Below, in pieces: positions 1-64,000 of a DNA stretch of 64,000 nt (its first letter is position 1; each line of letters starts with the position of its first letter). The stretch is from assembly GCA_043228905.1 (NCBI GenBank), contig JBHGNT010000012.1, positions 5,456,001-5,520,000 of the forward strand. The letters run 5' to 3'. The DNA is from Azolla caroliniana (Eukaryota > Plantae > Polypodiophyta). Under the pieces are notes generated by a model, which worked only from the letters and a program-made list of their open reading frames with translations, was not told the origin of the DNA and did not search any database. Both the position numbers and the translations under genes were made by a program.

Positions 1-672
1 TGGTATACCGGTGCGGTATAACCGAAGAGCTGGTCTGTTACACAGATGCCGACTGGGCCAGCGATGCATCAGATTGCCGATCAACCTCCGGTTACATGTT
101 TTCTCTAGGTAGCGTGGCTGTTGCGTGGAGCAACAAAAAGCAGCCAACAGTTGCTCTGTCGAGCACTGAGGTTGAGTATCGGGGCGCTACCATTGCCACC
201 TATGAAGCCATTTGGCTTCAGCGACTGCTGCAAGACCTACGGATCGAGATACCGACCCCAATTCTGATCTACTGCGACAAGGTAAGCAACATGTAGCTCG
301 CCAAGAACCCCGTATTCCATGCTTGCACAAAGCACATAGAAGTGCACTATCACTTCGTGCGTGAGCGTGTCCTTAGCAGTGAGGTCGAACTTCGGTATGT
401 TCACGCGGATCGGCAAGTTGCCGACATCTTCACCAAACCACTTGGATCGGACAAGTTGCAGCACTTCACCGAAATGCTTGGTGTTCAGCATCTCGACGTG
501 CCACACTTGAGTGGGAGAATAGGCAAAGACACCAGAATGGGCAAAGGCAAAGAGACTGCCGATTGTGCCGGTGAGAGAAGAACTGACGAAGGGTGAGTCA
601 AGAAGAAGAAAGGAACCGAGTCGACAAAGGAAGTCGACACATCCGAACAAGTCGGAACAAGCTGCAATGGCG
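1..672 (+). pseudogene. Ty1/Copia element A: RNase H end of pol plus start of a C-terminal extension (interrupted at 672 by a Gypsy)
   Basis: Translates YTDADWASDASDCRSTSGYMF...KQPTVALSSTEVEY...YCD...KHIEVHYHFVRERV...QVADIFTKPL; in-frame stops at 294-296 and 594-596. Confidence 0.93.
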
Positions 673-1109
673 TGTTGTCCGCCGGAATAGTAACTGAAGG
701 ACAAGAGCATAGGAATAAGAAATAAAATAAGATCATAACGCATGTAACGGTTCATGCAGCAAGCGTGAACAGCTAGATAGACCATGCGTATATAAAGGGC
801 AAAAAACCCCGGATAGAGGGAGCATGTAATTTTGGAATGTAAAGAAACGTATCATAATAGAATTCTATCTTCTCTGAACGTCTGTGTATAGCTCCGGCTA
901 ATCTACAGTGTGTCTGGAATACCTGAGCGTGTAAGAACGTAAGTGTAACCATTGCTAAGGATTCGGTTGTAGCCATCTCCCTTATACGATGATAGGTTAC
1001 AGGGAACATTCCCCTACGCATTACGCATAAACGCCTATTCGTTGTTCCACAACCACTTGGAGGTCTAGGTCGAAGGACTGACCGCAGACCGTGTTCCTAA
1101 TTGGTAACA
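673..1109 (+). repeat. 5' LTR of Athila-like Gypsy
   Basis: Matches 22789-23196 with about 17 substitutions and one 29-bp indel; TATA-like tatataaa near 788. Confidence 0.95.
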
Positions 1110-1113
1110 CTTT

Positions 1114-1130
1114 TGGCACGCTTGGTGATC
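1114..1130 (+). promoter_or_regulatory. Probable primer-binding site (tggcacgc..., Arg-tRNA-like, degenerate)
   Basis: TGG start 4 nt after the LTR end; resembles the TGGCACGCC PBS type of Tat/Athila-group elements. Confidence 0.55.
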
Positions 1131-1397
1131 TGTGTCTTCTCACAGACGAGCAACAACGAATGGATGTTTAATCGCAAACGCCCCAGAGAACCAACACGAC
1201 AAGACCAGCCAATCACAAGGTCCGTCACACGCTAGGCAGAAGAACGCGCACGGCAAAAGCCTTGCCTCAGCAACCTCAGTACTACCTGCTGTGATTACAA
1301 AGGTGATTCTTCGCTCTCCAAATACCTCGACGAGACGCGTGGAATACGCTCACCACAACCACCATGTGGTCTTTCCTGACCCGCCGTAGCCCCCAAC

Positions 1398-3006
1398 ATG
1401 GCCTTTGCCTACCCCCGTTTTAACGGCGAAACCAACGCCGCAACTCATATTCGCATGTTCCTTAATGTTTGGAATGTGAACCACATGGCGCAGAGCCTTT
1501 CGAAGGCGGTAGCGCACCAGTCGAAAATGACGGAGTTTAGGTTAACATTGGATGGGCGAGCGGCCTTTTGGCATTCACAGATGGATTTACCAGCAATAAC
1601 AACCTTCGATCAGCTGCAATCCGCTTTCTTGCGGTTCTTCCATCGGAGGGTCCCACAACGTGAAATCTTCGGACAGTTCTACACGATTAAGCAACTGCCG
1701 ACCGAGACGATAGCAGACTTCAACTTACGTTTCCAAAATTTACAGTGGAAACTAGAACGGAGCCCCGCGGAGGACGAGGCTTGAGAAACATTTCTGGCAG
1801 CATTACGCCGACCCATCCGGGCAACGCTCAACAACAATAGCGTGAAAGGGGAAATAGAGGATATGGTCATTGAATGAGCATTACAGCTCAAGTTGAACGA
1901 CGAGGAGGAAAGGTTTTCTATGTCCTCCTTACGACAAGCGTTACCCCAGGACGAGGAACACCAGTTTCGTCAAGCAATCCAGTGCACGATTTGCTTGAAC
2001 TCGGGGCATTCTGTAGTGGAGCGCAATATGCGAATCCACTGCCCAATTTGCCACTCGAAGCCTCACATAGTCGACCAATGCGAATACAATATGTTGAACA
2101 GAGCCACTCCCGCAGTCCGTAGCATGGACACCTAGCGTCCACCACACCGGACTGAACAAAGGAGGCAAGAAGATCGACCACGGTATAGGGATCGCAACCC
2201 ACGGGATGACCGGCACCACTGGATTCGCCGAAATCACAACGATTCCGAGGAGGCCGAACCAGAGGACGAGGATTATCGTGGACATCCGAGTTATGCTAAG
2301 GGGGGTCGGCGCTACGAGAATCACCGACCGACAAACAAACGGGGCGGCTTTAATGGTTATCGTGGTAAGCCGCAGCAGTATCGAGATCACCGGCGTTGCG
2401 ACGAAAGCTCGGGAGATGAGCGACACCAGGAACAACGACGGGACCAACAACAACCACCGCGTACGTTCCGACAAACGAGGCCGGACCGCGAGGAGCAAGT
2501 AGCACCAGGGGAGCGGCACACACCACCAGGAGCCGAGAAGGGTGAATCAAGCATCCATTGTTTTATTTGTCAGCAGCCCGGACATTATGCCACGCAATGC
2601 CCAACACGCAAGGGAAAGGGGCCCGATGTCAAGACGATTATGCCGGAAGTGCGGAAAGTCACAACACGCCAGCGAACAAAAACGGCTGATTGGGTTGCGC
2701 AAGATGAGATACATCAACAAGCCCAAGCATGGGTGGAAAAAGCAAACGTGACCAATACAGAGCGCATGCGGAAGGAGTCCGCGAACGCAAGGGAGCAAGC
2801 AGAGGACAAAGGACCGGTCACGGACCCCATTTGGCAGGCGTTAGCGGGCTGTGAGATAACGTTAACCATGGAGAAACTGTTGCAGCTAGTCCCACGCTTT
2901 CGCCAGACCATGGAAGAACGGGTGACAGGCATACCCGGGGTGAGTGTCGCTACAAACCTTACAGACGTTAGCGACGGACCGTTGGTAGTGGATCAGCACA
3001 ACCCGG
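1398..3006 (+). pseudogene. gag of Athila-like Gypsy (disrupted)
   Basis: Retrotrans_gag-like YPRFNG...LDGRAAFW...QLPTETIADFNLRF; zinc knuckles CPICHSKPHIVDQC and CFICQQPGHYATQC (~2558); frame resumes at 15412 after the insertions. Confidence 0.85.
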
Positions 3007-3680
3007 TGTCGTGAAGAAAACCGCCCACAAGAGGAATCGGAGGAACAAGGCGTGGGAAACGGCTCTACACACACGCGCGCCAAGAAGTACATACGAGGAT
3101 CCTAGGTGGGTAGATTCGGTTGGTATGCAGTTAATGCCAAACGGCCTCTTGACGGGATATAAAAAAGGAAGAGGAAGAATAGGAAAAGATATCTCGCGCG
3201 GAGAGGACGAAGTGCTGCGGAACCGATTTCGAAGCTCCTCTCTCACTCCTGCTCTCTCTGTCTTCTGCTCCATCGCGTACCTGTGCAGGTTTCGAGGAGG
3301 CTTGCGCTGTTCCGTGGAACGCCCCGAGTGCGTCCTGCAGCACCTCCGACCTGTTTTCCCCTTTCCGTGCGTCGCGACATACAGGGGTCGGCATCTGTTC
3401 GCCGCCCTGTTCGTTTTCGTTAGTATCTATTTCGTGCCCCACCGTGGGTTGTAACACTTTAGCTGTTATTTTCTTGCATTCATAAGTACATATCTTCAGT
3501 GGTTGCGTCCATCTGTGTCGGCGTTTATTTGTGATCTCTGTTTGTTGGGCCGTGTCCCTGTGCAATCTTCGGTTCTGTGTAATCGGGTCTCTCCTTCTCC
3601 TCTCTCTCTCTTGCTCTTCGGTCCAAGACCCCCCGTGGTCCCTCCTCCTTTCTGCACGCAAGGGCGTAGCAACCCCGACA
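3007..3680 (+). repeat. 5' LTR of Trp-primed Gypsy copy 1
   Basis: Near-identical to 9411-10083. Confidence 0.97.
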
Positions 3681-3683
3681 TCT

Positions 3684-3701
3684 TGGTGAACCCGACGTGA
3701 A
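3684..3701 (+). promoter_or_regulatory. Primer-binding site complementary to tRNA-Trp 3' end
   Basis: TGGTGAACCCGACGTGAA is the reverse complement of TTCACGTCGGGTTCACCA, the plant cytosolic tRNA-Trp(CCA) 3' end as I recall it. Confidence 0.88.
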
Positions 3702-3723
3702 AGAGGCGGCAGAAGAGCAGGAA

Positions 3724-5850
3724 ATGAGAGGGTCGGATCTCGCAGAGGCCATGGCTTCGGCCGTGGATCGGATTGTAAACGCGCGCGAGAGCACCGGTGC
3801 CCTCGACAGAGCTATTGAGGCGGTCGTCGGCACGATCGGCCGGTTCGATGGGAAGGATGCCACGAAGTATTTGGCGTCCTACGGTGCAGAGATGCTGATG
3901 CGGGACATTCCGGAAGAAAGGCGTCTTGCCGGATTTCCCCGAGTGGCGATGCCGAGCATCCACGCGGAGGTGCTCGAGGTGCGGATGGAGAGCCGTACCT
4001 GGGAGGAGTTCGAAGGTCGGCTCCTAGAGAAATACGGGCTGGACGACGCGCTCCGGCTTTCGAAGCGAAGGTTCATGGAATGGGTGGAGTCCCCGGGGAA
4101 GGGAAGAAACGCGTCGGCGCTCCTCCGGGAGTTCGAGGAAAACTTTGCGCGCCTTTCGGCGCTTGACCGAACCATCCTGGACACGAGCCGGGTCTTGCTG
4201 TTTGTCAAGTCGGTCGACGAGCGGGATCGGGAGCAAGTGGGCTTCTTGCTGGAAACCGAAGACGGGCTCACTACGGACTGGGCGGCTGTCAGGAAGGTCT
4301 GTGGCCGTTTCGACAAACGGCGAGAATGGGCGGATAACGGTGCAACCGGGTCGGGCTCGGTCGCAGCAAGGAAGCTCGATCCAGCGCCACAGGTGCGAAA
4401 GGAAGAGACCCGAGAGTGGTTGGATACCGGTTCGGCTCCGACCGGCGTAGTCAGAGGCTCAACCGGAGGAGCGGCGCTGGAGGAATTGACAAAGGCGATA
4501 AAGGACCTCCAAATCGCGCAGGCCCGAAGGGAAGGAGGCGAACCGGCTCGTGACCGACGGCCGGCGGCAGGAAACAGGTGCATGTGGTGCGATGAAGTCG
4601 GCCACATTCGGAAGGACTGCGGCGACTTCGCGGAGGCGCTGAGGAACAGGGTGGTGTACCTGTGGGAAGGACGGGTGCATGCCAGCGACACCCGAAGGGC
4701 CCTGAGCCGAAACGATGGAAAAGGCGGTATGAAAAGGGTGATGGAAGAGGCGGCGGCCCGACACGCGGAAACCGTCCACTACTCGACGTCAGCCGGCATT
4801 CGAGTCGGGGGCGGCGAGGCCCGAAGGGAAAGCGAAGCCGGATTCTGGCCGACGATGCTGGGAGGCCTTGCCGGTGCAGGGCTTAAAAGGGAGGAATCGG
4901 ACCGTGCGGAGAAACGGGTACGGGAGATGACCGGGTGGAGCGACCCGGTCGAGGAGAAGACGGGCTTCGTGGAAGCCGCTTGCCGGAACTACGAGGCTCT
5001 GGTAGAAGAGAAGCGGGTGGGGAAACCCGGGACGACCGGGCCCTCACAACGATACGAGACCCGGTCCGGGCCGCGACGGGACGAAGCCGGCGGGGCCGGT
5101 ACGCGAGATAAACCCCAGAAGGGCGGGTACCGTCTGGGGACGGAGATAGAAAGAACCACGGACTTACGAAAGGTCCTGGAGGAACGGATCCTCGACAGCA
5201 AGGTGGAGCTGTCGTTACGGGAGGTGCTGGGAATCGCCAAGAAGGAGTTCCACGACTCCATCGTGGACTTGGTGAAACGGAAGAGGCTGTCGACGGAGAC
5301 AGAACCGGAAAGACCGGTGGAAGTGCGGACGACGCACCTAGACGACATGGCGCTGGGAGACGAGTGGGCGGAAAGCCACTATTCGAGACCACACTGGGCC
5401 CGAGCGACCACGGAAACCCCGGTGAAGATCGGCGATGTCCAGGAACCGGTGATAGCTTTGGTGGACCACGGATCGGAGATCAATTTGATGTCCATGGACT
5501 TCTATAAGAAGGGCAAATGGCCGATCAACACCAAGCACGGGTGGAAAATAAGGGCAGCAACGCGCGCCACCGAGGAACTGCACGGGGCCTGTCCGAATGT
5601 GCGGGTCAAGATTGGCGACGTCGAGATTGACCAACACTTCTTCGTGCAGGAGACGTCTTCGCACCCGGTCATTCTGGGAGAACCGTACATTACGGCGGCG
5701 CGGATGGAGACCAAAGTGCTGGACAATGGTTCGGCCTACGCGAGGGTCAAAAGCCAAGACGGGCGCCATTCGGTCCAGTTTCTGACGGTAAGGCCGAACC
5801 ACGAACGTAACCGTGATTCCCTCGGTTCCGAAAACCGAGAGGATTTTTAG
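3724..5850 (+). CDS. Gag-protease polyprotein (ORF1), intact
   Basis: ATG at 3724; CCHC knuckle CMWCDEVGHIRKDC; aspartic protease ALVDHGSEINLM...VILGEPY; TAG at 5848-5850. Confidence 0.92.
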   Translation: MRGSDLAEAMASAVDRIVNARESTGALDRAIEAVVGTIGRFDGKDATKYLASYGAEMLMRDIPEERRLAGFPRVAMPSIHAEVLEVRMESRTWEEFEGRLLEKYGLDDALRLSKRRFMEWVESPGKGRNASALLREFEENFARLSALDRTILDTSRVLLFVKSVDERDREQVGFLLETEDGLTTDWAAVRKVCGRFDKRREWADNGATGSGSVAARKLDPAPQVRKEETREWLDTGSAPTGVVRGSTGGAALEELTKAIKDLQIAQARREGGEPARDRRPAAGNRCMWCDEVGHIRKDCGDFAEALRNRVVYLWEGRVHASDTRRALSRNDGKGGMKRVMEEAAARHAETVHYSTSAGIRVGGGEARRESEAGFWPTMLGGLAGAGLKREESDRAEKRVREMTGWSDPVEEKTGFVEAACRNYEALVEEKRVGKPGTTGPSQRYETRSGPRRDEAGGAGTRDKPQKGGYRLGTEIERTTDLRKVLEERILDSKVELSLREVLGIAKKEFHDSIVDLVKRKRLSTETEPERPVEVRTTHLDDMALGDEWAESHYSRPHWARATTETPVKIGDVQEPVIALVDHGSEINLMSMDFYKKGKWPINTKHGWKIRAATRATEELHGACPNVRVKIGDVEIDQHFFVQETSSHPVILGEPYITAARMETKVLDNGSAYARVKSQDGRHSVQFLTVRPNHERNRDSLGSENREDF

Positions 5851-5910
5851 AGAGGACTGCCAAGGCGTGGGGCCGCGACAGTCCGGACACCCCGGGAAAA
5901 CCCCACACCT
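5841..5910 (+). promoter_or_regulatory. Predicted -1 ribosomal frameshift signal (GGAUUUU plus H-type pseudoknot)
   Basis: G GAT TTT TAG; the -1 frame is open from here into RT; stem 1 5854-5859/5879-5884, stem 2 5863-5872/5901-5910; conserved in copy 2. Confidence 0.8.
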
Positions 5911-8900
5911 GTACGATAAAACCGAAGAAACCTTGTACCATAGGTAGGGAATTTTTGTTCTCCGACAGCGGAGCGTGCACGACAGTCGGCATCGGCGGCC
6001 GAGAGAAGAGAAAGGCGGAGGGGAGACTTCGAGCGTGCGGAGTTCTCGGCCCTGACGAGGAAATCGACGGAGCCGTGGAGGCGGTCTCATTCGACGACAC
6101 CTTGGGAATGCTGGGAAAGGTAGTCGAAGAAGGCCTTAACGAAGACCGGACGATACCGGTGTGTTCCGAGGAGATGTATGAAGTCATCGCGGACTTCGGT
6201 CGAGGGCTCGAGTCAGTTCGGACGGCCCACGTGAGCACCAAGTACAAGACTGTGGACCGGAAGGTAAGGCCAGTCGCGGCACCCTTACCGGAGGACAGCG
6301 CGTCGAGAATCAAAGGGGTTGCATCGGACCCTAGTCTACGAGATCCGGCCTGCATAGGACACACCTTTACCGACGAGACGCTCCGAGAGCTCAAAATCGG
6401 TGGGGGCGGGTTCCTACTGCCGGCGGAGGAAGACCGGTTTCGGAGAATGCTCGGAAGGCACGGGAAAGCCTTCGCATTCTCGCCGGAGGAAATCGGGTGC
6501 GTTGACCCGACGATCGTGGAGCCGATGGTGATATTCACGGTACCGCATGTACCATGGAATCTCAAGCCAATCCCGGTTCCGAGAGCTCACATCCCGAAGT
6601 TGATGGAGCTGCTGAGGCAGAAAGTTGATATGGGAATTCTCGAGCCGTCGAGCGCCCCATATTCGAATCGATGGTTTACCGTACCGAAGAAAAACGGTTC
6701 GTTGCGCTTCATCCAGGACCTGCAGCCGGTCAATCGAGTGACGATTCGGAACGCAGGGATCGGACCGACCATAGACGAGTTCGCGGAGGCCTTCGCCGGA
6801 AGGTCAATTTACTCGGTCGGGGATCTATACTCAGGGTACGACCAGTTCCAGCTAGCCGTGGAGAGCAGAGACATTACGACGATGCGAACTCCCCTCGGCC
6901 TAGTTCGGATGTGTACACTGCCGCAAGGAGGGACCAACTCGGTGGCCCACATGGTGAATGCGATGAACAAGGTTCTGAGGGACTGTATCCCGGACATCAC
7001 CATGCCGTTTCTGGACGACATTCCGATCAAAGGATGCCCGGTGGAAGAAAGGGACGAGACGATCGGGCCGGACGGATGCCGGCGATTCGTGGCGACGCAC
7101 ATCAACGACTGCGAGAAGGTGCTGCAAAGACTAGAGGATGCGAGACTCACCTTCTCCGGGGAGAAGTCGGCCTTCGGGCAGTCAGAAATCATGGTGGTCG
7201 GACACCTGTGCGGACCATATGGCCGGAAACCGTCTCCGGCAAAGGTAGAAGCCATCTCCGCGATGAAGCCCGACTGCAGCTCGGTCACGGAATTACGGAG
7301 ATTCCTGGGGGCATGCGCGTTCTACCACATATGGATCCCGCATTACGCACACGTCGCGGAGCCACTGTACGGGTTGCTGAAAAAGGGGTGAAGGTTCGAA
7401 TGGCTAGACGAGCATGCGGAAACGGTCCGGAGGCTGAAAGAGGCCCTTGCAGCGGCACCGGCACTCCGGAAGGCGGTATACGGGAAGGGTACCCCGGTAT
7501 TCATAACGGTGGATACCAGTCCGACCGGGATCGGATGGGTCGTGAACCAGGAAGACGAGGACGGCAATCGGTTTCCGATCCGATTCGGCGCGAAAGTCCT
7601 CAGTGAACGGCAGCGAGGATACGCCCAGGTTAAACGCGAACTCTGGGGTATTGTTTCGGCGGTTAAGGCCGACAAAGACTACCTGATAGGGACAGAAGTG
7701 ATCATCGAGACGGATTGCCTGCCGATTCTCGGTATGGTTTCCGGATGCGCGACTCCGGACCTGGCGATGCTCAGGTGGATAGCGTACATCAAGTCCCTGG
7801 ACCCGGAAATACGACACATTTCCGGGAAAGACAACGCCATGGCCGACATGCTTTCGAGGGCGAGGTTCGACGACGAGGGCGGCATGGTTTCGGAAGACGA
7901 AGAAGTCGGCGTGGATTTCTTCGAGACGGCACACATAACGACCGACGGGATGAGCACTCCGGCGCTTAACGAGTTCGACGCGAGCAAGTACGACGGGGAG
8001 TGGCTGCAGATCGGCGGGTTTTTGAAGGCAATGACGCCCGATGCGTCATGGACGAAGGACGAGGCCAACCGGATCCGGAAGAAAGCATATCGATTCTTTC
8101 TCCGAGATGGGCATTTGTGGAAGCACCCGAAGAAGAGGAACGGCGTCCCGCTCCGGGTGGTGGCGATGAAGGAAGAACAGGAGGAGCTACTGGCGGCCTA
8201 CCACGACAGCCCTTGGGCTGGACACCGTGGAACGTGGGCGACATTTGAGAAGCTGAAGGGGAAGTACTGGTGGCCGGGATTGTACCGGGACGTGCATCGG
8301 TTCGTGTCAACTTGCGAGAGTTGTCAGATGCACTCGATAGTCCGACACCGGGACGGGCTTCACCCTACGTACCCTCCGACTATCCACTTCAAATGGATGG
8401 TAGATCTGGTGACGATGCCGATGGGGGTAGGACAGATGCGGTATCTGGTCCTAGCACGGGAAGACCTGACGAACCAGGTGGAAGGCCGAGCCCTTCAGAA
8501 CAAGACGACCGCGGCCGTGTGTCGGTTCCTGATCGAGGACGTGATATGCCGGTACGGGTGCGTCGGGAAGATCGTGGCTGACCGAGGGGAGTTGGACGCC
8601 GAAGAAGCCGCGGAGCTGTTCGACCGGCTGGGGGTCAAGCTCTCGCTCACCGCTGCGTACAATCCGGAGGCGAATGGAAAGGTGGAGCGCGGACACGGAC
8701 CGATCGTCAAGGCGTTGGTTCGGGCATGCGGAGGCCGAATCGGTGACTGGCCGCGGCTCCTACCTTATGCCTTGTGGGCAGACCGGACCACGCACAGTTC
8801 GGTAACCGGGTACATGCCGACAGAGCTCATGTTCGGCCAGAAGCCGATCATGCCGATTGAACGGACGATCTCCTCGTGGGCAACGGTCGACTGGAGGGAC

Positions 8901-9338
8901 GAGATGAGCCGGGAGGAGTTGTTGGCCGCGCGTATACGACAGCTCGAGCGGAGACCGGAGGACGTGGCACTGGCTACGGAGAAGCTCCGGGTGGCGAGGA
9001 CAAAGAACAAAGCCCGGTTCGACCGAACGCACCGGCTACGACCGAAGAAAATCGACGAAGGTGACTGGGTGCTCGTCTACGACAGCAGCCTCGACAACCA
9101 GCACCGAGCAACGCGGAAGTTCGCACAGAGATGGTTCGGGCCGTACACGGTACAGAGCGCCAACGACAACGGGACGTATCATCTGGCGGAACTCGACGGT
9201 ACGAGAATAACGATACCCGTGGCCGGGAAGAGGATCAAAGCTTTCAAGAAGCGGCACGACAACGAACCCGACCCGATTCTCCTGGACAGCAGCGACGACC
9301 GATCCGAGGCCGAGGAAGGGCCGGCAGGCGAAGAGTAA
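5847..9338 (+). pseudogene. RT-RNase H-integrase (ORF2, -1 frame) with a single premature TGA at 7389-7391
   Basis: RT DLYSGYDQ...LPQGGTNS...PFLDD; RH VDTSPTGIG...ETDC...ADMLSR; IN HHCC, WMVD/ADRGE/KVE, WFGPY; ORFs 5955-7391 and 7509-9338 share one frame. Confidence 0.93.
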
Positions 9339-9410
9339 AGACGGGCCGGTTTTCTCCGTGCCAACTTAATTTGGCGCATACCGGTGGATGCGCGGTTAGG
9401 TGGGGGCGGA

Positions 9411-10083
9411 TGTCGTGAAGAAAACCGCCCACAAGAGGAATCGGAGGAACAAGGCGTGGGAAACGGCTCTACACACACGCGCGCCAAGAAGTACATACGA
9501 GGATCCTAGGTGGGTAGATTCGGTTGGTATGCAGTTAATGCCAAACGGCCTCTTGACGGGATATAAAAAAGGAAGAGGAAGAATAGGAAAAGATATCTCG
9601 CGCGGAGAGGACGAAGTGTTGCGGAACCGATTTCGAAGCTCCTCTCTCACTCCTGCTCTCTCTGTCTTCTGCTCCATCGCGTACCTGTGCAGGTTTCGAG
9701 GAGGCTTGCGCTGTTCCGTGGAACGCCCCGAGTGCGTCCTGCAGCACCTCCGACCTGTTTTCCCCTTTCCGTGCGTCGCGACATACAGGGGTCGGCATCT
9801 GTTCGCCGCCCTGTTCGTTTTCGTTAGTATCTATTTCGTGCCCCACCGTGGGTTGTAACACTTTAGCTGTTATTTTCTTGCATTCATAAGTACATATCTT
9901 CAGTGGTTGCGTCCATCTGTGTCGGCGTTTATTTGTGATCTCTGTTTGTTGGGCCGTGTCCCTGTGCAATCTTCGGTTCTGTGTAATCGGGTCTCTCCTT
10001 CTCCTCTCTCTCTCTTGCTCTTCGGTCCAAGACCCCCGTGGTCCCTCCTCCTTTCTGCACGCAAGGGCGTAGCAACCCCGACA
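9411..10083 (+). repeat. 3' LTR of Trp-primed Gypsy copy 1
   Basis: Preceded by G-rich PPT-like aggtgggggcgga (9398-9410). Confidence 0.97.
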
Positions 10084-10087
10084 CCGG

Positions 10088-10675
10088 TGTTAGGGAATCG
10101 ACGGTTTTAAAAAAACCTTCAGCTTTCGGCCAAAACCGAGGAAAACACGAGTCAGTGCAGCAGTAAATCCAAAACACAGAGAGAGACTCGAATGCACAGG
10201 GTTTAGCGTGGAAAACCCTAAACGGGAAAAAAACCACGGGAGTGCAAGACTCCAACTATCACTATACGCAGGGAATGTACAATGGCGAGCTGCAAGGCGA
10301 CGACCTTGAGCTTGCTGTCCTCGCCACAGGCGGCGGTATTACACAGAGGCGTCGACCTCTTCCTTTCTCTCTCTCTCTCTCGGCTCCTCTCACTTCGCTC
10401 CCTCTAAGTGGAAAACAAAAAATGAGCAACAACACAAAACTGTTTGCCCTAAGTCATATTTATACACATATGACTTTCGGGCTATTTACAAATATAGCCT
10501 CAAGGGCCCTTGGCAAACATATTCACAAATATGTCCCCGCATCCGGATCTCTCTCCGGGTACATACGTCATCCGGCTCCGTAGCCGGGGTCTTCGTCATC
10601 CGGCTCCGTAACCGCAACCGGGCTTGCCGTCATTCATCTCCGGACATCCCATCCGGAGGGACCGAGATCCCAACA
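10088..10675 (-). repeat. 3' LTR of Copia C (588 bp)
   Basis: Differs from the 5' LTR by about 6 substitutions and lacks one 28-bp repeat unit. Confidence 0.96.
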
Positions 10676-10685
10676 AACTCCCCCT

Positions 10686-13600
10686 TCACTTCGGCATGGG
10701 ATGTCTCTCCAATCCGATCCTCTTCCGGCATGCTTCCAGCTTGTCGGGTGTGAGCACCTTGGTCAGCATATCCGACCCGTTCTCGTCCGTGTGGATCTTC
10801 GTCAGTGCGAACTCCTTGTCTTCTATCCTTTCCCGGATCCAGTGATATCTTCGCTGGATGTGCTTCGTCCGGGAGTGATAGGCCGCGTTCTTCGCAAGGT
10901 GGATGGCACTCTGACTGTCGCAGTAGAGTCGGTACTCCTCCTGCCGGATACCGAGCTCTCTAATGAAGTCCTTCATCCATATCATTTCCTTGCCGGCTTC
11001 AACAGCCGCCATGTACTCCGCCTCCGTGGTTGACAATGCAACCGTCTTCTGCAGCCTCGACTGCCACGAAACAGCTCCCCCTGCATACGTCATCACATAC
11101 CCTGATGTGGACCGGCTGGTATCTGCATCAGCCGACATATCCGAATCGGTAAAGCCGTCGAGTTCGGGCTTACCGGAGCCGAATCGGAGGCACACGTTTT
11201 CCGTGCCCTTCAGGTATCGGAGTATCCACTTGGCCGCGTTCCAGTGTTCTTTGCCGGGATTGCTCATGTACCGGCTCACCACTCCGACTGCATATCCTAT
11301 GTCCGGTCTTGTACACACCATTGCGTACATCAAGCTTCCGACGGCAGAGGCGTATGGTACTTTCATCATGTCCTCCTTCTCAGCCTTTGTCTTCGGGCTT
11401 TGCTTGCTGGACAACTTGCAGTTTGCCGGGAGGGTTGACCCGACCGGTCTTGCTTCCGACATGTTGAACCGGTGAAGCACCTTTGTCACGTACTTCTCCT
11501 GTGACAGCCACAACTGCTTCTTCTTCCGGTCCCGGATGATGTGCATCCCTAGTATTTGCCTCGCCGGACCCAGGTCCTTCATTGAGAAGGTTCGGTGAAG
11601 CGCTTTCTTCAGCATCCGTATCTTGGCCTGGTCCCGTCCGACGATCAACATGTCGTCCACGTACAGGAGGAGTGTTAGGAAGTCTCCTCCTTCGAACTTC
11701 TTCACAAACACGCAGTGATCGGACTGCGTTTTGTGGTACCCTTCGTCGGTCATGAAAGAGTCGAACTTCCGGTACCATTGCCGGGGAGCCTGCTTCAGTC
11801 CGTAAAGGCTCTTCTTCAACCGGCATACCAGGTGCTCCTTCCCTTTCTTCTCGAATCCTTCCGGTTGCTGCATGTAGATCTCTTCTTCGAGGTCACCGTG
11901 AAGGAATGCCGTCTTCACGTCCATCTGTTCTACCTCGAGGTCCATGCTTGCCGCTATGCTCAGCACCGTCCGGATGGAGGTCATCTTCACTACCGGGGCA
12001 AATATCTCATCGAAGTCGACGCCCTTTTTCTGCTGGAACCCCTTCACCACGATCCTGGCTTTGTATCTCGGGGGGTTGCCGGCATCTCCCGGTTTTAGCT
12101 TGAACACCCACTTGTTTCGAAGTGCCCGCTTTCCTTTCGGCAACTCCACAAGTTCATATGTGTGGTTCTCATGCAGGGAATCCATCTCCTCCTGCATGGC
12201 ACTTAACCACCTGCGGTCATGGGTGTCAAGCTTTGCTTCTTCAAAACTCTCCGGCTCCCCCTCGTCGGTTAGCAGCACGTGCTCTGGTTCCGGAAATCTC
12301 CGGGGGGCCCTTCTCTCTCTTAGAGGATATCTCCGTTCCGGAGCTTCGGTAACCGGCTCCTCCGTTTCCTCTTCATCCGAATCCATTTCGAGATCGGGGC
12401 CGGTTCCGGTATCAGTTTCATCTTCCTCGGCCGGTTCTGTTTCTACACCGTCTTCAGCCGGATCCTCGAGTGCTAACCGGTCCCTTGCCGGTCGGGACTG
12501 CTCCTCGTAGAGTTGATCCTCACCGGTCGACTTGGAGCTTTTCATCTTCTTCTCCGACTCCCAGTCGGCGAGTGTCTTGTCCTCCATGAAGATGATATCA
12601 CGACTCCGAAATATCTTTTTGTCGACCGGGTCCCATACTCGGTAGCCGAACTCGTCATCGCCGTAACCGAGGAATATGCATGGTCGGGTCTTTGGATCTA
12701 GCTTTCCTCTCCGGTCCTTTGCCACATGCACATATGCGAGACACCCGAACACCTTCAGATGCCGGTAGGATACTTCCCTACCGGTCCACAATCTTTGCGG
12801 CGTGTCTCCGTCCAAAGGTACTGAGGGTGATCTGTTTATCACGTATGTCGCCGTCGACATTGCCTCAGCCCAAAACCCCTTGGGTAATTTCGCATGCGCC
12901 AGCATACTCCGGACCCTCTCCATTATGGTCCGGGTCATCCTCTCGGCCAGCCCGTTCAGTTCCGGCGTCTTCGGCACAGTAAACTCGAGCCGGATTCCCT
13001 TCGAGCGACAGTACTCCTCGAACTGCCCCCGGTATTCCCCTCCGTTATCCGCTCGTATCGCTTTCAGCTTCTTGCCGGATTCCCTTTCCACTCTCGCGTG
13101 GAGTTCTTTGAAGACGCACAACACTTGGTCCTTTGTCTTCAACAGTGCCGTCCACAGCTTCCGGCTGTGGTCATCAATGAATGTCACGAAGTACTGGGCT
13201 CCGCCATGTGACTTCGTTTCTACTTGACACACGTCAGTGTGCACCAACTCCAATGGTGCGCTACGTCTCGTCGGTGGCCTTGAGTGGAAGGAGGTTCGGT
13301 TCTGCTTACCGGCCAGGCAATCGGTGCACTTCTCCAGGTGCACGTGCTTCACTGGAATAAGGTTGTCTTCTGCAAGCCTCTTCATCCCCTTCTCACTCAT
13401 GTGGCAAAGTCTCTTGTGCCACAGCTCACCGGCAGTGTCGGCTGCCACGTTCAACTCCTCCGGACACAACCAGGCATTCATAAGGTACAGTGTGTTGACT
13501 TTCCGGGCCCGAGCCACTATCAGGCTCCCCTTGCTGAACTTCATTACGCAGTTCCGGATGCTACCTGTGTAGCCTTCATCGTCTAGCCTCCCGGCCGAAA

Positions 13601-14759
13601 TCAGGTTCAATCGAACCTCCGGAACGTGTCGGACATCCTTCAGCAGCATTTTGCATCCGGTCGAGGTTGTCAACCACACGTCTCCTATGCCGGCAATCCA
13701 GCACGTACCTTCATTTCCCATCCGAACACAGCCATGCTCACCGGCTGTGTAGGATGAGAAGTATCTTCTTTCCGGGGTCAGGTGGAACGACGCTCCGGAA
13801 TCGACCACCCAGGTAGTCTCATCGCCGGCAATGTTTAGTTTACCTTCTTCGGTGATGAGCATGATCTCCTCTTCACTTGCCGCGAGTGCCGTCGTTCCTT
13901 TCCGGTCCTGCCCTCGCCGATCCGAACCATTCCGGTCCGTGGCTCCCCGGTAAGCACCGTTCCGTTCCGAAGACTTCTTCGAATCGGTGTCGTCGGCTCC
14001 GTTGTCTTTTCGGTAATGCCGACAATTCTTCCGGAAGTGCCCCGGCTTCCCACAGTGGAAGCATGTGGGCCTTCCTCTTGACTGCGACCGGGTCCCCGAC
14101 TTCTCCCGTCTTTGCGGACTCCGGTTCCGTTGTCTTCCCCGATCCGATTCGGTAAGCAGCATCTTCGGATCGGAGGCTGGTTCTTTATCTCTCCGACGCG
14201 CTTCTTCATTCAAAATTCTTGTCTTTACCGTTTGTAGAGACAAGTTATCTTCGGTGCAGGAGGTGCTGAGAGTCACCACCAAGTTCTCCCAGCTTTCCGG
14301 CAATGTACACATCAGGATGATGGCTTGCATTGCATCCTCCAACGGGAACTTGATCGCCGCAAGCTGGTTCACGAGTCCCATGAACGTGCTTACGTGTTCC
14401 ACCATACTCTCGCCGTCCCGGTACTTGAGGTTCACTATCTTCCTCATCAGGGAGGTCCGGTTCAACGCATTCTTCTTCTCGTAGAGGCCCGACAGCTTCC
14501 GCCACATCTCATATGCGTTGGTGTCGTTCGCCACATGTTGTAGAACGCTCACGTCGACGTATTGCCGAATGGTTGCAACGGCTTTCCGGTTCAGAAGCCT
14601 CCATTCCGTCTCAAGTACCCCCTTGGGTATTTCCGACCTGTCGATCGGTTCATACAGGTCCCGAACAATGAGCAGATCCTCCATCTTTATCTTCCAGTCG
14701 GCGTAGTTCTGCGCATTCAGCACCATCATCCCCGGCTGCCCGTTGCTGCCGCCTTCCAT
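10686..14759 (-). CDS. Copia Gag-Pol polyprotein, uninterrupted (~1357 aa from ATG 14759)
   Basis: CFHCGKPGHFRKNC; WVVDSGAS; LWHKRLCH...CTDC; VHTD/ADNGGE/LAE; YVDDM; FTDSD...TEAEY...YCDS...SDMLTK. Confidence 0.96.
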   Translation of the reverse strand: MEGGSNGQPGMMVLNAQNYADWKIKMEDLLIVRDLYEPIDRSEIPKGVLETEWRLLNRKAVATIRQYVDVSVLQHVANDTNAYEMWRKLSGLYEKKNALNRTSLMRKIVNLKYRDGESMVEHVSTFMGLVNQLAAIKFPLEDAMQAIILMCTLPESWENLVVTLSTSCTEDNLSLQTVKTRILNEEARRRDKEPASDPKMLLTESDRGRQRNRSPQRREKSGTRSQSRGRPTCFHCGKPGHFRKNCRHYRKDNGADDTDSKKSSERNGAYRGATDRNGSDRRGQDRKGTTALAASEEEIMLITEEGKLNIAGDETTWVVDSGASFHLTPERRYFSSYTAGEHGCVRMGNEGTCWIAGIGDVWLTTSTGCKMLLKDVRHVPEVRLNLISAGRLDDEGYTGSIRNCVMKFSKGSLIVARARKVNTLYLMNAWLCPEELNVAADTAGELWHKRLCHMSEKGMKRLAEDNLIPVKHVHLEKCTDCLAGKQNRTSFHSRPPTRRSAPLELVHTDVCQVETKSHGGAQYFVTFIDDHSRKLWTALLKTKDQVLCVFKELHARVERESGKKLKAIRADNGGEYRGQFEEYCRSKGIRLEFTVPKTPELNGLAERMTRTIMERVRSMLAHAKLPKGFWAEAMSTATYVINRSPSVPLDGDTPQRLWTGREVSYRHLKVFGCLAYVHVAKDRRGKLDPKTRPCIFLGYGDDEFGYRVWDPVDKKIFRSRDIIFMEDKTLADWESEKKMKSSKSTGEDQLYEEQSRPARDRLALEDPAEDGVETEPAEEDETDTGTGPDLEMDSDEEETEEPVTEAPERRYPLRERRAPRRFPEPEHVLLTDEGEPESFEEAKLDTHDRRWLSAMQEEMDSLHENHTYELVELPKGKRALRNKWVFKLKPGDAGNPPRYKARIVVKGFQQKKGVDFDEIFAPVVKMTSIRTVLSIAASMDLEVEQMDVKTAFLHGDLEEEIYMQQPEGFEKKGKEHLVCRLKKSLYGLKQAPRQWYRKFDSFMTDEGYHKTQSDHCVFVKKFEGGDFLTLLLYVDDMLIVGRDQAKIRMLKKALHRTFSMKDLGPARQILGMHIIRDRKKKQLWLSQEKYVTKVLHRFNMSEARPVGSTLPANCKLSSKQSPKTKAEKEDMMKVPYASAVGSLMYAMVCTRPDIGYAVGVVSRYMSNPGKEHWNAAKWILRYLKGTENVCLRFGSGKPELDGFTDSDMSADADTSRSTSGYVMTYAGGAVSWQSRLQKTVALSTTEAEYMAAVEAGKEMIWMKDFIRELGIRQEEYRLYCDSQSAIHLAKNAAYHSRTKHIQRRYHWIRERIEDKEFALTKIHTDENGSDMLTKVLTPDKLEACRKRIGLERHPMPK

Positions 14760-14790
14760 TGTCTGCACTGCAGTCGCTCTGATACCAGAT

Positions 14791-15406
14791 TGTTAGGGAA
14801 TCGACGGTTTTAAAAAAACCTTCAGCTTTCGGCCACAACCGAGGGAAACACGAGTCAGTGCAGCAGTAAATCCAAAACACAGAGAGAGACTCGAATGCAC
14901 AGGGTTTAGCGTGGAAAACCCTAAACGGGAAAAAAACCACGGGAGTGCAAGACTCCAACTATCACTATACGCAGGGAATGTACAATGGCGAGCTGCAAGG
15001 CGACGACCTTGAGCTTGCTGTCCTCGCCACGGGCGGCGGTATTACACAAAGGCGTCGACCTCTTCCTTTCTCTCTCTCTCTCTCGGCTCCTCTCACTTCG
15101 CTCCCTCTAAGTGGAAAACAAAAAATGAGCAACAACACAAAACTATTTGCCCTAAGTCATATTTATACACATATGACTTTCGGGCTATTTACAAATATAG
15201 CCTCAAGGGCCCTTAGCAAACATATTCACAAATATGTCCCCGCATCCGGATCTCTCTCCGGGTACATACGTCATCCGGCTCCGTAGCCGGGGTCTTCGTC
15301 ATCCGGCTCCGTAGCCGGGGTCTTCGTCATCCGGCTCCGTAACCGCAACCGGGCTTGCCGTCATTCATCTCCGGACATCCCATCCGGAGGGACCGAGATC
15401 CCAACA
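14791..15406 (-). repeat. 5' LTR of Copia C (616 bp)
   Basis: TGTTGGGA...CCCTAACA on the minus strand; adjacent iMet PBS. Confidence 0.96.
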
Positions 15407-15411
15407 CCCGG

Positions 15412-18400
15412 CTATTACATTAATATTACACGGACAGGAAATTCTGGGATGTGTAATCGACGGCGGCTCAGGCGTCAATGTAATTAGCGCGAAAACTTGC
15501 GAGCAGTTAAACATTTCAGAATGGGAGGCTTGCCCATTCTGGCTCCGAATGGCAGATACCCGCTCAGTACGACCATTGGGGTTAATTCGCAAAATAGGCA
15601 TTATCGTGGGCGAACACCGCTTCGACATCTCAGTGGTCGTCCTCGCCTTGGACACCCCAGGGGCGTACCCAGTGCTTCTGGGCAGACCATGGCTCCGGGC
15701 AACAAATATCAAGCAGAGCTGGCAACACAAGTGTATCAGTTTCCGACACGGACACACCAAGGTTCGCGTACCTACGAAAGGAAGCACGCCACAACCCAAG
15801 GGTATAACACCATTATACGTAGAAGATATAAATATGTTGGTTGGGGTGGAGGATGCAGAATTAGAGGCATACCTAGATGAGCACCCACGAATCATTCCGC
15901 TGTTCGAAATCGACGTCATCGCAACCTCGGCAGGATATGCCACGGCCACTATTCCCCACGAAGAGGCTTATGAACCAAACCCAGAGTCCATATTGGAACT
16001 CATCAGAGCACGGGCGGCATTCGAAAGGGAAATGGAGATTTCACGACGAGTCACCGCTTCCGCCCTGGAAGAAGTAAATGTGGGTACGGAATCAGAGCCC
16101 CGTTTCCTCTCCATCACAAAGGAATTAAGGCCGGACTAGAGAAACACGATGATCGCACTACTCAAGGAATATAAGGATGTGTTCGCTTGGGCTCACGAGG
16201 ACATGAAGGGGTTAGATCCCAAGTTCTATCAGCATAAGATCAATTTAGCAACCGACACGAAACCCGTCCAACAACGCCGCTACCGCATGAACCCGAACTA
16301 CGCGACCCGCATGAAAGAAGAAATTGAGAAGCTCTTGAAGGCGGGGTTCATACGACCAGTTAAACAAGCAACATGGTTAAGCCTGTAAGTGGTCGTTCCA
16401 AAGAAAAACGGCAAAATACGAGTATGCGTAGATTACCGAAAATTAAACGTCGTAACCATTACGGACGCATTTCCCTTACCCTTTACCGATAGCGTACTGG
16501 ACACCGTCGCAGGACATGAGTGTTGGGAGACAAGTCCCTCCGGATGGGAAGGGTGAAGAACAGTGCCGATGAACAAACTCGACCGAGGCCGAAACCGTAT
16601 GAGGTGGACCCGGCTACGGAGAGCCGGATGATGCAGACCCGGTGAAGACCGGATGAGGAGTACCCGGCTACGGAGAGCCGGATGATGCAGACCCGATGAA
16701 GACCGAATGAGGAGTACCCGGCTACGGAGAGCCGGATGATACAGACCCGGTGAAAACCGAATGAGGAGTACCCGGCTACGGAGAGCCGGATGGTACAGAC
16801 CCGGTGAGAACCGGATGAAGAGACATATTCGTAAATATGTTTCTGAGAGTCCATCGAGACTATATTTGTAAATAGCCGAAAAGTCATATTAGTATAAATA
16901 TGACTTAGGGCAAACTTTTAGCGTGTTGTTGTCATTTTCTTGTTGGTGCAAGAAGAGAGAGCGTGTAACAGTGTACAGAGAGAGAGAGAGAGAGAAAGAG
17001 GTCGCTGCCTCTGTTGTAACCGCCGCCTGTGGCGAAGATCTGTGAGCACGAGGTCGGTGCCTCAGTGAACTCATTGTTGTACATTCCATCATAGTGATAG
17101 TTTGCAGCCTGTGGGCTGCCGTGGTTTTTCCCCTAGTTTGGGGTTTTCCACGTAAACCTCCTGTGCACCTTTTCTCTCCTTTGTGTCGTGTTTTTTTCCG
17201 TTTCCTGTTTTCTGTGTATGATTCTAAGCTTGGTTGTGGCCGAGCGTTGTGCATAACGAGCCTTGAGTTCCCGTCAATGAGATGTACAGTTTTTTAGATG
17301 GCTTCAATGGCTATAACCAGGTACGCATGCATCCCGAGGACCAAGAAAAGACGACATTTGTCACGAACTAGGGAGTATAGGTGGCAGTCGTCATGATGTT
17401 CGGGCTAAAGACGGCGCCGACAACATTTCAACAGACAATTACGGAGATCTTTGGGGAATACATTCCGGCGTTCATGCAAGTTTTTTAAGACGACTTTGCG
17501 GTATATGGGAGAACAATAGACCATTTTACGCATTTACAACTATGCCTGGAACGTTGCTGCACCGCACGCTTAAGTCTGAATCCACGAAATGTGCTTTCAG
17601 CGTGACCAGCGGGACTCTCCTGGGCCATATAGTCTGCAAGGAGGGAATAGCGGTTGATCTGAACAAGATCTCCGCGATTACGCAAGCCAAAACTCCGGCA
17701 AAAGCCAAATCGCTTAGCAGGTTTTTAGGACAAATATGGTGGCATAGTCAGATGATACGGTATTTGGCGGACTTCGCCACGTCGTTACATGATGTCATAT
17801 ATCGGACTCCTTTCCAATGGACTGCAACGGAGGATAAGGCCTATGAGGCACTTAAGATAATGCTCACACAAGCCCCCGTCGTACAACCACCAGTTTGGGC
17901 GAAGCCATTCCACGTGTTTGTCGACGCCTCGGACATAGCAATAGGAAGTGCACTAATGCAGCTCACGGAACCAAACTGGTACCGGCCAGTATACTACGCT
18001 AGTCGCAAATTATCAAGTGCAGAGCGTAACTATTCCACGACGGAGCGGGAGGCGCTAGGGATGATCTATAGCATCAATAAATTCCGGCATTATTTACTAG
18101 GAAGGAAATTCACGTTCCACGTGGATCATTCGGCGCTGCTGTATTTGGTGGAGAAACAAGCCCTGACGGGGAAATTGGCGCGGTGGATGCTGATGCTCCA
18201 AGAATTCGATTTCGTAATCCGGCACCGACCAGGGACGCAACACGCAGTGGCGGATTTTTTGAGCAGACTCGAGAATGGAGAAACAATACAGAAAGATGAC
18301 GACGATTTTCCGGACGCCAACATCCTCCGGGTAGCAGCACCAGCAGAAAGAACGGAATCGACCTTTCGGAACCAGTGGCTTATGCAAATGACGTACTTTT

Positions 18401-19686
18401 TGACTACGGGACTACTTCCACCACAATTACGCACGGACGAGAAGAAACGACTAGCCATCCGAAGCCATCACTTCTGCCTCGTCGAAGGCGTTTTATATCA
18501 CAAAGGAAGTGACGGCATTTGGCGACGTGGGGTACGTCAGGATGAGAAGGAAGCAGTTTTACAAGAGGCACACTGCGGCACGACAGGCGGCCATTACGCG
18601 AGCGACGTTAGAGCCCGGAAAGTATGGCAGGCGGGCTTATGGTGGCCAACAACGCAGAAGGATGCAACCGAGTATTGTAGAAAGTGTGATTTGTGTCAAC
18701 GGATGGGCCAACCCGCGGAGGATGCAAGGATGCCACACCAGCCCGTATTACCGCTAGACCCCTTCCAAAAGTGGGGATTAGACTTTGTGGACCCCTTCAC
18801 ACCGGCGGTAGCCCGTACGGGCAATAAATACATATTGGTAGCCACGGATTATTGCACCAAGTGGGTAGATGCAAAGGCACTACATGAAAATACGGCGGCC
18901 GTCACAGCCAGATTCCTTTACGAGCACATCTGGTGCCGGTTCGGCTGTCCGATTGAGCTCATCAGTGACCAGGGGAGTCACTTTCTCAATACGGTGGTTC
19001 GAGAACTAACACATCATTACGTCGTAGTCCATAAGAAGAGTACGCCATATTATCCGCAGGCGAATGGGTTAGCAGAATCCACCAACAAGACGTTGCAGAC
19101 CATTTTGAAGAAAATCGTCAATGAAAATAGAACGGACTGGGATACCAAATTACAAAGTGCGTTATGGGCGTACAGAACCAGCTACAAAACAAGCATACAG
19201 TCAACACCGTTTCGACTAGCGTTTGGGTTGGAGGCTGTGATGCCGGTCGAATTTCAGGTACCCAATTTGTGAATTCAGGTACGGACCCGACTATCAGAAG
19301 CCAAGTCGGAGGAGGTACGGCTCCACCAACTCCTCGAACTCGGGGAAAAACGCGTACACAGCATGGCTGTGTTGGAGCAGGAACAGCAACGGCGTAAAGC
19401 GTTTGTGGATCGACATCGGAATGCAAGGGAAAAGGAGTTTGCCGTGGGTCAAGCGGTGCTAGTTTTCCAAACTCGCATGGGCCATATGCCAGGGAAGTTA
19501 TGATTCCGTTAGACCGGCCCATATTGGATAATTGGAGCGGAACAAGGCACGTTCCAACTAGGTACGCTAGCCGGGGAAGTAGTACAGCAAAAGGTGAATG
19601 GGTTTCGGCTCAAACCTTACCTAGGCCCTACACCACCTAACCCATTCACCGCCGAACAGGACAGAGCCGGAGAACCTGCAACGTAA
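15412..19686 (+). pseudogene. PR-RT-RH-IN of Athila-like Gypsy (multiple stops; RT split by solo LTR)
   Basis: PR CVIDGGSGVNVI...LLGRPW; RT VCVDYRKLN, FLDD; RH VDASDIAIG...EREAL...VDH...ADFLSR; IN H-H-C-C, WGLDF/SDQG/LAE, TGPY. Confidence 0.92.
16521..17276 (+). mobile_element. Solo LTR (Copia, related to element C LTR)
   Basis: TGTTGGGA...TCCCGTCA; perfect TSD atgag at 16516-16520 and 17277-17281; host RT frame rejoins (GHE|MYSF); about four 54-bp tandem units at 16600-16820. Confidence 0.93.
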
Positions 19687-19827
19687 ATGGACGGCCCCAC
19701 TTGTACCATAATGTAAAAATAGGTTGTAGATAACTGTTACGAAAAAAAAAAGAGAGGAGAAGATAGCAACTATTAAAACGACTAAAGGCATGCACAAACT
19801 CCTAGTTCAAGAACACGAGGCACCACG

Positions 19828-22765
19828 ATGGCTCACCGCCCAATGAACCCTAAGCCAAAAAATGAAGGAAATAGAAGATTTTCTGCACAAAACAGAAACC
19901 CATCTTCTAGCTATCAACACTCCCATCGCTCCTCGCCCTCACCTTCTCCTCCATCCTTTCACAAAGCTTCAGCCCACCACAACCATTGGTCTCCTTCCCA
20001 CGAACCTCCTCTGGCGATGTCGATCTTCATCTCTACTGCCTTACGCCGATGGCTCGTGGAGAAACGCCTGGATGGGTACATCTGGGTCGCAGAAGCACCC
20101 CCACACCCGGATGCCATGGACATCTCCAGGAAGCTTAACATCGACACGGTCACCAACTCCTCCATCCGGAAGAAGTTGGACCTGTCATCACTAGGCGAAA
20201 GGCATTTCGAAATCCCTCCTGCAGAGGCGCTGCAGCGATATTTCGAGCCATATTCCTCCTCCGCCAAGGCCTATAGAACGAAGCATATTCCGGATCCCTT
20301 CTTCCGTGAAGTTGCCAAGTTCTTGCTAGAAGTCGTTTGCGTACATGTCAACGCATATGGAATGCCCAAGCAGAAGGCGGGCATCATTATCGATACCTTT
20401 GAAGGGCGTGCGGTCGATTGGGGGGTCATCATAGGGCCGGCGTTAAGGGAAGGCCTGCATGCGTATCGGGTAGGCAAAAAGCTCAGGCCGATCATACAAC
20501 AGTACCTTACGGTATTATTCCCACCCCGAGGCCTGCCGGCACCACAACCCAGCCGACCCACGCCCCCGCCCCGATCCGCGAATCGCAGGTTATCGGAGTT
20601 AGCGGCCCCATAGTGGGAAGAGGAACCCCAACCCGCCCAGCCAGACCTAAGGACAACAACTACCGACCAGCCGGACACACGGACAACGCAAGAGGAACAG
20701 CCGGCACGTTCCGTGGAAGCAGCCCCTGAGCCAGACACCAAAACACGGCAGGATAGCCCCAGACCGAAACGGCATAGATTGGATAGGGAAGATGGGCGGG
20801 GGTTGGTCAAAGAAGTCCCCACGGCAACAGAGACACCGACCAAAGGCAATGGCTCCGTAGCTACGGAACCCAATACCACCTTCGAAATCATCTGAGAGCC
20901 ACGACTGATCATTACGACCCAGTCCCAACGAGGGAAAGCCGTATTGACGGCGGAAAGCGAGGTTTTGGCATATCTAGATATCCCGGATATGGCCCATGAG
21001 TTCAGCGCCCTCTTACAGTTCGGAACTTCTTACGAGCTCATGGAATTCCTAGCAACACAACAAGTTAAAGCCTCCCAACGAATGGCCGAAGAGCACGCAG
21101 AACGCCAGATGATCGAGCACGCCTTAACATAAACGGTAGAGAGCGACGATGAGGACCGATTAGCCAGGGTCGACAGACAGAGGAACGCCGGGTCACGCCG
21201 AGTGGGGATGGAGATACCCCCATTAAACCCGGCCCTAGTCGAAGTCCATAGGGAACTAGCAAAGGTCAGCACGGGCGCCAAGGAGATGGCCATTAAAAAT
21301 AAGAATGTCTGGAAGAAGGTGAAATTGACCCAAGCCGAACTGCAAAAAGCCAACGAACGCATCGCAGAGTTAGAAGCTAACGCGACTACGGCGCAACACC
21401 CAACTCCGCCACCAAACCATGCCATTGACGCTTTAAAGGAAGAAATTGAGGCTCAGACTGTCATCGCCTCAAAAGCGAAAAGGGTCGTGCAACTAGCGGA
21501 ATCAGAAATTGACCGCCTTCGAGCTGAACTACGCCAATTCTCAGACAAAGAAAAGGAGATACGGGCTAACAGCCGGAAGGCAGTAAAAACCCTTGAAGAG
21601 AAACTCGCTACGGAGGTAGCTCAACACATCCGGACAAAAGACGAAAACGCCCAATTACGGGAGGACGCGAAGAAATCGGAGGCGGCAATCGCGGGACTCC
21701 GGGCCTTATTAGAGAAAAAGAAGGTATGGTTTGACGAGCAGCTAGTGGTCGAACAAGAAAGAAGGCATCATCTCGAAATCCTCCTAAACAATGAAATGGG
21801 GAAATTAGAAGAACAACATGCAAAGGAAGCCCAGTAGTGGGCGGGCCTGAAGGCCACGTATGAAGAAGCGGCGGCGGTTAAACAACAAGAAATTGCAAAC
21901 CTCCAGAAGTCGATGGAGGACGCACGCAACCGTTGCCAGGCCATCACAAATAACGTGCGTATCCTTCTCCAAACAAATCGGGAGAGGTTCACAGCGCAAT
22001 TGAAAACGGCGTTGGACAAAGGATGGATGGCGTGGGCAACCCAAGCAGCGGAATTGCACGCGTATCATGCGGACTAGGAGAACCGGCGAAAAGATGGCTG
22101 AGAGTTCTATAAACTAAATGAGGAGAGCATTGCGGCCGTACGAGAGGACCTAGCGCAAGACTATCGTGCGCTAGCGGACCAACACTCCGAAGAACTCACG
22201 CAGCTCTTAGATGATTTTGGTGAAAGCTAGGAGGAGCTATTTCACCAGATCACACAAGCCGGCAACACGCGAACAAACGAGGAATCCAACGCGACGCCAA
22301 TTCCGGGCACGGCCGAAGAAGAGGAACCTCAGGCTTGATCACCAGAAATTACAATGATGGTGAACAGCGCGGACCGACGAGCAAAGTCCCCCACAATACC
22401 AGACAGCGAAACCACTGCCCAAGAGGAGGTTCATCCGCACGGACCACACGGAGAACGGTGCGGGTCAGGCGGAATCGCCGCCCCACTCCCCGGAACGTAC
22501 AAAGACAGCCGACACCACGGAGGAAGTAACGATTGAGACAGAGCCGCGGCCAACTGCAAGCACGACGACGGCGGAGCCCAACCCACAAGCTCAAGAAGAG
22601 CCCACCGTACCCGGACCGCCCACACACGACCACTGCGACACCGTGAGAAACCAATCCGACCAAACAGGGGAGCCACACCACGATGGACCTACGGGCCCTA
22701 CATCGCCTCCGAACGCGGACACCGCAGCAGAGCCAAACATCCGGGCCATTTTGGAAGAGGATTAA
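19828..22765 (+). pseudogene. Extra 3' ORF of Athila-like Gypsy: globular domain, Pro-rich linker, long coiled coil, low-complexity tail
   Basis: ORFs 19828, 20713, 20944, 21202 and 22354 are all in one frame, separated by single stops; probable frameshift near 22500. Confidence 0.75.
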
Positions 22766-22788
22766 CGGGATGGGTCCGACGTGCCAGG

Positions 22789-23196
22789 TGTTGTCCGCCG
22801 GAATAGTAACCGATGGACAAGAGCATAGGAATAAGAAATAAAATAAGATCATAACGCATGTAACGATTCACGCAGCAAGCGTGAACGGCTAGATAGACCC
22901 TGCGTATATAAAGGGCAGAAAACCTCGGATAGAGGGAGCGTGTAATTTTGGAATGTAAAGAAATGTATCATAATAGAATTCTATCTTCTCTGAACGTCTG
23001 TGTATAGCTCCGGCTAATCTACTGTGTGTCTGGAATACCTGAGCGTGTAAGAACGTAAGTGTAACCATTGCTAAGGAGTCGGTTGTAGCCGTCTCACTTA
23101 TACGCTAATAGGTTACAGGGAACATTCGTTGTTCCACAACCACTTGGAGGTCTAGGTCGAAGGACTGACCGCAGACCGTGTTCCTAATCGGTAACA
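22789..23196 (+). repeat. 3' LTR of Athila-like Gypsy
   Basis: Direct repeat of 673-1109. Confidence 0.95.
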
Positions 23197-24111
23197 CGGC
23201 AGCAGAGTCAAGAAGGACAGAGTCGACCGAAAGAAGAAGGCCAAGACCCGGACATGGTCCGATGTGGTGAAAGGCCTAGAACCAGAAGACGAATCGGGAG
23301 CAACCGATTCGGACAAGAGCTAGAATGAATCGGAGACAATCGATTCGGTTCAATAGATAGATTCGGAAGAGTCGAATCAATTCAAGGCCAAGAGGACGAG
23401 AAGGCAGCGAAAGTCGACGCCAACACAAAGGAATCGGCGAACCGGCACACGCCGAAGTCACAGCAGCAAGGGAGCTGAATTGGGCCTGTTGAGCAGACAA
23501 GCCGACCGAGGAGGTTGAGGTGCGCAAAACAAGAGGGGTCGTGGCAAACAGAACCGGACCGGACGAGGAGCACGAGCAAGGCGGAGTGACGCCAGAAGGA
23601 GCCGGGCAGAAGGACCGGTTGCCACAGACGTTGACACTACGACCGGACCTCAAGTTGAGCTTGAGGGGGAGTGTTGAGCAGCAAGCTCAATTGGAGCCGG
23701 ATCGGCTGGATAAGCCTGAGCCGGTGAGCGAGACGGATCGGTGAGCTGGTGAGCACCCGGAGATCAAAAGAGCCGGTGAGCTGGGGAGCCGGTTAGCCGG
23801 ATCCATCAGTAACCGAAGCCTAGTAGCAGCTAGACTACTAGGGAGTTATTACTCTCGTAGTTAGTGTCAGACACTCGAGTGAGCATTGAAGTACACCGTA
23901 CTTCTGTCAGTCTGTATGGACCTGTATAAAAGTGTTCGTTGAACACATACGATGTACAGAGCGTTGATATAATTTTCGAATAGAGATTCTTCTTCTCTCT
24001 ATCTCTCTCACTCATTGTCTCTCTCTCTCTCCCGCGTACTATTAAGCTCTGCATTAAACCTGTTCTCTGTTTTCTGTTTTTTATTGCTTCCGCACGCTCT
24101 CTTTTTTTACA
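23197..24111 (+). mobile_element. Copia A 3' region, PPT (23663-23671) and 3' LTR (23672-24111)
   Basis: Continues 1-672 across the TSD; gagggggag|TGTTGAG...TTTACA; Copia-B protease-region coding sequence starts immediately after 24111. Confidence 0.85.
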
Positions 24112-24549
24112 CTTCTCATCAAGAATGGATCCGAGAACTTCGAGAGCCAGACCGACCCGGCTATGTAGAAACCGGAGACGACACTGCGCATCCGATTCGA
24201 CCCATCGGCAATGTCCCATTCAGCAAAGAAGGTATTACCAAAATTTTATTAAAAATTTCTTGCATGTACCAACCATTATGAAGAATTTGGTCTCCGTCAG
24301 CCAAATTGTTTAGCAAGGGATGCAAATACCTGACTCATCGCTTTCGGACGAAGAGAGGACCGAATGTTCATTCTCGACTCGCACGAGATGAAATCGGCCA
24401 TTATTCGCAAAGGGCACAAAAGCCGATTCCAACATAGAGTTATGGCACAAGCGGATTGGCCATATCAACCTCCAAAAGCTCAAGGCAATGCAATCCAAAG
24501 GAGTCGTCATCGGGCTCTCAACATTCAAGGAGAAAGAGATTGAAGGCGT

Positions 24550-27500
24550 TGTCGAGTTGTTACGATCTTCGCGTACGGAAAGAGGCGGGACCGCGGGGGC
24601 CTTGAACCAAGGAGCAGGAGAAAGAAGAGAGGGAGGGAGAAGTCTTGCAGAAACACAAAGGGAGAAGGAGAGAACAAAGTCTTAATTACAAATCAAACGA
24701 TTACAACCAGCAAGCCGGCAACGGACCCAACTCAGGTGGACACACACACAATGCTCACACGCCAAGCACAAAAACGTGAAGGGAGAGCCTCTGATGGAGG
24801 CGCACGGGCTATCCACGAAGCAGAGGCGGCGATCTCCAAAACCCGTAGAGAATGACCACCGAAGGAGGAGAGAGAGAGCTCGGTACACGGTCCGACAGCA
24901 CTTCGTCCTCGCTAATCCACGATACCCCCATAGGCCGTCGAGGCAGGCCGTTGCACCCTCGTTTTCATCAAATTATTCTCTGTCCTATCGAACAGAGATA
25001 CTCGTTGATTCCCAAAACTTTCGATGCGTCACATCTAGTCTATTTACACCCACCGTCCTACTCCTAGTTATGTACAAGGTATTAATTGGTGTGGGAAAGT
25101 GTAGGGCCAGTTCATGCGCCCAGCTTCGCCGATTCCACTTTTGGCCGGTTTTCTTCACAACATCCACCCCCACCAAACTGCGCATCCACCGGTATGCGCC
25201 GAAGAGGGACAGATACCGGAGAAAACCGGCTCACGTTCACTCATCGCTCTCTGAATTATCAGCGTCCCCGAACCGATCGTCGTCGTTATCGCTCCCCCGC
25301 TCCGGCTCATCTTCGTACCGCTTCTTGAACACTTTAATCCGCTTCCCGGCTACCGGCACCGCCAATTGTGTCTCGTCGAGCTCCGCAAGATGGTACGTGT
25401 TGTTGCCATTTGTGCCCGAACCATCTCCTCACGAATTTGCGGGTCGCCTTGTGCTGGTTGTCGAGGCTGCTGTCGTAAACCAACACCCAGTCGCCTTCCT
25501 CAATCTTCTTCGGTTGTAGCTGGTGCGTCCAGTTGAACCGGGTTTTGTTTCATTCCCTTGTCGTGCGTAGCTTCTCCTTCGCCCGTTCCACGTCCTCTGA
25601 TCTCCGCTCAAGTTGTCGGATCCACGACGCCAACAACTCTTCCCAGCTCATTTCTTCCTTCCAGCCCACCGCAGCCCACGAAGAAATTGTCCGTTCCACC
25701 GGCATGATCGGTTTCTGCCCGTACATTAGTTCCACCGGCATGAACCATGTTACCGAATTGTGCGTAGTCCGGTCCGCCCACAACACATAGGGTAAGAGCC
25801 GCGGCTAGTTTCCGACTTGGCCCCCACACGCCCGTACTAACGCTTTGACGATTGGTCCGTGTCCGCGTTCCACCTTCCCGTTAGCCTACGGATTGTAAGC
25901 CATGGTGAGCGAGAGTTTAACCCCTAGCCGGTCAAACAGCTCTTCCGCCTCTTCCACGTCTAGTTCCCTGCAGTCGGCCACGATCTTGCCGACGCACCCA
26001 TACCGGCATACCACATCTTCGATTAGAAACTGGCACACGGCCGCAATCGTTTTGTTCTACAACGCTCGGCCTTCCACCTGGTTCGTCAAGTCTTCCCGAG
26101 CCAGCACCAAATACCACATTTGCCCTACCCCCATCGGCATCGTCACCAGATCCACCATCCACTTGAAGTGGACGGTCGGAGGGTACGTCGGGTGAAGCTC
26201 GTCTCGATGTCGGACTATGGAGTGCATCTGACAGCTTTCGCAAGTCGTTACAAACTGATGCACATCCCGATATAGTCCCGGCCACCAGTACTTCCCCTTC
26301 AGCTTCTCAAATGTGACCCATGTCCCGCGGTGTCCGGCCCAAGGACTCTCGTGGTACTCCATAAGCAACGCTTTCTGCTCGTCCTCCCTCGCCACTAAGC
26401 AGAGTGGGGTGTCGCGTCGCTTCTTCCGGTGCTTCCATATGCGCCCTTCCCGTAGGAAGAACCGGTACGCCTTCCTCCGCACCTGGCAGGCCTCTTCCCT
26501 CGTCCACGCCGCGTCCGGCGTCATTGTCCATAGGAACCTCCCGACTCGGAGCCACTGTCCGTCGTAATCACTCTCGTGGAACTTGTTTAGCGCCGGAGTG
26601 CTCCCCTTTCTTGTTGTAATGTTGGCTGACCCGAAGAAGTCCTCGCCGACTTCTTCGTTATCCGAAACCATATCGTCCTCGTCGTTAAACTGCGCCCTTG
26701 AAAGCATATCAGCCATGGCATTATCTTTCCCGGAGATGTGCCGTATCTCCGGGTTCAGGGACTTGATGTACGCGATCCACCTGAGCACCGCCAGGTCCGG
26801 AGTTGCGCATCCGAAGACCATACCCAGAATCGTGACGGGAACTAAACGCTCCTTATGCACAACGCTCGGCCACAACCAAGCTTAGAATCATACACAAAAA
26901 ACAAGAATGAATGCACGACACAGTGAAAAGAAGAGTACACAGGATGTTTACGTGGAAAACCCAAACTAGGGAAAAACCACGGCAACCCACAGGCTGCAAA
27001 CTATCACTATGTTACAGTGTACAATAGTAAAGCACCGAGGCAACAACCTTGAGCTTTCTATCTTCGCCACAGGCGGCGGTTACAACAGAGGCAACGACCT
27101 CTTCCTCTCTCTCTCTCTCTCTCTGTACACAGTTACGCGCTCTGATCTAGCACAAACAAGAATAACAACAACCTCTACATCACACACAATAAGTTTGCCC
27201 TAAGTCATATTTACACTAATATGACTTTTCGGCTATTTACAAATATAGTCTCGATGGACTATCAGAAACATATTTACGAATATGTCTCTTCATCCGGTGA
27301 GCACTCCTCACCGGGGTACTCCTCATCCGGTTCTCACCGGGTCTGCACCATCCGGCTCTCCGAAGCCGGGTACTCCTCATCCAGTTTCGGCCTCGGCCAA
27401 GTTTGCTCATCAGCACTGTTCATCTCCCTTCCCATCCGGAGGGACCTGTCTCCCAACAAATTGGTAGGCAGTCTATCTCGATGATCACTTCCGTCTCGAT

Positions 27501-30500
27501 CAGATAGTCCTTGTCGGCCTTGACTGCCGAAACGATACCCCATAGCTCGTGCTTAACTTGGGCGTATCCTCGCTGCCGCTCGCTCAATACCTTCGCCCCG
27601 AACCGGATCGGGAACCGTACGTCGTCCTTGTCCTCCTGACTGATCACCCACCCGATCCCAGTCGGGCTCGTGTCCACCATCACGTAGATGGGGACTTCCT
27701 TGCTGTAAACCGCTTTCCGGAGAGCCGATGCCGCGGCGAGCGCCTCCTTCAGTCTCCGGACCGACTCCATGTGCCCGTCTCTCCACTTGAATTTACACCC
27801 TTTCTTCAATAGCCCGTAGAGTTGTTCCGCAACATGTGCGTAGTGCGGAATCTAGATATGGTAGAACGCGTACGCACCCAAGAATCTGCGGACCTTCGTA
27901 ACCGACCCGCAGTCGTCCTTCATCACAGAGATGGCTTCTACCTTTGCTGGGGACGGTTTCCAGCCATAGGGCCCGCACAGGTGTCCGACTACCAGGATCT
28001 CCGTCTACCCGAACGTTGATTTCCCTCCGGAGAAGGTGAGTCGCGCGCTCTCGAGCCTTTGCAGCACCTTATCGCAGTCGTTGATGTGGTTCACGACGAA
28101 CCTCCAGCATCCGTCCGGCCCGACCATTTCGTCTGCATCCTCCACCGGACACCCTTTTATCGGTATGTCGTCTAGAAACGGCATAGTGATGTCCGGGATG
28201 CAGTCCCTCATCACCTTGTTCATTGCGCCACCGAATTCATTCCTCCTTGTGATAGGGTACACATCTGCACCAAGCCGAGAGGAGTCCACATTGTCGTGAT
28301 GTCCCTGCTCTCTACGGCTAGTTGGAATTGGTCGTACCCTGAGTATAAGTCACTGACCGAATAGATCGACCTCCTGGCGGAGGCCTCCGCGAACTCGTCT
28401 ATGGTCGACCCGATTCCTGCATTACGGATGGTCACCTTGTTGACCGGTTGCAGGTCCTATATAAAGCGCAATGTGTCGTTCTTCTTTGGCACCGTGAACC
28501 ACCGATTCGAGTATGGGGCACTCGACGGTTCGAGGATGCCCATATCCACCTTCTACTTCAGTAGCTCCATCAGCATCGGGATGTGAGCTATGGGCACCGA
28601 AATCAGCTTGAGATTCCACAGCACATGCGGTACCGTGAAGATCACCATTGGCTCGACGATTGTCGGGTCTACGCACCCGATCTCCTCCGGCGAGAATGCG
28701 AAGGCCTTCCCGTGACTTCCGAGAATCCTTCGAAACCAGTCCTCCACCTTCGGCAGTAGAAAGCCACCTCCACCAACCTTGAGCTCCCGCAGCGTTACAT
28801 CGGTGAACCATTGCCCTATGCCGACTGGATTCCGTAAACTTGGATCCGATGCGACCCCCTTTATCCACTCTCTGTTGCCCTCCGGCAAGGGTGCCGCAAC
28901 TGGCCTCACCTTCCGGTCCACAGTCTTGTGCTTCGTATCCATGCGGGCCATTCGATTCGACCCGATCCTCTCCCCGAAGTACGCGATGACTTCTACATTC
29001 CCATCGAGCTAACCGGAACGGTTTGGTCTTCGCTAAGGCCTTTACCGACCACCTCTCGTAATTCGCCCAAGGTGTCATCAAAAGAGACCGCCTCCACGGC
29101 GCCGCTAATTTCTTCGTCGGGGGAGAGGACTCCACACTCCCTAAGTCGTCTCTCCGCCCGCTTCCTCTCCTGGCTACTGATGCCGGTTAGTGTCGACCTC
29201 CATTTTCGGAGAACCAAAATTTCCTACCTATAATACATGTGTGGGGTTCTTTTGGGGTCTCCGGACTATCGCGGCCCCACGCCTTCATAGCCCTCTCTAA
29301 AAATCCCCTCGGTTGTCGGTGCCGAGGGTCTCACAGTTTCGCTCGTGGTTGGGTCGCACTGTCATGAATTGTACGGAATGCCGACCGTCTTGGCTCTTGA
29401 CGCGCGCATACACCGAACCATTGTTCAGTACTTTCGTCTCCATGCATGTTGCCGTAATGTACAGTTTGCCAAGAATTACCGGGTGCGAGGAAGTCTCCTG
29501 CACGAAGAAATGTTGATCTATCTCAACGTCGTTGATCTTCACGCGTACATTCGGGCACACACCATGCAGCTCCTCTGTAGCGCGCGTCGCCGCGCGTATC
29601 TTCCACCCGTGCTTGGTGTTGATCGGCCATTTCCCCTTTTTATAGAAGTCCATGGACATCAGGTTGATCTCCAAACCGTGGTCTACTAATGCCACCACCG
29701 GCTCCTGGACGTCGTCGATCCGAAGAGGGGTTTCCGTAGTGGCCCTAGCCCAATGCGGTTTCGCGTAGTGGCTTTCCGCCAACTCATCCTCTAGGGCCGT
29801 GTCTTCTAAGTGCGTCATCCACACTTCCATCGGCCTCTCCGGTTCCGGCTCCGTCGAGAGCCTCTTCCGCTTCACCAAGTCCACGATGGAGTCGTGGAAC
29901 TCCTTCTTGGCGATTCCCAGCACCTCTCATAACGACATCTCAACCTTGCTATCAAGAATTATCTCTTCCAGGACCTTCCGCAAGTCCGTTGTATGTTCGA
30001 TTTCAGTGCTCAGCCGGAAATCGGCCTGCTTCTTCTTCTCCGATGCGCCGGTGTTGGCAGCCTCATTCGGCTTCGGTCCGAACCGGGTCTAGTACCGCTG
30101 CGAGGGGCCACCCCCCCGGGCCTTTCCCACGCGTTTGTCTTCTACCAGAACCTCGTAGTTCTAGCATGCAGCTGCCACGAAGCCAGTCTTTTCTTCCACT
30201 GGGTCGTCCTATCCAGTGACCTCCCGAATCCGCTGTTCCGCGCGGTCTGCCTCTTCCTTCTTCAGTCGTACTCCGGAGAGACCCTCTAGCACCAGCGGCC
30301 AAAATCTAGAGTCCTTCGCTTTCCGGGCCTCATCACCCCCGACCCAGATTCCCGCCGACGTCGAGTAGTTAACGGCCTCTGCATGTCGTGTTGTGGCCTC
30401 TTCCATCAACCGCTTCATTCCGCCACGCCCTATATTCAACTCTAGGACTTTCCAGGTCTCGCTCGTGTGCACCTGCCCGTTCCAGAGGTACACCATGTTG

Positions 30501-32100
30501 GTCCCGAGTGCCTCGGCGAAATCCGCGCACTCTTTCCGGATGTGGCCAACCGTGTCGCACCACATGCACCGCTACCCCGGCGGTGGCCTTTGGTCACGAG
30601 ATTGTTCGCCGCTGTCCCTCCGAGCCTGTGCGATTTGGAGATCTCGCACCATCTGCGACAGCTCTTCTAGAGCCGCGCCTCCAGAGGGACCTTTGACCAC
30701 TCCGCTCGGGGCTGAGCCCGTCTCAAGCCAACTCCGATTTTCTTCCTTCCTAGCCAGTACCGACACCAGCTCCTTGAGCTCCCTCGCCGGGACCGGCCTT
30801 GCCGCCGACAAGCCCTCGTCGCTCCACTCGCACCGCTTGTCGAAACGACCGCAGACCCTCCTTACCATGGCCAAGTTTGCCGTGAGCCCTTCATCCGTTT
30901 CCAACAGGAGACCCACATTCTCCCAATCCATAGCGTCCACCGACTTGACAAATAGTAGTACCCGGCTTGTGTCAAGCACGGTCCGGTCCAGCGTTGACAG
31001 CCGTGCGAACCGTTTCTCGAACTCCTGGAGGAACGCTGACGCGTTCCTCCCCTTTCCAGGGCTCTCAACCCATGCCATGAAGTCCCGCTTCGACACCGGA
31101 AGCGAGTCATCGAACCCATACATCTCAAGGAGCCACAGCTCGAACTCCTCCCAAGTCTGGCATCCGGCCAGTGCCTCAAGAACCTCTGCGTGGATGCTCG
31201 GCGTCACCACCCGAGGGAATCCGGACAGTCGCCTGTCCACCGAGATATCCCTCATGATCATTTCGGCCCGGTAGGCCTCCAAGTAGCTCGTGGCATTCTT
31301 CCCACCGAATCGACCTATGGGGTCGACGATCAACTCAATGGCCCTGTCGAGGGCACCCGTTCCCTCACGAGCGCTCATTAGCCGGTCGACGGCTACGGCC
31401 ATAGCTTCAGCAAGCTCGGATCCCCTCATCCTTCACTCCTTTGCCGCTTGTTTCACGTTGGGTTCACCAAATATGTCGAGTTGTTACGCTCTTCGCGTGC
31501 GGAAAGAGGCGGGACCGCGAGGGCCTTGAACCAATGAGCGGGAGAAAGAAGAGAGAGAGGGAGAAGTCTTGCAGAAACACAAAGGGAGAAGGAGAGAACA
31601 AAGTCTTAATTACAAATCAAATGATTACAACCGGCAAGCCGGTAACGGACCCAACTCAGGTGGACACACACACACACACACACACACAATGCTCACACGC
31701 CACGCATAGAAACGTGAAGGGAGAGCCTCTGATGGAGGCGCACGGGCTATCCACGAAGCAGAGGCAGCGATCTCCAAAAACCGCAGAGAATGACCACCGA
31801 AGGAGGAGAGAGAGAGCTCGGTACACGGTTCGGCGGCACTTCGTCCTTCCTAATCCACGATACCCCCATAGGCCGTCGAGGCAGGCCGTTGCACCCTCGT
31901 TTTCATCAAATTATTCTCTGTCCTTTCGGACAGAGATACTCGTTGATTCCCAAGACTTGCAATGCGTCACATCTAGTCTATTTACACCCACCGTCCTACT
32001 CCTAGTTATGTACAAGGTATTAATTGGTGTGGGAAAGTGTAGGGCCAGTTCATGCGCCTTGCTTCGCCAATTCCGCTTCTGGCCGGTTTTCTTCACGACA
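24550..32100 (-). mobile_element. Older, degenerate Trp-primed Gypsy (copy 2; sister subfamily of 3007-10083)
   Basis: LTRs 31474-32100 (5') and 24550-25162 (3'); 4-bp TSD gcgt at 24546-24549 and 32101-32104; PBS tggtgaacccaacgtga 31469-31453; gag-PR 31429-29297 and RT-RH-IN ~29300-25240 with many stops and frameshifts. Confidence 0.95.
26833..27458 (-). mobile_element. Solo LTR, same family as 16521-17276
   Basis: TGTTGGGA...TCCCGTCA on the minus strand; TSD aatcg/aattg; splits the host RH motif DCLPI|LGM. Confidence 0.9.
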
Positions 32101-35100
32101 GCGTGTGTGCCGCTTGCCAATTCGGCAAGCAACATCGGCACCCATTTCCAAAGGAGCAGAACGTGAGCAAAGGCGTACTTGACATAATTCATTCCGATGT
32201 ATGGGGTTCGGCTCAGACGGCTACATTCGGTGGATGCCGATACAACGTGACCTTCATCGACGACTTCTCCAAGCACACCTGGATCTACCCCATGCGGCAA
32301 AAGAGTGAAGTGTTCAGACACTTCCAAAATTTTAAGAATGAAGTCGGGAAAGCCACGGCCTGACATGTACGATGTCTTCGGTCGGATGGAGGCAAGGAGT
32401 ACTTCTCCAACGAATTTTCGACATTACTACGAAAAGAAAGAATACGGCGAGAGTTTTCGTGTCGACATACGCCACAACAAAACGGAGTCGTCGAACGAAA
32501 GAATCGGCACATCCTCGAAGTAGCATGGGCCATGATGAATGAAAAGCACCCGCCGAAGTCGTACTTGGCAGAAGCGGCTAACACGGTCGTATACCTCATC
32601 AATCGGTGTACAACATCGGGTGTGCACGAACTTACTCCGCACGGGAAGTTTTTCGGAAAGAAGCCAGACCTATCACATGTTCGGATATTCGTCTCCATTG
32701 CGTACATGCACATCCTCAACAAGAAGCATCAAAAGCTCGACCCGAAGTCGGAGAAATGTATCCTCGTAGGATACTCACTGGAGCAAAAGGGGTACAAGTG
32801 CTATAACTCCTCAACTTGAAAATCTCGAGTAAGTCGAGACGTCGTTTTCGACGAGTCCGCATCTTGGTACGCACCAGAGACAACTTCGACTCTGATTCCG
32901 CTCGACCTGGAATCCTCCAAACAAGAGATAGAAGATGAAGATCACCTTACGCACATGTTCAAAGGAAGCCTAATTACGACAAGGCATAGTGGGCCAGAAG
33001 AGCCCCCGAGCGATCAAAGCACATCTTAGTCGAGCTCGAAGCTGGAAAAAGGGAAGGCGAAAATGCCGGAGTATGAAGACGATCACTTCGACGGCAACGA
33101 ATCGAGTCACTCCCTCGATAGTGACTTCGAAGGCCTTGACATCCGGACAAATGGAGTGAAGAAAGCCTTAGAATCCGCAAACAAGAAGCTCTGCCGATCC
33201 ACCCGTGAAAAGAACTTCGTAAGCCGATTCGGCTACGATGAGTACATTGCGTACCATTACACATTTATGATGAGGGTGGCAATAGTACGGGAGCCGGAAG
33301 CCTTTTCCGAAGCCGCTAAGTACCCACAATGGATCGAAGCAATGAACGAGGAGATGCGTGCACTACGCAAGAACGAGACATGGGATCTCGTTCCCCACTC
33401 ACCGCACAAGAAGGCAATTGGTTGTAGATGGATCTACAAGGTGAAGTATAATGCTGACGGCTCTGTAAACCGTTACAAAGCTCGACTCGTAGCGAAAGGA
33501 TACACACAGACGCATGGAGTCGACTACGAAGAGACATTTGCCCTGGTGGCAAAGATGATGACTGTGCGGATTGTGATTGCACTTGCGGCGGCGAAAGGGT
33601 GGCACCTCCATCAGATGGACGTAAAGAACGCCTTTCTTCAAGGCGAATTAGAAGATGTGCACATGGTTCAACCACTCGACTTCGAATCCAACATTCATCT
33701 AAAAGTCGTATGCCAACTCAAGAAGCCTCTCTACGGCCTCAAGCAAGCACCGCGTGCTTGGCATTCAAAGATTACGCAATATCTTCATCAAATCGGCTTT
33801 AGAATGTCGAAATCCGACAACTCCCTCTACGTATGAAACGACTCTAGAAGCCTGATTGTCATCATCCTATACATGGATGATCTAGTTATTGGAGGTGAGC
33901 ATTTGGTCAACATCAACAAGGTGAAATCCCTCCTCTCCAACAAATTCGAGATGACGGACATGAAGGAGCTTCATTACTTCCTAGGCATCGAAGTAATTCG
34001 GATTCCGACCGGCATTATGATCTCTCAACAACACTACATTCTCAACTTATTATACAAGTTCGGGATGACAGAGTGCAAATCTATGGCAACCCCTCTTGAT
34101 TGAAAGCTCTAACTAGATGTCGACTCCGACACAGACGAGTGTGAGCCGACTCAACATCGACAATTGATCAGGAGCCTCATCTATCTCATGATCACGATCA
34201 CACGACCCAACCTCAACTATCCGATCGGCCTCCTTAGCCATTTCGATTGCACTAAGCAAGTATTAAGATACGTGATTGGCACAATGGATTACGGCATCAT
34301 CTACGCATCGGCCACATCAATTCGACTCGAAGGGTACACGGATGCCGACTGAGCCGGCTACAGAGCTGATCGACGATCGACCTCTGGATTTGTCTTCTCG
34401 CTCGGTAGCAGAGCAATATCTTGGAGTAGTAAGAAGCGGCCTATCGTCGCACTTTCGAGTACGAAGGCCGAATACAGGGGCACAATCGTAGCTGCATGTG
34501 AAGCCGTATGGCTCAAGAGGATTTTGAAGGATCTAGGCATTCCCATCAAGGATTTGACTCCCATTTACTGCAATAACATGAGCAGCATATATCTGGCTCG
34601 GAACCCAGTGTTCCACGCACGCACAAAGCATATCGAAGAGCACTACCACTTTATTTGAGAGCGTGTTCAGGCCGGAGATGTTGATCTTCTACACATCAAC
34701 ACAAATCTTCAGACAACCGACATCTTCACCAAGGCCCTAGGAGCCGACAAGCTTCGGCAATTCATGTCAGACCTCAAATTGACAATCTCTGTCTTGCCAA
34801 GCTTGAGGGGGAGTACAAGCGAGAACCAGATACCATCCGAACCGGGTACGAGCCGAAGCGGAAATCGGAGATCGTCTGAACCGGATACCAGCCGAAGCAG
34901 ACATCAATCAAAAGGAACCGACCCGAGTTGACCTTGAAGGGGCGTGTTGAGAATCAAGCTCAACATAGTGCAACGTGTGAACACACCTTTTGAGAATCTA
35001 TGATTACTCAAAGGTCAACAGTCACACCACTACTCTCTACACATTAATTGTGTCATAGAATCATATTTTATGACACATAACTAATGAGTTACATATTCCC

Positions 35101-35419
35101 CATGACTATGAGTCTTCACATTCCCCAAGAGAGAGAGTGGTTGTTGTAGTTAGTTAATGAAGAGAGAGAGTGACTATATATAAAGCACCCTCCTCACACT
35201 TCATACTAAGTTGGTTGTGACTCCTTGTTATGCTACATTTTGCAAATCTCATTCTACTTGTGAAATATACACCTTCTTCTTGAGTATTCTATTTTCCTCT
35301 CATTTATTTATCTTGAGTTCTCTTTTCTTTCCTCTCTTTTTCTCTCACACATATACGCACATAACGCACATCTATTCCGCTGCACAAGAATCACCATCAA
35401 TTCTTTACAGGTCTTGCTT

Positions 35420-36260
35420 GTGATGAGTCAAGATGATGACAATCTATAAATTTGCTTACTTGAGCATTATGTAAATGGTCAAAAAGACGAACACAAATTT
35501 CTTGATGTAGACAATCCTTCGTAACAAGGTTTCTAGATGCTTAAGCATTGTTCAACGGGGATGGATATCCATATTGGCAAAGAAGGGATTAAATTTAGCA
35601 GATGAAGGAACTAAATTATTGCATATGTTTGCTCTTATCTAGGTCCAAATCACGACAACACTCGGAATGTAGTTCGAATAGATGGTTGTCACATCGTACA
35701 ACTCGACTAATCATGTCCATAAGCAATTTTGGATCTTCATGAATTGCAAAAAGTCGGTAGACTATCACATCATTACAATGCCCTTGTTGAAATTGATCCA
35801 TCAATGCCTCTTCTTCCCAAAGGATTTTACATAGGCCAAGGTTGGGGTATCTCTTTGTCAATTCTCACACTATCCATACCTCCAAAACAAGTGTAAAACT
35901 CTTTAATAAGCTCATCAAAATCATCCAAAATAGGGGACCTTTCTTCAATAATAACACAAACCGAGTTAACATTATACCAGTCAATGGGTCTTGACCAATC
36001 CTACTCATGCTAAATTATTTGGATATTAAGTGGGATGCATTTGTAATACTAGATTCACTTGGTTTAGAAGCCCTCGAAATCGTAATCAAGTACCATCAAA
36101 TATTGTAGAGACACTTATCATAGGTTCTTTTGACAAACTTTGTGCTCCCAAAGCTCTATCACAAAGTTACTAGAGCCATTCCAAGTTTGTGAACCCTGTG
36201 ATTTAATTCCTCATGTTGTTGAGCTTTCTCAACATTCATTTATTGCAAATCCCTAAGAAG
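35420..36260 (-). pseudogene. Highly decayed Gypsy gag remnant (Tcn1-chromovirus-like)
   Basis: Minus-strand fragments KEP..S....FDGT...FRG.LNQV.L, SPILDDFDELIKEF...FG, WEEEALMDQFQQG..NDV...DPK.L...ISR.VRCDN.LFE. Confidence 0.65.
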
Positions 36261-36710
36261 CCTTTGATTCTTTTGCCCCAAGGCCATGAACTTGATTGTT
36301 AAGTGTTCAATATCACCCAAAATGTGCATATATTCTTGTTCACTTAGAAATGGAGCTATTAGCCCTATTGGTTATATACCCTTTCACAACCCATTATAAA
36401 TTCTGAATCCCAAGCTAACATCTCTTTGAAATGATAATCCTTATGTTAATGTTTTGTTCATTTAAATTTTGATAAACAAAGATGACAAAAACTTCAGTAC
36501 ATTCTCCAAATTAGATAGTCAATGAATTGCACTTTGTGGTTTCCAACTTGTTCATATATTTTGTATGAGCTGATGTATACGAAGACCATTTGCCACAGCG
36601 ATTGAGGTTTGATATCTTGCTTATAACATGTGTTAGAAAATATTTATGGAGAAAAATGGTTAGTGTTAACAAGGGATTGCATGAAAATAGCCTCCAAAGG
36701 AAGGGCTTGA

Positions 36711-39700
36711 TTAGGTTGAATGTGCCTCTCTATGAAGTGTAGTATTGGCTTTTATTTCAAGTTCAAGGCCTTTGGAGTCTTCAAATATCTTTAGCACATC
36801 TCCAATAAGGTATAAAGAGCCAGTGACAAGCACCTGAGAATCAAGAAGAAATATGAGAGCATTTTCAATATCATACCCCAAGGCAAGCTAATTGATGTGA
36901 GTAAAAGTGATTTTAACCTGAAGTTCAACTGGATCCTCTAATGCCCAGCACCTCAGCCAATTCAAAGCTGAAGGTAGAGAAGGCATAATAACACTAGAGG
37001 GACCAAGGACACAACTCTTATACTCACGCCCCAGTTTGCCTTCCTCCACATCTTCCTTTAGTTGCAAATGCCTCAAGGATGATTTAACCATTGCAACTAA
37101 ACCAAAAAAGATTTAAAAATGCACATTAGATCAACTTTGTGCATATCAAATGCAGTAACAAAACCATGCTCACTAATTATCTCCATTTTTTGTGTCGATA
37201 AATCGCAAAATGAATGATGACTGTCATTTTTCTTATCTGGGAAATGAGAAACTCAAAAAAAAATGTTGTTAGTGGACACGACATCTTTCAACCTCCATTG
37301 TATTCCATTTGGATAGATTCCCAAGTTTCTTGGAGCACCCTTTGCCATGACAAATTAGGCTCTCTTTCCAAAGCACTAGTGTAAATATCCGCCACGCTAC
37401 GCAAGTCGATCAACACATTGCTTGAAAATTGGGGCACAAATAAAGCCATGCTTATGTGAACCCCTAGCCAAAAAACCAAATATGTCAATTCATTTCCTTC
37501 ACAACTTTGAGATTTAAATTAAGTAATCATCTTCTTATGAAGCACAGTAGTTCTCTCACCATTTTGCTTGCACTTCTTCATAAAACTTTTCAAGAGAGAA
37601 CGGGGATTACGTTTAGGCATGCAGTTAAAAATCAAGACCTGCAAACATTATTCATATCATCGAAAGTCAGCACACCATATCTAAATATAGTTTCAATTGT
37701 TCTTGTTTTTTCTATTTTTTGTTTGCTTTTGATTTTCTTATCCTTCACCATTTACATTGTCTCGCATAAACACAAAGATAAAAGTTTCACCTTCTGAAGT
37801 TGTACCACTTCTCTTATGTTAGTCCTTGTAGGACCATTCACATGACCATCAGATAACATTCCCACATTGTTGTCATCCATAAGCTTTCCTTTGGTTGTAG
37901 CAGCATAAAACCAATCAGCACATGCTTCCAAGCTTTCCACGGTGTGTGCCCCATCTAAGTAAAAGTCTAACCTTCCAATTTCATGATCACCATCTGTAAT
38001 TTCTTTATTGAGAGCATTACAATGGATTACTTGGCCTCTCCCAGGCCATGATGTAGTTGCAAGACCATGAAGATATTCTTTCGGAAGATGGCCCTGCCAC
38101 AGCTTCAACCAGATGACATATGGCCACAGAAAGGAACAAAATGTAAATTTGAAACTTAGTTTTAACACATACTGACCGTTTCAAGCATGGCTAGGTGTGC
38201 ACTTGATTGTAGTTTCTTCTCAAATGTAGAACATAACGCTATTGCAAGTGCTGCATTTATATTCTGATGCTCCCCATCCAAACCCAGTTTTATGGAATCG
38301 AATTGATATGACTCTAGGGCTGGTGCAATTCTAAATGGTGCCTAGAGATATAAAACAAGATACATCAATATGATGCGATTTTGTTGCTATTAGATTTACA
38401 AATGAATACTAGTGGTAAGCAATTAATGAAAAAGATTAAGAAAAAGAATGGTTTAAGGGTGCTTAACCACATCAACCTCTCCTGAGGACAACGGATAAAT
38501 ATGAAACCCTGTTGTCACCTCATACCACCGAATATGGTCACCGTATTTCACCTTGGTGTCAAGGTGAATATGGATCCAAAGAAAGAAAGCTTTGTCTCTG
38601 CGAAACTCCGGGTAACTAGCTCAACTCCTTAGGCTCCTAGACTGCCACATGTTCCCTTGTGCTCACAAGTCCTTAATGGGTTTGTCCCAAGTCCTAGGAT
38701 TAAAAGGAATCATCCCTTCTTTAAATTCTCAATTCATTTTCACATTCTTATCCCGGTGTGCAGAAACCTATGGGTTTCATTACACCCATAACACTGGAGT
38801 CAAAAGAAACGCAGGGATATTTTATACATAGATATATCTTCTCTTCTTTTTCTCTAGAATTTGCATGAGTTCGGGCCCCTCAATATGTTCTAAAATGGAC
38901 TGTACAATTAAAGAAGTAAAAATAATAGATGGCTAAGCCTATAACCTTAAGCCTAGTTGAATGCTTGATGAACCACATAGGAATGATAGTTTATTTGGCA
39001 TCGTGACTATAACTGTAGTATTTAAAATCTTATCGTTTCATTAATGTTGGTGTATGCTGAAGTGCACCTCTCTGGAGTGGATTGTATTAATTTTGTATAT
39101 CAACTTTTCGTCCCATTTACCTACAAGGCATTCTGAGGACGTACAATATCACTTTGTTTCTCTTCTTTCTTTCTTCATCAATGGGGAAAACCTGCAAGAA
39201 AGGCTCTGTTCCTGTAAGCCACAGGTCAGGAGTTCAGTTCCCTGCCCGATCCCTAACATTACACCAATTGTTTTCCCTGCTCGTTCTATTCATTGATAGC
39301 TAAAATAGTGGAAAACAATAGCCAATGCTCAATATTTTTTTTGAATAAAATTATTTACCGTGTTCTTCAGAAAGATCCAATTATGAAAAGGATTTTTTTA
39401 TTATACCGATAGTATTCTTGACTGTTCATGAAGAACTTCCATTGCTTCAGGTGTTTGGGGAACTGAAATAGCTGGCACACCTGCCTTCAGCAGATAAATA
39501 AATGATCATTTACAGGCTTAACCATGGCTCCATCAATTACATTATTTCTACAAGAAACTTAGAGCTACCTTGAATATTCCAGCTTTATGATATGCTATTT
39601 CTGCAAGGGTATTTCCTGCATTGTCAACAACAGTTTTCAGCTTCAATATCATCCAACAAGAGGATATCAACCTGAATCTATTGTCTATAAGGTACCCACC

Positions 39701-42700
39701 TAAGACCTCCGTGTGATCAAAGCCAAGAGAAGTAATTCCACAGACAACAGGATTCTGAATCTGCAGGGTATAACAACAAGCAAAATAGAACTCAGGAAAA
39801 CATCCTCGATAGTATCACTCGCTACCTTCTGCATTAAATGTGACCCATGCAACTGCCGTTCCTTAATTCTGTTGCAAGCAGCATATGGGGGATTGTCACC
39901 CACTCATTAACAACTATATGATAAAAGTGAAAAGCAAAACATACATTAAACTGAATTCCTATAAACTGTAAGCAACGCATGAACAGATATAGCATGGCAA
40001 AGTCTATGAATGGAGCTGAATCTCTACTTTCTGCAGATCATGTGGTGATGCCACATGAAAAGTTTGAAAGATCACTAAGTTAGGAAGGTGTGTCCAATGC
40101 CAAGTAATACTCACGTTGACTTCTGACATCAACACCAGGGTTATCATCCATGTAGACATGGATAACATGTGCAGCACAAATCAATCCCTATCTACAATCA
40201 CTTATGAGGCATTGTTTTAGATATGGATGATATCCTTGCTTGTGTACCAATGGATTTATCTACGTGCAAAAAGAAGGCTATATTGCAATTCTCAATCTTG
40301 GCCTGTATTATTATTTTTTATCAGAATTCTCAGTCAGAGTATGTCATGCATTAAGAAACATTGAAAGTTACATAGTCCCTTAATGAGTTATTGAAGATTC
40401 AACAGCCTCACAACAGTTGCTGACCTCTTCAATCAAGTTACAATAACGCTCATGTTTTAATCATAATAAACCACTAAAAGAACTTTGGTCAAAGAAGCAC
40501 TCCAAGAAACATAAAACGAATCTGAATTTCACAAGGTTCTTACAAATTTGAAAAGCTGCATGAAGATAATTATTCATGCTAAGTTGCACCACAGATATCG
40601 AAATATCTTTTCAGGATGTTAACATACATACATATGGAGTTCAAAGCTTATTAAACTTTACAAGAAATTCTACATAGAAAACATACAAACAAAAACAAAG
40701 TTTCTAGAATATTAGCACTACGATACAATAGATTTCACTGTAATTTCCTAGCATGACTCTTCTTTTAGATAAGGAAATAAGGCAGGATTATTATTCATAT
40801 TAGCAACTTTAAGCTTTACAAGGAGCACAGATCCTATATCAATTATTCATGAATGTTGTGCACTAGATGTGATGGCATCTCTAGTCGCATTATGAGTGCC
40901 CAAGTGTAAGTAAACAACCATAAACAAACTACTTACAACATTTGTTGCATCATATCGCCCACCAAGTCCAGCCTCTAGAATAACAACATCAACCTGAAGA
41001 TTTTAGCAGAAACTTGAATTTAGAGAAACTTGTCACTGGACACACGATAAACTGCTGAAAGACTACAATTAATTCTATTGATATCATAATGCAACCCATG
41101 GAAAACTGTCGGGAGAATGAATTTTTTCTTTCGATATATTGTAGTTTCCATTCTAATGGAATATGTCATTGATTTTCCGACCTTCACAATTTCATGCGAA
41201 ACCCATTTGGTGAAATGTCTGTATGATACAGAATATGAATGCACAAGTACAGAATTCTGTATCAGGGATGTGTACTAGGCTATATTTCAGCATGCAATCT
41301 GGACAATCAGCAATATTTTGGCAGGTGGCTTCCAACTTTAGAAGCTGAAGAACACACTGGAGCCAATCCCGAGTGAATGGTGCAATCATGTCATATTGGC
41401 TTTGACCTCCTCAAGGACATAGACTCTACAGAGATCAAATTCTTAGCCACAAAAAGCATGTGTGTGCATGATGCACATATGCGATCAGTGAGTATACCAA
41501 TACGAAGACAACATCCTCTTTCTTGCAGGTTCAATGCTAACACACAATAGTAGATCAGACTTGGGACTGAATTTAATTAAGCCACAATTGCTTTATGTAC
41601 ACTCTTATATAGAATAATGTACCTGCCTAATAAATGGCAAGATTTCTTTTATTTGGAACACTTGGCATTTAAGATGGTATCTACTTTCTACTGGACTAAA
41701 CATTCACAATAACTTTCATTCTTTTACAAACTCTTGCCTTACAAATGTGTGTGATACTTTCTTTGTATGAAATCAAAACTATTCCATTTATTGATTTACA
41801 ATCACTTCGTCCTTAAACATAAAGAGCTGCATGCATACATCTTTGATTATAAGCATCCAAAGACAAGTATAGTGAGTAGCCAGTGTGGCTGTATATGCCA
41901 TATGATCAAAGAAAAGAAGTATATTTTTCGCTTACATTCTCTTCTTTGAACATCCTGAGAGCAAGGAATGTAAGAAATGGGAAAAAAAATGGAAGATTAA
42001 GGCAAACACATTCGTTTCTCATATCCTGTAATTGCCAAATGATAAAATGTATCAGTACAACAATTGACCCTCAGTAAAGATTAAATAGCAGTAAAGAAAC
42101 CCCTCAGTAAAAAGGGAAAAAAGAAGTAAAATTAATTTAGCAATATAGCACCATACACATAATATGAGTTCCACCTTCACTCTTGGGTGCCCTGGCCAAG
42201 AAGTGTACGTACTTGTGTGATGATTATAAGAATAAGATTAGCATGTCAAAGAAGAACCATTTTAAGAATAAGACCATCACTTACTTCAAGACGATTCCAA
42301 CACCACCAAAAGTGTTTTGTAAATATTTCCTCTGAAACAAGGTTCCTACAAGCATATCATAAAGTATAGTGACCATATCAAGCCAAGGCCATTGATGCAA
42401 TCAGAATGTCTAACTTCTTATTACTTATCCTTTCTTACCCATTGAAAGAAAATCGCTCACGGATGTCAAGAAGATGTGGTGATGTGAATAATCCAGTTCG
42501 ATATCCAGATGACCGTAATATATGTTCTGTGAATGCACAAGTGGATCCCTGGGAACCACATATATAGCAAAGACAATGTTTTTTTAAATCATTTTATGCA
42601 TTAACAGCCAATTATGAAAAAATGTGCTCTTTCCATAGTTGCAATTCATCATTTGCAAACTTTGTTGGCAAGAAAATGCAACTTACATTAGAATTTTATC

Positions 42701-45122
42701 ACCACTATAATTTTCAAGATCTACTTTAAAACTTTTGCAAACTTTGTCGGTAAAAAAAAAGGTGCCACTTTTATAAACTTTCGCAAATTTTATTGGCAAG
42801 AAAAGGCAACTTTTATCCTAATGTTATCACCAGTATAATTTTCAAGATCTACTTTAAATCATTGTTTCATCTGCATATTCAAGTATTTTGTATTTTGATG
42901 TATAAATATCATGTGTCTCTGAAGACTATTACTTGGATTGTAAACATTTCCACAGATTTCCAGAGTAAAAACATGTATTTTATAAACCCCGATTTGCACG
43001 ACATCTAAATATACAACAAATAAGAATGTGAGGCCATTCCATGTGGGAACTAATTGGTGCATTATTAGCAGTTATCACAACATCATGTCAATTGACAATT
43101 CCAGCAAGTTTATTATTGACAGCCCAACATAAGAGGATCACAATGTTTGGTACCTTTCCCTTTGTTCCTGCAACATGAATGATATTGAGCTGCGAAAGAG
43201 ATTCATCCAATTCCAAGACCTGTTGTGACTAAATGTCAGGAAGTTTGTACAACCACCCAAAATAAAAGGATGAACTGAGAGAAATTCTCTATTGCACCTA
43301 TTAAAAGATGGAACCAGGTTATGCGGCATTTTAATACATGTAAGGCCAAATCAACACTTGCATATAATGGGAGAGGCTCCCACATATTATAAAGAAAGTA
43401 GTCTAATCACATTTCCGGTGTCTCTCGTTGGACCATAGTACGTAATATACTCGAATGAATTGGCAAACATTCCTTTTCATGTGAATGCAAACGAATGTGT
43501 ATGTTATCAAACCATTCTTATGTTTTTTTACACTTTTTACCTTAACTTTCTTACCTTAAAAAATTTACCTTATAATAAATAATGAATACAAAAGTATGGT
43601 ATTTACCATACTTTGAGGGTGTTTCCCATACTCGAATGATTGAAACATTCGAGAATGCGAATGCACGTATGGTTCATACTATGCTTTGGACTCCTACTAC
43701 TAGGTTCAAGAAGAACAATTATAATGTGTCTGCATAGTTTCATTATGTTTCATAAAGTGCTTAATAGCTTATATAATGTCAACTGCTCATATGTTATATT
43801 TCCCGATGTCCGTTGTCATGACAATTCCATTATATCACCAACAAAAAGATCCCACGCTATTTTTCAACATCCCTCAATCTCTGCAGCTCCCTAGGGCTGT
43901 TAGAATTTTATATATATATTATATATTCTACAAAAAGCACAATGTCACCTATCAGACCAAATACTAATAGCATTGTCTCTACAACTTGCAAAATTCAGAT
44001 GTCGAAGCCTAAAATAACCTGTTGATGAACATATATACCACAAGATGCACCAAATGGCAATAATAATGAGTAACGTTATGCCAGAAATCTAGATACACAA
44101 TTTGATCCCCCTTTGAAAAGAACAAATCTCTGAAATCCTCCATCACAGTAGAAATTGGTCAGTCACCTCACTTGTAGTGTACAAAGATGAATGTCATGGC
44201 AGTCATTACCAAGATAACTAATGTTGTGGGTGATGAACATACATTCTTAATGAGAGAATAAAACCCATCCTCATTGCTCAAACTTTTCACACCTATACGT
44301 AGAGGGTTGTTGTGACAACTCCCTACGTAGAACAACAGCAATGTTGACAGCATTATAGGTGATTATCTACAATAACCAGCTCATTAATATCGATAACTGG
44401 TTGAATTTTCTTGTTGGTGCGAAAAGATGTCCTATCTGATCCACCAACAAATGGATTTCTATAAGGAGGTCATAAGGATTGCTAAGGAGAGGATTACAAC
44501 CTTTTTACCCATTGATTTAGAGTACGAAGAAGAAGAAGGGGTTGATTCGAACAGTAAGTAGAAGATCAAACCTTTTCCAGGGAGGAAGAAGTGGTTGATG
44601 AGCTTGCATTATTTTATTGTGAGGACCAAGGACCCCTTAAACATAGAATTGAAATAATGGATAAACCAAGATCCCTGTGGTAAGGCGACTATCCCCTCCG
44701 TGTACATATTTGAAACCCTAAATCTACCTACCTTTCACACCACAACCACCCATATCGTCAAGTTTAAAAATATGAGATATTGATGATGAGATGAGAATGA
44801 CACGGCAAGAAATAATCTGACAGAAAATGTGAGATGCTAAGATGAGATAACAAGTGGTGAGATTTTCTGAATAAAGATGATTAATAACATGTTTGATGAG
44901 AATAATAGAATTTTTGGAATGAAATAAAGGAGCACCAACCTTCGTGAATTTGGAGAGGAGGTTGAACCTAGAAATCTGAGAAGGAAGCCCCCTGATGTTT
45001 GCATGGGGATAATGATGAGGAAGAGGTGGGGGAGCAGGAGCAGGAGCCTTTGACGGTAGATCTATGAGTGGGCGTGTGGAAAGGAAGCGGTTGAGAGTGG
45101 CTATGGCTTCCTTGAAAGACAT
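36711..45122 (-). CDS. FPGS: Folylpolyglutamate synthase (15 exons, ~590 aa)
   Basis: Exons 45122-44940, 43219-43154, 42548-42439, 42345-42285, 42025-41936, 40993-40937, 39760-39700, 39615-39569, 39484-39407, 38341-38177, 38093-37791, 37638-37560, 37463-37293, 37096-36918, 36833-36711. All GT-AG and in phase. Motifs [62 protein letters not shown]. First exon least certain. Confidence 0.92.
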
Positions 45123-45186
45123 TAGCAGAGCTCTCTCTAAACCAATCAACCACTTCTTCTTCCTCCTCCTCCTCCTCCTCCTCCTC

Positions 45187-45448
45187 TTCTTTAAGCAATC
45201 AGTAAATTCTTCGTGTTCTGCTTAACAAATCAATCGATTGAATCAATCCTCCTGCTGCTGCTGCTTCTTCTTCTTCTTCTTCTTTAAGCAATCAGTAAAT
45301 TCTTCGTGCTCTGCTTAACCAATCAATCAATTGAATCAATCCTGCTGCTGCTTCTTCTTCTTCTTTAAGCAATCAGTAAATTCTTCGTGTTCTGCTTAAC
45401 CAATCAATCAATCAATCAATCCTGCTACTGTTTCTTCTTCTTCTTCTA
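45187..45448. repeat. Three tandem ~80-95 bp units with embedded (CTT)/(CTG)/(AATC) microsatellites upstream of the FPGS ATG
   Basis: tctttaagcaatcagtaaattcttcgtg.tctgcttaac occurs three times. Confidence 0.85.
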
Positions 45449-45887
45449 CACAGTTCATGTGGAGAAGAGGAAGAAGAAGGAGAAAAGGAGCGAGCCATGG
45501 TGGAGGATGGGGCCCCATCGCGATGGTGGATCTGATCATGGGATCATGGAACCTTTTTTGTTCCAAAATATGTATTGTATGTACTGTATGTAATAGCTGC
45601 AGCCTGCTTTACAGAATAAATAGCAAACGATTCTGTGTGAACCGCGATAACACGGCTTAAGGTTTAAACGGTTCGGCTCGGGTTCAGTTTTTTTGTAAAC
45701 GGTTCAACTTTCGGTTTACTTTGAGCCTTTCTCGACTTAACGGTTTCGGTCTAAACGGTTTGAAACCGCAATTCAAATGGGGTTTAAACGATTTGACGGA
45801 TGGGGTTTTAATTAATTTGACGGCTTCGAATTGATACTCGATAATTTTTTTAAATATTTATTTACATATTTTAAGCCTAATTTTGAT

Positions 45888-46283
45888 TAGCAATGGGCAC
45901 GGTTTTGACTCGAACCGAACTGAACCATTAAGCCATGGCTTAACAGTTTATTGGTTCAAAGATAAATAAACCGTTTGGTTTGGTTTCAAATATTATGATC
46001 CAGTTTTGTTTCGGTTCGGTTCAGTTTTGAATTTAGCAGTTTCGGCTTATGTGGTTGGTTTTAAGGTTTTAAAGTTTTGAAGGTTTAAAGGTTTATTGGT
46101 TTATATGTTTGGTTTGGTTTTGATTTATGATAAACCGATTTGGTTTGGTTCTAAATTTTTCATAAACGGTTTGGTTTAAATGGTTTCAAAAAATTTAAAC
46201 AGTTTGGTTTGGTTTTTAATATAAATAAATGGTTTGGTTTGGTTTCAAGGCCAAGAAACCGAACCAAACTGCGCCCATTGCTA
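45888..46283. mobile_element. MITE-like non-autonomous DNA transposon (hAT-like) inside a similar GGTT/AACC-rich element (~45650-46545)
   Basis: Inverted ends tagcaatgggc / gcccattgcta; possible 8-bp TSD attttgat/atattcat (6/8); many ggtttggttt/aaacgg subterminal motifs. Confidence 0.6.
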
Positions 46284-49200
46284 ATATTCATATTTTAAAG
46301 AAATTTTTTAAAATTCTTAAAATTAAAATACGAAAGTTTGAATTTTGACTTAGTTTGAAAACCAAAACCAAACCACGAAACCGTTGTTTTAACTGTTTAC
46401 AAGTTTAAAAGTCTTTGAAACTGTTTGGTTTGAGCATGAATATTTTGTAATGGTTCAGTTAAAACTGTTTTTGTTTAAACGGTTTCATGGTTTGGTTTGG
46501 TTTGAGCTTGAATATTGACACTAATTGAACCGAGCCATTGCCGATTGTTAAACGCATAGAAACAAATATTGACAAACGAACAAGATTGTAGTTAGTATGG
46601 ATTTTTGGTGGGCAGCTGGGCAACCAGACATGTCATATGATGGCGGCCCAAAGGGCCCCAATTTGTTCACCCCGTGACATGCAACACACATGAGAAAAAG
46701 GTTGCCCTGAGTCTCGAACTTGTCGTCGGGCCTTCGAACCACAAGATGCATACAGGTGACATCCTTCTTGTCCAAGACCTAAGCCGAAAAAAAACAAGAA
46801 GAAGAAGAAGACAAGTGATTGTACATGTATCACTTTTTCGTCAAGTTGCCTTTGGGGGGCACATGTAGTCTTTCATGTTTTTTACTTGGGATGCGAAGGT
46901 GGCCTGAGATGGGAGGGGCCAAAGCAGAGCGGGCTCTTTCCGAACTGCTTGAAAAAAGAAAACGTGGATGGGTGTATCCTTCGTGCTATTTTGTTTATGA
47001 TCTTCAAATATATTAACTATTTCGAAATCATCTGTTTTCTTTCGAGTAAAAACAATCTAGATTTAAATCCATTCGTTTTCTAGATCATTTCGCGGGCAGT
47101 AGATTTTCCGAATATGTTGATGAATCGTGGTTGTTAACCGTGATTGACATCATAATTTGTATTGGTAGGCATGGCAAACTATCCAACCGAATGGAGCTTT
47201 CGAGAGAACAAATATAGAGCATTTGAGAGAGCAATCACATGACATGCCCATTGATTCCAATGTGTTTCTGCATGTTGTTGCCTTCCCCAATTTGTATATG
47301 CACAACATGGGACAACCCCCCACCTCACTTATTTGAGCTTGAAGAAACCTCCTCGTGGCAAGTGATTGCCACATCTTTTTTCTTATTAAGTGGAATAGGA
47401 GAGAAAAAGAAATCGAAATCGATTATGCCGCGATCTTAGAGAAACAACAATACAACAATTCTATTGATAAGAATGGTAATAGTGTGTTGGTTAATAACAT
47501 GCATTGGTTGGTTGCTAAGAATGATGTAAGAGTTCAACCAAAAAACGTGATCAAAGTGACACAAATTGCTAGAGTTATCACCTTGCTATATAGTATGTCT
47601 TCTCGTAATAATCCCCCAAACTTAGCATTTGTGTTTTGACAAGCTTCGTTTCATAAATATCATGCCAACATATCCTTGTAATCCAAGTCTCTATAAAAAA
47701 GTTAAATATTTTTACTTTGTTGTTATAAGTGATTCCTGAACAGTCACACTCTCAAAGCTCCAATGTTTGAGGCTTCCAATATTTATACCATGCGGGGGAT
47801 AAATGGTTAAGAAATTTGACAATGGCTTCTAGAAAGCAAAAAGGAGGACAAACGCCATGACACTCTAGAAGATACACATGACAACATCATTACAAAATAT
47901 CGTAAAAGACTAAAAGATATTTTCTACACTCATGTTTGTGATATCTTATGAAAAACCACAATATCTATAAGACGGGTGTAAATGTAATTTGGTAGAATCG
48001 AGAATCTCCCTCCAACATCATATCTTATTACTAACTAGCTTTAACACCACATAAAGTCATGTATGAACACGAAAAGCCCATCTAGTTATTCACGAGTCCA
48101 CATGGAAATTAGATATAGCCCATGAGCGTGTACCAACAGACCTCATTACCACTTTGATATATGTATTCCAACATGCACACTCATGCATGAGCACATAAAA
48201 GTCACTTATGAACACATAACGCACGCATTGTTTGCAATTGGAGCTATCTTTAACTTGTGTCCACACACACACATTCTCTCTCTTCTCTGTCTCTGTCTTT
48301 GTCTCTCTCTCACACACACACATCTATGACCACATAAAACACATCTTTATTTGTTTCACTCCCTATGTTGTAAAAATATTAGTACATGGAATAAATAAAT
48401 AAATATTAGTACATCGACTCATTGACAAAATGTTGCAAAGAAAAACTTTCACCACTGCATTATATTTATGAAATTGAAAATTTGTATTATTCCATTATGC
48501 ATTTTAGAGCTATCGAAGTTTCGTATGTTACTTATGTGCAAAAACCATGCTCTTGACCTCATATGCTAGCATGTATTGTTTATCATAACAAGATATTCCA
48601 TGCACAAGGAGATGTTTTTTTTTTCCCATCTCTTCTTTCATGGTGCTTCTTTCTTTGAAAAGAAGAATGTTCGTTGGAAGCTTGTATGTATTCATAGTTT
48701 AACTTGGGGATTATAGTCATTTTTGCTTGACCCTTTGAGCTAATGGTATATATATTGCACACTAGACCTTTTATGTTGCGTGATGTCGATAAGGATGTGT
48801 ATAAGTTCACCCTAGATCTTTTACATTGTTGATATCTATCTTGATACGCACGCATGAGTTCACATGCTTTGCTTTTCTCATTAGGGTTCCATCGCGATTG
48901 CCAAGGAGGTGTAAACTCTTTGCACATGCCTTCTTCCACAACCTTGATATTTTATGGATGTGATATTGATGACACTTTATATCCAGATGCATAAGAAAAA
49001 CAAATCAACAAAATAATCCATCTCATTCGAGTGATAAATCAATAAAATCCTATCATATTTGAGTGACTAAGCTATTAGAAAACATGGGGATAAAGAATAT
49101 GTGCATCATCAAATCAACCATCTTAGCCAAATCTACGCTTCACTCAATACATGATAATATGTGCCAAACAATATGGTTTGATATCTATTACACTTTATAA

Positions 49201-49737
49201 TTGCATATATCTAGATGCTGATGTGTATCAACCTATAATCAACATGGATAAACTTATGTTTGTCAACACCGAACGGGAAACACCACTCCTCTAGCATGGC
49301 CACTCTTCATCCTATACGATTGACAACACATAGACATAAAAAGACTAGCTTGTGCATTGCCGATGTGTACATAGAATAGTGAGAGAGAAAGATGTGCGCC
49401 TAACACCATAAACAAGCAGGCAAGTGAGCGTGAGCGAGAGATGGGGACACATGTCACTAACATCATCTTGACACGAATTGGGCATATATGATCTATCCAT
49501 GGGAAGTGTGTCCATGGCTATGGAGGAGAGGCAAGAGCAGAATATACATATCTCCCCTAGCACAACAACTCGAAAACTCGTCGGAAGAAATGAGGAGAGG
49601 ATGGGCAAGAGACAAGACACTCGTGCATATGTCCTAGACATCGTCACCGCAAAGAGCGAACACACGGGTCAACGAAAGAAGGCCCAAACATATGCAATGG
49701 ATCTGATTGGCCTCTGGCCATTTCATCCCTCCTACCA

Positions 49738-49910
49738 TCATGACCCATGACCCATGACCCATGACCCATAGCTTGTGATCAATAACCAATGACCTATGAC
49801 CTATGACCCATGACTCACATGACCCATGACCCATGACCCACATGACCATGAACCATGAACCATGACCATGACCCATGACATCCATGGGCCATGACCATCA
49901 TCATCACCAT
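49738..49910. repeat. (CCATGAC)n-type heptamer minisatellite followed by (CT)n
   Basis: Directly visible degenerate repeats upstream of the COG0523 gene. Confidence 0.85.
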
Positions 49911-50042
49911 GGGACCTCTCTCTCTCTCTCTCTCTCTCTCAAACACCAAGAAGAAGAAGAAGAAGAAAAGAAGAAGATATTTTGCTCCAGAAGCTTCTTC
50001 TTTTCCTTAAGCTCCTCCTCCTCCTCCTCCTCTTCAATTCTA

Positions 50043-50083
<41 letters not shown>

Positions 50084-50145
50084 TTCTCTGTCTGCGCAGG
50101 AAGAGGTCCCAGTCGAAGAAAGGAGGTGCTGCGAGAAACCCCAAA

Positions 50146-53100
50146 ATGGCCACGGCTTTCAAGACCAATCCCTTCTCCACCCTCCAAAACCCTAGAAATG
50201 CTCCCGTGTTTCCATGGCGGAGCTTGGCGCCGCCTCATCAGACTACTTGTAGCCTCTGCGTCTCCCCCTCTCTTTCTTCTTCTTCTTCATTAGCTTCATC
50301 GTCATCACCATCGTCTTCTTCTCGCCTCCTTCCCTTCTGCCGAGTCACCAGCTTCGACCTTCTTCCTGCTCCCGCTTCCTTTGGAAGCTCTCTCAGAGCG
50401 ACGACAAAGAAGAAGAGGACCCCGTCTTCTTCATCTTCTTCTTCTACTCGTGCTTCTATGAACGATCCGGTTCCTCAGTCTACTGTTGATGACAATCGCA
50501 TCCCCGTCACTGTCATCACTGGTTTTCTTGGCGCTGGAAAGGCATGTCATAAATCGTCTTCTTCTTTCTGGCTTTGCTTCGTTGTCTGTGTCCTTGTACA
50601 TTCATATCTCTAATATTTCTTCCTATCGGGGTTTTCTTTGTTTTTTTCGTACACACATTTGTGTCTCCTGAAAGCTTGTTCTTTTTCCCTAAAATCTTCT
50701 CAAACACTTTGCATATCCCATACCTCATAGCGTAAGTATATGACTTATCTATACATTAGATTCGACGGGCATGCTGCTGCATTTCTTTCTGAATCCTGAA
50801 CCTTTGAATTATCTTTTTATTCAATTCCGTCTGCCCCAATCAACAGAATTGGTGAATTAGGTAAAGGTTACTTGATTCTGTTGAGGTTAAGTTAGTTTGT
50901 ATCCTGACTTGTTACCATGTCATTCTTTAATGCAGACAACACTGTTGAATCATGTTTTGAAGGCCGACCATGGAAAAAGGATTGCTGTGATTGAGAATGA
51001 GGTAGGTGAATTCTGCTTCATAGCAAAATTTGACGTTTATATTGGTTTTCCCTTGACATTGATCTTCGTGTGCTAGATTGTAGTAATGTTGTGGCTAATC
51101 TCTTGTTTCATCAGTCTAGGCTTTCTTTCTAACGTGCACTTATGGGGTTAGTTCATTTTACTGCTACTTGTCTTTCATGCCAAACTCTCTTCTTTGCTCG
51201 TAGCCTTATCGGAAGACATTAAGGGAGGCCTGTGTAAACATTATCTGAAAATTTGGCAACACATTGACATATGGCTGTGTTAGTGCTGGCATACTTTCAT
51301 GATACACTTTATTTTTGTTTGTTGCAATATGTTGGCCTGGTAGAGCAGATGCAAAGATGTTTTATTTATACTCATTTCCTTTGCATGATGCCTGTCTGAC
51401 TGTGTTATTGTTCTTTTTTTTTGGGGGGGGGGGTTAAATCAAATCACAATGCTGAACTCTCTGTTACTTTTACTGTTTATTTCTAAGTAGAATGACATCA
51501 CTACTCCCAATGATAGCACCATCAATATTTCAATATTCTGATTAGACTCAGAAATGGCTCCTTGTAATGTTTAGTGTGTGCTTTGCATATGAACGTAAAC
51601 TTAATAAAAGTGTAAACAATTGGCAGTTTGGAGAAGTTGACATTGATGGCACTTTGGTGGCTGCACAAACAAATGGATTGGAGGACATAATGATGTTGAA
51701 TAATGGATGTCTTTGCTGTACTGTGAGGGGTGATCTCGTAGAAATGATCGAGGAGCTTGTCACTACTAAAAGGGATTTGTTCGATCACATTATCATTGAA
51801 ACTACAGGTATGTCGTGTCAGGTTACTTGGAAGTTGCCTTCCTCATGTGGAATGATGTTCTGGCTGTACTGTGAATCCTATCTGTAATTTTAACCATGAT
51901 TAGGTCCAAGAACACAAGACTTCATGATAATGGTGCCGTGTTTTTAATTTTATAGGTCTAGCTAATCCCGCTCCAATTATTGAAACTTTCTACATGGAAG
52001 AGAGCTTGGCTCCTCATGTTCGATTAGATGGTGTGTTAACCCTAGTGGATGCTAAACATGCTCCGCAACATATCGATGAGAAAAAACCAGAAGGAGTTGT
52101 AAATGAAGCAGTTCAACAGATTGCTTATGCTGATCGCATTCTTTTGAATAAGGTCAACATCCACTTTGAAAGCAATATAATTAAGAGTATTGAACTATTT
52201 TTTTAATGTCATGTCTCACGCTTTTACAGATAGATCTTGTGAATGCAAAAGATTTGGAGATTCTGGCACAACGTATTAAGGTGAATCTACGGTGACTTTC
52301 CTCTTGTTTATTTCTAACAATGGCACGGCAAAATGTTCAATGTCTGTGTGAGTTTCTGTCTTAAGATTTCTAAAAATTGGGATTCTAAACTGTGTTCACT
52401 GGAGTCTGTCTGTTGCCGAGATGGCAAAGAGAAACTTATGTTGATGGTGTGTTTAACTGTATGCACATCCATAACTCTACGAGACATTTTGCAGGGTATC
52501 AACGAAATAGCATACGTACAGGAAACAAAGTATGGGGAAGTGAACTTGGATTATGTACTGGGAATAGGAGGATTCAATCTGGAAAGGTGAGATGCAGTGA
52601 CAGTGGGTCTCTTTTACTTGTTTTATATGTGTGTACATATCCTCCTTGCAGTCATATCAATGCATGCACATGCCTTTCTTTGCTCGCTACTAATGAATCC
52701 TTGTTATCTTTCTCTACAGGATTGAGAGAGACATTATGGAGGACAAGACGTTGAAGAAAGACAAACATGAATCTGGCCATGATTCCGATGATGGTTAGAT
52801 TACCTTTTTCTCATTTTCATTCTCAATGCTACTTTCTGTTAGTTTCCGTTTGCAGATATAATCTAATTGAAGTATTAATGATGATTATGTGCAGATCACC
52901 ATCATCATCATGAGCATGACCATCATCATCATCACGAGCATGAGAATCATCATCATCATGAGCATGAACACTCAGATAGCCATAACCATTTTCATCATGT
53001 ACATGATTCTGGGGTTGGCTCTGTTAGCATTGTTCGTGAAGGAACCCTTGATTTGCAGAAGGTAATGCATAGTTTATTATGGCAAAATGAGGAGGCAGTT

Positions 53101-53493
53101 GAAAAGATACCTCAAGGTTTTTTGAATGGTTGGTTGAAAATATTTGCAGATAAATATGTGGTTAGGGACATTGCTGTCCATGAACGCTGATGATATCTAT
53201 CGTTGCAAAGGTGTTTTATCTGTCGATGGTATTGAACAACGGTTTGTTTTTCAGGTACTGTGGAAACATTTTCTTTGCATCTGTATTGTGGAATAGATTT
53301 GGAAGTTGGGATGGCAGTTTAATCTGAATGTGAAACTAATTTCTACTAACAGGCTGTGCATGCTCTGTTTGAGGGTGGCACTGATAGGCCTTGGGAAGCT
53401 GATGAGAAGCGAATCAACAAGCTTGTGTTCATTGGGAAAAACCTCAATAAAGAAGAGTTGGAGAAGGGTTTTCAAGATTGCTTGCTTGCATAA
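50146..53493 (+). CDS. COG0523/CobW-family (ZNG1-like) G3E GTPase metallochaperone, likely plastid-targeted (10 exons, ~489 aa)
   Basis: Exons 50146-50541, 50936-51001, 51627-51807, 51956-52152, 52230-52280, 52495-52586, 52720-52793, 52895-53061, 53150-53254, 53353-53493. Motifs TGFLGAGKTT, IENEFG, GCLCC, IETTGLA, NKID, His-rich linker, YRCKG, LVFIG; Ser-rich N-terminus. Confidence 0.93.
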
Positions 53494-55132
53494 AAATCAA
53501 TAAATGAAAAGCACTGCAATTAATAGAGCAAAAACCTTGGTAAAGAAGGGTTGGAGAATAGTTTTCAAGAAACGCTCACTTGCTTAAAAATAGACGTACC
53601 TCTGTGAAATAGAGCAAATATCCCTTGAGAAAGAAGATTTAATGAAGAGTTTCCAAGATTTTGCCTAGTTGCATAAAAATTCACGCGCCCAATTGAATAG
53701 AGTGGGCTGAAATGTGGTAGGTGATGTAATGTTACCTTTCAGCAAATTTTGTATGCATTATATCTGGGAATCTTGTTGGGAATGGATGGCCAGTGAGCTA
53801 ATGTATATTGGTGTATGCATTATATCTGGGAATCATTTCGGATTTTGGAAATAGTATATTCTTGTAAGCATCTGAGTTGCTTAACCAACTGCTTAGATTG
53901 CTAATTATAATATTACAGATCACATGCAGATTATTCTCTATGATGTTGATTGTGGTCATTCACAACTTGGATTAATAATTATAACGCCACATATCACATG
54001 CAGAATTATTCCCTTGGTTGTTTATTGTAGGTTTATATTCTTTATGCACTCATGAGGCTTTATGGAGATTTATTGAGTTGAGATCATGGCAATGATAGGA
54101 ACTCAAAAAGAGTTTTTGCATTGTACCACCACGGCTGTGAGCGAGGCTAGTGCAACAGTAGTATTGATATCGTTCGTAGGTGCAGCCAGTTCCCCGTGGG
54201 GTAGTTGGATTATTCGCCAAGGAAACAAAGCACGGTCTAGGGAAGATATTTATCACGTCTTCAAATATCATGGCTAACTGTAGAAGGCTCTGTCTTGGGT
54301 TGTATTTCTGTAAATCATGGTTTTCATAGGTTTCCAAAAATTATGTTTTTTGTACACAGTTTGAAAGGCAATTATAGTAAGAAGTCTTGTAGCATGCGTT
54401 TGAAGATCTGGAGGTTTTCTGAATACATACGATATGATGGGTCTTTATGCATATGCTTGGGATTTAGCCATGCATGTCTTGTGGTTTCGACAGGGGAGCC
54501 TTTTTGTAAACAAAGTAGGTGTGTTACCTGTGGTGTGGTACCAGCTTTTGAAGTTTATTTTGCTCAGTAAGACAATTTGGATATCTGTCAGATATCACAG
54601 ATATCCAAATTCATCATGTTGGTTTGTGCCAATAAGTATAGTTAAAACTTTTCATTTCTATGCATTGCTCAACAGTTGATTTTAAGTGCGCAGCACCGTC
54701 AAAAGCTATGTGTCACAAGTTGGTAACAAAATTATAATGGTGATAACCCAAAAGAAATAAGAAAATGACATGAAAAGCAAGGAATGGGCAAAACTTGACA
54801 TTCTTCTACATCATCCATATTTGGGCATAACCTAGACAAAATCCTCTTAGCTGAACTACATGCTCAGTTCAAAGCACCTCTATCATACTACAATAGAAGC
54901 AGTTTTGTTGCCAGGTACTTCAAAAAGAAGACATCAACAGAATAGCCAGACTTAACAAAGGTATAATCTACGAGCAGAATATTTTGGCATGACCATTATT
55001 TCTGTTACAGGTAATAATACAATCTTCTTTCTTTTATTTTTTACATGCTACAAAATTTGCATAATTTTATATGCTCTCTACACTGACCCTATACAATGCA
55101 AACGAATACTTGTACACACAAGAAAACAAGTT

Positions 55133-58100
55133 TTACATCCTGCCTTTCTCACCTGATTCATTCCCAAGATGAGAAGGTTTTACTAATATTGCTTGCTTCC
55201 ATGGGAATAGCTTGTATAGAATTAGCCCAGTAGTGCCCAGAAATAAAGAAGCCCCAATACAGCCTATAATGATCTTTCTTCGGTTTTGATGCCTCCGTTT
55301 CCTTCTTTGAGTAGCCTCTGGTGAATATTTCCACATAACCACATTGTCATGCATAAAGTTAATAAGATCTCTCACTTATATAGCCATAATTTATTTCATG
55401 CTTGACTCAACGCTAGCACCCTATATCATATGAATAAAGAAGGATCATATGGGTAACACCTCATCATGGCCACCTATGACAATAATAACACATCATGTGC
55501 ACTATCGATAATGGATTCATGCAATCCATGAAACACAGAGCTATTGAGCATCCAGTTCAATATCGTTGACTAATATTTCATATGCATTGACAATAACAAT
55601 TTGGGAACACATCATTGTGACTACCTATGACAATAATAAGCCTTCTATACCATTCATGTATGTCTTCTAAAGGTTTGAAAAGAAATGTGCCTTTCAATTT
55701 ATTTGATGAGGCAGAACCAGAACTCATAGACAATACTGAGCATATTGGGTTTTTTATAAGGAAAGAAACCACCCGAGGTCAAGTGTTTGGTCTCTCCTAC
55801 TTCAAAATTTCATGTGCAATTCTGAATGTGGAATAGAGAAGGAAGGTGTCTCGAACATCCAACTGAAAATTACAACTTACACCTCGATCCCTGAGATTTT
55901 ACAACCTTTGCCTTGGTTTTACAACAAAAGATCTGGATGCCTGAGCAGAGAAATAGTCTGAGGTTAGGTTTTTGAAACCTATTTATTCGAACTTCGTAAT
56001 TATCCCAACGTGCATGCTAAATGAAGTCATCTTTGCAGTCAAGTTTTTAAGCCATAATAGTCAAACTCCACAACTATTTTGTGGTGGAAGCAAAATGGAG
56101 TCACCTTTGATTAAGTTTTTAAAGCCCTAATAGTCAAACTTCATAACTATATTGTGGTGGATGCAAAATGGAGAAAGGTGACTCCTAGATTCACCTGAGA
56201 TTTATGTCACCTTGTTTCTTTACTCCTGATGGAGCTGAGTGCGAGGTACTTGACCAATTGACTGATGTGTGATAAGGGGAGTACACTCTGACACACGAGA
56301 ATGGGAAATTGACATTTTACACTTAAGGCAGTTATGATTTTACAAAGGCCGAACTGCATTGCCCAGGTTTTGTTATGCTTCACGTAAGGGGAACTTTTAG
56401 TTCTCAAAAGATTGAGATGCCATCTTACTTACGATTTTGATGTCAAATCAAACAGTGTCAAAGGAGGTTATGAGAGTGCAGCTAAAACATTTTATATACA
56501 CCTCTAAGTCTCTTTTCATTAAGCTTGCATGTCTTACCTAATCCTAATTCAACCATGCCTTTAAATGATGCGCATCATTACCATTCCAACTGGCATACAT
56601 GATTTCTCTGTCAAGCCCAAATTTTGCCATTACTCATGCCAAATAATCTTAATAGTTCTTTCTGGGGTTGTGTGAAGAGAGCTACGATAGCACACGGAAC
56701 TGAACTGGAAAAGACTCATGAGAATACATAGAGCAGATAGAGAGTATGTTTTTTGCCATATATGTAGAGACTTGTGTTGACTTTACTAATTACTTGCATT
56801 ACATATGTCAAAACCTCTTCAAAAGCAATCACACAAACTGACCTTTTTTCTTTCATAAGAAGCATACTAGAATGTATCATGAGTGGTGTTTCCAAATATT
56901 AGTTGAGGAGAAAAGAACTGATTAATTACAGTCTCCATGGCCACAAACTCCCATGAGACTATACCATGTAAGTGTGCTTTGGTCCACAAAACGTTAAAAT
57001 CTCAGAAAAGAAAACTATGGGTGTAGGCGATGAGCTCTCATAGTAGTGGGTACTCGTAACTCTACAAAGCCTGTTCTTCACAGGTTTGATTCATCATTGG
57101 ACTCTAACAGTGACAAAAGAAATGCTGACTCTAGCAATATTCGAGCACACTCATGTATGTTATATCTCAGAGGGACAATGTGACCTATGAACCCAGATTT
57201 TTTCTTGCATTATATAAATAGAGAGATACTCATTACCACTCTAAGATTGAAGATCAGCAATTCTGATCGAAATTGGAAATTTCATGTTCCATGTTTCCGG
57301 GGCAGCCATAATGGACAAAATACCATTATTCTAGCATGTTCATTGGATCCACCTTTATGAGGATTTACATGACGAAGCTATATGATTTTGAGCAGCTACA
57401 AATTATTTCCCTATTTACATAGAGAAATCTACTGCAAATGACTACACATTTCAGTCATGTTCCTGATGTAGGTGGAGTAAGAATAGCTTTGGGAGATCAT
57501 GGTAATAGTTTCATTCTAGCTGTTCAATGGTTTCTGAGGATTTACATGATGAAGCTATATGATTTTGAGCAGCTTTTGCAAATTATTACCCTGTTTACAT
57601 AGAGGAATCTAGTCCAAATGACTATATATTTCAGTTTTCAATATTTTCTAATTCTAGGGCAATTCCAAATTTATCTGAATTCTGCACTATTATTTCACAA
57701 CTAAAAGACAAATATGATTGCAAAGAGATTAAAGAAACAATTCATACCTATTATCTCCCTATTTCTTTGAGACATTTCCCGATTGACAAGCTCATAATAT
57801 TGCATTTTATCGTGTAACCTTAAGATTTCTCTGTTCTTAGCTTCGAGTATGCTTTGAAACTCTTCATCCATTTCAACTCGAATTGCTGCCCTTGCAACAG
57901 ATGCAGCCACAACTCGAGCAACTGTTAGCTTTTCTGACAATAACTGCTCTAAAGGATTGATATTTTGACGAGATTCCTTATTGTTATGAAAATCTGCAAC
58001 TGAGTGTCCAATGGAAGAAAATATTCTCGCCATCTCATTCCATTTTAGCTGCAATTCTGCAAGAGATTCTTCAGCTTGAATTCTCTTTACTACTTCACAA

Positions 58101-59295
58101 GCAAACCTTGATTCCATATTTGATTCGACCACTTCCAAAGTTCTGCACTTACTGTCAATTCCTTCGCTTGTATAACCTGCCAAAAAAGCAAAAGACCTAA
58201 GAGTTATTGCCTAGAAGAAACTGGCGGATTAAGGACATCTTTAAGAAGATCAAGAGGTGGAGGAAAACCATCAAGAATGCCTTCTTCTGATGCATCATAA
58301 AACTCCTCTACAGTCTGACAGGAAGTATGGATTTTTCCATTTTCGAGCTTGTCACTGATCAAGCAAGATTCATCTTCCATGTCTTCCTTCATTCCTGAGT
58401 GGTCTGATGATGACAATCCAGAAATTCGATGAAGGTGATCATCCTTTCTATTCAGTGATTCATCAGAGATTCCATCGCAGCCATTGGAAATCTGGTCTTT
58501 TTCCTTCGTTTCTGAAGGAGTCAATGATGATGACGATGATGATAATGATGACGATGAAAAAGAAGAAACTCGATGAATCCAATCGTCAACTGGACTGAGC
58601 AATTCATCAGAAGTTTCCCCGCCATTAAAAACATGTTTTCTGACCAATTTCTCCTTAATTTCTGACAGATCCAATGATGACGATGACAGTGCTTCTCTTT
58701 GATGACTATGATCGTTTCTCGTCAACGATTCACCATAACTATTGAAAATTTGTTTTTCTTTCTTTCTAGTTGATGCCAACATAGCCTGTCTGATCTCTAG
58801 TTCCACGGCCAAAGATTCAGCAGCGATTTTTCCATCACCATTCCTCACCAGATTTTCTTTATCTGTGGCTATAGTTTCCACCATAGCATGTTTATTCAAA
58901 CATTCATCAGAAATTTCATCATATACATCGCCAGTCTGAACGTTCTCTTTATCTATAGCTCTATTTGGAGCCATCGCCTGTATAATCTTTAGATTCTCTT
59001 CTCTTAGGCTTTCCTGATTAGGTTTCCTATCAATAACTTCATGAAAAAACTCACTGTTACTGACAGAATTATAATCATCGCCATAGACATGATGGATCTG
59101 AGTTACAGCATGTAAAGGTCTTCCTTTGCGATTGAAAACATAAGGAGAGGGAGAGAAAGAAGAAGGAGAAGGGGGTCTCTGCTGAATCGGCGTTGCATAT
59201 AAAGGAGGATAGAGGGTGAAAGGAGCAGATTTTCCATCAGTATTATTATCAGACGAGAAATGACGACCTTCTGGGGACGCCACATTACGTTCCAT
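55133..59295 (-). CDS. Uncharacterised plant protein: disordered N-terminus, coiled coil, C-terminal TM (resembles the Arabidopsis At3g50910/At5g66480 family)
   Basis: Exons 59295-~58281 (or 58269), 58176-57748, 55317-55133. Motifs SPSPYVFNRK, EFYDA, EILRLHDKMQYYELVNREMSQRNRE, then a basic patch and hydrophobic IIIGCIGASLFLGTTGLIL. Confidence 0.8.
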
Positions 59296-61850
59296 GGATC
59301 TGCTACTGCTTTGAGGAAATTAAGACGAAGAAGAAAGGTGCGGCTCTAGAACAATGATCCGTCACAGAGAAAGAGAGAAGTGGCCCCTTGTTATCTGCAG
59401 AAGAAGCGATGGCAGTAGAAAAAAAAAAGGAGAGGGTAGACGACGACGACGACGACGACGATGATTCAGGTGAAAAGGCACCAGAAGGAGAGGATGAAGA
59501 GGAATCAGAACAAGAGCAAGAACACGAAGGAAAATACCGAGAAGGAGATGGTGATAAGGGAGGAGAAGACGAATCAGAAGAAGAAGAAGAAGAAGAAGAA
59601 GAAGAAGATCACCTGCTGCATCTTCTTCGCCATCGCTGCTGCTTGTTCTGCTGCTGCAGATCGATGAAGAAGAAGAAGAAGAAATAAAAGAAGAAGAAAT
59701 GCATCATTGAGGAAACCATGGAAGCAGCTTGGGCTCCAAGAAATGGAATAAAATTAAATAATTAAATAAAGCAGAGATTAAAACAAAAAACTAAAATAAA
59801 TAAATAAATAAAGGGTCAAAATAGTGGTACACAAAAGCAAAAAGCAACAAAAAAAAACAGAATCGATGAAACATAAAATGTTCAAAATGCAAAAAATGCA
59901 AAACCTAAAAGCAAACAGCGAAACGCAAAAAGCAAACCACAAAACGCAAAAATGCCAAATGCCAAAAGCTAAACGCCTTCTTTTGATTTAATAAAAAGCT
60001 GCCGCCTAAAATTTAACTACATAATTCATGAACTAGTTAATTTCTTTTCATCAAAAAAAAAAAAAAAAAAACACGATTTAATTTTGAAAACCCTAATTCC
60101 CCACACTTAATTGGCCTAATCTCCTCCTTTGAAGACTAACTGATAAAAATTTAATCAATTAACTAACTACATATTTTGGTCTTATCTAATCAATTTATTT
60201 GCTTTTAGAAAAACAATTACATGCATAAATCAATAATAATAATAATAAGGCACCACATAACACACATAAGAAATAATGCAATTCTGATTTGGACAATGAA
60301 AACTATGTTCTCAACCCTCAAATGAGAATGTGGTCTTTGTTTAAACATTCAAAAATAAGTGTGCGGCACACAAAAATTTGGTTGAATCACAATTGAAGCT
60401 ACTGTTGTGGGTCCTCAATGCAGTTATTCGCTCTGTTCTCCATAAGAAATTTGAATACTTTTATGAAGCTCATAAATTCCCCTTCCATAAGAAATGTGGG
60501 TTGAATGTACTCATCCCACACTTTTCTTCTCTTAGGAATTCAATACTCTCTTTGCTTGCACATGCACCCGATCAAGAGAAATTGGAATTTTGTGTGCAAT
60601 GTGACCATTGACCATGAAGTTTAGCACAAATTCTACCATATCTATCCTACAAGTATAACTACAATTAATTTGCATATAGAAAACCAGCCATCCTATTGTG
60701 ATATTGAGCTTCCAAGAAAACGTCTAGCTCTATCTAGATATTAAGTTGGAGCAACCCATATTTGGAACCCCTTTGTCCTTATTTTTTTAAACTCATTCAT
60801 AGTATTAATTATTGCGCCACTTAGATCCGAACAATAGTATCATTACTAAATTCTAGTCCGTGATGCACAAATATTGTCAAATGGAAGAAAGTTATGGAGA
60901 GGCAAAGAAAAGCGACTAATACACACATTTATGGTTTATAACCTCAATAACTACCATATAACTCGATGCACATATGGCCTCATTTAATGGTGCATAAAGT
61001 GTAGTTAAGGCTATATAGGTCACTCAACTCTTATGAGTAAGAGACAATGTTACACCTATCTCAAGTCTAGTTTCCTTCATGAATCCTCCAGTATTTCTTT
61101 CACCTTAACCTTCTCATTATGCTTTTGCCCCAAGTTATGGTCATCCATAGCCTCACAAAAATACATTATTATGCTTCCTATACATTCTTAGGCCTATCTA
61201 CAACACACATTGATTAAATTTAAATGTTCCAATGACAACATAACAATACTTAGCCCCACAGTTTTTTGCTCGGTGGAATTGGATGTTTTATCAACAAAAA
61301 CCTACCACACAAATCACAAAGGTTGTGGGAGGTGTCCACTTTATTTAGTTTTTTAGCAAGGTGCAATCACTTTCTAGTGCCTTCTTTCATACTCATAGAT
61401 AGCACACAAGCCTATACTAATATCTTAGTCGATAGTATGAAGAGTCTAAAGAAGAGGAGGGTTGCATGTAGGTGTGGTCTTTTGCACAAATGATAATATG
61501 ATCATTTGAAATACTTTGCACACTAGTGTGGATATATAACCATCAAACCTACCAAACCAATTCATGAGACCTATTTGTATATATTTGTATCAACGAGAGT
61601 CACGAAACTATCTATGTTGTCCATAGGAGACAAGTGTCCACAATGTCGTTCACTCAACCCCTACAGTGTGTAAGATCATCATGTAGTAAAATTAGTGAGA
61701 CATTAACATTTGCCCGACTGACAACTAGGGTATAACCCCCAAGATGATGAACTATTAGAGATTAAAACTAAACATACGAGATGTTGGCGCTTTAGAGAGA
61801 GAACATGATTAAACATAGGAAATACAAGGGTGTGCTTCACAAAAGCTTAA

Positions 61851-62364
61851 CTAGCTTTGTGTGTAATTAGCTCGACTACCAGCCCGTAGAATGTTCCCAT
61901 CTTTGTCATAAACATCGAGAGAGTCACACGGGCGTGGATATGCCTTCCCGATCACCTTGCCATGCACAAAAGAGCATTGGAAGATGTGTTTCTTCTTCCT
62001 TGTCACTCCAACACCAAAGTCTCTAAACACAATATCTTCTACAGGCACCTTTGCACTTCCATAGATGCGGACTGGAATTCTTATATCATTTCCATGTATG
62101 CCGAGAAAGGAGATGTTTTGCACCACCGGTAGAGCTTTCGGATCGTAATCCTTATCTGGGTGCTCATTATAATCTGTTTTGATTACAATGCCCACCCTTA
62201 CTACATCCAATGTAATATTTTTGAAAGACAAGGCATATATTCGCCCTCCTCTCCCTGGAGCTGTTTTGATCCGTACACCTCGTTTAGAACGCCATACATA
62301 GTAGTTTTCTACAGTTACATTGTTCACACCACCCGACATTTCACTTCCAATGGATATTCCTGCA
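61851..62364 (-). CDS. Polygalacturonase (GH28), last exon; upstream exons lie beyond or are not resolved
   Basis: ttttcag acceptor, then SAGISIGSEMSGGV...GVRIKTAPGRGG...YNEHPD...PRPC. Confidence 0.9.
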
Positions 62365-62816
62365 CTGAAAATCACATCATGCATTACTGATATGTTTGTG
62401 GCCTTATACATAATTAATAGTATATTAGCTTTCTGACCTACAGAGCTTACTCAGTGTGCTACATTAAGAACAACAAATGGAACATTTCATAATGAGCATA
62501 GCATAGATTGAAACAATTAATGGCAGATATGGTAACATATAAACATTCAAAGATGAGAATAACATTGATCAAGATATTTAGGGATGTACATTCAAATATA
62601 AGCATAGCATCAATCATTATATTTAGTGATGGATATACTAGCATGCTCATATATTAAGAATGTTGGGGTTGGGAGGAAAGGTGTAAAGACAATTACAACT
62701 ATAACTGCATTGGGTGAATGGGAGGCTATACCTAAGGTTAATTAGGAGATTGTGGTTGGGGTAATGCTATCAACAAATCAACCGATGGGTGATTTGAGAC
62801 GAATCATCTCTCCAGA

Positions 62817-63640
62817 TATAATTCTCTTAACGCATGAAATGAGATTGCGAAAATTCAAAAGATGTTTTTAAGGAGGCAATTAGGAGTTAAATGCACTACC
62901 TCTTACTAGGTTATGCTCTTGGAAACAGGTATTCGACCCATAGAAATATTGGCACTCCAAAGAGTATATAGATACATTACAAAAGTCAAGAATATGCTAA
63001 ATCATCGATTACCACATCTTGCTTGGAATGTTGGATGTAAGCTACAAAAGAATCATAAGAGTAAGATTCTCTCATCCGGTTGGGTTGTTGGAAATGGTTT
63101 AGAAGATGGGGTGTGGATGATCTTTTAGAGCTTTCGGGCAATGCTATGCATTATGTAATGATTGAGGAAAGGTTGGTAGAACCATTAATGATGAAGTGGG
63201 AAGATGCTAAGAGGACAAGGCTAGAATACTACATTGCAAATGTCAACCCTAAATGTTGGTATCAATATAAAGCAAGAATGCCTATTGATCATATCCAACC
63301 TTATCTCATTACCAATATCAGTAGTAATGTTCGCAAACTCCTTACACTACTTCACACTCGATCTCACAAGTTAGGTATTGAAGTTGCATCATGGTATCAA
63401 AATGTAACGAATTTGAAGGCATGTAAAGTATGCAATGAAAGCATGGTAGAGGATGAATGTCACTTGCTCTTCACATGCTCAACATATAGTGCAATTCGTT
63501 CGAGATATGTTGACATACTAAGGGGGAGTGATAACTTAAGTGTCATACTTAAGACACCACCTAGAAGGTGGAGCTCATATGCGTATGCTTTATTCATGCA
63601 TAGAGACTTTGTGCTTCAATGTATGACTACCCCTTCTTAG
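62817..63640 (+). mobile_element. 5'-truncated LINE fragment (post-RT region plus C-terminal zinc knuckle), antisense in the polygalacturonase intron
   Basis: KIQKMFLRRQLGVK...MLLETG.RPIE; SHKLGIE..W...CKVCNESMVEDECHLLFTC; stops and frameshifts. Confidence 0.75.
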
Positions 63641-64000
63641 GAAGGAGACATGTATCAAGAACACATGTATACTCTGGTCCCATAGGTCAAAACTGGCCTC
63701 TTTATGGATGATAAAAATTCTAATTCTAATTCTTCCATTCAACATTTTGGAATAAAGTATGTAACGTGTGAAGAGTAGGTTCTGAATCATTAGGATCGTG
63801 GTATCAATTCCAAGCTTTAAAACTTGGGCAGCCTCTCTTCTCTATAAATATTACCTTCTATTTTATGGGTTTGAGAACAAGACATGCACAACATCAACTC
63901 TTTAGGAAACATGGTTTATTGGTAAAGATTATGCTTTTTAACCTTATGGTTGCGAGTTCAATCCTGAAGTGATGGGTCTAATATTATATTGATTGTAAAA

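What the first reader, a model, noticed from the sequence alone, without database searches (positions are those of the whole stretch)
3007..10083. Atypical plant Gypsy lineage: tRNA-Trp primer, 4-bp TSD, fungal-looking RT
Seen in two independent insertions: 17-18 nt Trp PBS, 4-bp TSDs (ccgg, gcgt), TGTCG...CGACA ends, gag ATG about 22 nt after the PBS, no chromodomain, RT signature DLYSGYDQ/LPQGGTNSVA/PFLDDIPIKG. Known: seed-plant LTR lineages typically give 5-bp TSDs and use Met, Lys, Arg or Asp primers; Yarrowia Ylt1 gives 4-bp TSDs. Inference: a Ylt1-like lineage outside the standard plant classification, either ancient and lost in seed plants or exchanged with fungi. Near-identical LTRs show recent activity.
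Basis: partly seen in the sequence, partly recalled or inferred. Interest (0 to 1): 0.75.

Follow-up and report, generated by a model that had tools for sequence, protein, structure and literature searches.

The report
Phygy retrotransposon with frameshift pseudoknot
This is a young copy of a plant jumping gene that most likely belongs to the already classified Phygy lineage of mosses, liverworts and ferns; it carries a conserved slippery site and a predicted RNA pseudoknot that likely shift ribosomes back one base between its protease and reverse transcriptase, and its nearest relatives found outside land plants are in fungi and a stonewort alga.

Summary
A 4-bp NCGN target duplication, a tRNA-Trp primer site and no extra domain are the features REXdb lists for Phygy. 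Here 15 of 15 paired copies had 4-bp NCGN duplications, the primer site matches host tRNA-Trp at 18 of 18 bases, and the protease is 65-71% identical to Physcomitrium proteins. REXdb's own Phygy sequences could not be read, so membership rests on these proxies.

Two additions. (1) RT-RNase H groups with Chara and fungal elements at 100/100, apart from the host's other non-chromovirus lineage (AU p 4.5e-7). Vertical descent via Chara is not rejected (p 0.22), so transfer is not shown, and Ylt1 itself was not tested. (2) The Gag-protease frame ends at G_GAT_TTT plus stop, with pol in the -1 frame in 57 of 60 related loci, followed by a covarying H-type pseudoknot. This points to -1 ribosomal frameshifting between protease and RT; REXdb left Phygy's gene organisation undetermined and my paper searches did not find this signal. 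It is untested at the bench.

The parts
3003..3006 (+). left 4-bp target site duplication (CCGG, NCGN type)
3007..3680 (+). 5' LTR of element 1, 674 bp, TGTCG...CGACA
3684..3701 (+). primer-binding site, 18 of 18 complementary to host tRNA-Trp(CCA) 3' end plus CCA, 3 nt after the LTR
3724..5850 (+). ORF1: Gag (CCHC knuckle 4579-4620), DUF4100, aspartic protease (DHGSE 5464-5478), 708 aa
5841..5847 (+). slippery heptamer G_GAT_TTT directly before the ORF1 stop; predicted -1 frameshift site
5854..5906 (+). predicted H-type pseudoknot: stem 1 5854-5859 with 5879-5884, stem 2 5867-5872 with 5901-5906
5817..9338 (+). ORF2 in the -1 frame: RT, RNase H, integrase with C-terminal SH3-like (GPY/F) part, no chromodomain, no second RNase H; one in-frame stop at 7389-7391 private to this copy
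9398..9410 (+). purine-rich tract before the 3' LTR (putative PPT)
   Evidence: same tract before 1566 LTR starts in the genome
9411..10083 (+). 3' LTR of element 1, 673 bp
10084..10087 (+). right 4-bp target site duplication (CCGG)
24550..32100 (-). element 2, older member of the same lineage (about 76% DNA identity over the inner region), TSD GCGT, PBS 31452-31469, slippery site 29300-29306, interrupted by a solo LTR at about 26833-27458

Best explanation
This is a young, full-length LTR retrotransposon, most likely of the known Phygy lineage, which inserts at NCGN sites with a 4-bp duplication, likely primes reverse transcription with host tRNA-Trp, and likely makes its RT and integrase by a -1 ribosomal frameshift just after the protease. 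Shown: the anatomy, the tRNA match, the target-site rule, the two overlapping frames, the conserved heptamer and the covarying stem. Inferred: most ribosomes stop after Gag-protease; a minority slip back one base on G_GAU_UUU, held by the pseudoknot 5-6 nt downstream and the adjacent stop codon, giving Gag-PR-RT-RH-IN. Protease would then be as abundant as Gag while RT and integrase stay scarce. Inferred: the integrase reads a short symmetric site (Y-R-CG-Y-R), which would steer copies into CG-rich DNA such as other transposons. The lineage is the land-plant branch of a wider DUF4100-bearing clade shared with Chara and fungi, probably the Ylt1-like group.
For: Phygy features in PMC6317226 Add. 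file 5 and the NCGN passage. TSD 15 of 15. Genome-wide, 3800 exact LTR starts, 1566 behind the PPT, and 1889 of the other 2234 (85%) preceded by CGN. 20 P. patens, 6 Adiantum and 3 Riccia proteins among the 120 listed Gag-PR hits; protease 65-71% identical to 6 P. patens proteins and in one 99-support clade with them. Phygy reported in ferns (PMC13477047, one passage) and a liverwort (PMC12885004, passages). Frameshift: pol in the -1 frame with an in-frame heptamer in 57 of 60 metagenome loci that hold pol; 70 of 120 Gag-PR hits end in DF, GF or NF and 28 more have DF/GF 3-6 residues before the end; stem 1 has two-sided changes at 8 of 10 pairs, 86.8% of cells paired against 25-46% when slid; pseudoknot score 33 or more in 25 of 28 junctions against 8 of 791 other windows of the same loci. 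G_GAU_UUU is a known shift site in pea enation mosaic virus (PMC5009743, passage). Tree. DUF4100 in the window element, P. patens, Smittium, Tilletia and Chara proteins. CG frequency 0.07-0.10 in the window's elements against 0.017 in the gene-bearing half.
Against: No REXdb Phygy RT could be fetched (file too large), and no P. patens RT was among the 120 listed hits, so the link to P. patens rests on the protease. At 7077 bp the element is below the published Phygy range of 7656-9968 bp. 76 of the 80 junction loci come from one series of metagenome assemblies, so they are not independent of each other; 3 of 60 had pol in another frame. The stem was drawn from these same sequences, which favours it over slid controls. 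Plain folding of the junction was no better than shuffles (z -0.07, -0.52, 0.31), though that program cannot form pseudoknots. Rfam gave no match. Frameshifting itself was not measured.
Confidence: 0.85

Rival explanations
1. A separate Ylt1-like lineage outside the plant classification, that merely resembles Phygy.
For: No direct comparison with REXdb references; size below the Phygy range; nearest named relatives outside land plants are fungal and charophyte.
Against: All three diagnostic features match Phygy, including the NCGN preference that REXdb calls unique to it; P. patens, the species Phygy was defined from, holds close relatives.
Confidence: 0.06
2. Land-plant Phygy came from a fungus by horizontal transfer into an early land plant, separately from the Chara elements.
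For: In the 73-row tree the land-plant clade sits among fungal-anchored groups with Chara outside (supports 97/84, 99/85, 98/91 on short branches). A precedent is published for Tcn1 (PMC2864245, passages and section 5).
Against: With 34 rows these nodes fall to 46-73 bootstrap; land plants plus Chara as one clade is not rejected (p-AU 0.22), nor is fungal monophyly (p-AU 0.14). Plant-fungal RT identity is only about 38-46%. 18 of 30 proteins looked up had no organism.
Confidence: 0.3
3. Pol is not made by frameshifting but from a spliced RNA, as reported for Ogre, or by reinitiation; the stem serves packaging or dimerisation.
For: Ogre has Gag-PR and RT-RH-INT separated by an intron (PMC6317226 section 13). 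Riccia gene models join PR and RT in 27 of 34 cases, which could reflect predicted introns.
Against: The frames overlap instead of being separated; the -1 frame is open from the heptamer on in 27 of 30 close copies and 57 of 60 loci; spacing heptamer to stem is 5-6 nt in 25 of 28; no splice joints in two poly(A) runs of a related species, although depth was under about 10.
Confidence: 0.08
4. It is a TatI element, the other REXdb lineage with a 4-bp TSD and tRNA-Trp primer.
For: TatI: 4 bp 100%, tRNA-Trp 75%.
Against: TatI has an extra RNase H between PR and RT; the 220 residues there give no Pfam hit at E up to 1. Grouping with the host's Athila-like lineage is rejected.
Confidence: 0.01

Closest known systems
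Phygy clade of non-chromovirus Ty3/gypsy elements (Neumann et al. 2019, PMC6317226; sections 8 and 13, passages, and Additional file 5 read)
   Same: 4-bp TSD with NCGN preference, tRNA-Trp primer, no chromodomain, no extra RNase H, no extra ORFs, coding region filling the inner part; close P. patens relatives
   Different: 7.1 kb against 7.7-10 kb in P. patens; here the coding organisation, listed there as not determined, is Gag-PR overlapping RT-RH-INT in the -1 frame
Fungal Ylt1-like and SN_1006 elements (Novikova et al. 2010, PMC2864245, section 5 and passages; Tca3 in PMC4139406, table passage and section 9)
   Same: No chromodomain; members in Asco- and Basidiomycota, as for the fungal relatives found here; Tca3 LTRs have a 4-bp TSD
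   Different: Several fungal relatives have PR and RT in one frame. Tca3 is said to prime minus-strand DNA by a distinct mechanism
Umbravirus -1 frameshift signal (pea enation mosaic virus G_GAU_UUU with a nearby stop; Atkins et al. 2016, PMC5009743, passages)
   Same: Same heptamer and a stop codon just 3' of it
   Different: Here the stop follows directly and the predicted stimulator is a local H-type pseudoknot; the host element is a retrotransposon
Avian sarcoma-leukosis retrovirus gag-pro / pol layout (recalled, from no call)
   Same: Protease made in frame with Gag; RT and integrase reached by a -1 frameshift with a pseudoknot
   Different: Unrelated lineage, no envelope here; a working analogy only
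Ogre and Retand (Tat) elements (PMC6317226)
   Same: [quoted passage not shown]
   Different: They use a spacer intron or a stop codon, carry an extra RNase H and give 5-bp TSDs

Membership tests
Phygy (REXdb) | RT-RH-INT clusters with the REXdb Phygy references | not testable with these tools
   REXdb FASTA and element table too large to read
Phygy (REXdb) | Proxy: groups with P. patens non-chromovirus proteins | tested here: met
   Protease 65-71% identical, one clade at 99 SH-aLRT with P. patens, Riccia, Adiantum; that these P. patens proteins are Phygy is inferred
Phygy (REXdb) | 4-bp TSD | tested here: met
   15 of 15 paired insertions, plus element 2
Phygy (REXdb) | NCGN target preference | tested here: met
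   16 of 16 sites; 1889 of 2234 non-PPT LTR starts preceded by CGN
Phygy (REXdb) | tRNA-Trp primer-binding site | tested here: met
   18 of 18 to host tRNA-Trp; 34 Trp-type sites behind an LTR-like end in the 80 metagenome loci
Phygy (REXdb) | No chromodomain, no extra RNase H, no extra ORF | tested here: met
TatI (REXdb) | Extra RNase H between protease and RT | tested here: not met
   No Pfam hit in window 5841-6500 at E up to 1
Chromovirus (Tcn1 and others) | Chromodomain after integrase; RT in the chromovirus clade | tested here: not met
   about 28% identity to host Tcn1-like RTs
OTA (Athila/Tat) | RT-RH groups with Athila/Tat | tested here: inconclusive
   Grouping with the host's other non-chromovirus lineage rejected (p-AU 4.5e-7), but that lineage is called Athila-like from a recalled RT motif and no reference Athila or Tat was in the tree
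Fungal Ylt1 clade | RT-INT clusters with Ylt1 or Tca3 | not testable with these tools
   No Ylt1 sequence obtained; supplements with alignments unreadable; original paper not held
Fungal Ylt1 clade | Proxy: groups with non-chromodomain fungal Gypsy proteins from Asco- and Basidiomycota | tested here: met
   100/100 clade with Zalerion, Tilletia, Phenoliferia, Smittium and Chara; shared DUF4100 in 3 of those 4 scanned
Programmed -1 frameshift signal | In-frame X_XXY_YYZ-type heptamer, second ORF in -1 frame | tested here: met
Programmed -1 frameshift signal | Stimulatory structure 5-9 nt downstream | tested here: met
   (predicted and covarying, not probed)
Programmed -1 frameshift signal | Measured frameshifting | not testable with these tools
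   needs a reporter or ribosome profiling

The most novel reading that the evidence does not exclude
Phygy is not a sister of Athila/Tat but the land-plant branch of the fungal Ylt1-like clade, so the plant 'non-chromovirus' group has two origins; and it is a plant LTR-retrotransposon lineage that has kept a retrovirus-style -1 frameshift with an H-type pseudoknot between protease and RT across mosses, liverworts and ferns.
Probability: 0.6. Interest if true: 0.55.

Novelty: new member of a known kind. Interest (0 to 1): 0.4.

Why it matters
As flagged, the finding is a rediscovery of Phygy. What is left is useful. REXdb states that the relation of plant non-chromoviruses to non-plant lineages 'remains unclear'; this tree ties Phygy to fungal and Chara elements. 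A 2016 review, citing a 2003 survey, knew only +1 arrangements in plant elements, and REXdb left Phygy's organisation undetermined; here a 70-nt, directly testable -1 signal is conserved across the lineage. A family of about 2000 insertions with a strict NCGN rule also allows a test of whether CG reading or CG methylation steers insertions away from genes.

Tried and rejected
Plain RNA folding of the junction gave no signal. Rfam: no match in 3007-10083. The REXdb sequence files, the Novikova alignments and the original Ylt1 paper could not be read; they bear directly on membership. The P. patens TE paper's supplement held only legends, so I could not tell whether RLG2 or RLG3 is Phygy; its text calls the RLG2 tree, which included fungal sequences, congruent with species phylogeny. 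A host-gene search gave only 2 orchid proteins at 46-47%: the host is a plant, with no finer placement. A seed-free host is inferred from Phygy plus Tcn1-like RTs (compared by eye with the SM-Tcn1 passage). No seed-plant protein appeared among the named hits, which is weak evidence of absence because only the top 120-150 hits are listed. RNA of a related species gave 283 and 177 reads of about 12.6 million each at 90-99% identity: low-level transcription of relatives, too thin to exclude splicing. One search failed by a script error and was redone. The residue-before-DF test (68 of 68 codable by NNG) is weak, since the control is already 141 of 159. Rejected: a 5-bp TSD hidden by the neighbouring Copia element (the Copia has its own CCCGG duplication); TatI; chromovirus. 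Paper searches that found no description of the Phygy frameshift or of a Phygy-Ylt1 link: (listings; only some papers opened; subscription papers, including Gao et al. 2003, not seen).
Full report
Observation. Element 1 spans 3007-10083 with LTRs of 674 and 673 bp that differ by one substitution and one indel, ends TGTCG...CGACA and a CCGG duplication. The primer-binding site at 3684-3701 matches, 18 of 18, the 3' end plus CCA of host genes that ARAGORN calls tRNA-Trp(CCA) (62 pattern matches in the genome; tRNA-Trp called in 10 of the 12 loci examined). The gag ATG lies 22 nt further on. ORF1 (708 aa) holds a CCHC knuckle, DUF4100 and an aspartic protease; ORF2 holds RT, RNase H and integrase, with no chromodomain and no second RNase H. 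Element 2 (24550-32100, minus strand) has a GCGT duplication, a 17 of 18 primer site and LTRs 5% apart. Element 1 has an in-frame stop at 7389, seen in 1 of 30 close copies; 27 of 30 are open over the stretch held.

Family. An exact 17-base LTR start occurs 3800 times in the 523-Mb genome; 1566 follow the purine tract and so are 3' LTRs; 1889 of the other 2234 are preceded by CGN. Of 30 LTR loci fetched (the best 30 of 40 scored), 28 paired into 15 insertions including 2 solo LTRs; 2 had no partner. All 15 have a 4-bp duplication, all NCGN, none 5 bp. The wider site leans to Y-R-CG-Y-R. Twelve of 12 paired copies compared have 0-3 LTR substitutions; these were chosen for likeness to element 1, so they show a recent burst, not the age of the whole family.

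Nest. Element 1 sits at the edge of a Copia element (10088-15406) whose own 5-bp duplication is CCCGG on both sides once element 1 is set aside, inside the protease region of an older Gypsy element. The order is outer Gypsy, then Copia, then element 1, in line with LTR identities of 95%, 98.7% and 99.7%. The 4-bp duplication is therefore not a disguised 5-bp one.

Classification. REXdb (PMC6317226; passages, sections 8 and 13, Additional file 5) lists Phygy with 4-bp TSD 100% (NCGN), tRNA-Trp 81%, no extra domain, 7656-9968 bp and coding organisation not determined, and names Phygy as the one lineage with a target preference. A second paper also finds 4-bp TSDs most common in Phygy (PMC6911290, passages). 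Phygy is reported in ferns (PMC13477047, one passage) and a liverwort (PMC12885004, passages). The RT search gave Riccia proteins at about 61-72%; the Gag-protease search gave 20 P. patens, 6 Adiantum and 3 Riccia proteins among 120 listed. The protease is 65-71% identical to six P. patens proteins and 22-33% to fungal and Chara ones, and the land-plant rows form one clade at 99. REXdb's sequences could not be read, so this is a proxy, but all tested features agree. The element is shorter than the P. patens range; the paper treats size as a weak character. TatI shares TSD and primer but needs an extra RNase H, absent here.

Fungal link. Below the land-plant hits is a tier at about 38-46% RT identity. 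Of 30 proteins looked up, 12 had an organism: Chara braunii 6, Smittium culicis 2, Zalerion, Tilletia, Phenoliferia and, further out, a pseudoscorpion. In RT-RNase H trees (73 rows, one candidate dropped for short cover; 34 rows) land-plant, Chara and fungal rows form one clade at 100/100 on a long branch, apart from the host's Tcn1-like RTs and its other non-chromovirus lineage. Forcing the land-plant rows with that lineage is rejected (p-AU 4.5e-7). That lineage is called Athila-like from a recalled motif; no reference Athila or Tat was in the tree. DUF4100 is shared by the window element, P. patens, Smittium, Tilletia and Chara but was not found in Zalerion, and Atlas look-alikes of ORF1 and RT include clusters that are mostly Basidiomycota (leads only). 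Within the clade the order is unsettled: the larger tree nests land plants among fungi, but land plants plus Chara (p-AU 0.22) and fungal monophyly (p-AU 0.14) are not rejected. Novikova et al. (PMC2864245, section 5) found that fungal Gypsy elements are chromoviruses or Ylt1-like/SN_1006, so the fungal rows are probably Ylt1-like; this is inference, since no Ylt1 sequence was at hand.

Expression mechanism. ORF1 ends G_GAT_TTT_TAG at 5841-5850 and ORF2 is open in the -1 frame across it. The heptamer is intact in 30 of 30 element-1-like and 25 of 30 element-2-like copies. Of 80 metagenome loci, 8 ended before the junction and 12 held no pol; in 57 of the other 60 pol is in the -1 frame with an in-frame heptamer. 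76 of the 80 come from one series of assemblies, so breadth across hosts rests on proteins: 70 of 120 Gag-PR hits end in DF, GF or NF, including 2 from Riccia, 28 more have DF or GF 3-6 residues before the end, including P. patens and Adiantum models, and 22 have neither, 19 of them gene models. After thinning 67 junctions to 28 at under 85% identity, each gave an H-type pseudoknot that at most 2 of 40 shuffles reached; stem 1 starts 5-6 nt after the heptamer in 25 of 28; 25 of 28 score 33 or more against 8 of 791 other windows, while 84 of 791 reach the lowest observed score of 27. On a plain alignment stem 1 has two-sided changes at 8 of 10 pairs, covariation 0.394 against 0.243 shuffled (0 of 500), and 86.8% pairing against 25-46% when slid; the structure was drawn from these sequences and they are related, so these controls flatter it. 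Stem 2 shows T-A, C-G and A-T at one column, in a register chosen by best pairing. G_GAU_UUU is a known viral shift site (PMC5009743, passage). I infer -1 frameshifting, giving abundant Gag-protease and scarce RT-integrase. Outside Riccia gene models, 109 of 112 land-plant RT frames lack the protease, while 25 of 121 deeper relatives have it in frame; many of the rest are fragments, so whether fungi share the split is open. Two poly(A) runs of a related species showed a few hundred reads, mostly sense over pol, and no splice joint at low depth.

What is known and what is new. The flagged features are those of Phygy, described in 2019. I did not find the frameshift signal or a Phygy-Ylt1 link in the searches; two plant reviews or papers opened for 'frameshift' do not mention it (PMC12786077, PMC5580714, passages). 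Subscription papers and the unreadable supplements may hold either. REXdb does list overlapping GAG and PROT frames for Tcn1 and Selgy, so overlaps as such are known in seed-free plants.

Verdict. Observation confirmed; interpretation partly supported; new member of a known kind, with one probably undescribed mechanism and one useful phylogenetic link. Interest 0.4.

Noticed in passing
window 674-23197: Outer, older Gypsy element (Athila-like by recalled RT motif). Directly before its 3' LTR (about 22770-22788) stands an inverted primer-site-like sequence instead of a purine tract (seen), matching the dual-tRNA lineage that earlier scan notes describe for this genome.
   Followed up: partly
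window 3002-3006, 10088-15406, 15407-15411: Intact-looking Copia element (1368-aa ORF, minus strand) with a 5-bp CCCGG duplication; element 1 inserted into its left duplication, flush with its LTR.
   Followed up: yes
window 16521-17276 and 26833-27458: Two solo LTRs related to the Copia LTR, one in the outer element's RT (ATGAG duplication), one in element 2's RNase H region.
   Followed up: partly
G000 C8:17.80-17.82 Mb, C16:4.99-5.11 Mb, C5:10.11 Mb: The tRNA-Trp 3'-end pattern occurs 62 times, many in tandem clusters at about 0.9-1.2 kb spacing; an unusually large tRNA-Trp gene set in a genome with thousands of Trp-primed elements.
   Followed up: no
window 34001-64000: Gene-bearing, low-GC half (polygalacturonase-like GH28 exon at 61851-62450) with CG at 0.49 of expectation, against 1.0-1.2 in the transposon nest.
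   Followed up: partly
L113:7482: A second Trp primer site behind the 3' LTR end followed by a different sequence, suggesting tandem or nested Phygy copies (also L132).
   Followed up: no
P0119, P0245, P0374: A divergent sister branch of the land-plant clade (56-60% RT identity) from unnamed assemblies; may be algal or hornwort and would matter for the origin question.
   Followed up: no

Follow-up and report, generated by a model that had tools for sequence, protein, structure and literature searches.

How are reverse transcriptase and integrase made from a retrotransposon whose first reading frame stops just ahead of them? The question arises at a Gypsy element in the window, by which we mean the whole 64,000-nucleotide stretch of Azolla caroliniana DNA analysed here. 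ORF1 of this element encodes Gag and protease (PR) and stops directly after G GAU UUU. A preliminary description of the locus had read this break as a virus-style -1 frameshift between PR and reverse transcriptase (RT), with an H-type pseudoknot downstream. Conservation, covariation, frame preservation and selection among related elements now bear this reading out, and we consider it very probable, judging from the sequences compared, that the predicted pseudoknot drives a minority of ribosomes to slip by -1 into the frame of RT, RNase H and integrase.

The element and its protease

By its sequence features, copy 1 (3007-10083) is a Gypsy LTR retrotransposon of the Phygy type, with all of its parts on the forward strand. 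It is flanked by the target-site duplication CCGG, of the form NCGN (3003-3006, repeated at 10084-10087), and runs from a 5' LTR with TG...CA ends (3007-3680) to a 3' LTR (9411-10083) that is preceded by a purine-rich tract (9390-9410). Because the LTRs are 99.7% identical, the insertion appears to be young. The primer-binding site (3684-3700) lies 3 nt past the 5' LTR; its 17-mer, which starts with TGG and may be complementary to tRNA-Trp, the primer expected of Phygy elements, is common to 36 of 80 related loci. ORF1 (Gag-PR, DUF4100) encodes 708 amino acids counted from the first ATG (3724-5850; 3670-5850 from stop to stop) and contains a CX2CX4HX4C knuckle in Gag (4579-4620) and a protease domain at its end (5407-5787). 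Pol occupies the -1 frame (5841-9338), beginning with a transframe linker of 132 codons that matches no Pfam domain (5841-6236) and continuing through RT (about 6681-7205), RNase H (about 7401-7790) and integrase (about 8169-8666). The domain order is Gag(CCHC)-PR, RT, RNase H, integrase, with no chromodomain, aRH or extra ORF. A premature in-frame stop at 7389-7391, a position at which a sense codon is found in 22 of 23 scorable sequences, breaks the Pol of copy 1, so that full Pol cannot be made from this copy.

A second copy on the minus strand (24550-32100; 75-78% identity), with the NCGN duplication ACGC, is decayed: ORF1 has five stops, and Pol has both frameshifts and stops. Copy 1 lies in the left 5-bp target duplication (CCCGG; 10084-10088 and 15407-15411) of an adjacent Copia element (10088-15406, minus strand), whose 1368-codon ORF is open, and for this reason the Gypsy copy is likely the later insertion. 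Two solo-LTR-like insertions are related to the Copia LTR. One (16521-17276) has split an older Gypsy RT and contains a tandem repeat of 54 nt; the other (26833-27458) interrupts copy 2. Over 33000-64000 the GC content drops from about 53% to 37% and the window enters a host gene region, in which a glycosyl hydrolase 28 exon lies at 61854-62450 (minus strand).

Assignment to Phygy follows the survey of Neumann et al. 2019 (PMC6317226; this and all other papers are cited from excerpts), in which a 4-bp NCGN target duplication is the signature of that lineage. Copy 1 resembles Phygy in this duplication, in having neither an extra ORF nor a chromodomain, in an interior filled by coding sequence and in its close relatives in Physcomitrium patens, and differs in its length of 7.1 kb, slightly under the 7.7-10 kb of the excerpted survey. 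Among the matches listed, ORF1 matches many P. patens proteins at 50-68% identity. Its named relatives come from Physcomitrium, Riccia and Adiantum, and basidiomycetes occur among the look-alike clusters of one distant relative. A link of the family to Ylt1 was sought and not established. Scans of viral contigs did not find relatives of the element, ARAGORN found no tRNA in the 10 examined of 120 primer-binding-site pattern matches in those contigs, and an Rfam search of the window gave no match.

The protease was detected by fold search alone. A sequence search of the PDB returned no protease match and Pfam stayed below its cut-off, while Foldseek matched the domain at the end of ORF1 to Ddi1 and retroviral proteases with probability 1.0; the AlphaFold blocks across the domain mostly score 80-94. 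Since this retropepsin fold sits at the end of ORF1, the protease lies upstream of the frameshift site, as the preliminary description had supposed. The active-site motif is D-H-G (5464-5472) rather than D-T/S-G, also in nearly all homologs where a motif was found. The alpharetrovirus (MAV/RSV) protease, which is equimolar with Gag, has low specific activity (PMC3185560, excerpt), and by analogy one may ask whether the D-H-G motif reflects the same property here.

Slip site, predicted pseudoknot and linker

The coordinates given in the preliminary description proved exact: the heptamer GGATTTT occupies 5841-5847, the stop TAG that ends ORF1 follows at 5848-5850 within a 6-nt spacer (5848-5853), and the -1 frame is open, in copy 1 from 5817 into RT. 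The heptamer lies in the 0 frame as G GAU UUU, where re-pairing is possible, and belongs to a known exception type among -1 slippery sites (PMC5009743, PMC4737148, excerpts). The two strands of the window together have 11 GGATTTT sites, of which only 2, those of the two element copies, passed a test for a two-stem pseudoknot; 30 of 3000 random positions pass the same test.

We compared 82 sequences, namely the best 80 of 169 metagenome loci and both window copies; the loci are repeats on assembled metagenome contigs, and many come from similarly numbered assemblies. An in-frame slippery heptamer is present in ORF1 in 76 of the 82 (66 GGATTTT, 4 GGATTTC, 3 GGTTTTT, 2 AGATTTT and 1 GGGTTTT), its position having been set by hand in five sequences. 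Of the remaining six, two are contig ends, two pass into other sequence, and two have an out-of-frame GGATTTT. All 38 representatives have G as the last base of the codon preceding GAT, a codon that stands for 9 amino acids in all; the background is 31%, and the search pattern had left this first heptamer base free. A stop codon follows the heptamer directly in 69 of 76 sequences, and its identity is free (TAG 30, TAA 28, TGA 11). This matches the result for pea enation mosaic virus (PEMV), whose G GAU UUU directs -1 frameshifting in wheat-germ extract with any stop and with no sense codon (PMC4737148, excerpt).

The same ends are seen in proteins. The C-termini of 120 of 227 ORF1 homologs include DF in 68, GF in 3, NF in 3 and PL/PF in 24, the last mostly five residues past DF/GF; the remaining homologs are mostly gene models or truncated. 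Ends in DF, GF or NF also occur in distant ORF1 representatives. In a sub-branch of three loci (L057, L072, L078) and about 24 proteins, the ORF1 stop lies five codons past the slip site, inside a stem 1 of 11-13 bp, and ORF1 ends DFxxxP[LF]. Two distant proteins, P0191 and P0187, are predicted to run from PR to RT in one frame and may be single-ORF forms or gene-model artefacts.

Downstream of the slip site there is, as its covariation indicates, a putative stimulatory structure, which we predict to be an H-type pseudoknot. Stem 1 had been described as GGACTG (5854-5859) pairing with CAGTCC (5879-5884); these pairs are present, and in the family the stem is refined to 8 bp beginning 6 nt past the heptamer, within the 5-9 nt range of programmed -1 signals (5854-5861 with 5877-5884, pair 7 being a C.A mismatch in copy 1). 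An 11-nt G-rich loop pairs in nearly all members with a C-rich tract about 11-16 nt beyond stem 1. The preliminary description had drawn this stem 2 as AGGCGTGGGG (5863-5872) with CCCCACACCT (5901-5910). Nine of its 10 pairs do form in copy 1, but the 10-bp length is not conserved, and the conserved part is a core of about 6 bp, here GUGGGG (5867-5872) with CCCCAC (5901-5906). In copy 2 the signal (29306-29241, heptamer 29306-29300) retains heptamer, stop, spacer and GTGGGG/CCCCAC together with both of the stem-1 changes that had been described. Because copy 2 is decayed, comparison of the two copies alone is weak evidence, and the claim of covariation in stem 1 now has its support from the family-wide alignment.

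This structure-blind alignment holds 34 representatives: clustering at 90% gave 38, of which 4 were set aside for their longer stem. In stem 1 the outer 8 pairs are formed in 257 of 272 cells, and pairs 9-10 are mostly unformed. Stem 1 covariation is 0.254, a value reached by none of 500 shuffles and compared with at most 0.155 in slid controls; at the compensatory G-C/A-U position the pair is A-U in 27, G-U in 4 and G-C in 1. For stem 2, the cognate duplexes of 25 distinct loops stand at -11.8 kcal/mol against -10.1 for permuted ones (3 of 20000), and two control windows were null; these stem permutation tests remove relatedness among the sequences only in part. By parsimony on a tree built from the protease region (33 sequences), compensatory double changes number 4 for stem 1 and 7 for stem 2, the latter count leaning high because registers were picked for best pairing. 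The co-changes exceed those of re-paired columns, with 0 and 1 of 2000 as high for stems 1 and 2, respectively. The four members set aside have stems of 11-13 bp and loops that also pair downstream. We note that nested folding of the region is ordinary (z -0.4 to -1.8) and that the minimum-energy fold of copy 1 favours the stem-2 hairpin over stem 1.

The frame downstream of the heptamer is preserved as well. An RT-proximal anchor makes 57 sequences scorable and is absent in 19; 52 of the 57 can be read without a stop in the -1 frame between heptamer and RT, 2 in the +1/-2 frame, and 3 are broken. Three loci considered as other-frame forms (L074, L076, L077) reach RT through internal indels with stops and were treated as decayed. 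The linker occurs in 11 lengths, from 120 to 155 codons, all in frame, and neither of the other two frames is open in any of the 52; its dN/dS of 0.21-0.61 (7 pairs) points to purifying selection. Any shift in L017 and L067 is confined to the heptamer, since their -1 frame becomes open just 10 nt ahead of the stop.

Proposed mechanism and competing explanations

We propose that a ribosome with GAU in its P site and UUU in its A site would meet the knot, and that a minority of ribosomes would re-pair on GGA and UUU and go on to make Gag-PR-Pol. Most would terminate and yield Gag-PR, with perhaps a few percent giving Gag-PR-Pol. The adjacent stop may aid the slip, as in umbraviruses, and PR would be made 1:1 with Gag, as in alpharetroviruses and as had been suggested at the outset.

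A quite improbable alternative is that Pol comes from termination-reinitiation or internal initiation and that the pseudoknot serves, for example, packaging. It is most relevant to L049 and L062, the two loci with an open +1/-2 frame, in which a Pol-frame ATG lies 16 nt and 7 nt, respectively, ahead of the heptamer, and viruses do reinitiate at upstream AUGs (PMC3542737, excerpt). These ATGs, however, are non-homologous in position and of a kind common in that frame (5 and 4 per 150 nt), no UGGGA motif is found upstream in either locus, and the -1 frame of copy 1 has no Met until 89 codons into the linker. Reinitiation would also leave the invariant U-run and the fixed spacer unexplained.

Splicing has a precedent at this very border: Ogre elements are split there and spliced (PMC6317226, excerpt), so the PR-RT junction might be an intron removed from some transcripts. 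That the linker stays in frame over 11 lengths and under purifying selection makes this very improbable, and between -30 and +12 of the site no GT is conserved in more than 30% of the representatives; the copy 1 family lacks the non-coding intron between PR and RT that marks the Ogre type. Poly(A) RNA from two runs with a related organism label (88 and 49 reads over the junction) gave no joint among 15 of 87 rows and no indel, which is weak evidence but concordant with an unspliced frameshift. The same reads bear on transcriptional slippage, in which the run of 5-6 T at the site would gain a base in some mRNAs. No indel is listed over the site at a depth of about 8-15, and such slippage, which we regard as extremely unlikely, needs neither a pseudoknot at fixed spacing nor a conserved GG. 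An inactivating indel with stems arisen by chance is scarcely credible as an account of the break: both window copies are defective elsewhere, but the same break recurs with covariation in dozens of families, with protein identities as low as about 55%, and 29 of 76 loci have at least 1000 open codons past it.

A programmed -1 frameshift is thus the reading that we retain. Its stems are conserved, the family is not a single ORF and the rows inspected for the sparse RNA reads show no splice joint, points on which the preliminary description had staked its proposal.

A sister clade and known systems

L049 and L062 carry the same structure behind a different slip site. In both (signals at 2834-2900 and 2496-2560, respectively) ORF1 ends CAG GTT TTT, one further codon and a stop, and stem 1 starts 5 nt past the heptamer, versus 6 nt in the -1 families. 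The 31-nt core of the stem-loop is retained in both, and so is stem 2, with compensated pairing (GAGGGU/ACCCUC). The -1 frame is shut after 2 codons in L049 and 7 in L062, while the +1/-2 frame runs through RT and integrase for 1181 and 1106 codons, and the dN/dS of the linker is 0.21. The two loci form one clade (support 100/100) amid -1 families and are 78% identical over the protease region. Five further complete proteins from the L049 cluster end QVFD. The L049 junction is covered by contigs of four runs with four organism labels (42, 15, 3 and 35); one of these runs may itself be the source. Gaps whose position is not given occur in three minor contigs, and no indel is listed. The 10 variant rows all lie outside the slip site, the spacer and the 5' strand of stem 1, and the variants within the knot are in loops or keep the pairing. 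L019, another GGTTTTT locus, was considered as a -2 member and left out because it is decayed, with stops in every frame.

These sequences suggested to us that one pseudoknot probably serves both directions, -1 in most families and -2 in a clade whose frame lies one base nearer and whose slip site is AG GUU UUU, a reading that rests on two elements. The ribosome would start one base closer to the knot and slip by -2 on AG GUU UUU, and its register after the slip would be that of the -1 families (NGG/GGA, then UUU, 7 nt ahead of stem 1). A +1 slip in place of -2 and reinitiation at the nearby ATGs are the rival readings for this clade. In its working the signal resembles the arterivirus nsp2TF -2 motif, RG GUU UUU (PMC11818727, PMC5009743, excerpts), without being a member: the heptamer AG GUU UUU and a downstream ORF in the +1/-2 frame are alike, and the -1 frame of L049 stops at once. 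In arteriviruses a protein complex binds about 10 nt downstream, whereas here an RNA pseudoknot lies 5 nt downstream. The arterivirus protein-binding motif CCCANCUCC is absent in L049 and L062, where the position 10 nt downstream is, by eye, stem 1. Lin et al. 2012 (PMC3458567, excerpt) found -2 favoured in vitro by spacers 1-2 nt shorter; they used engineered U6A cassettes, while L049/L062 and the -1 families would be a natural, evolved pair. An excerpted review (PMC5009743) names phage Mu, arteriviruses and Trichomonas vaginalis virus 1 as -2 cases and notes relatives that use -1.

With umbraviruses and dianthoviruses the -1 signal shares G GAU UUU, an adjacent stop of free identity and a 5-6 nt spacer (PMC4737148, PMC5009743, excerpts), but the stimulator of those viruses is a bulged hairpin whose pairing partner lies kilobases away, whereas that of the copy 1 family would be a compact, local H-type pseudoknot. 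Alpharetroviruses likewise have the protease in the Gag frame and a pseudoknot-stimulated -1 shift into Pol (PMC3185560, PMC5009743, excerpts); the copy 1 family differs as a plant retrotransposon without env, with a different heptamer and a D-H-G motif. Among plant elements, Ogre and Retand are split at the same PR/RT border, by a partly spliced intron and a single in-frame stop, respectively, in contrast to the overlap with slippery site and pseudoknot seen here. No lineage in the excerpted table of PMC6317226 has GAG-PROT overlapping RT-RH-INT; Tcn1 and Selgy are given there with Gag overlapping PR-RT, direction not stated. For the plant elements of a 2003 survey, the 2016 review (PMC5009743, excerpt) places pol in +1. 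In the open-access literature that we searched, we found neither an account of such a signal for Phygy elements or for those of bryophytes nor -2 shifting in a retrotransposon. From sequence comparison, a programmed frameshift signal of a known kind is well supported here, in a position and lineage for which no description was found.

If the -2 reading is true, these elements would provide a retrotransposon -2 frameshift driven solely by RNA structure, and with it a natural test of how the mRNA-tension model explains the direction of the slip. The sister clade is likely a natural switch from -1 to -2, and the 6-nt/-1 and 5-nt/-2 clades make a natural pair for asking what determines slip direction. 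For the family as a whole, the signal accounts for gene models that end at 'DF' and supplies the coding layout that the excerpted survey of Neumann et al. lists as 'ND' for the whole Phygy lineage. The predicted frameshift would be a third way, after the Ogre intron and the Retand stop, to ration RT and integrase at the protease/RT border.
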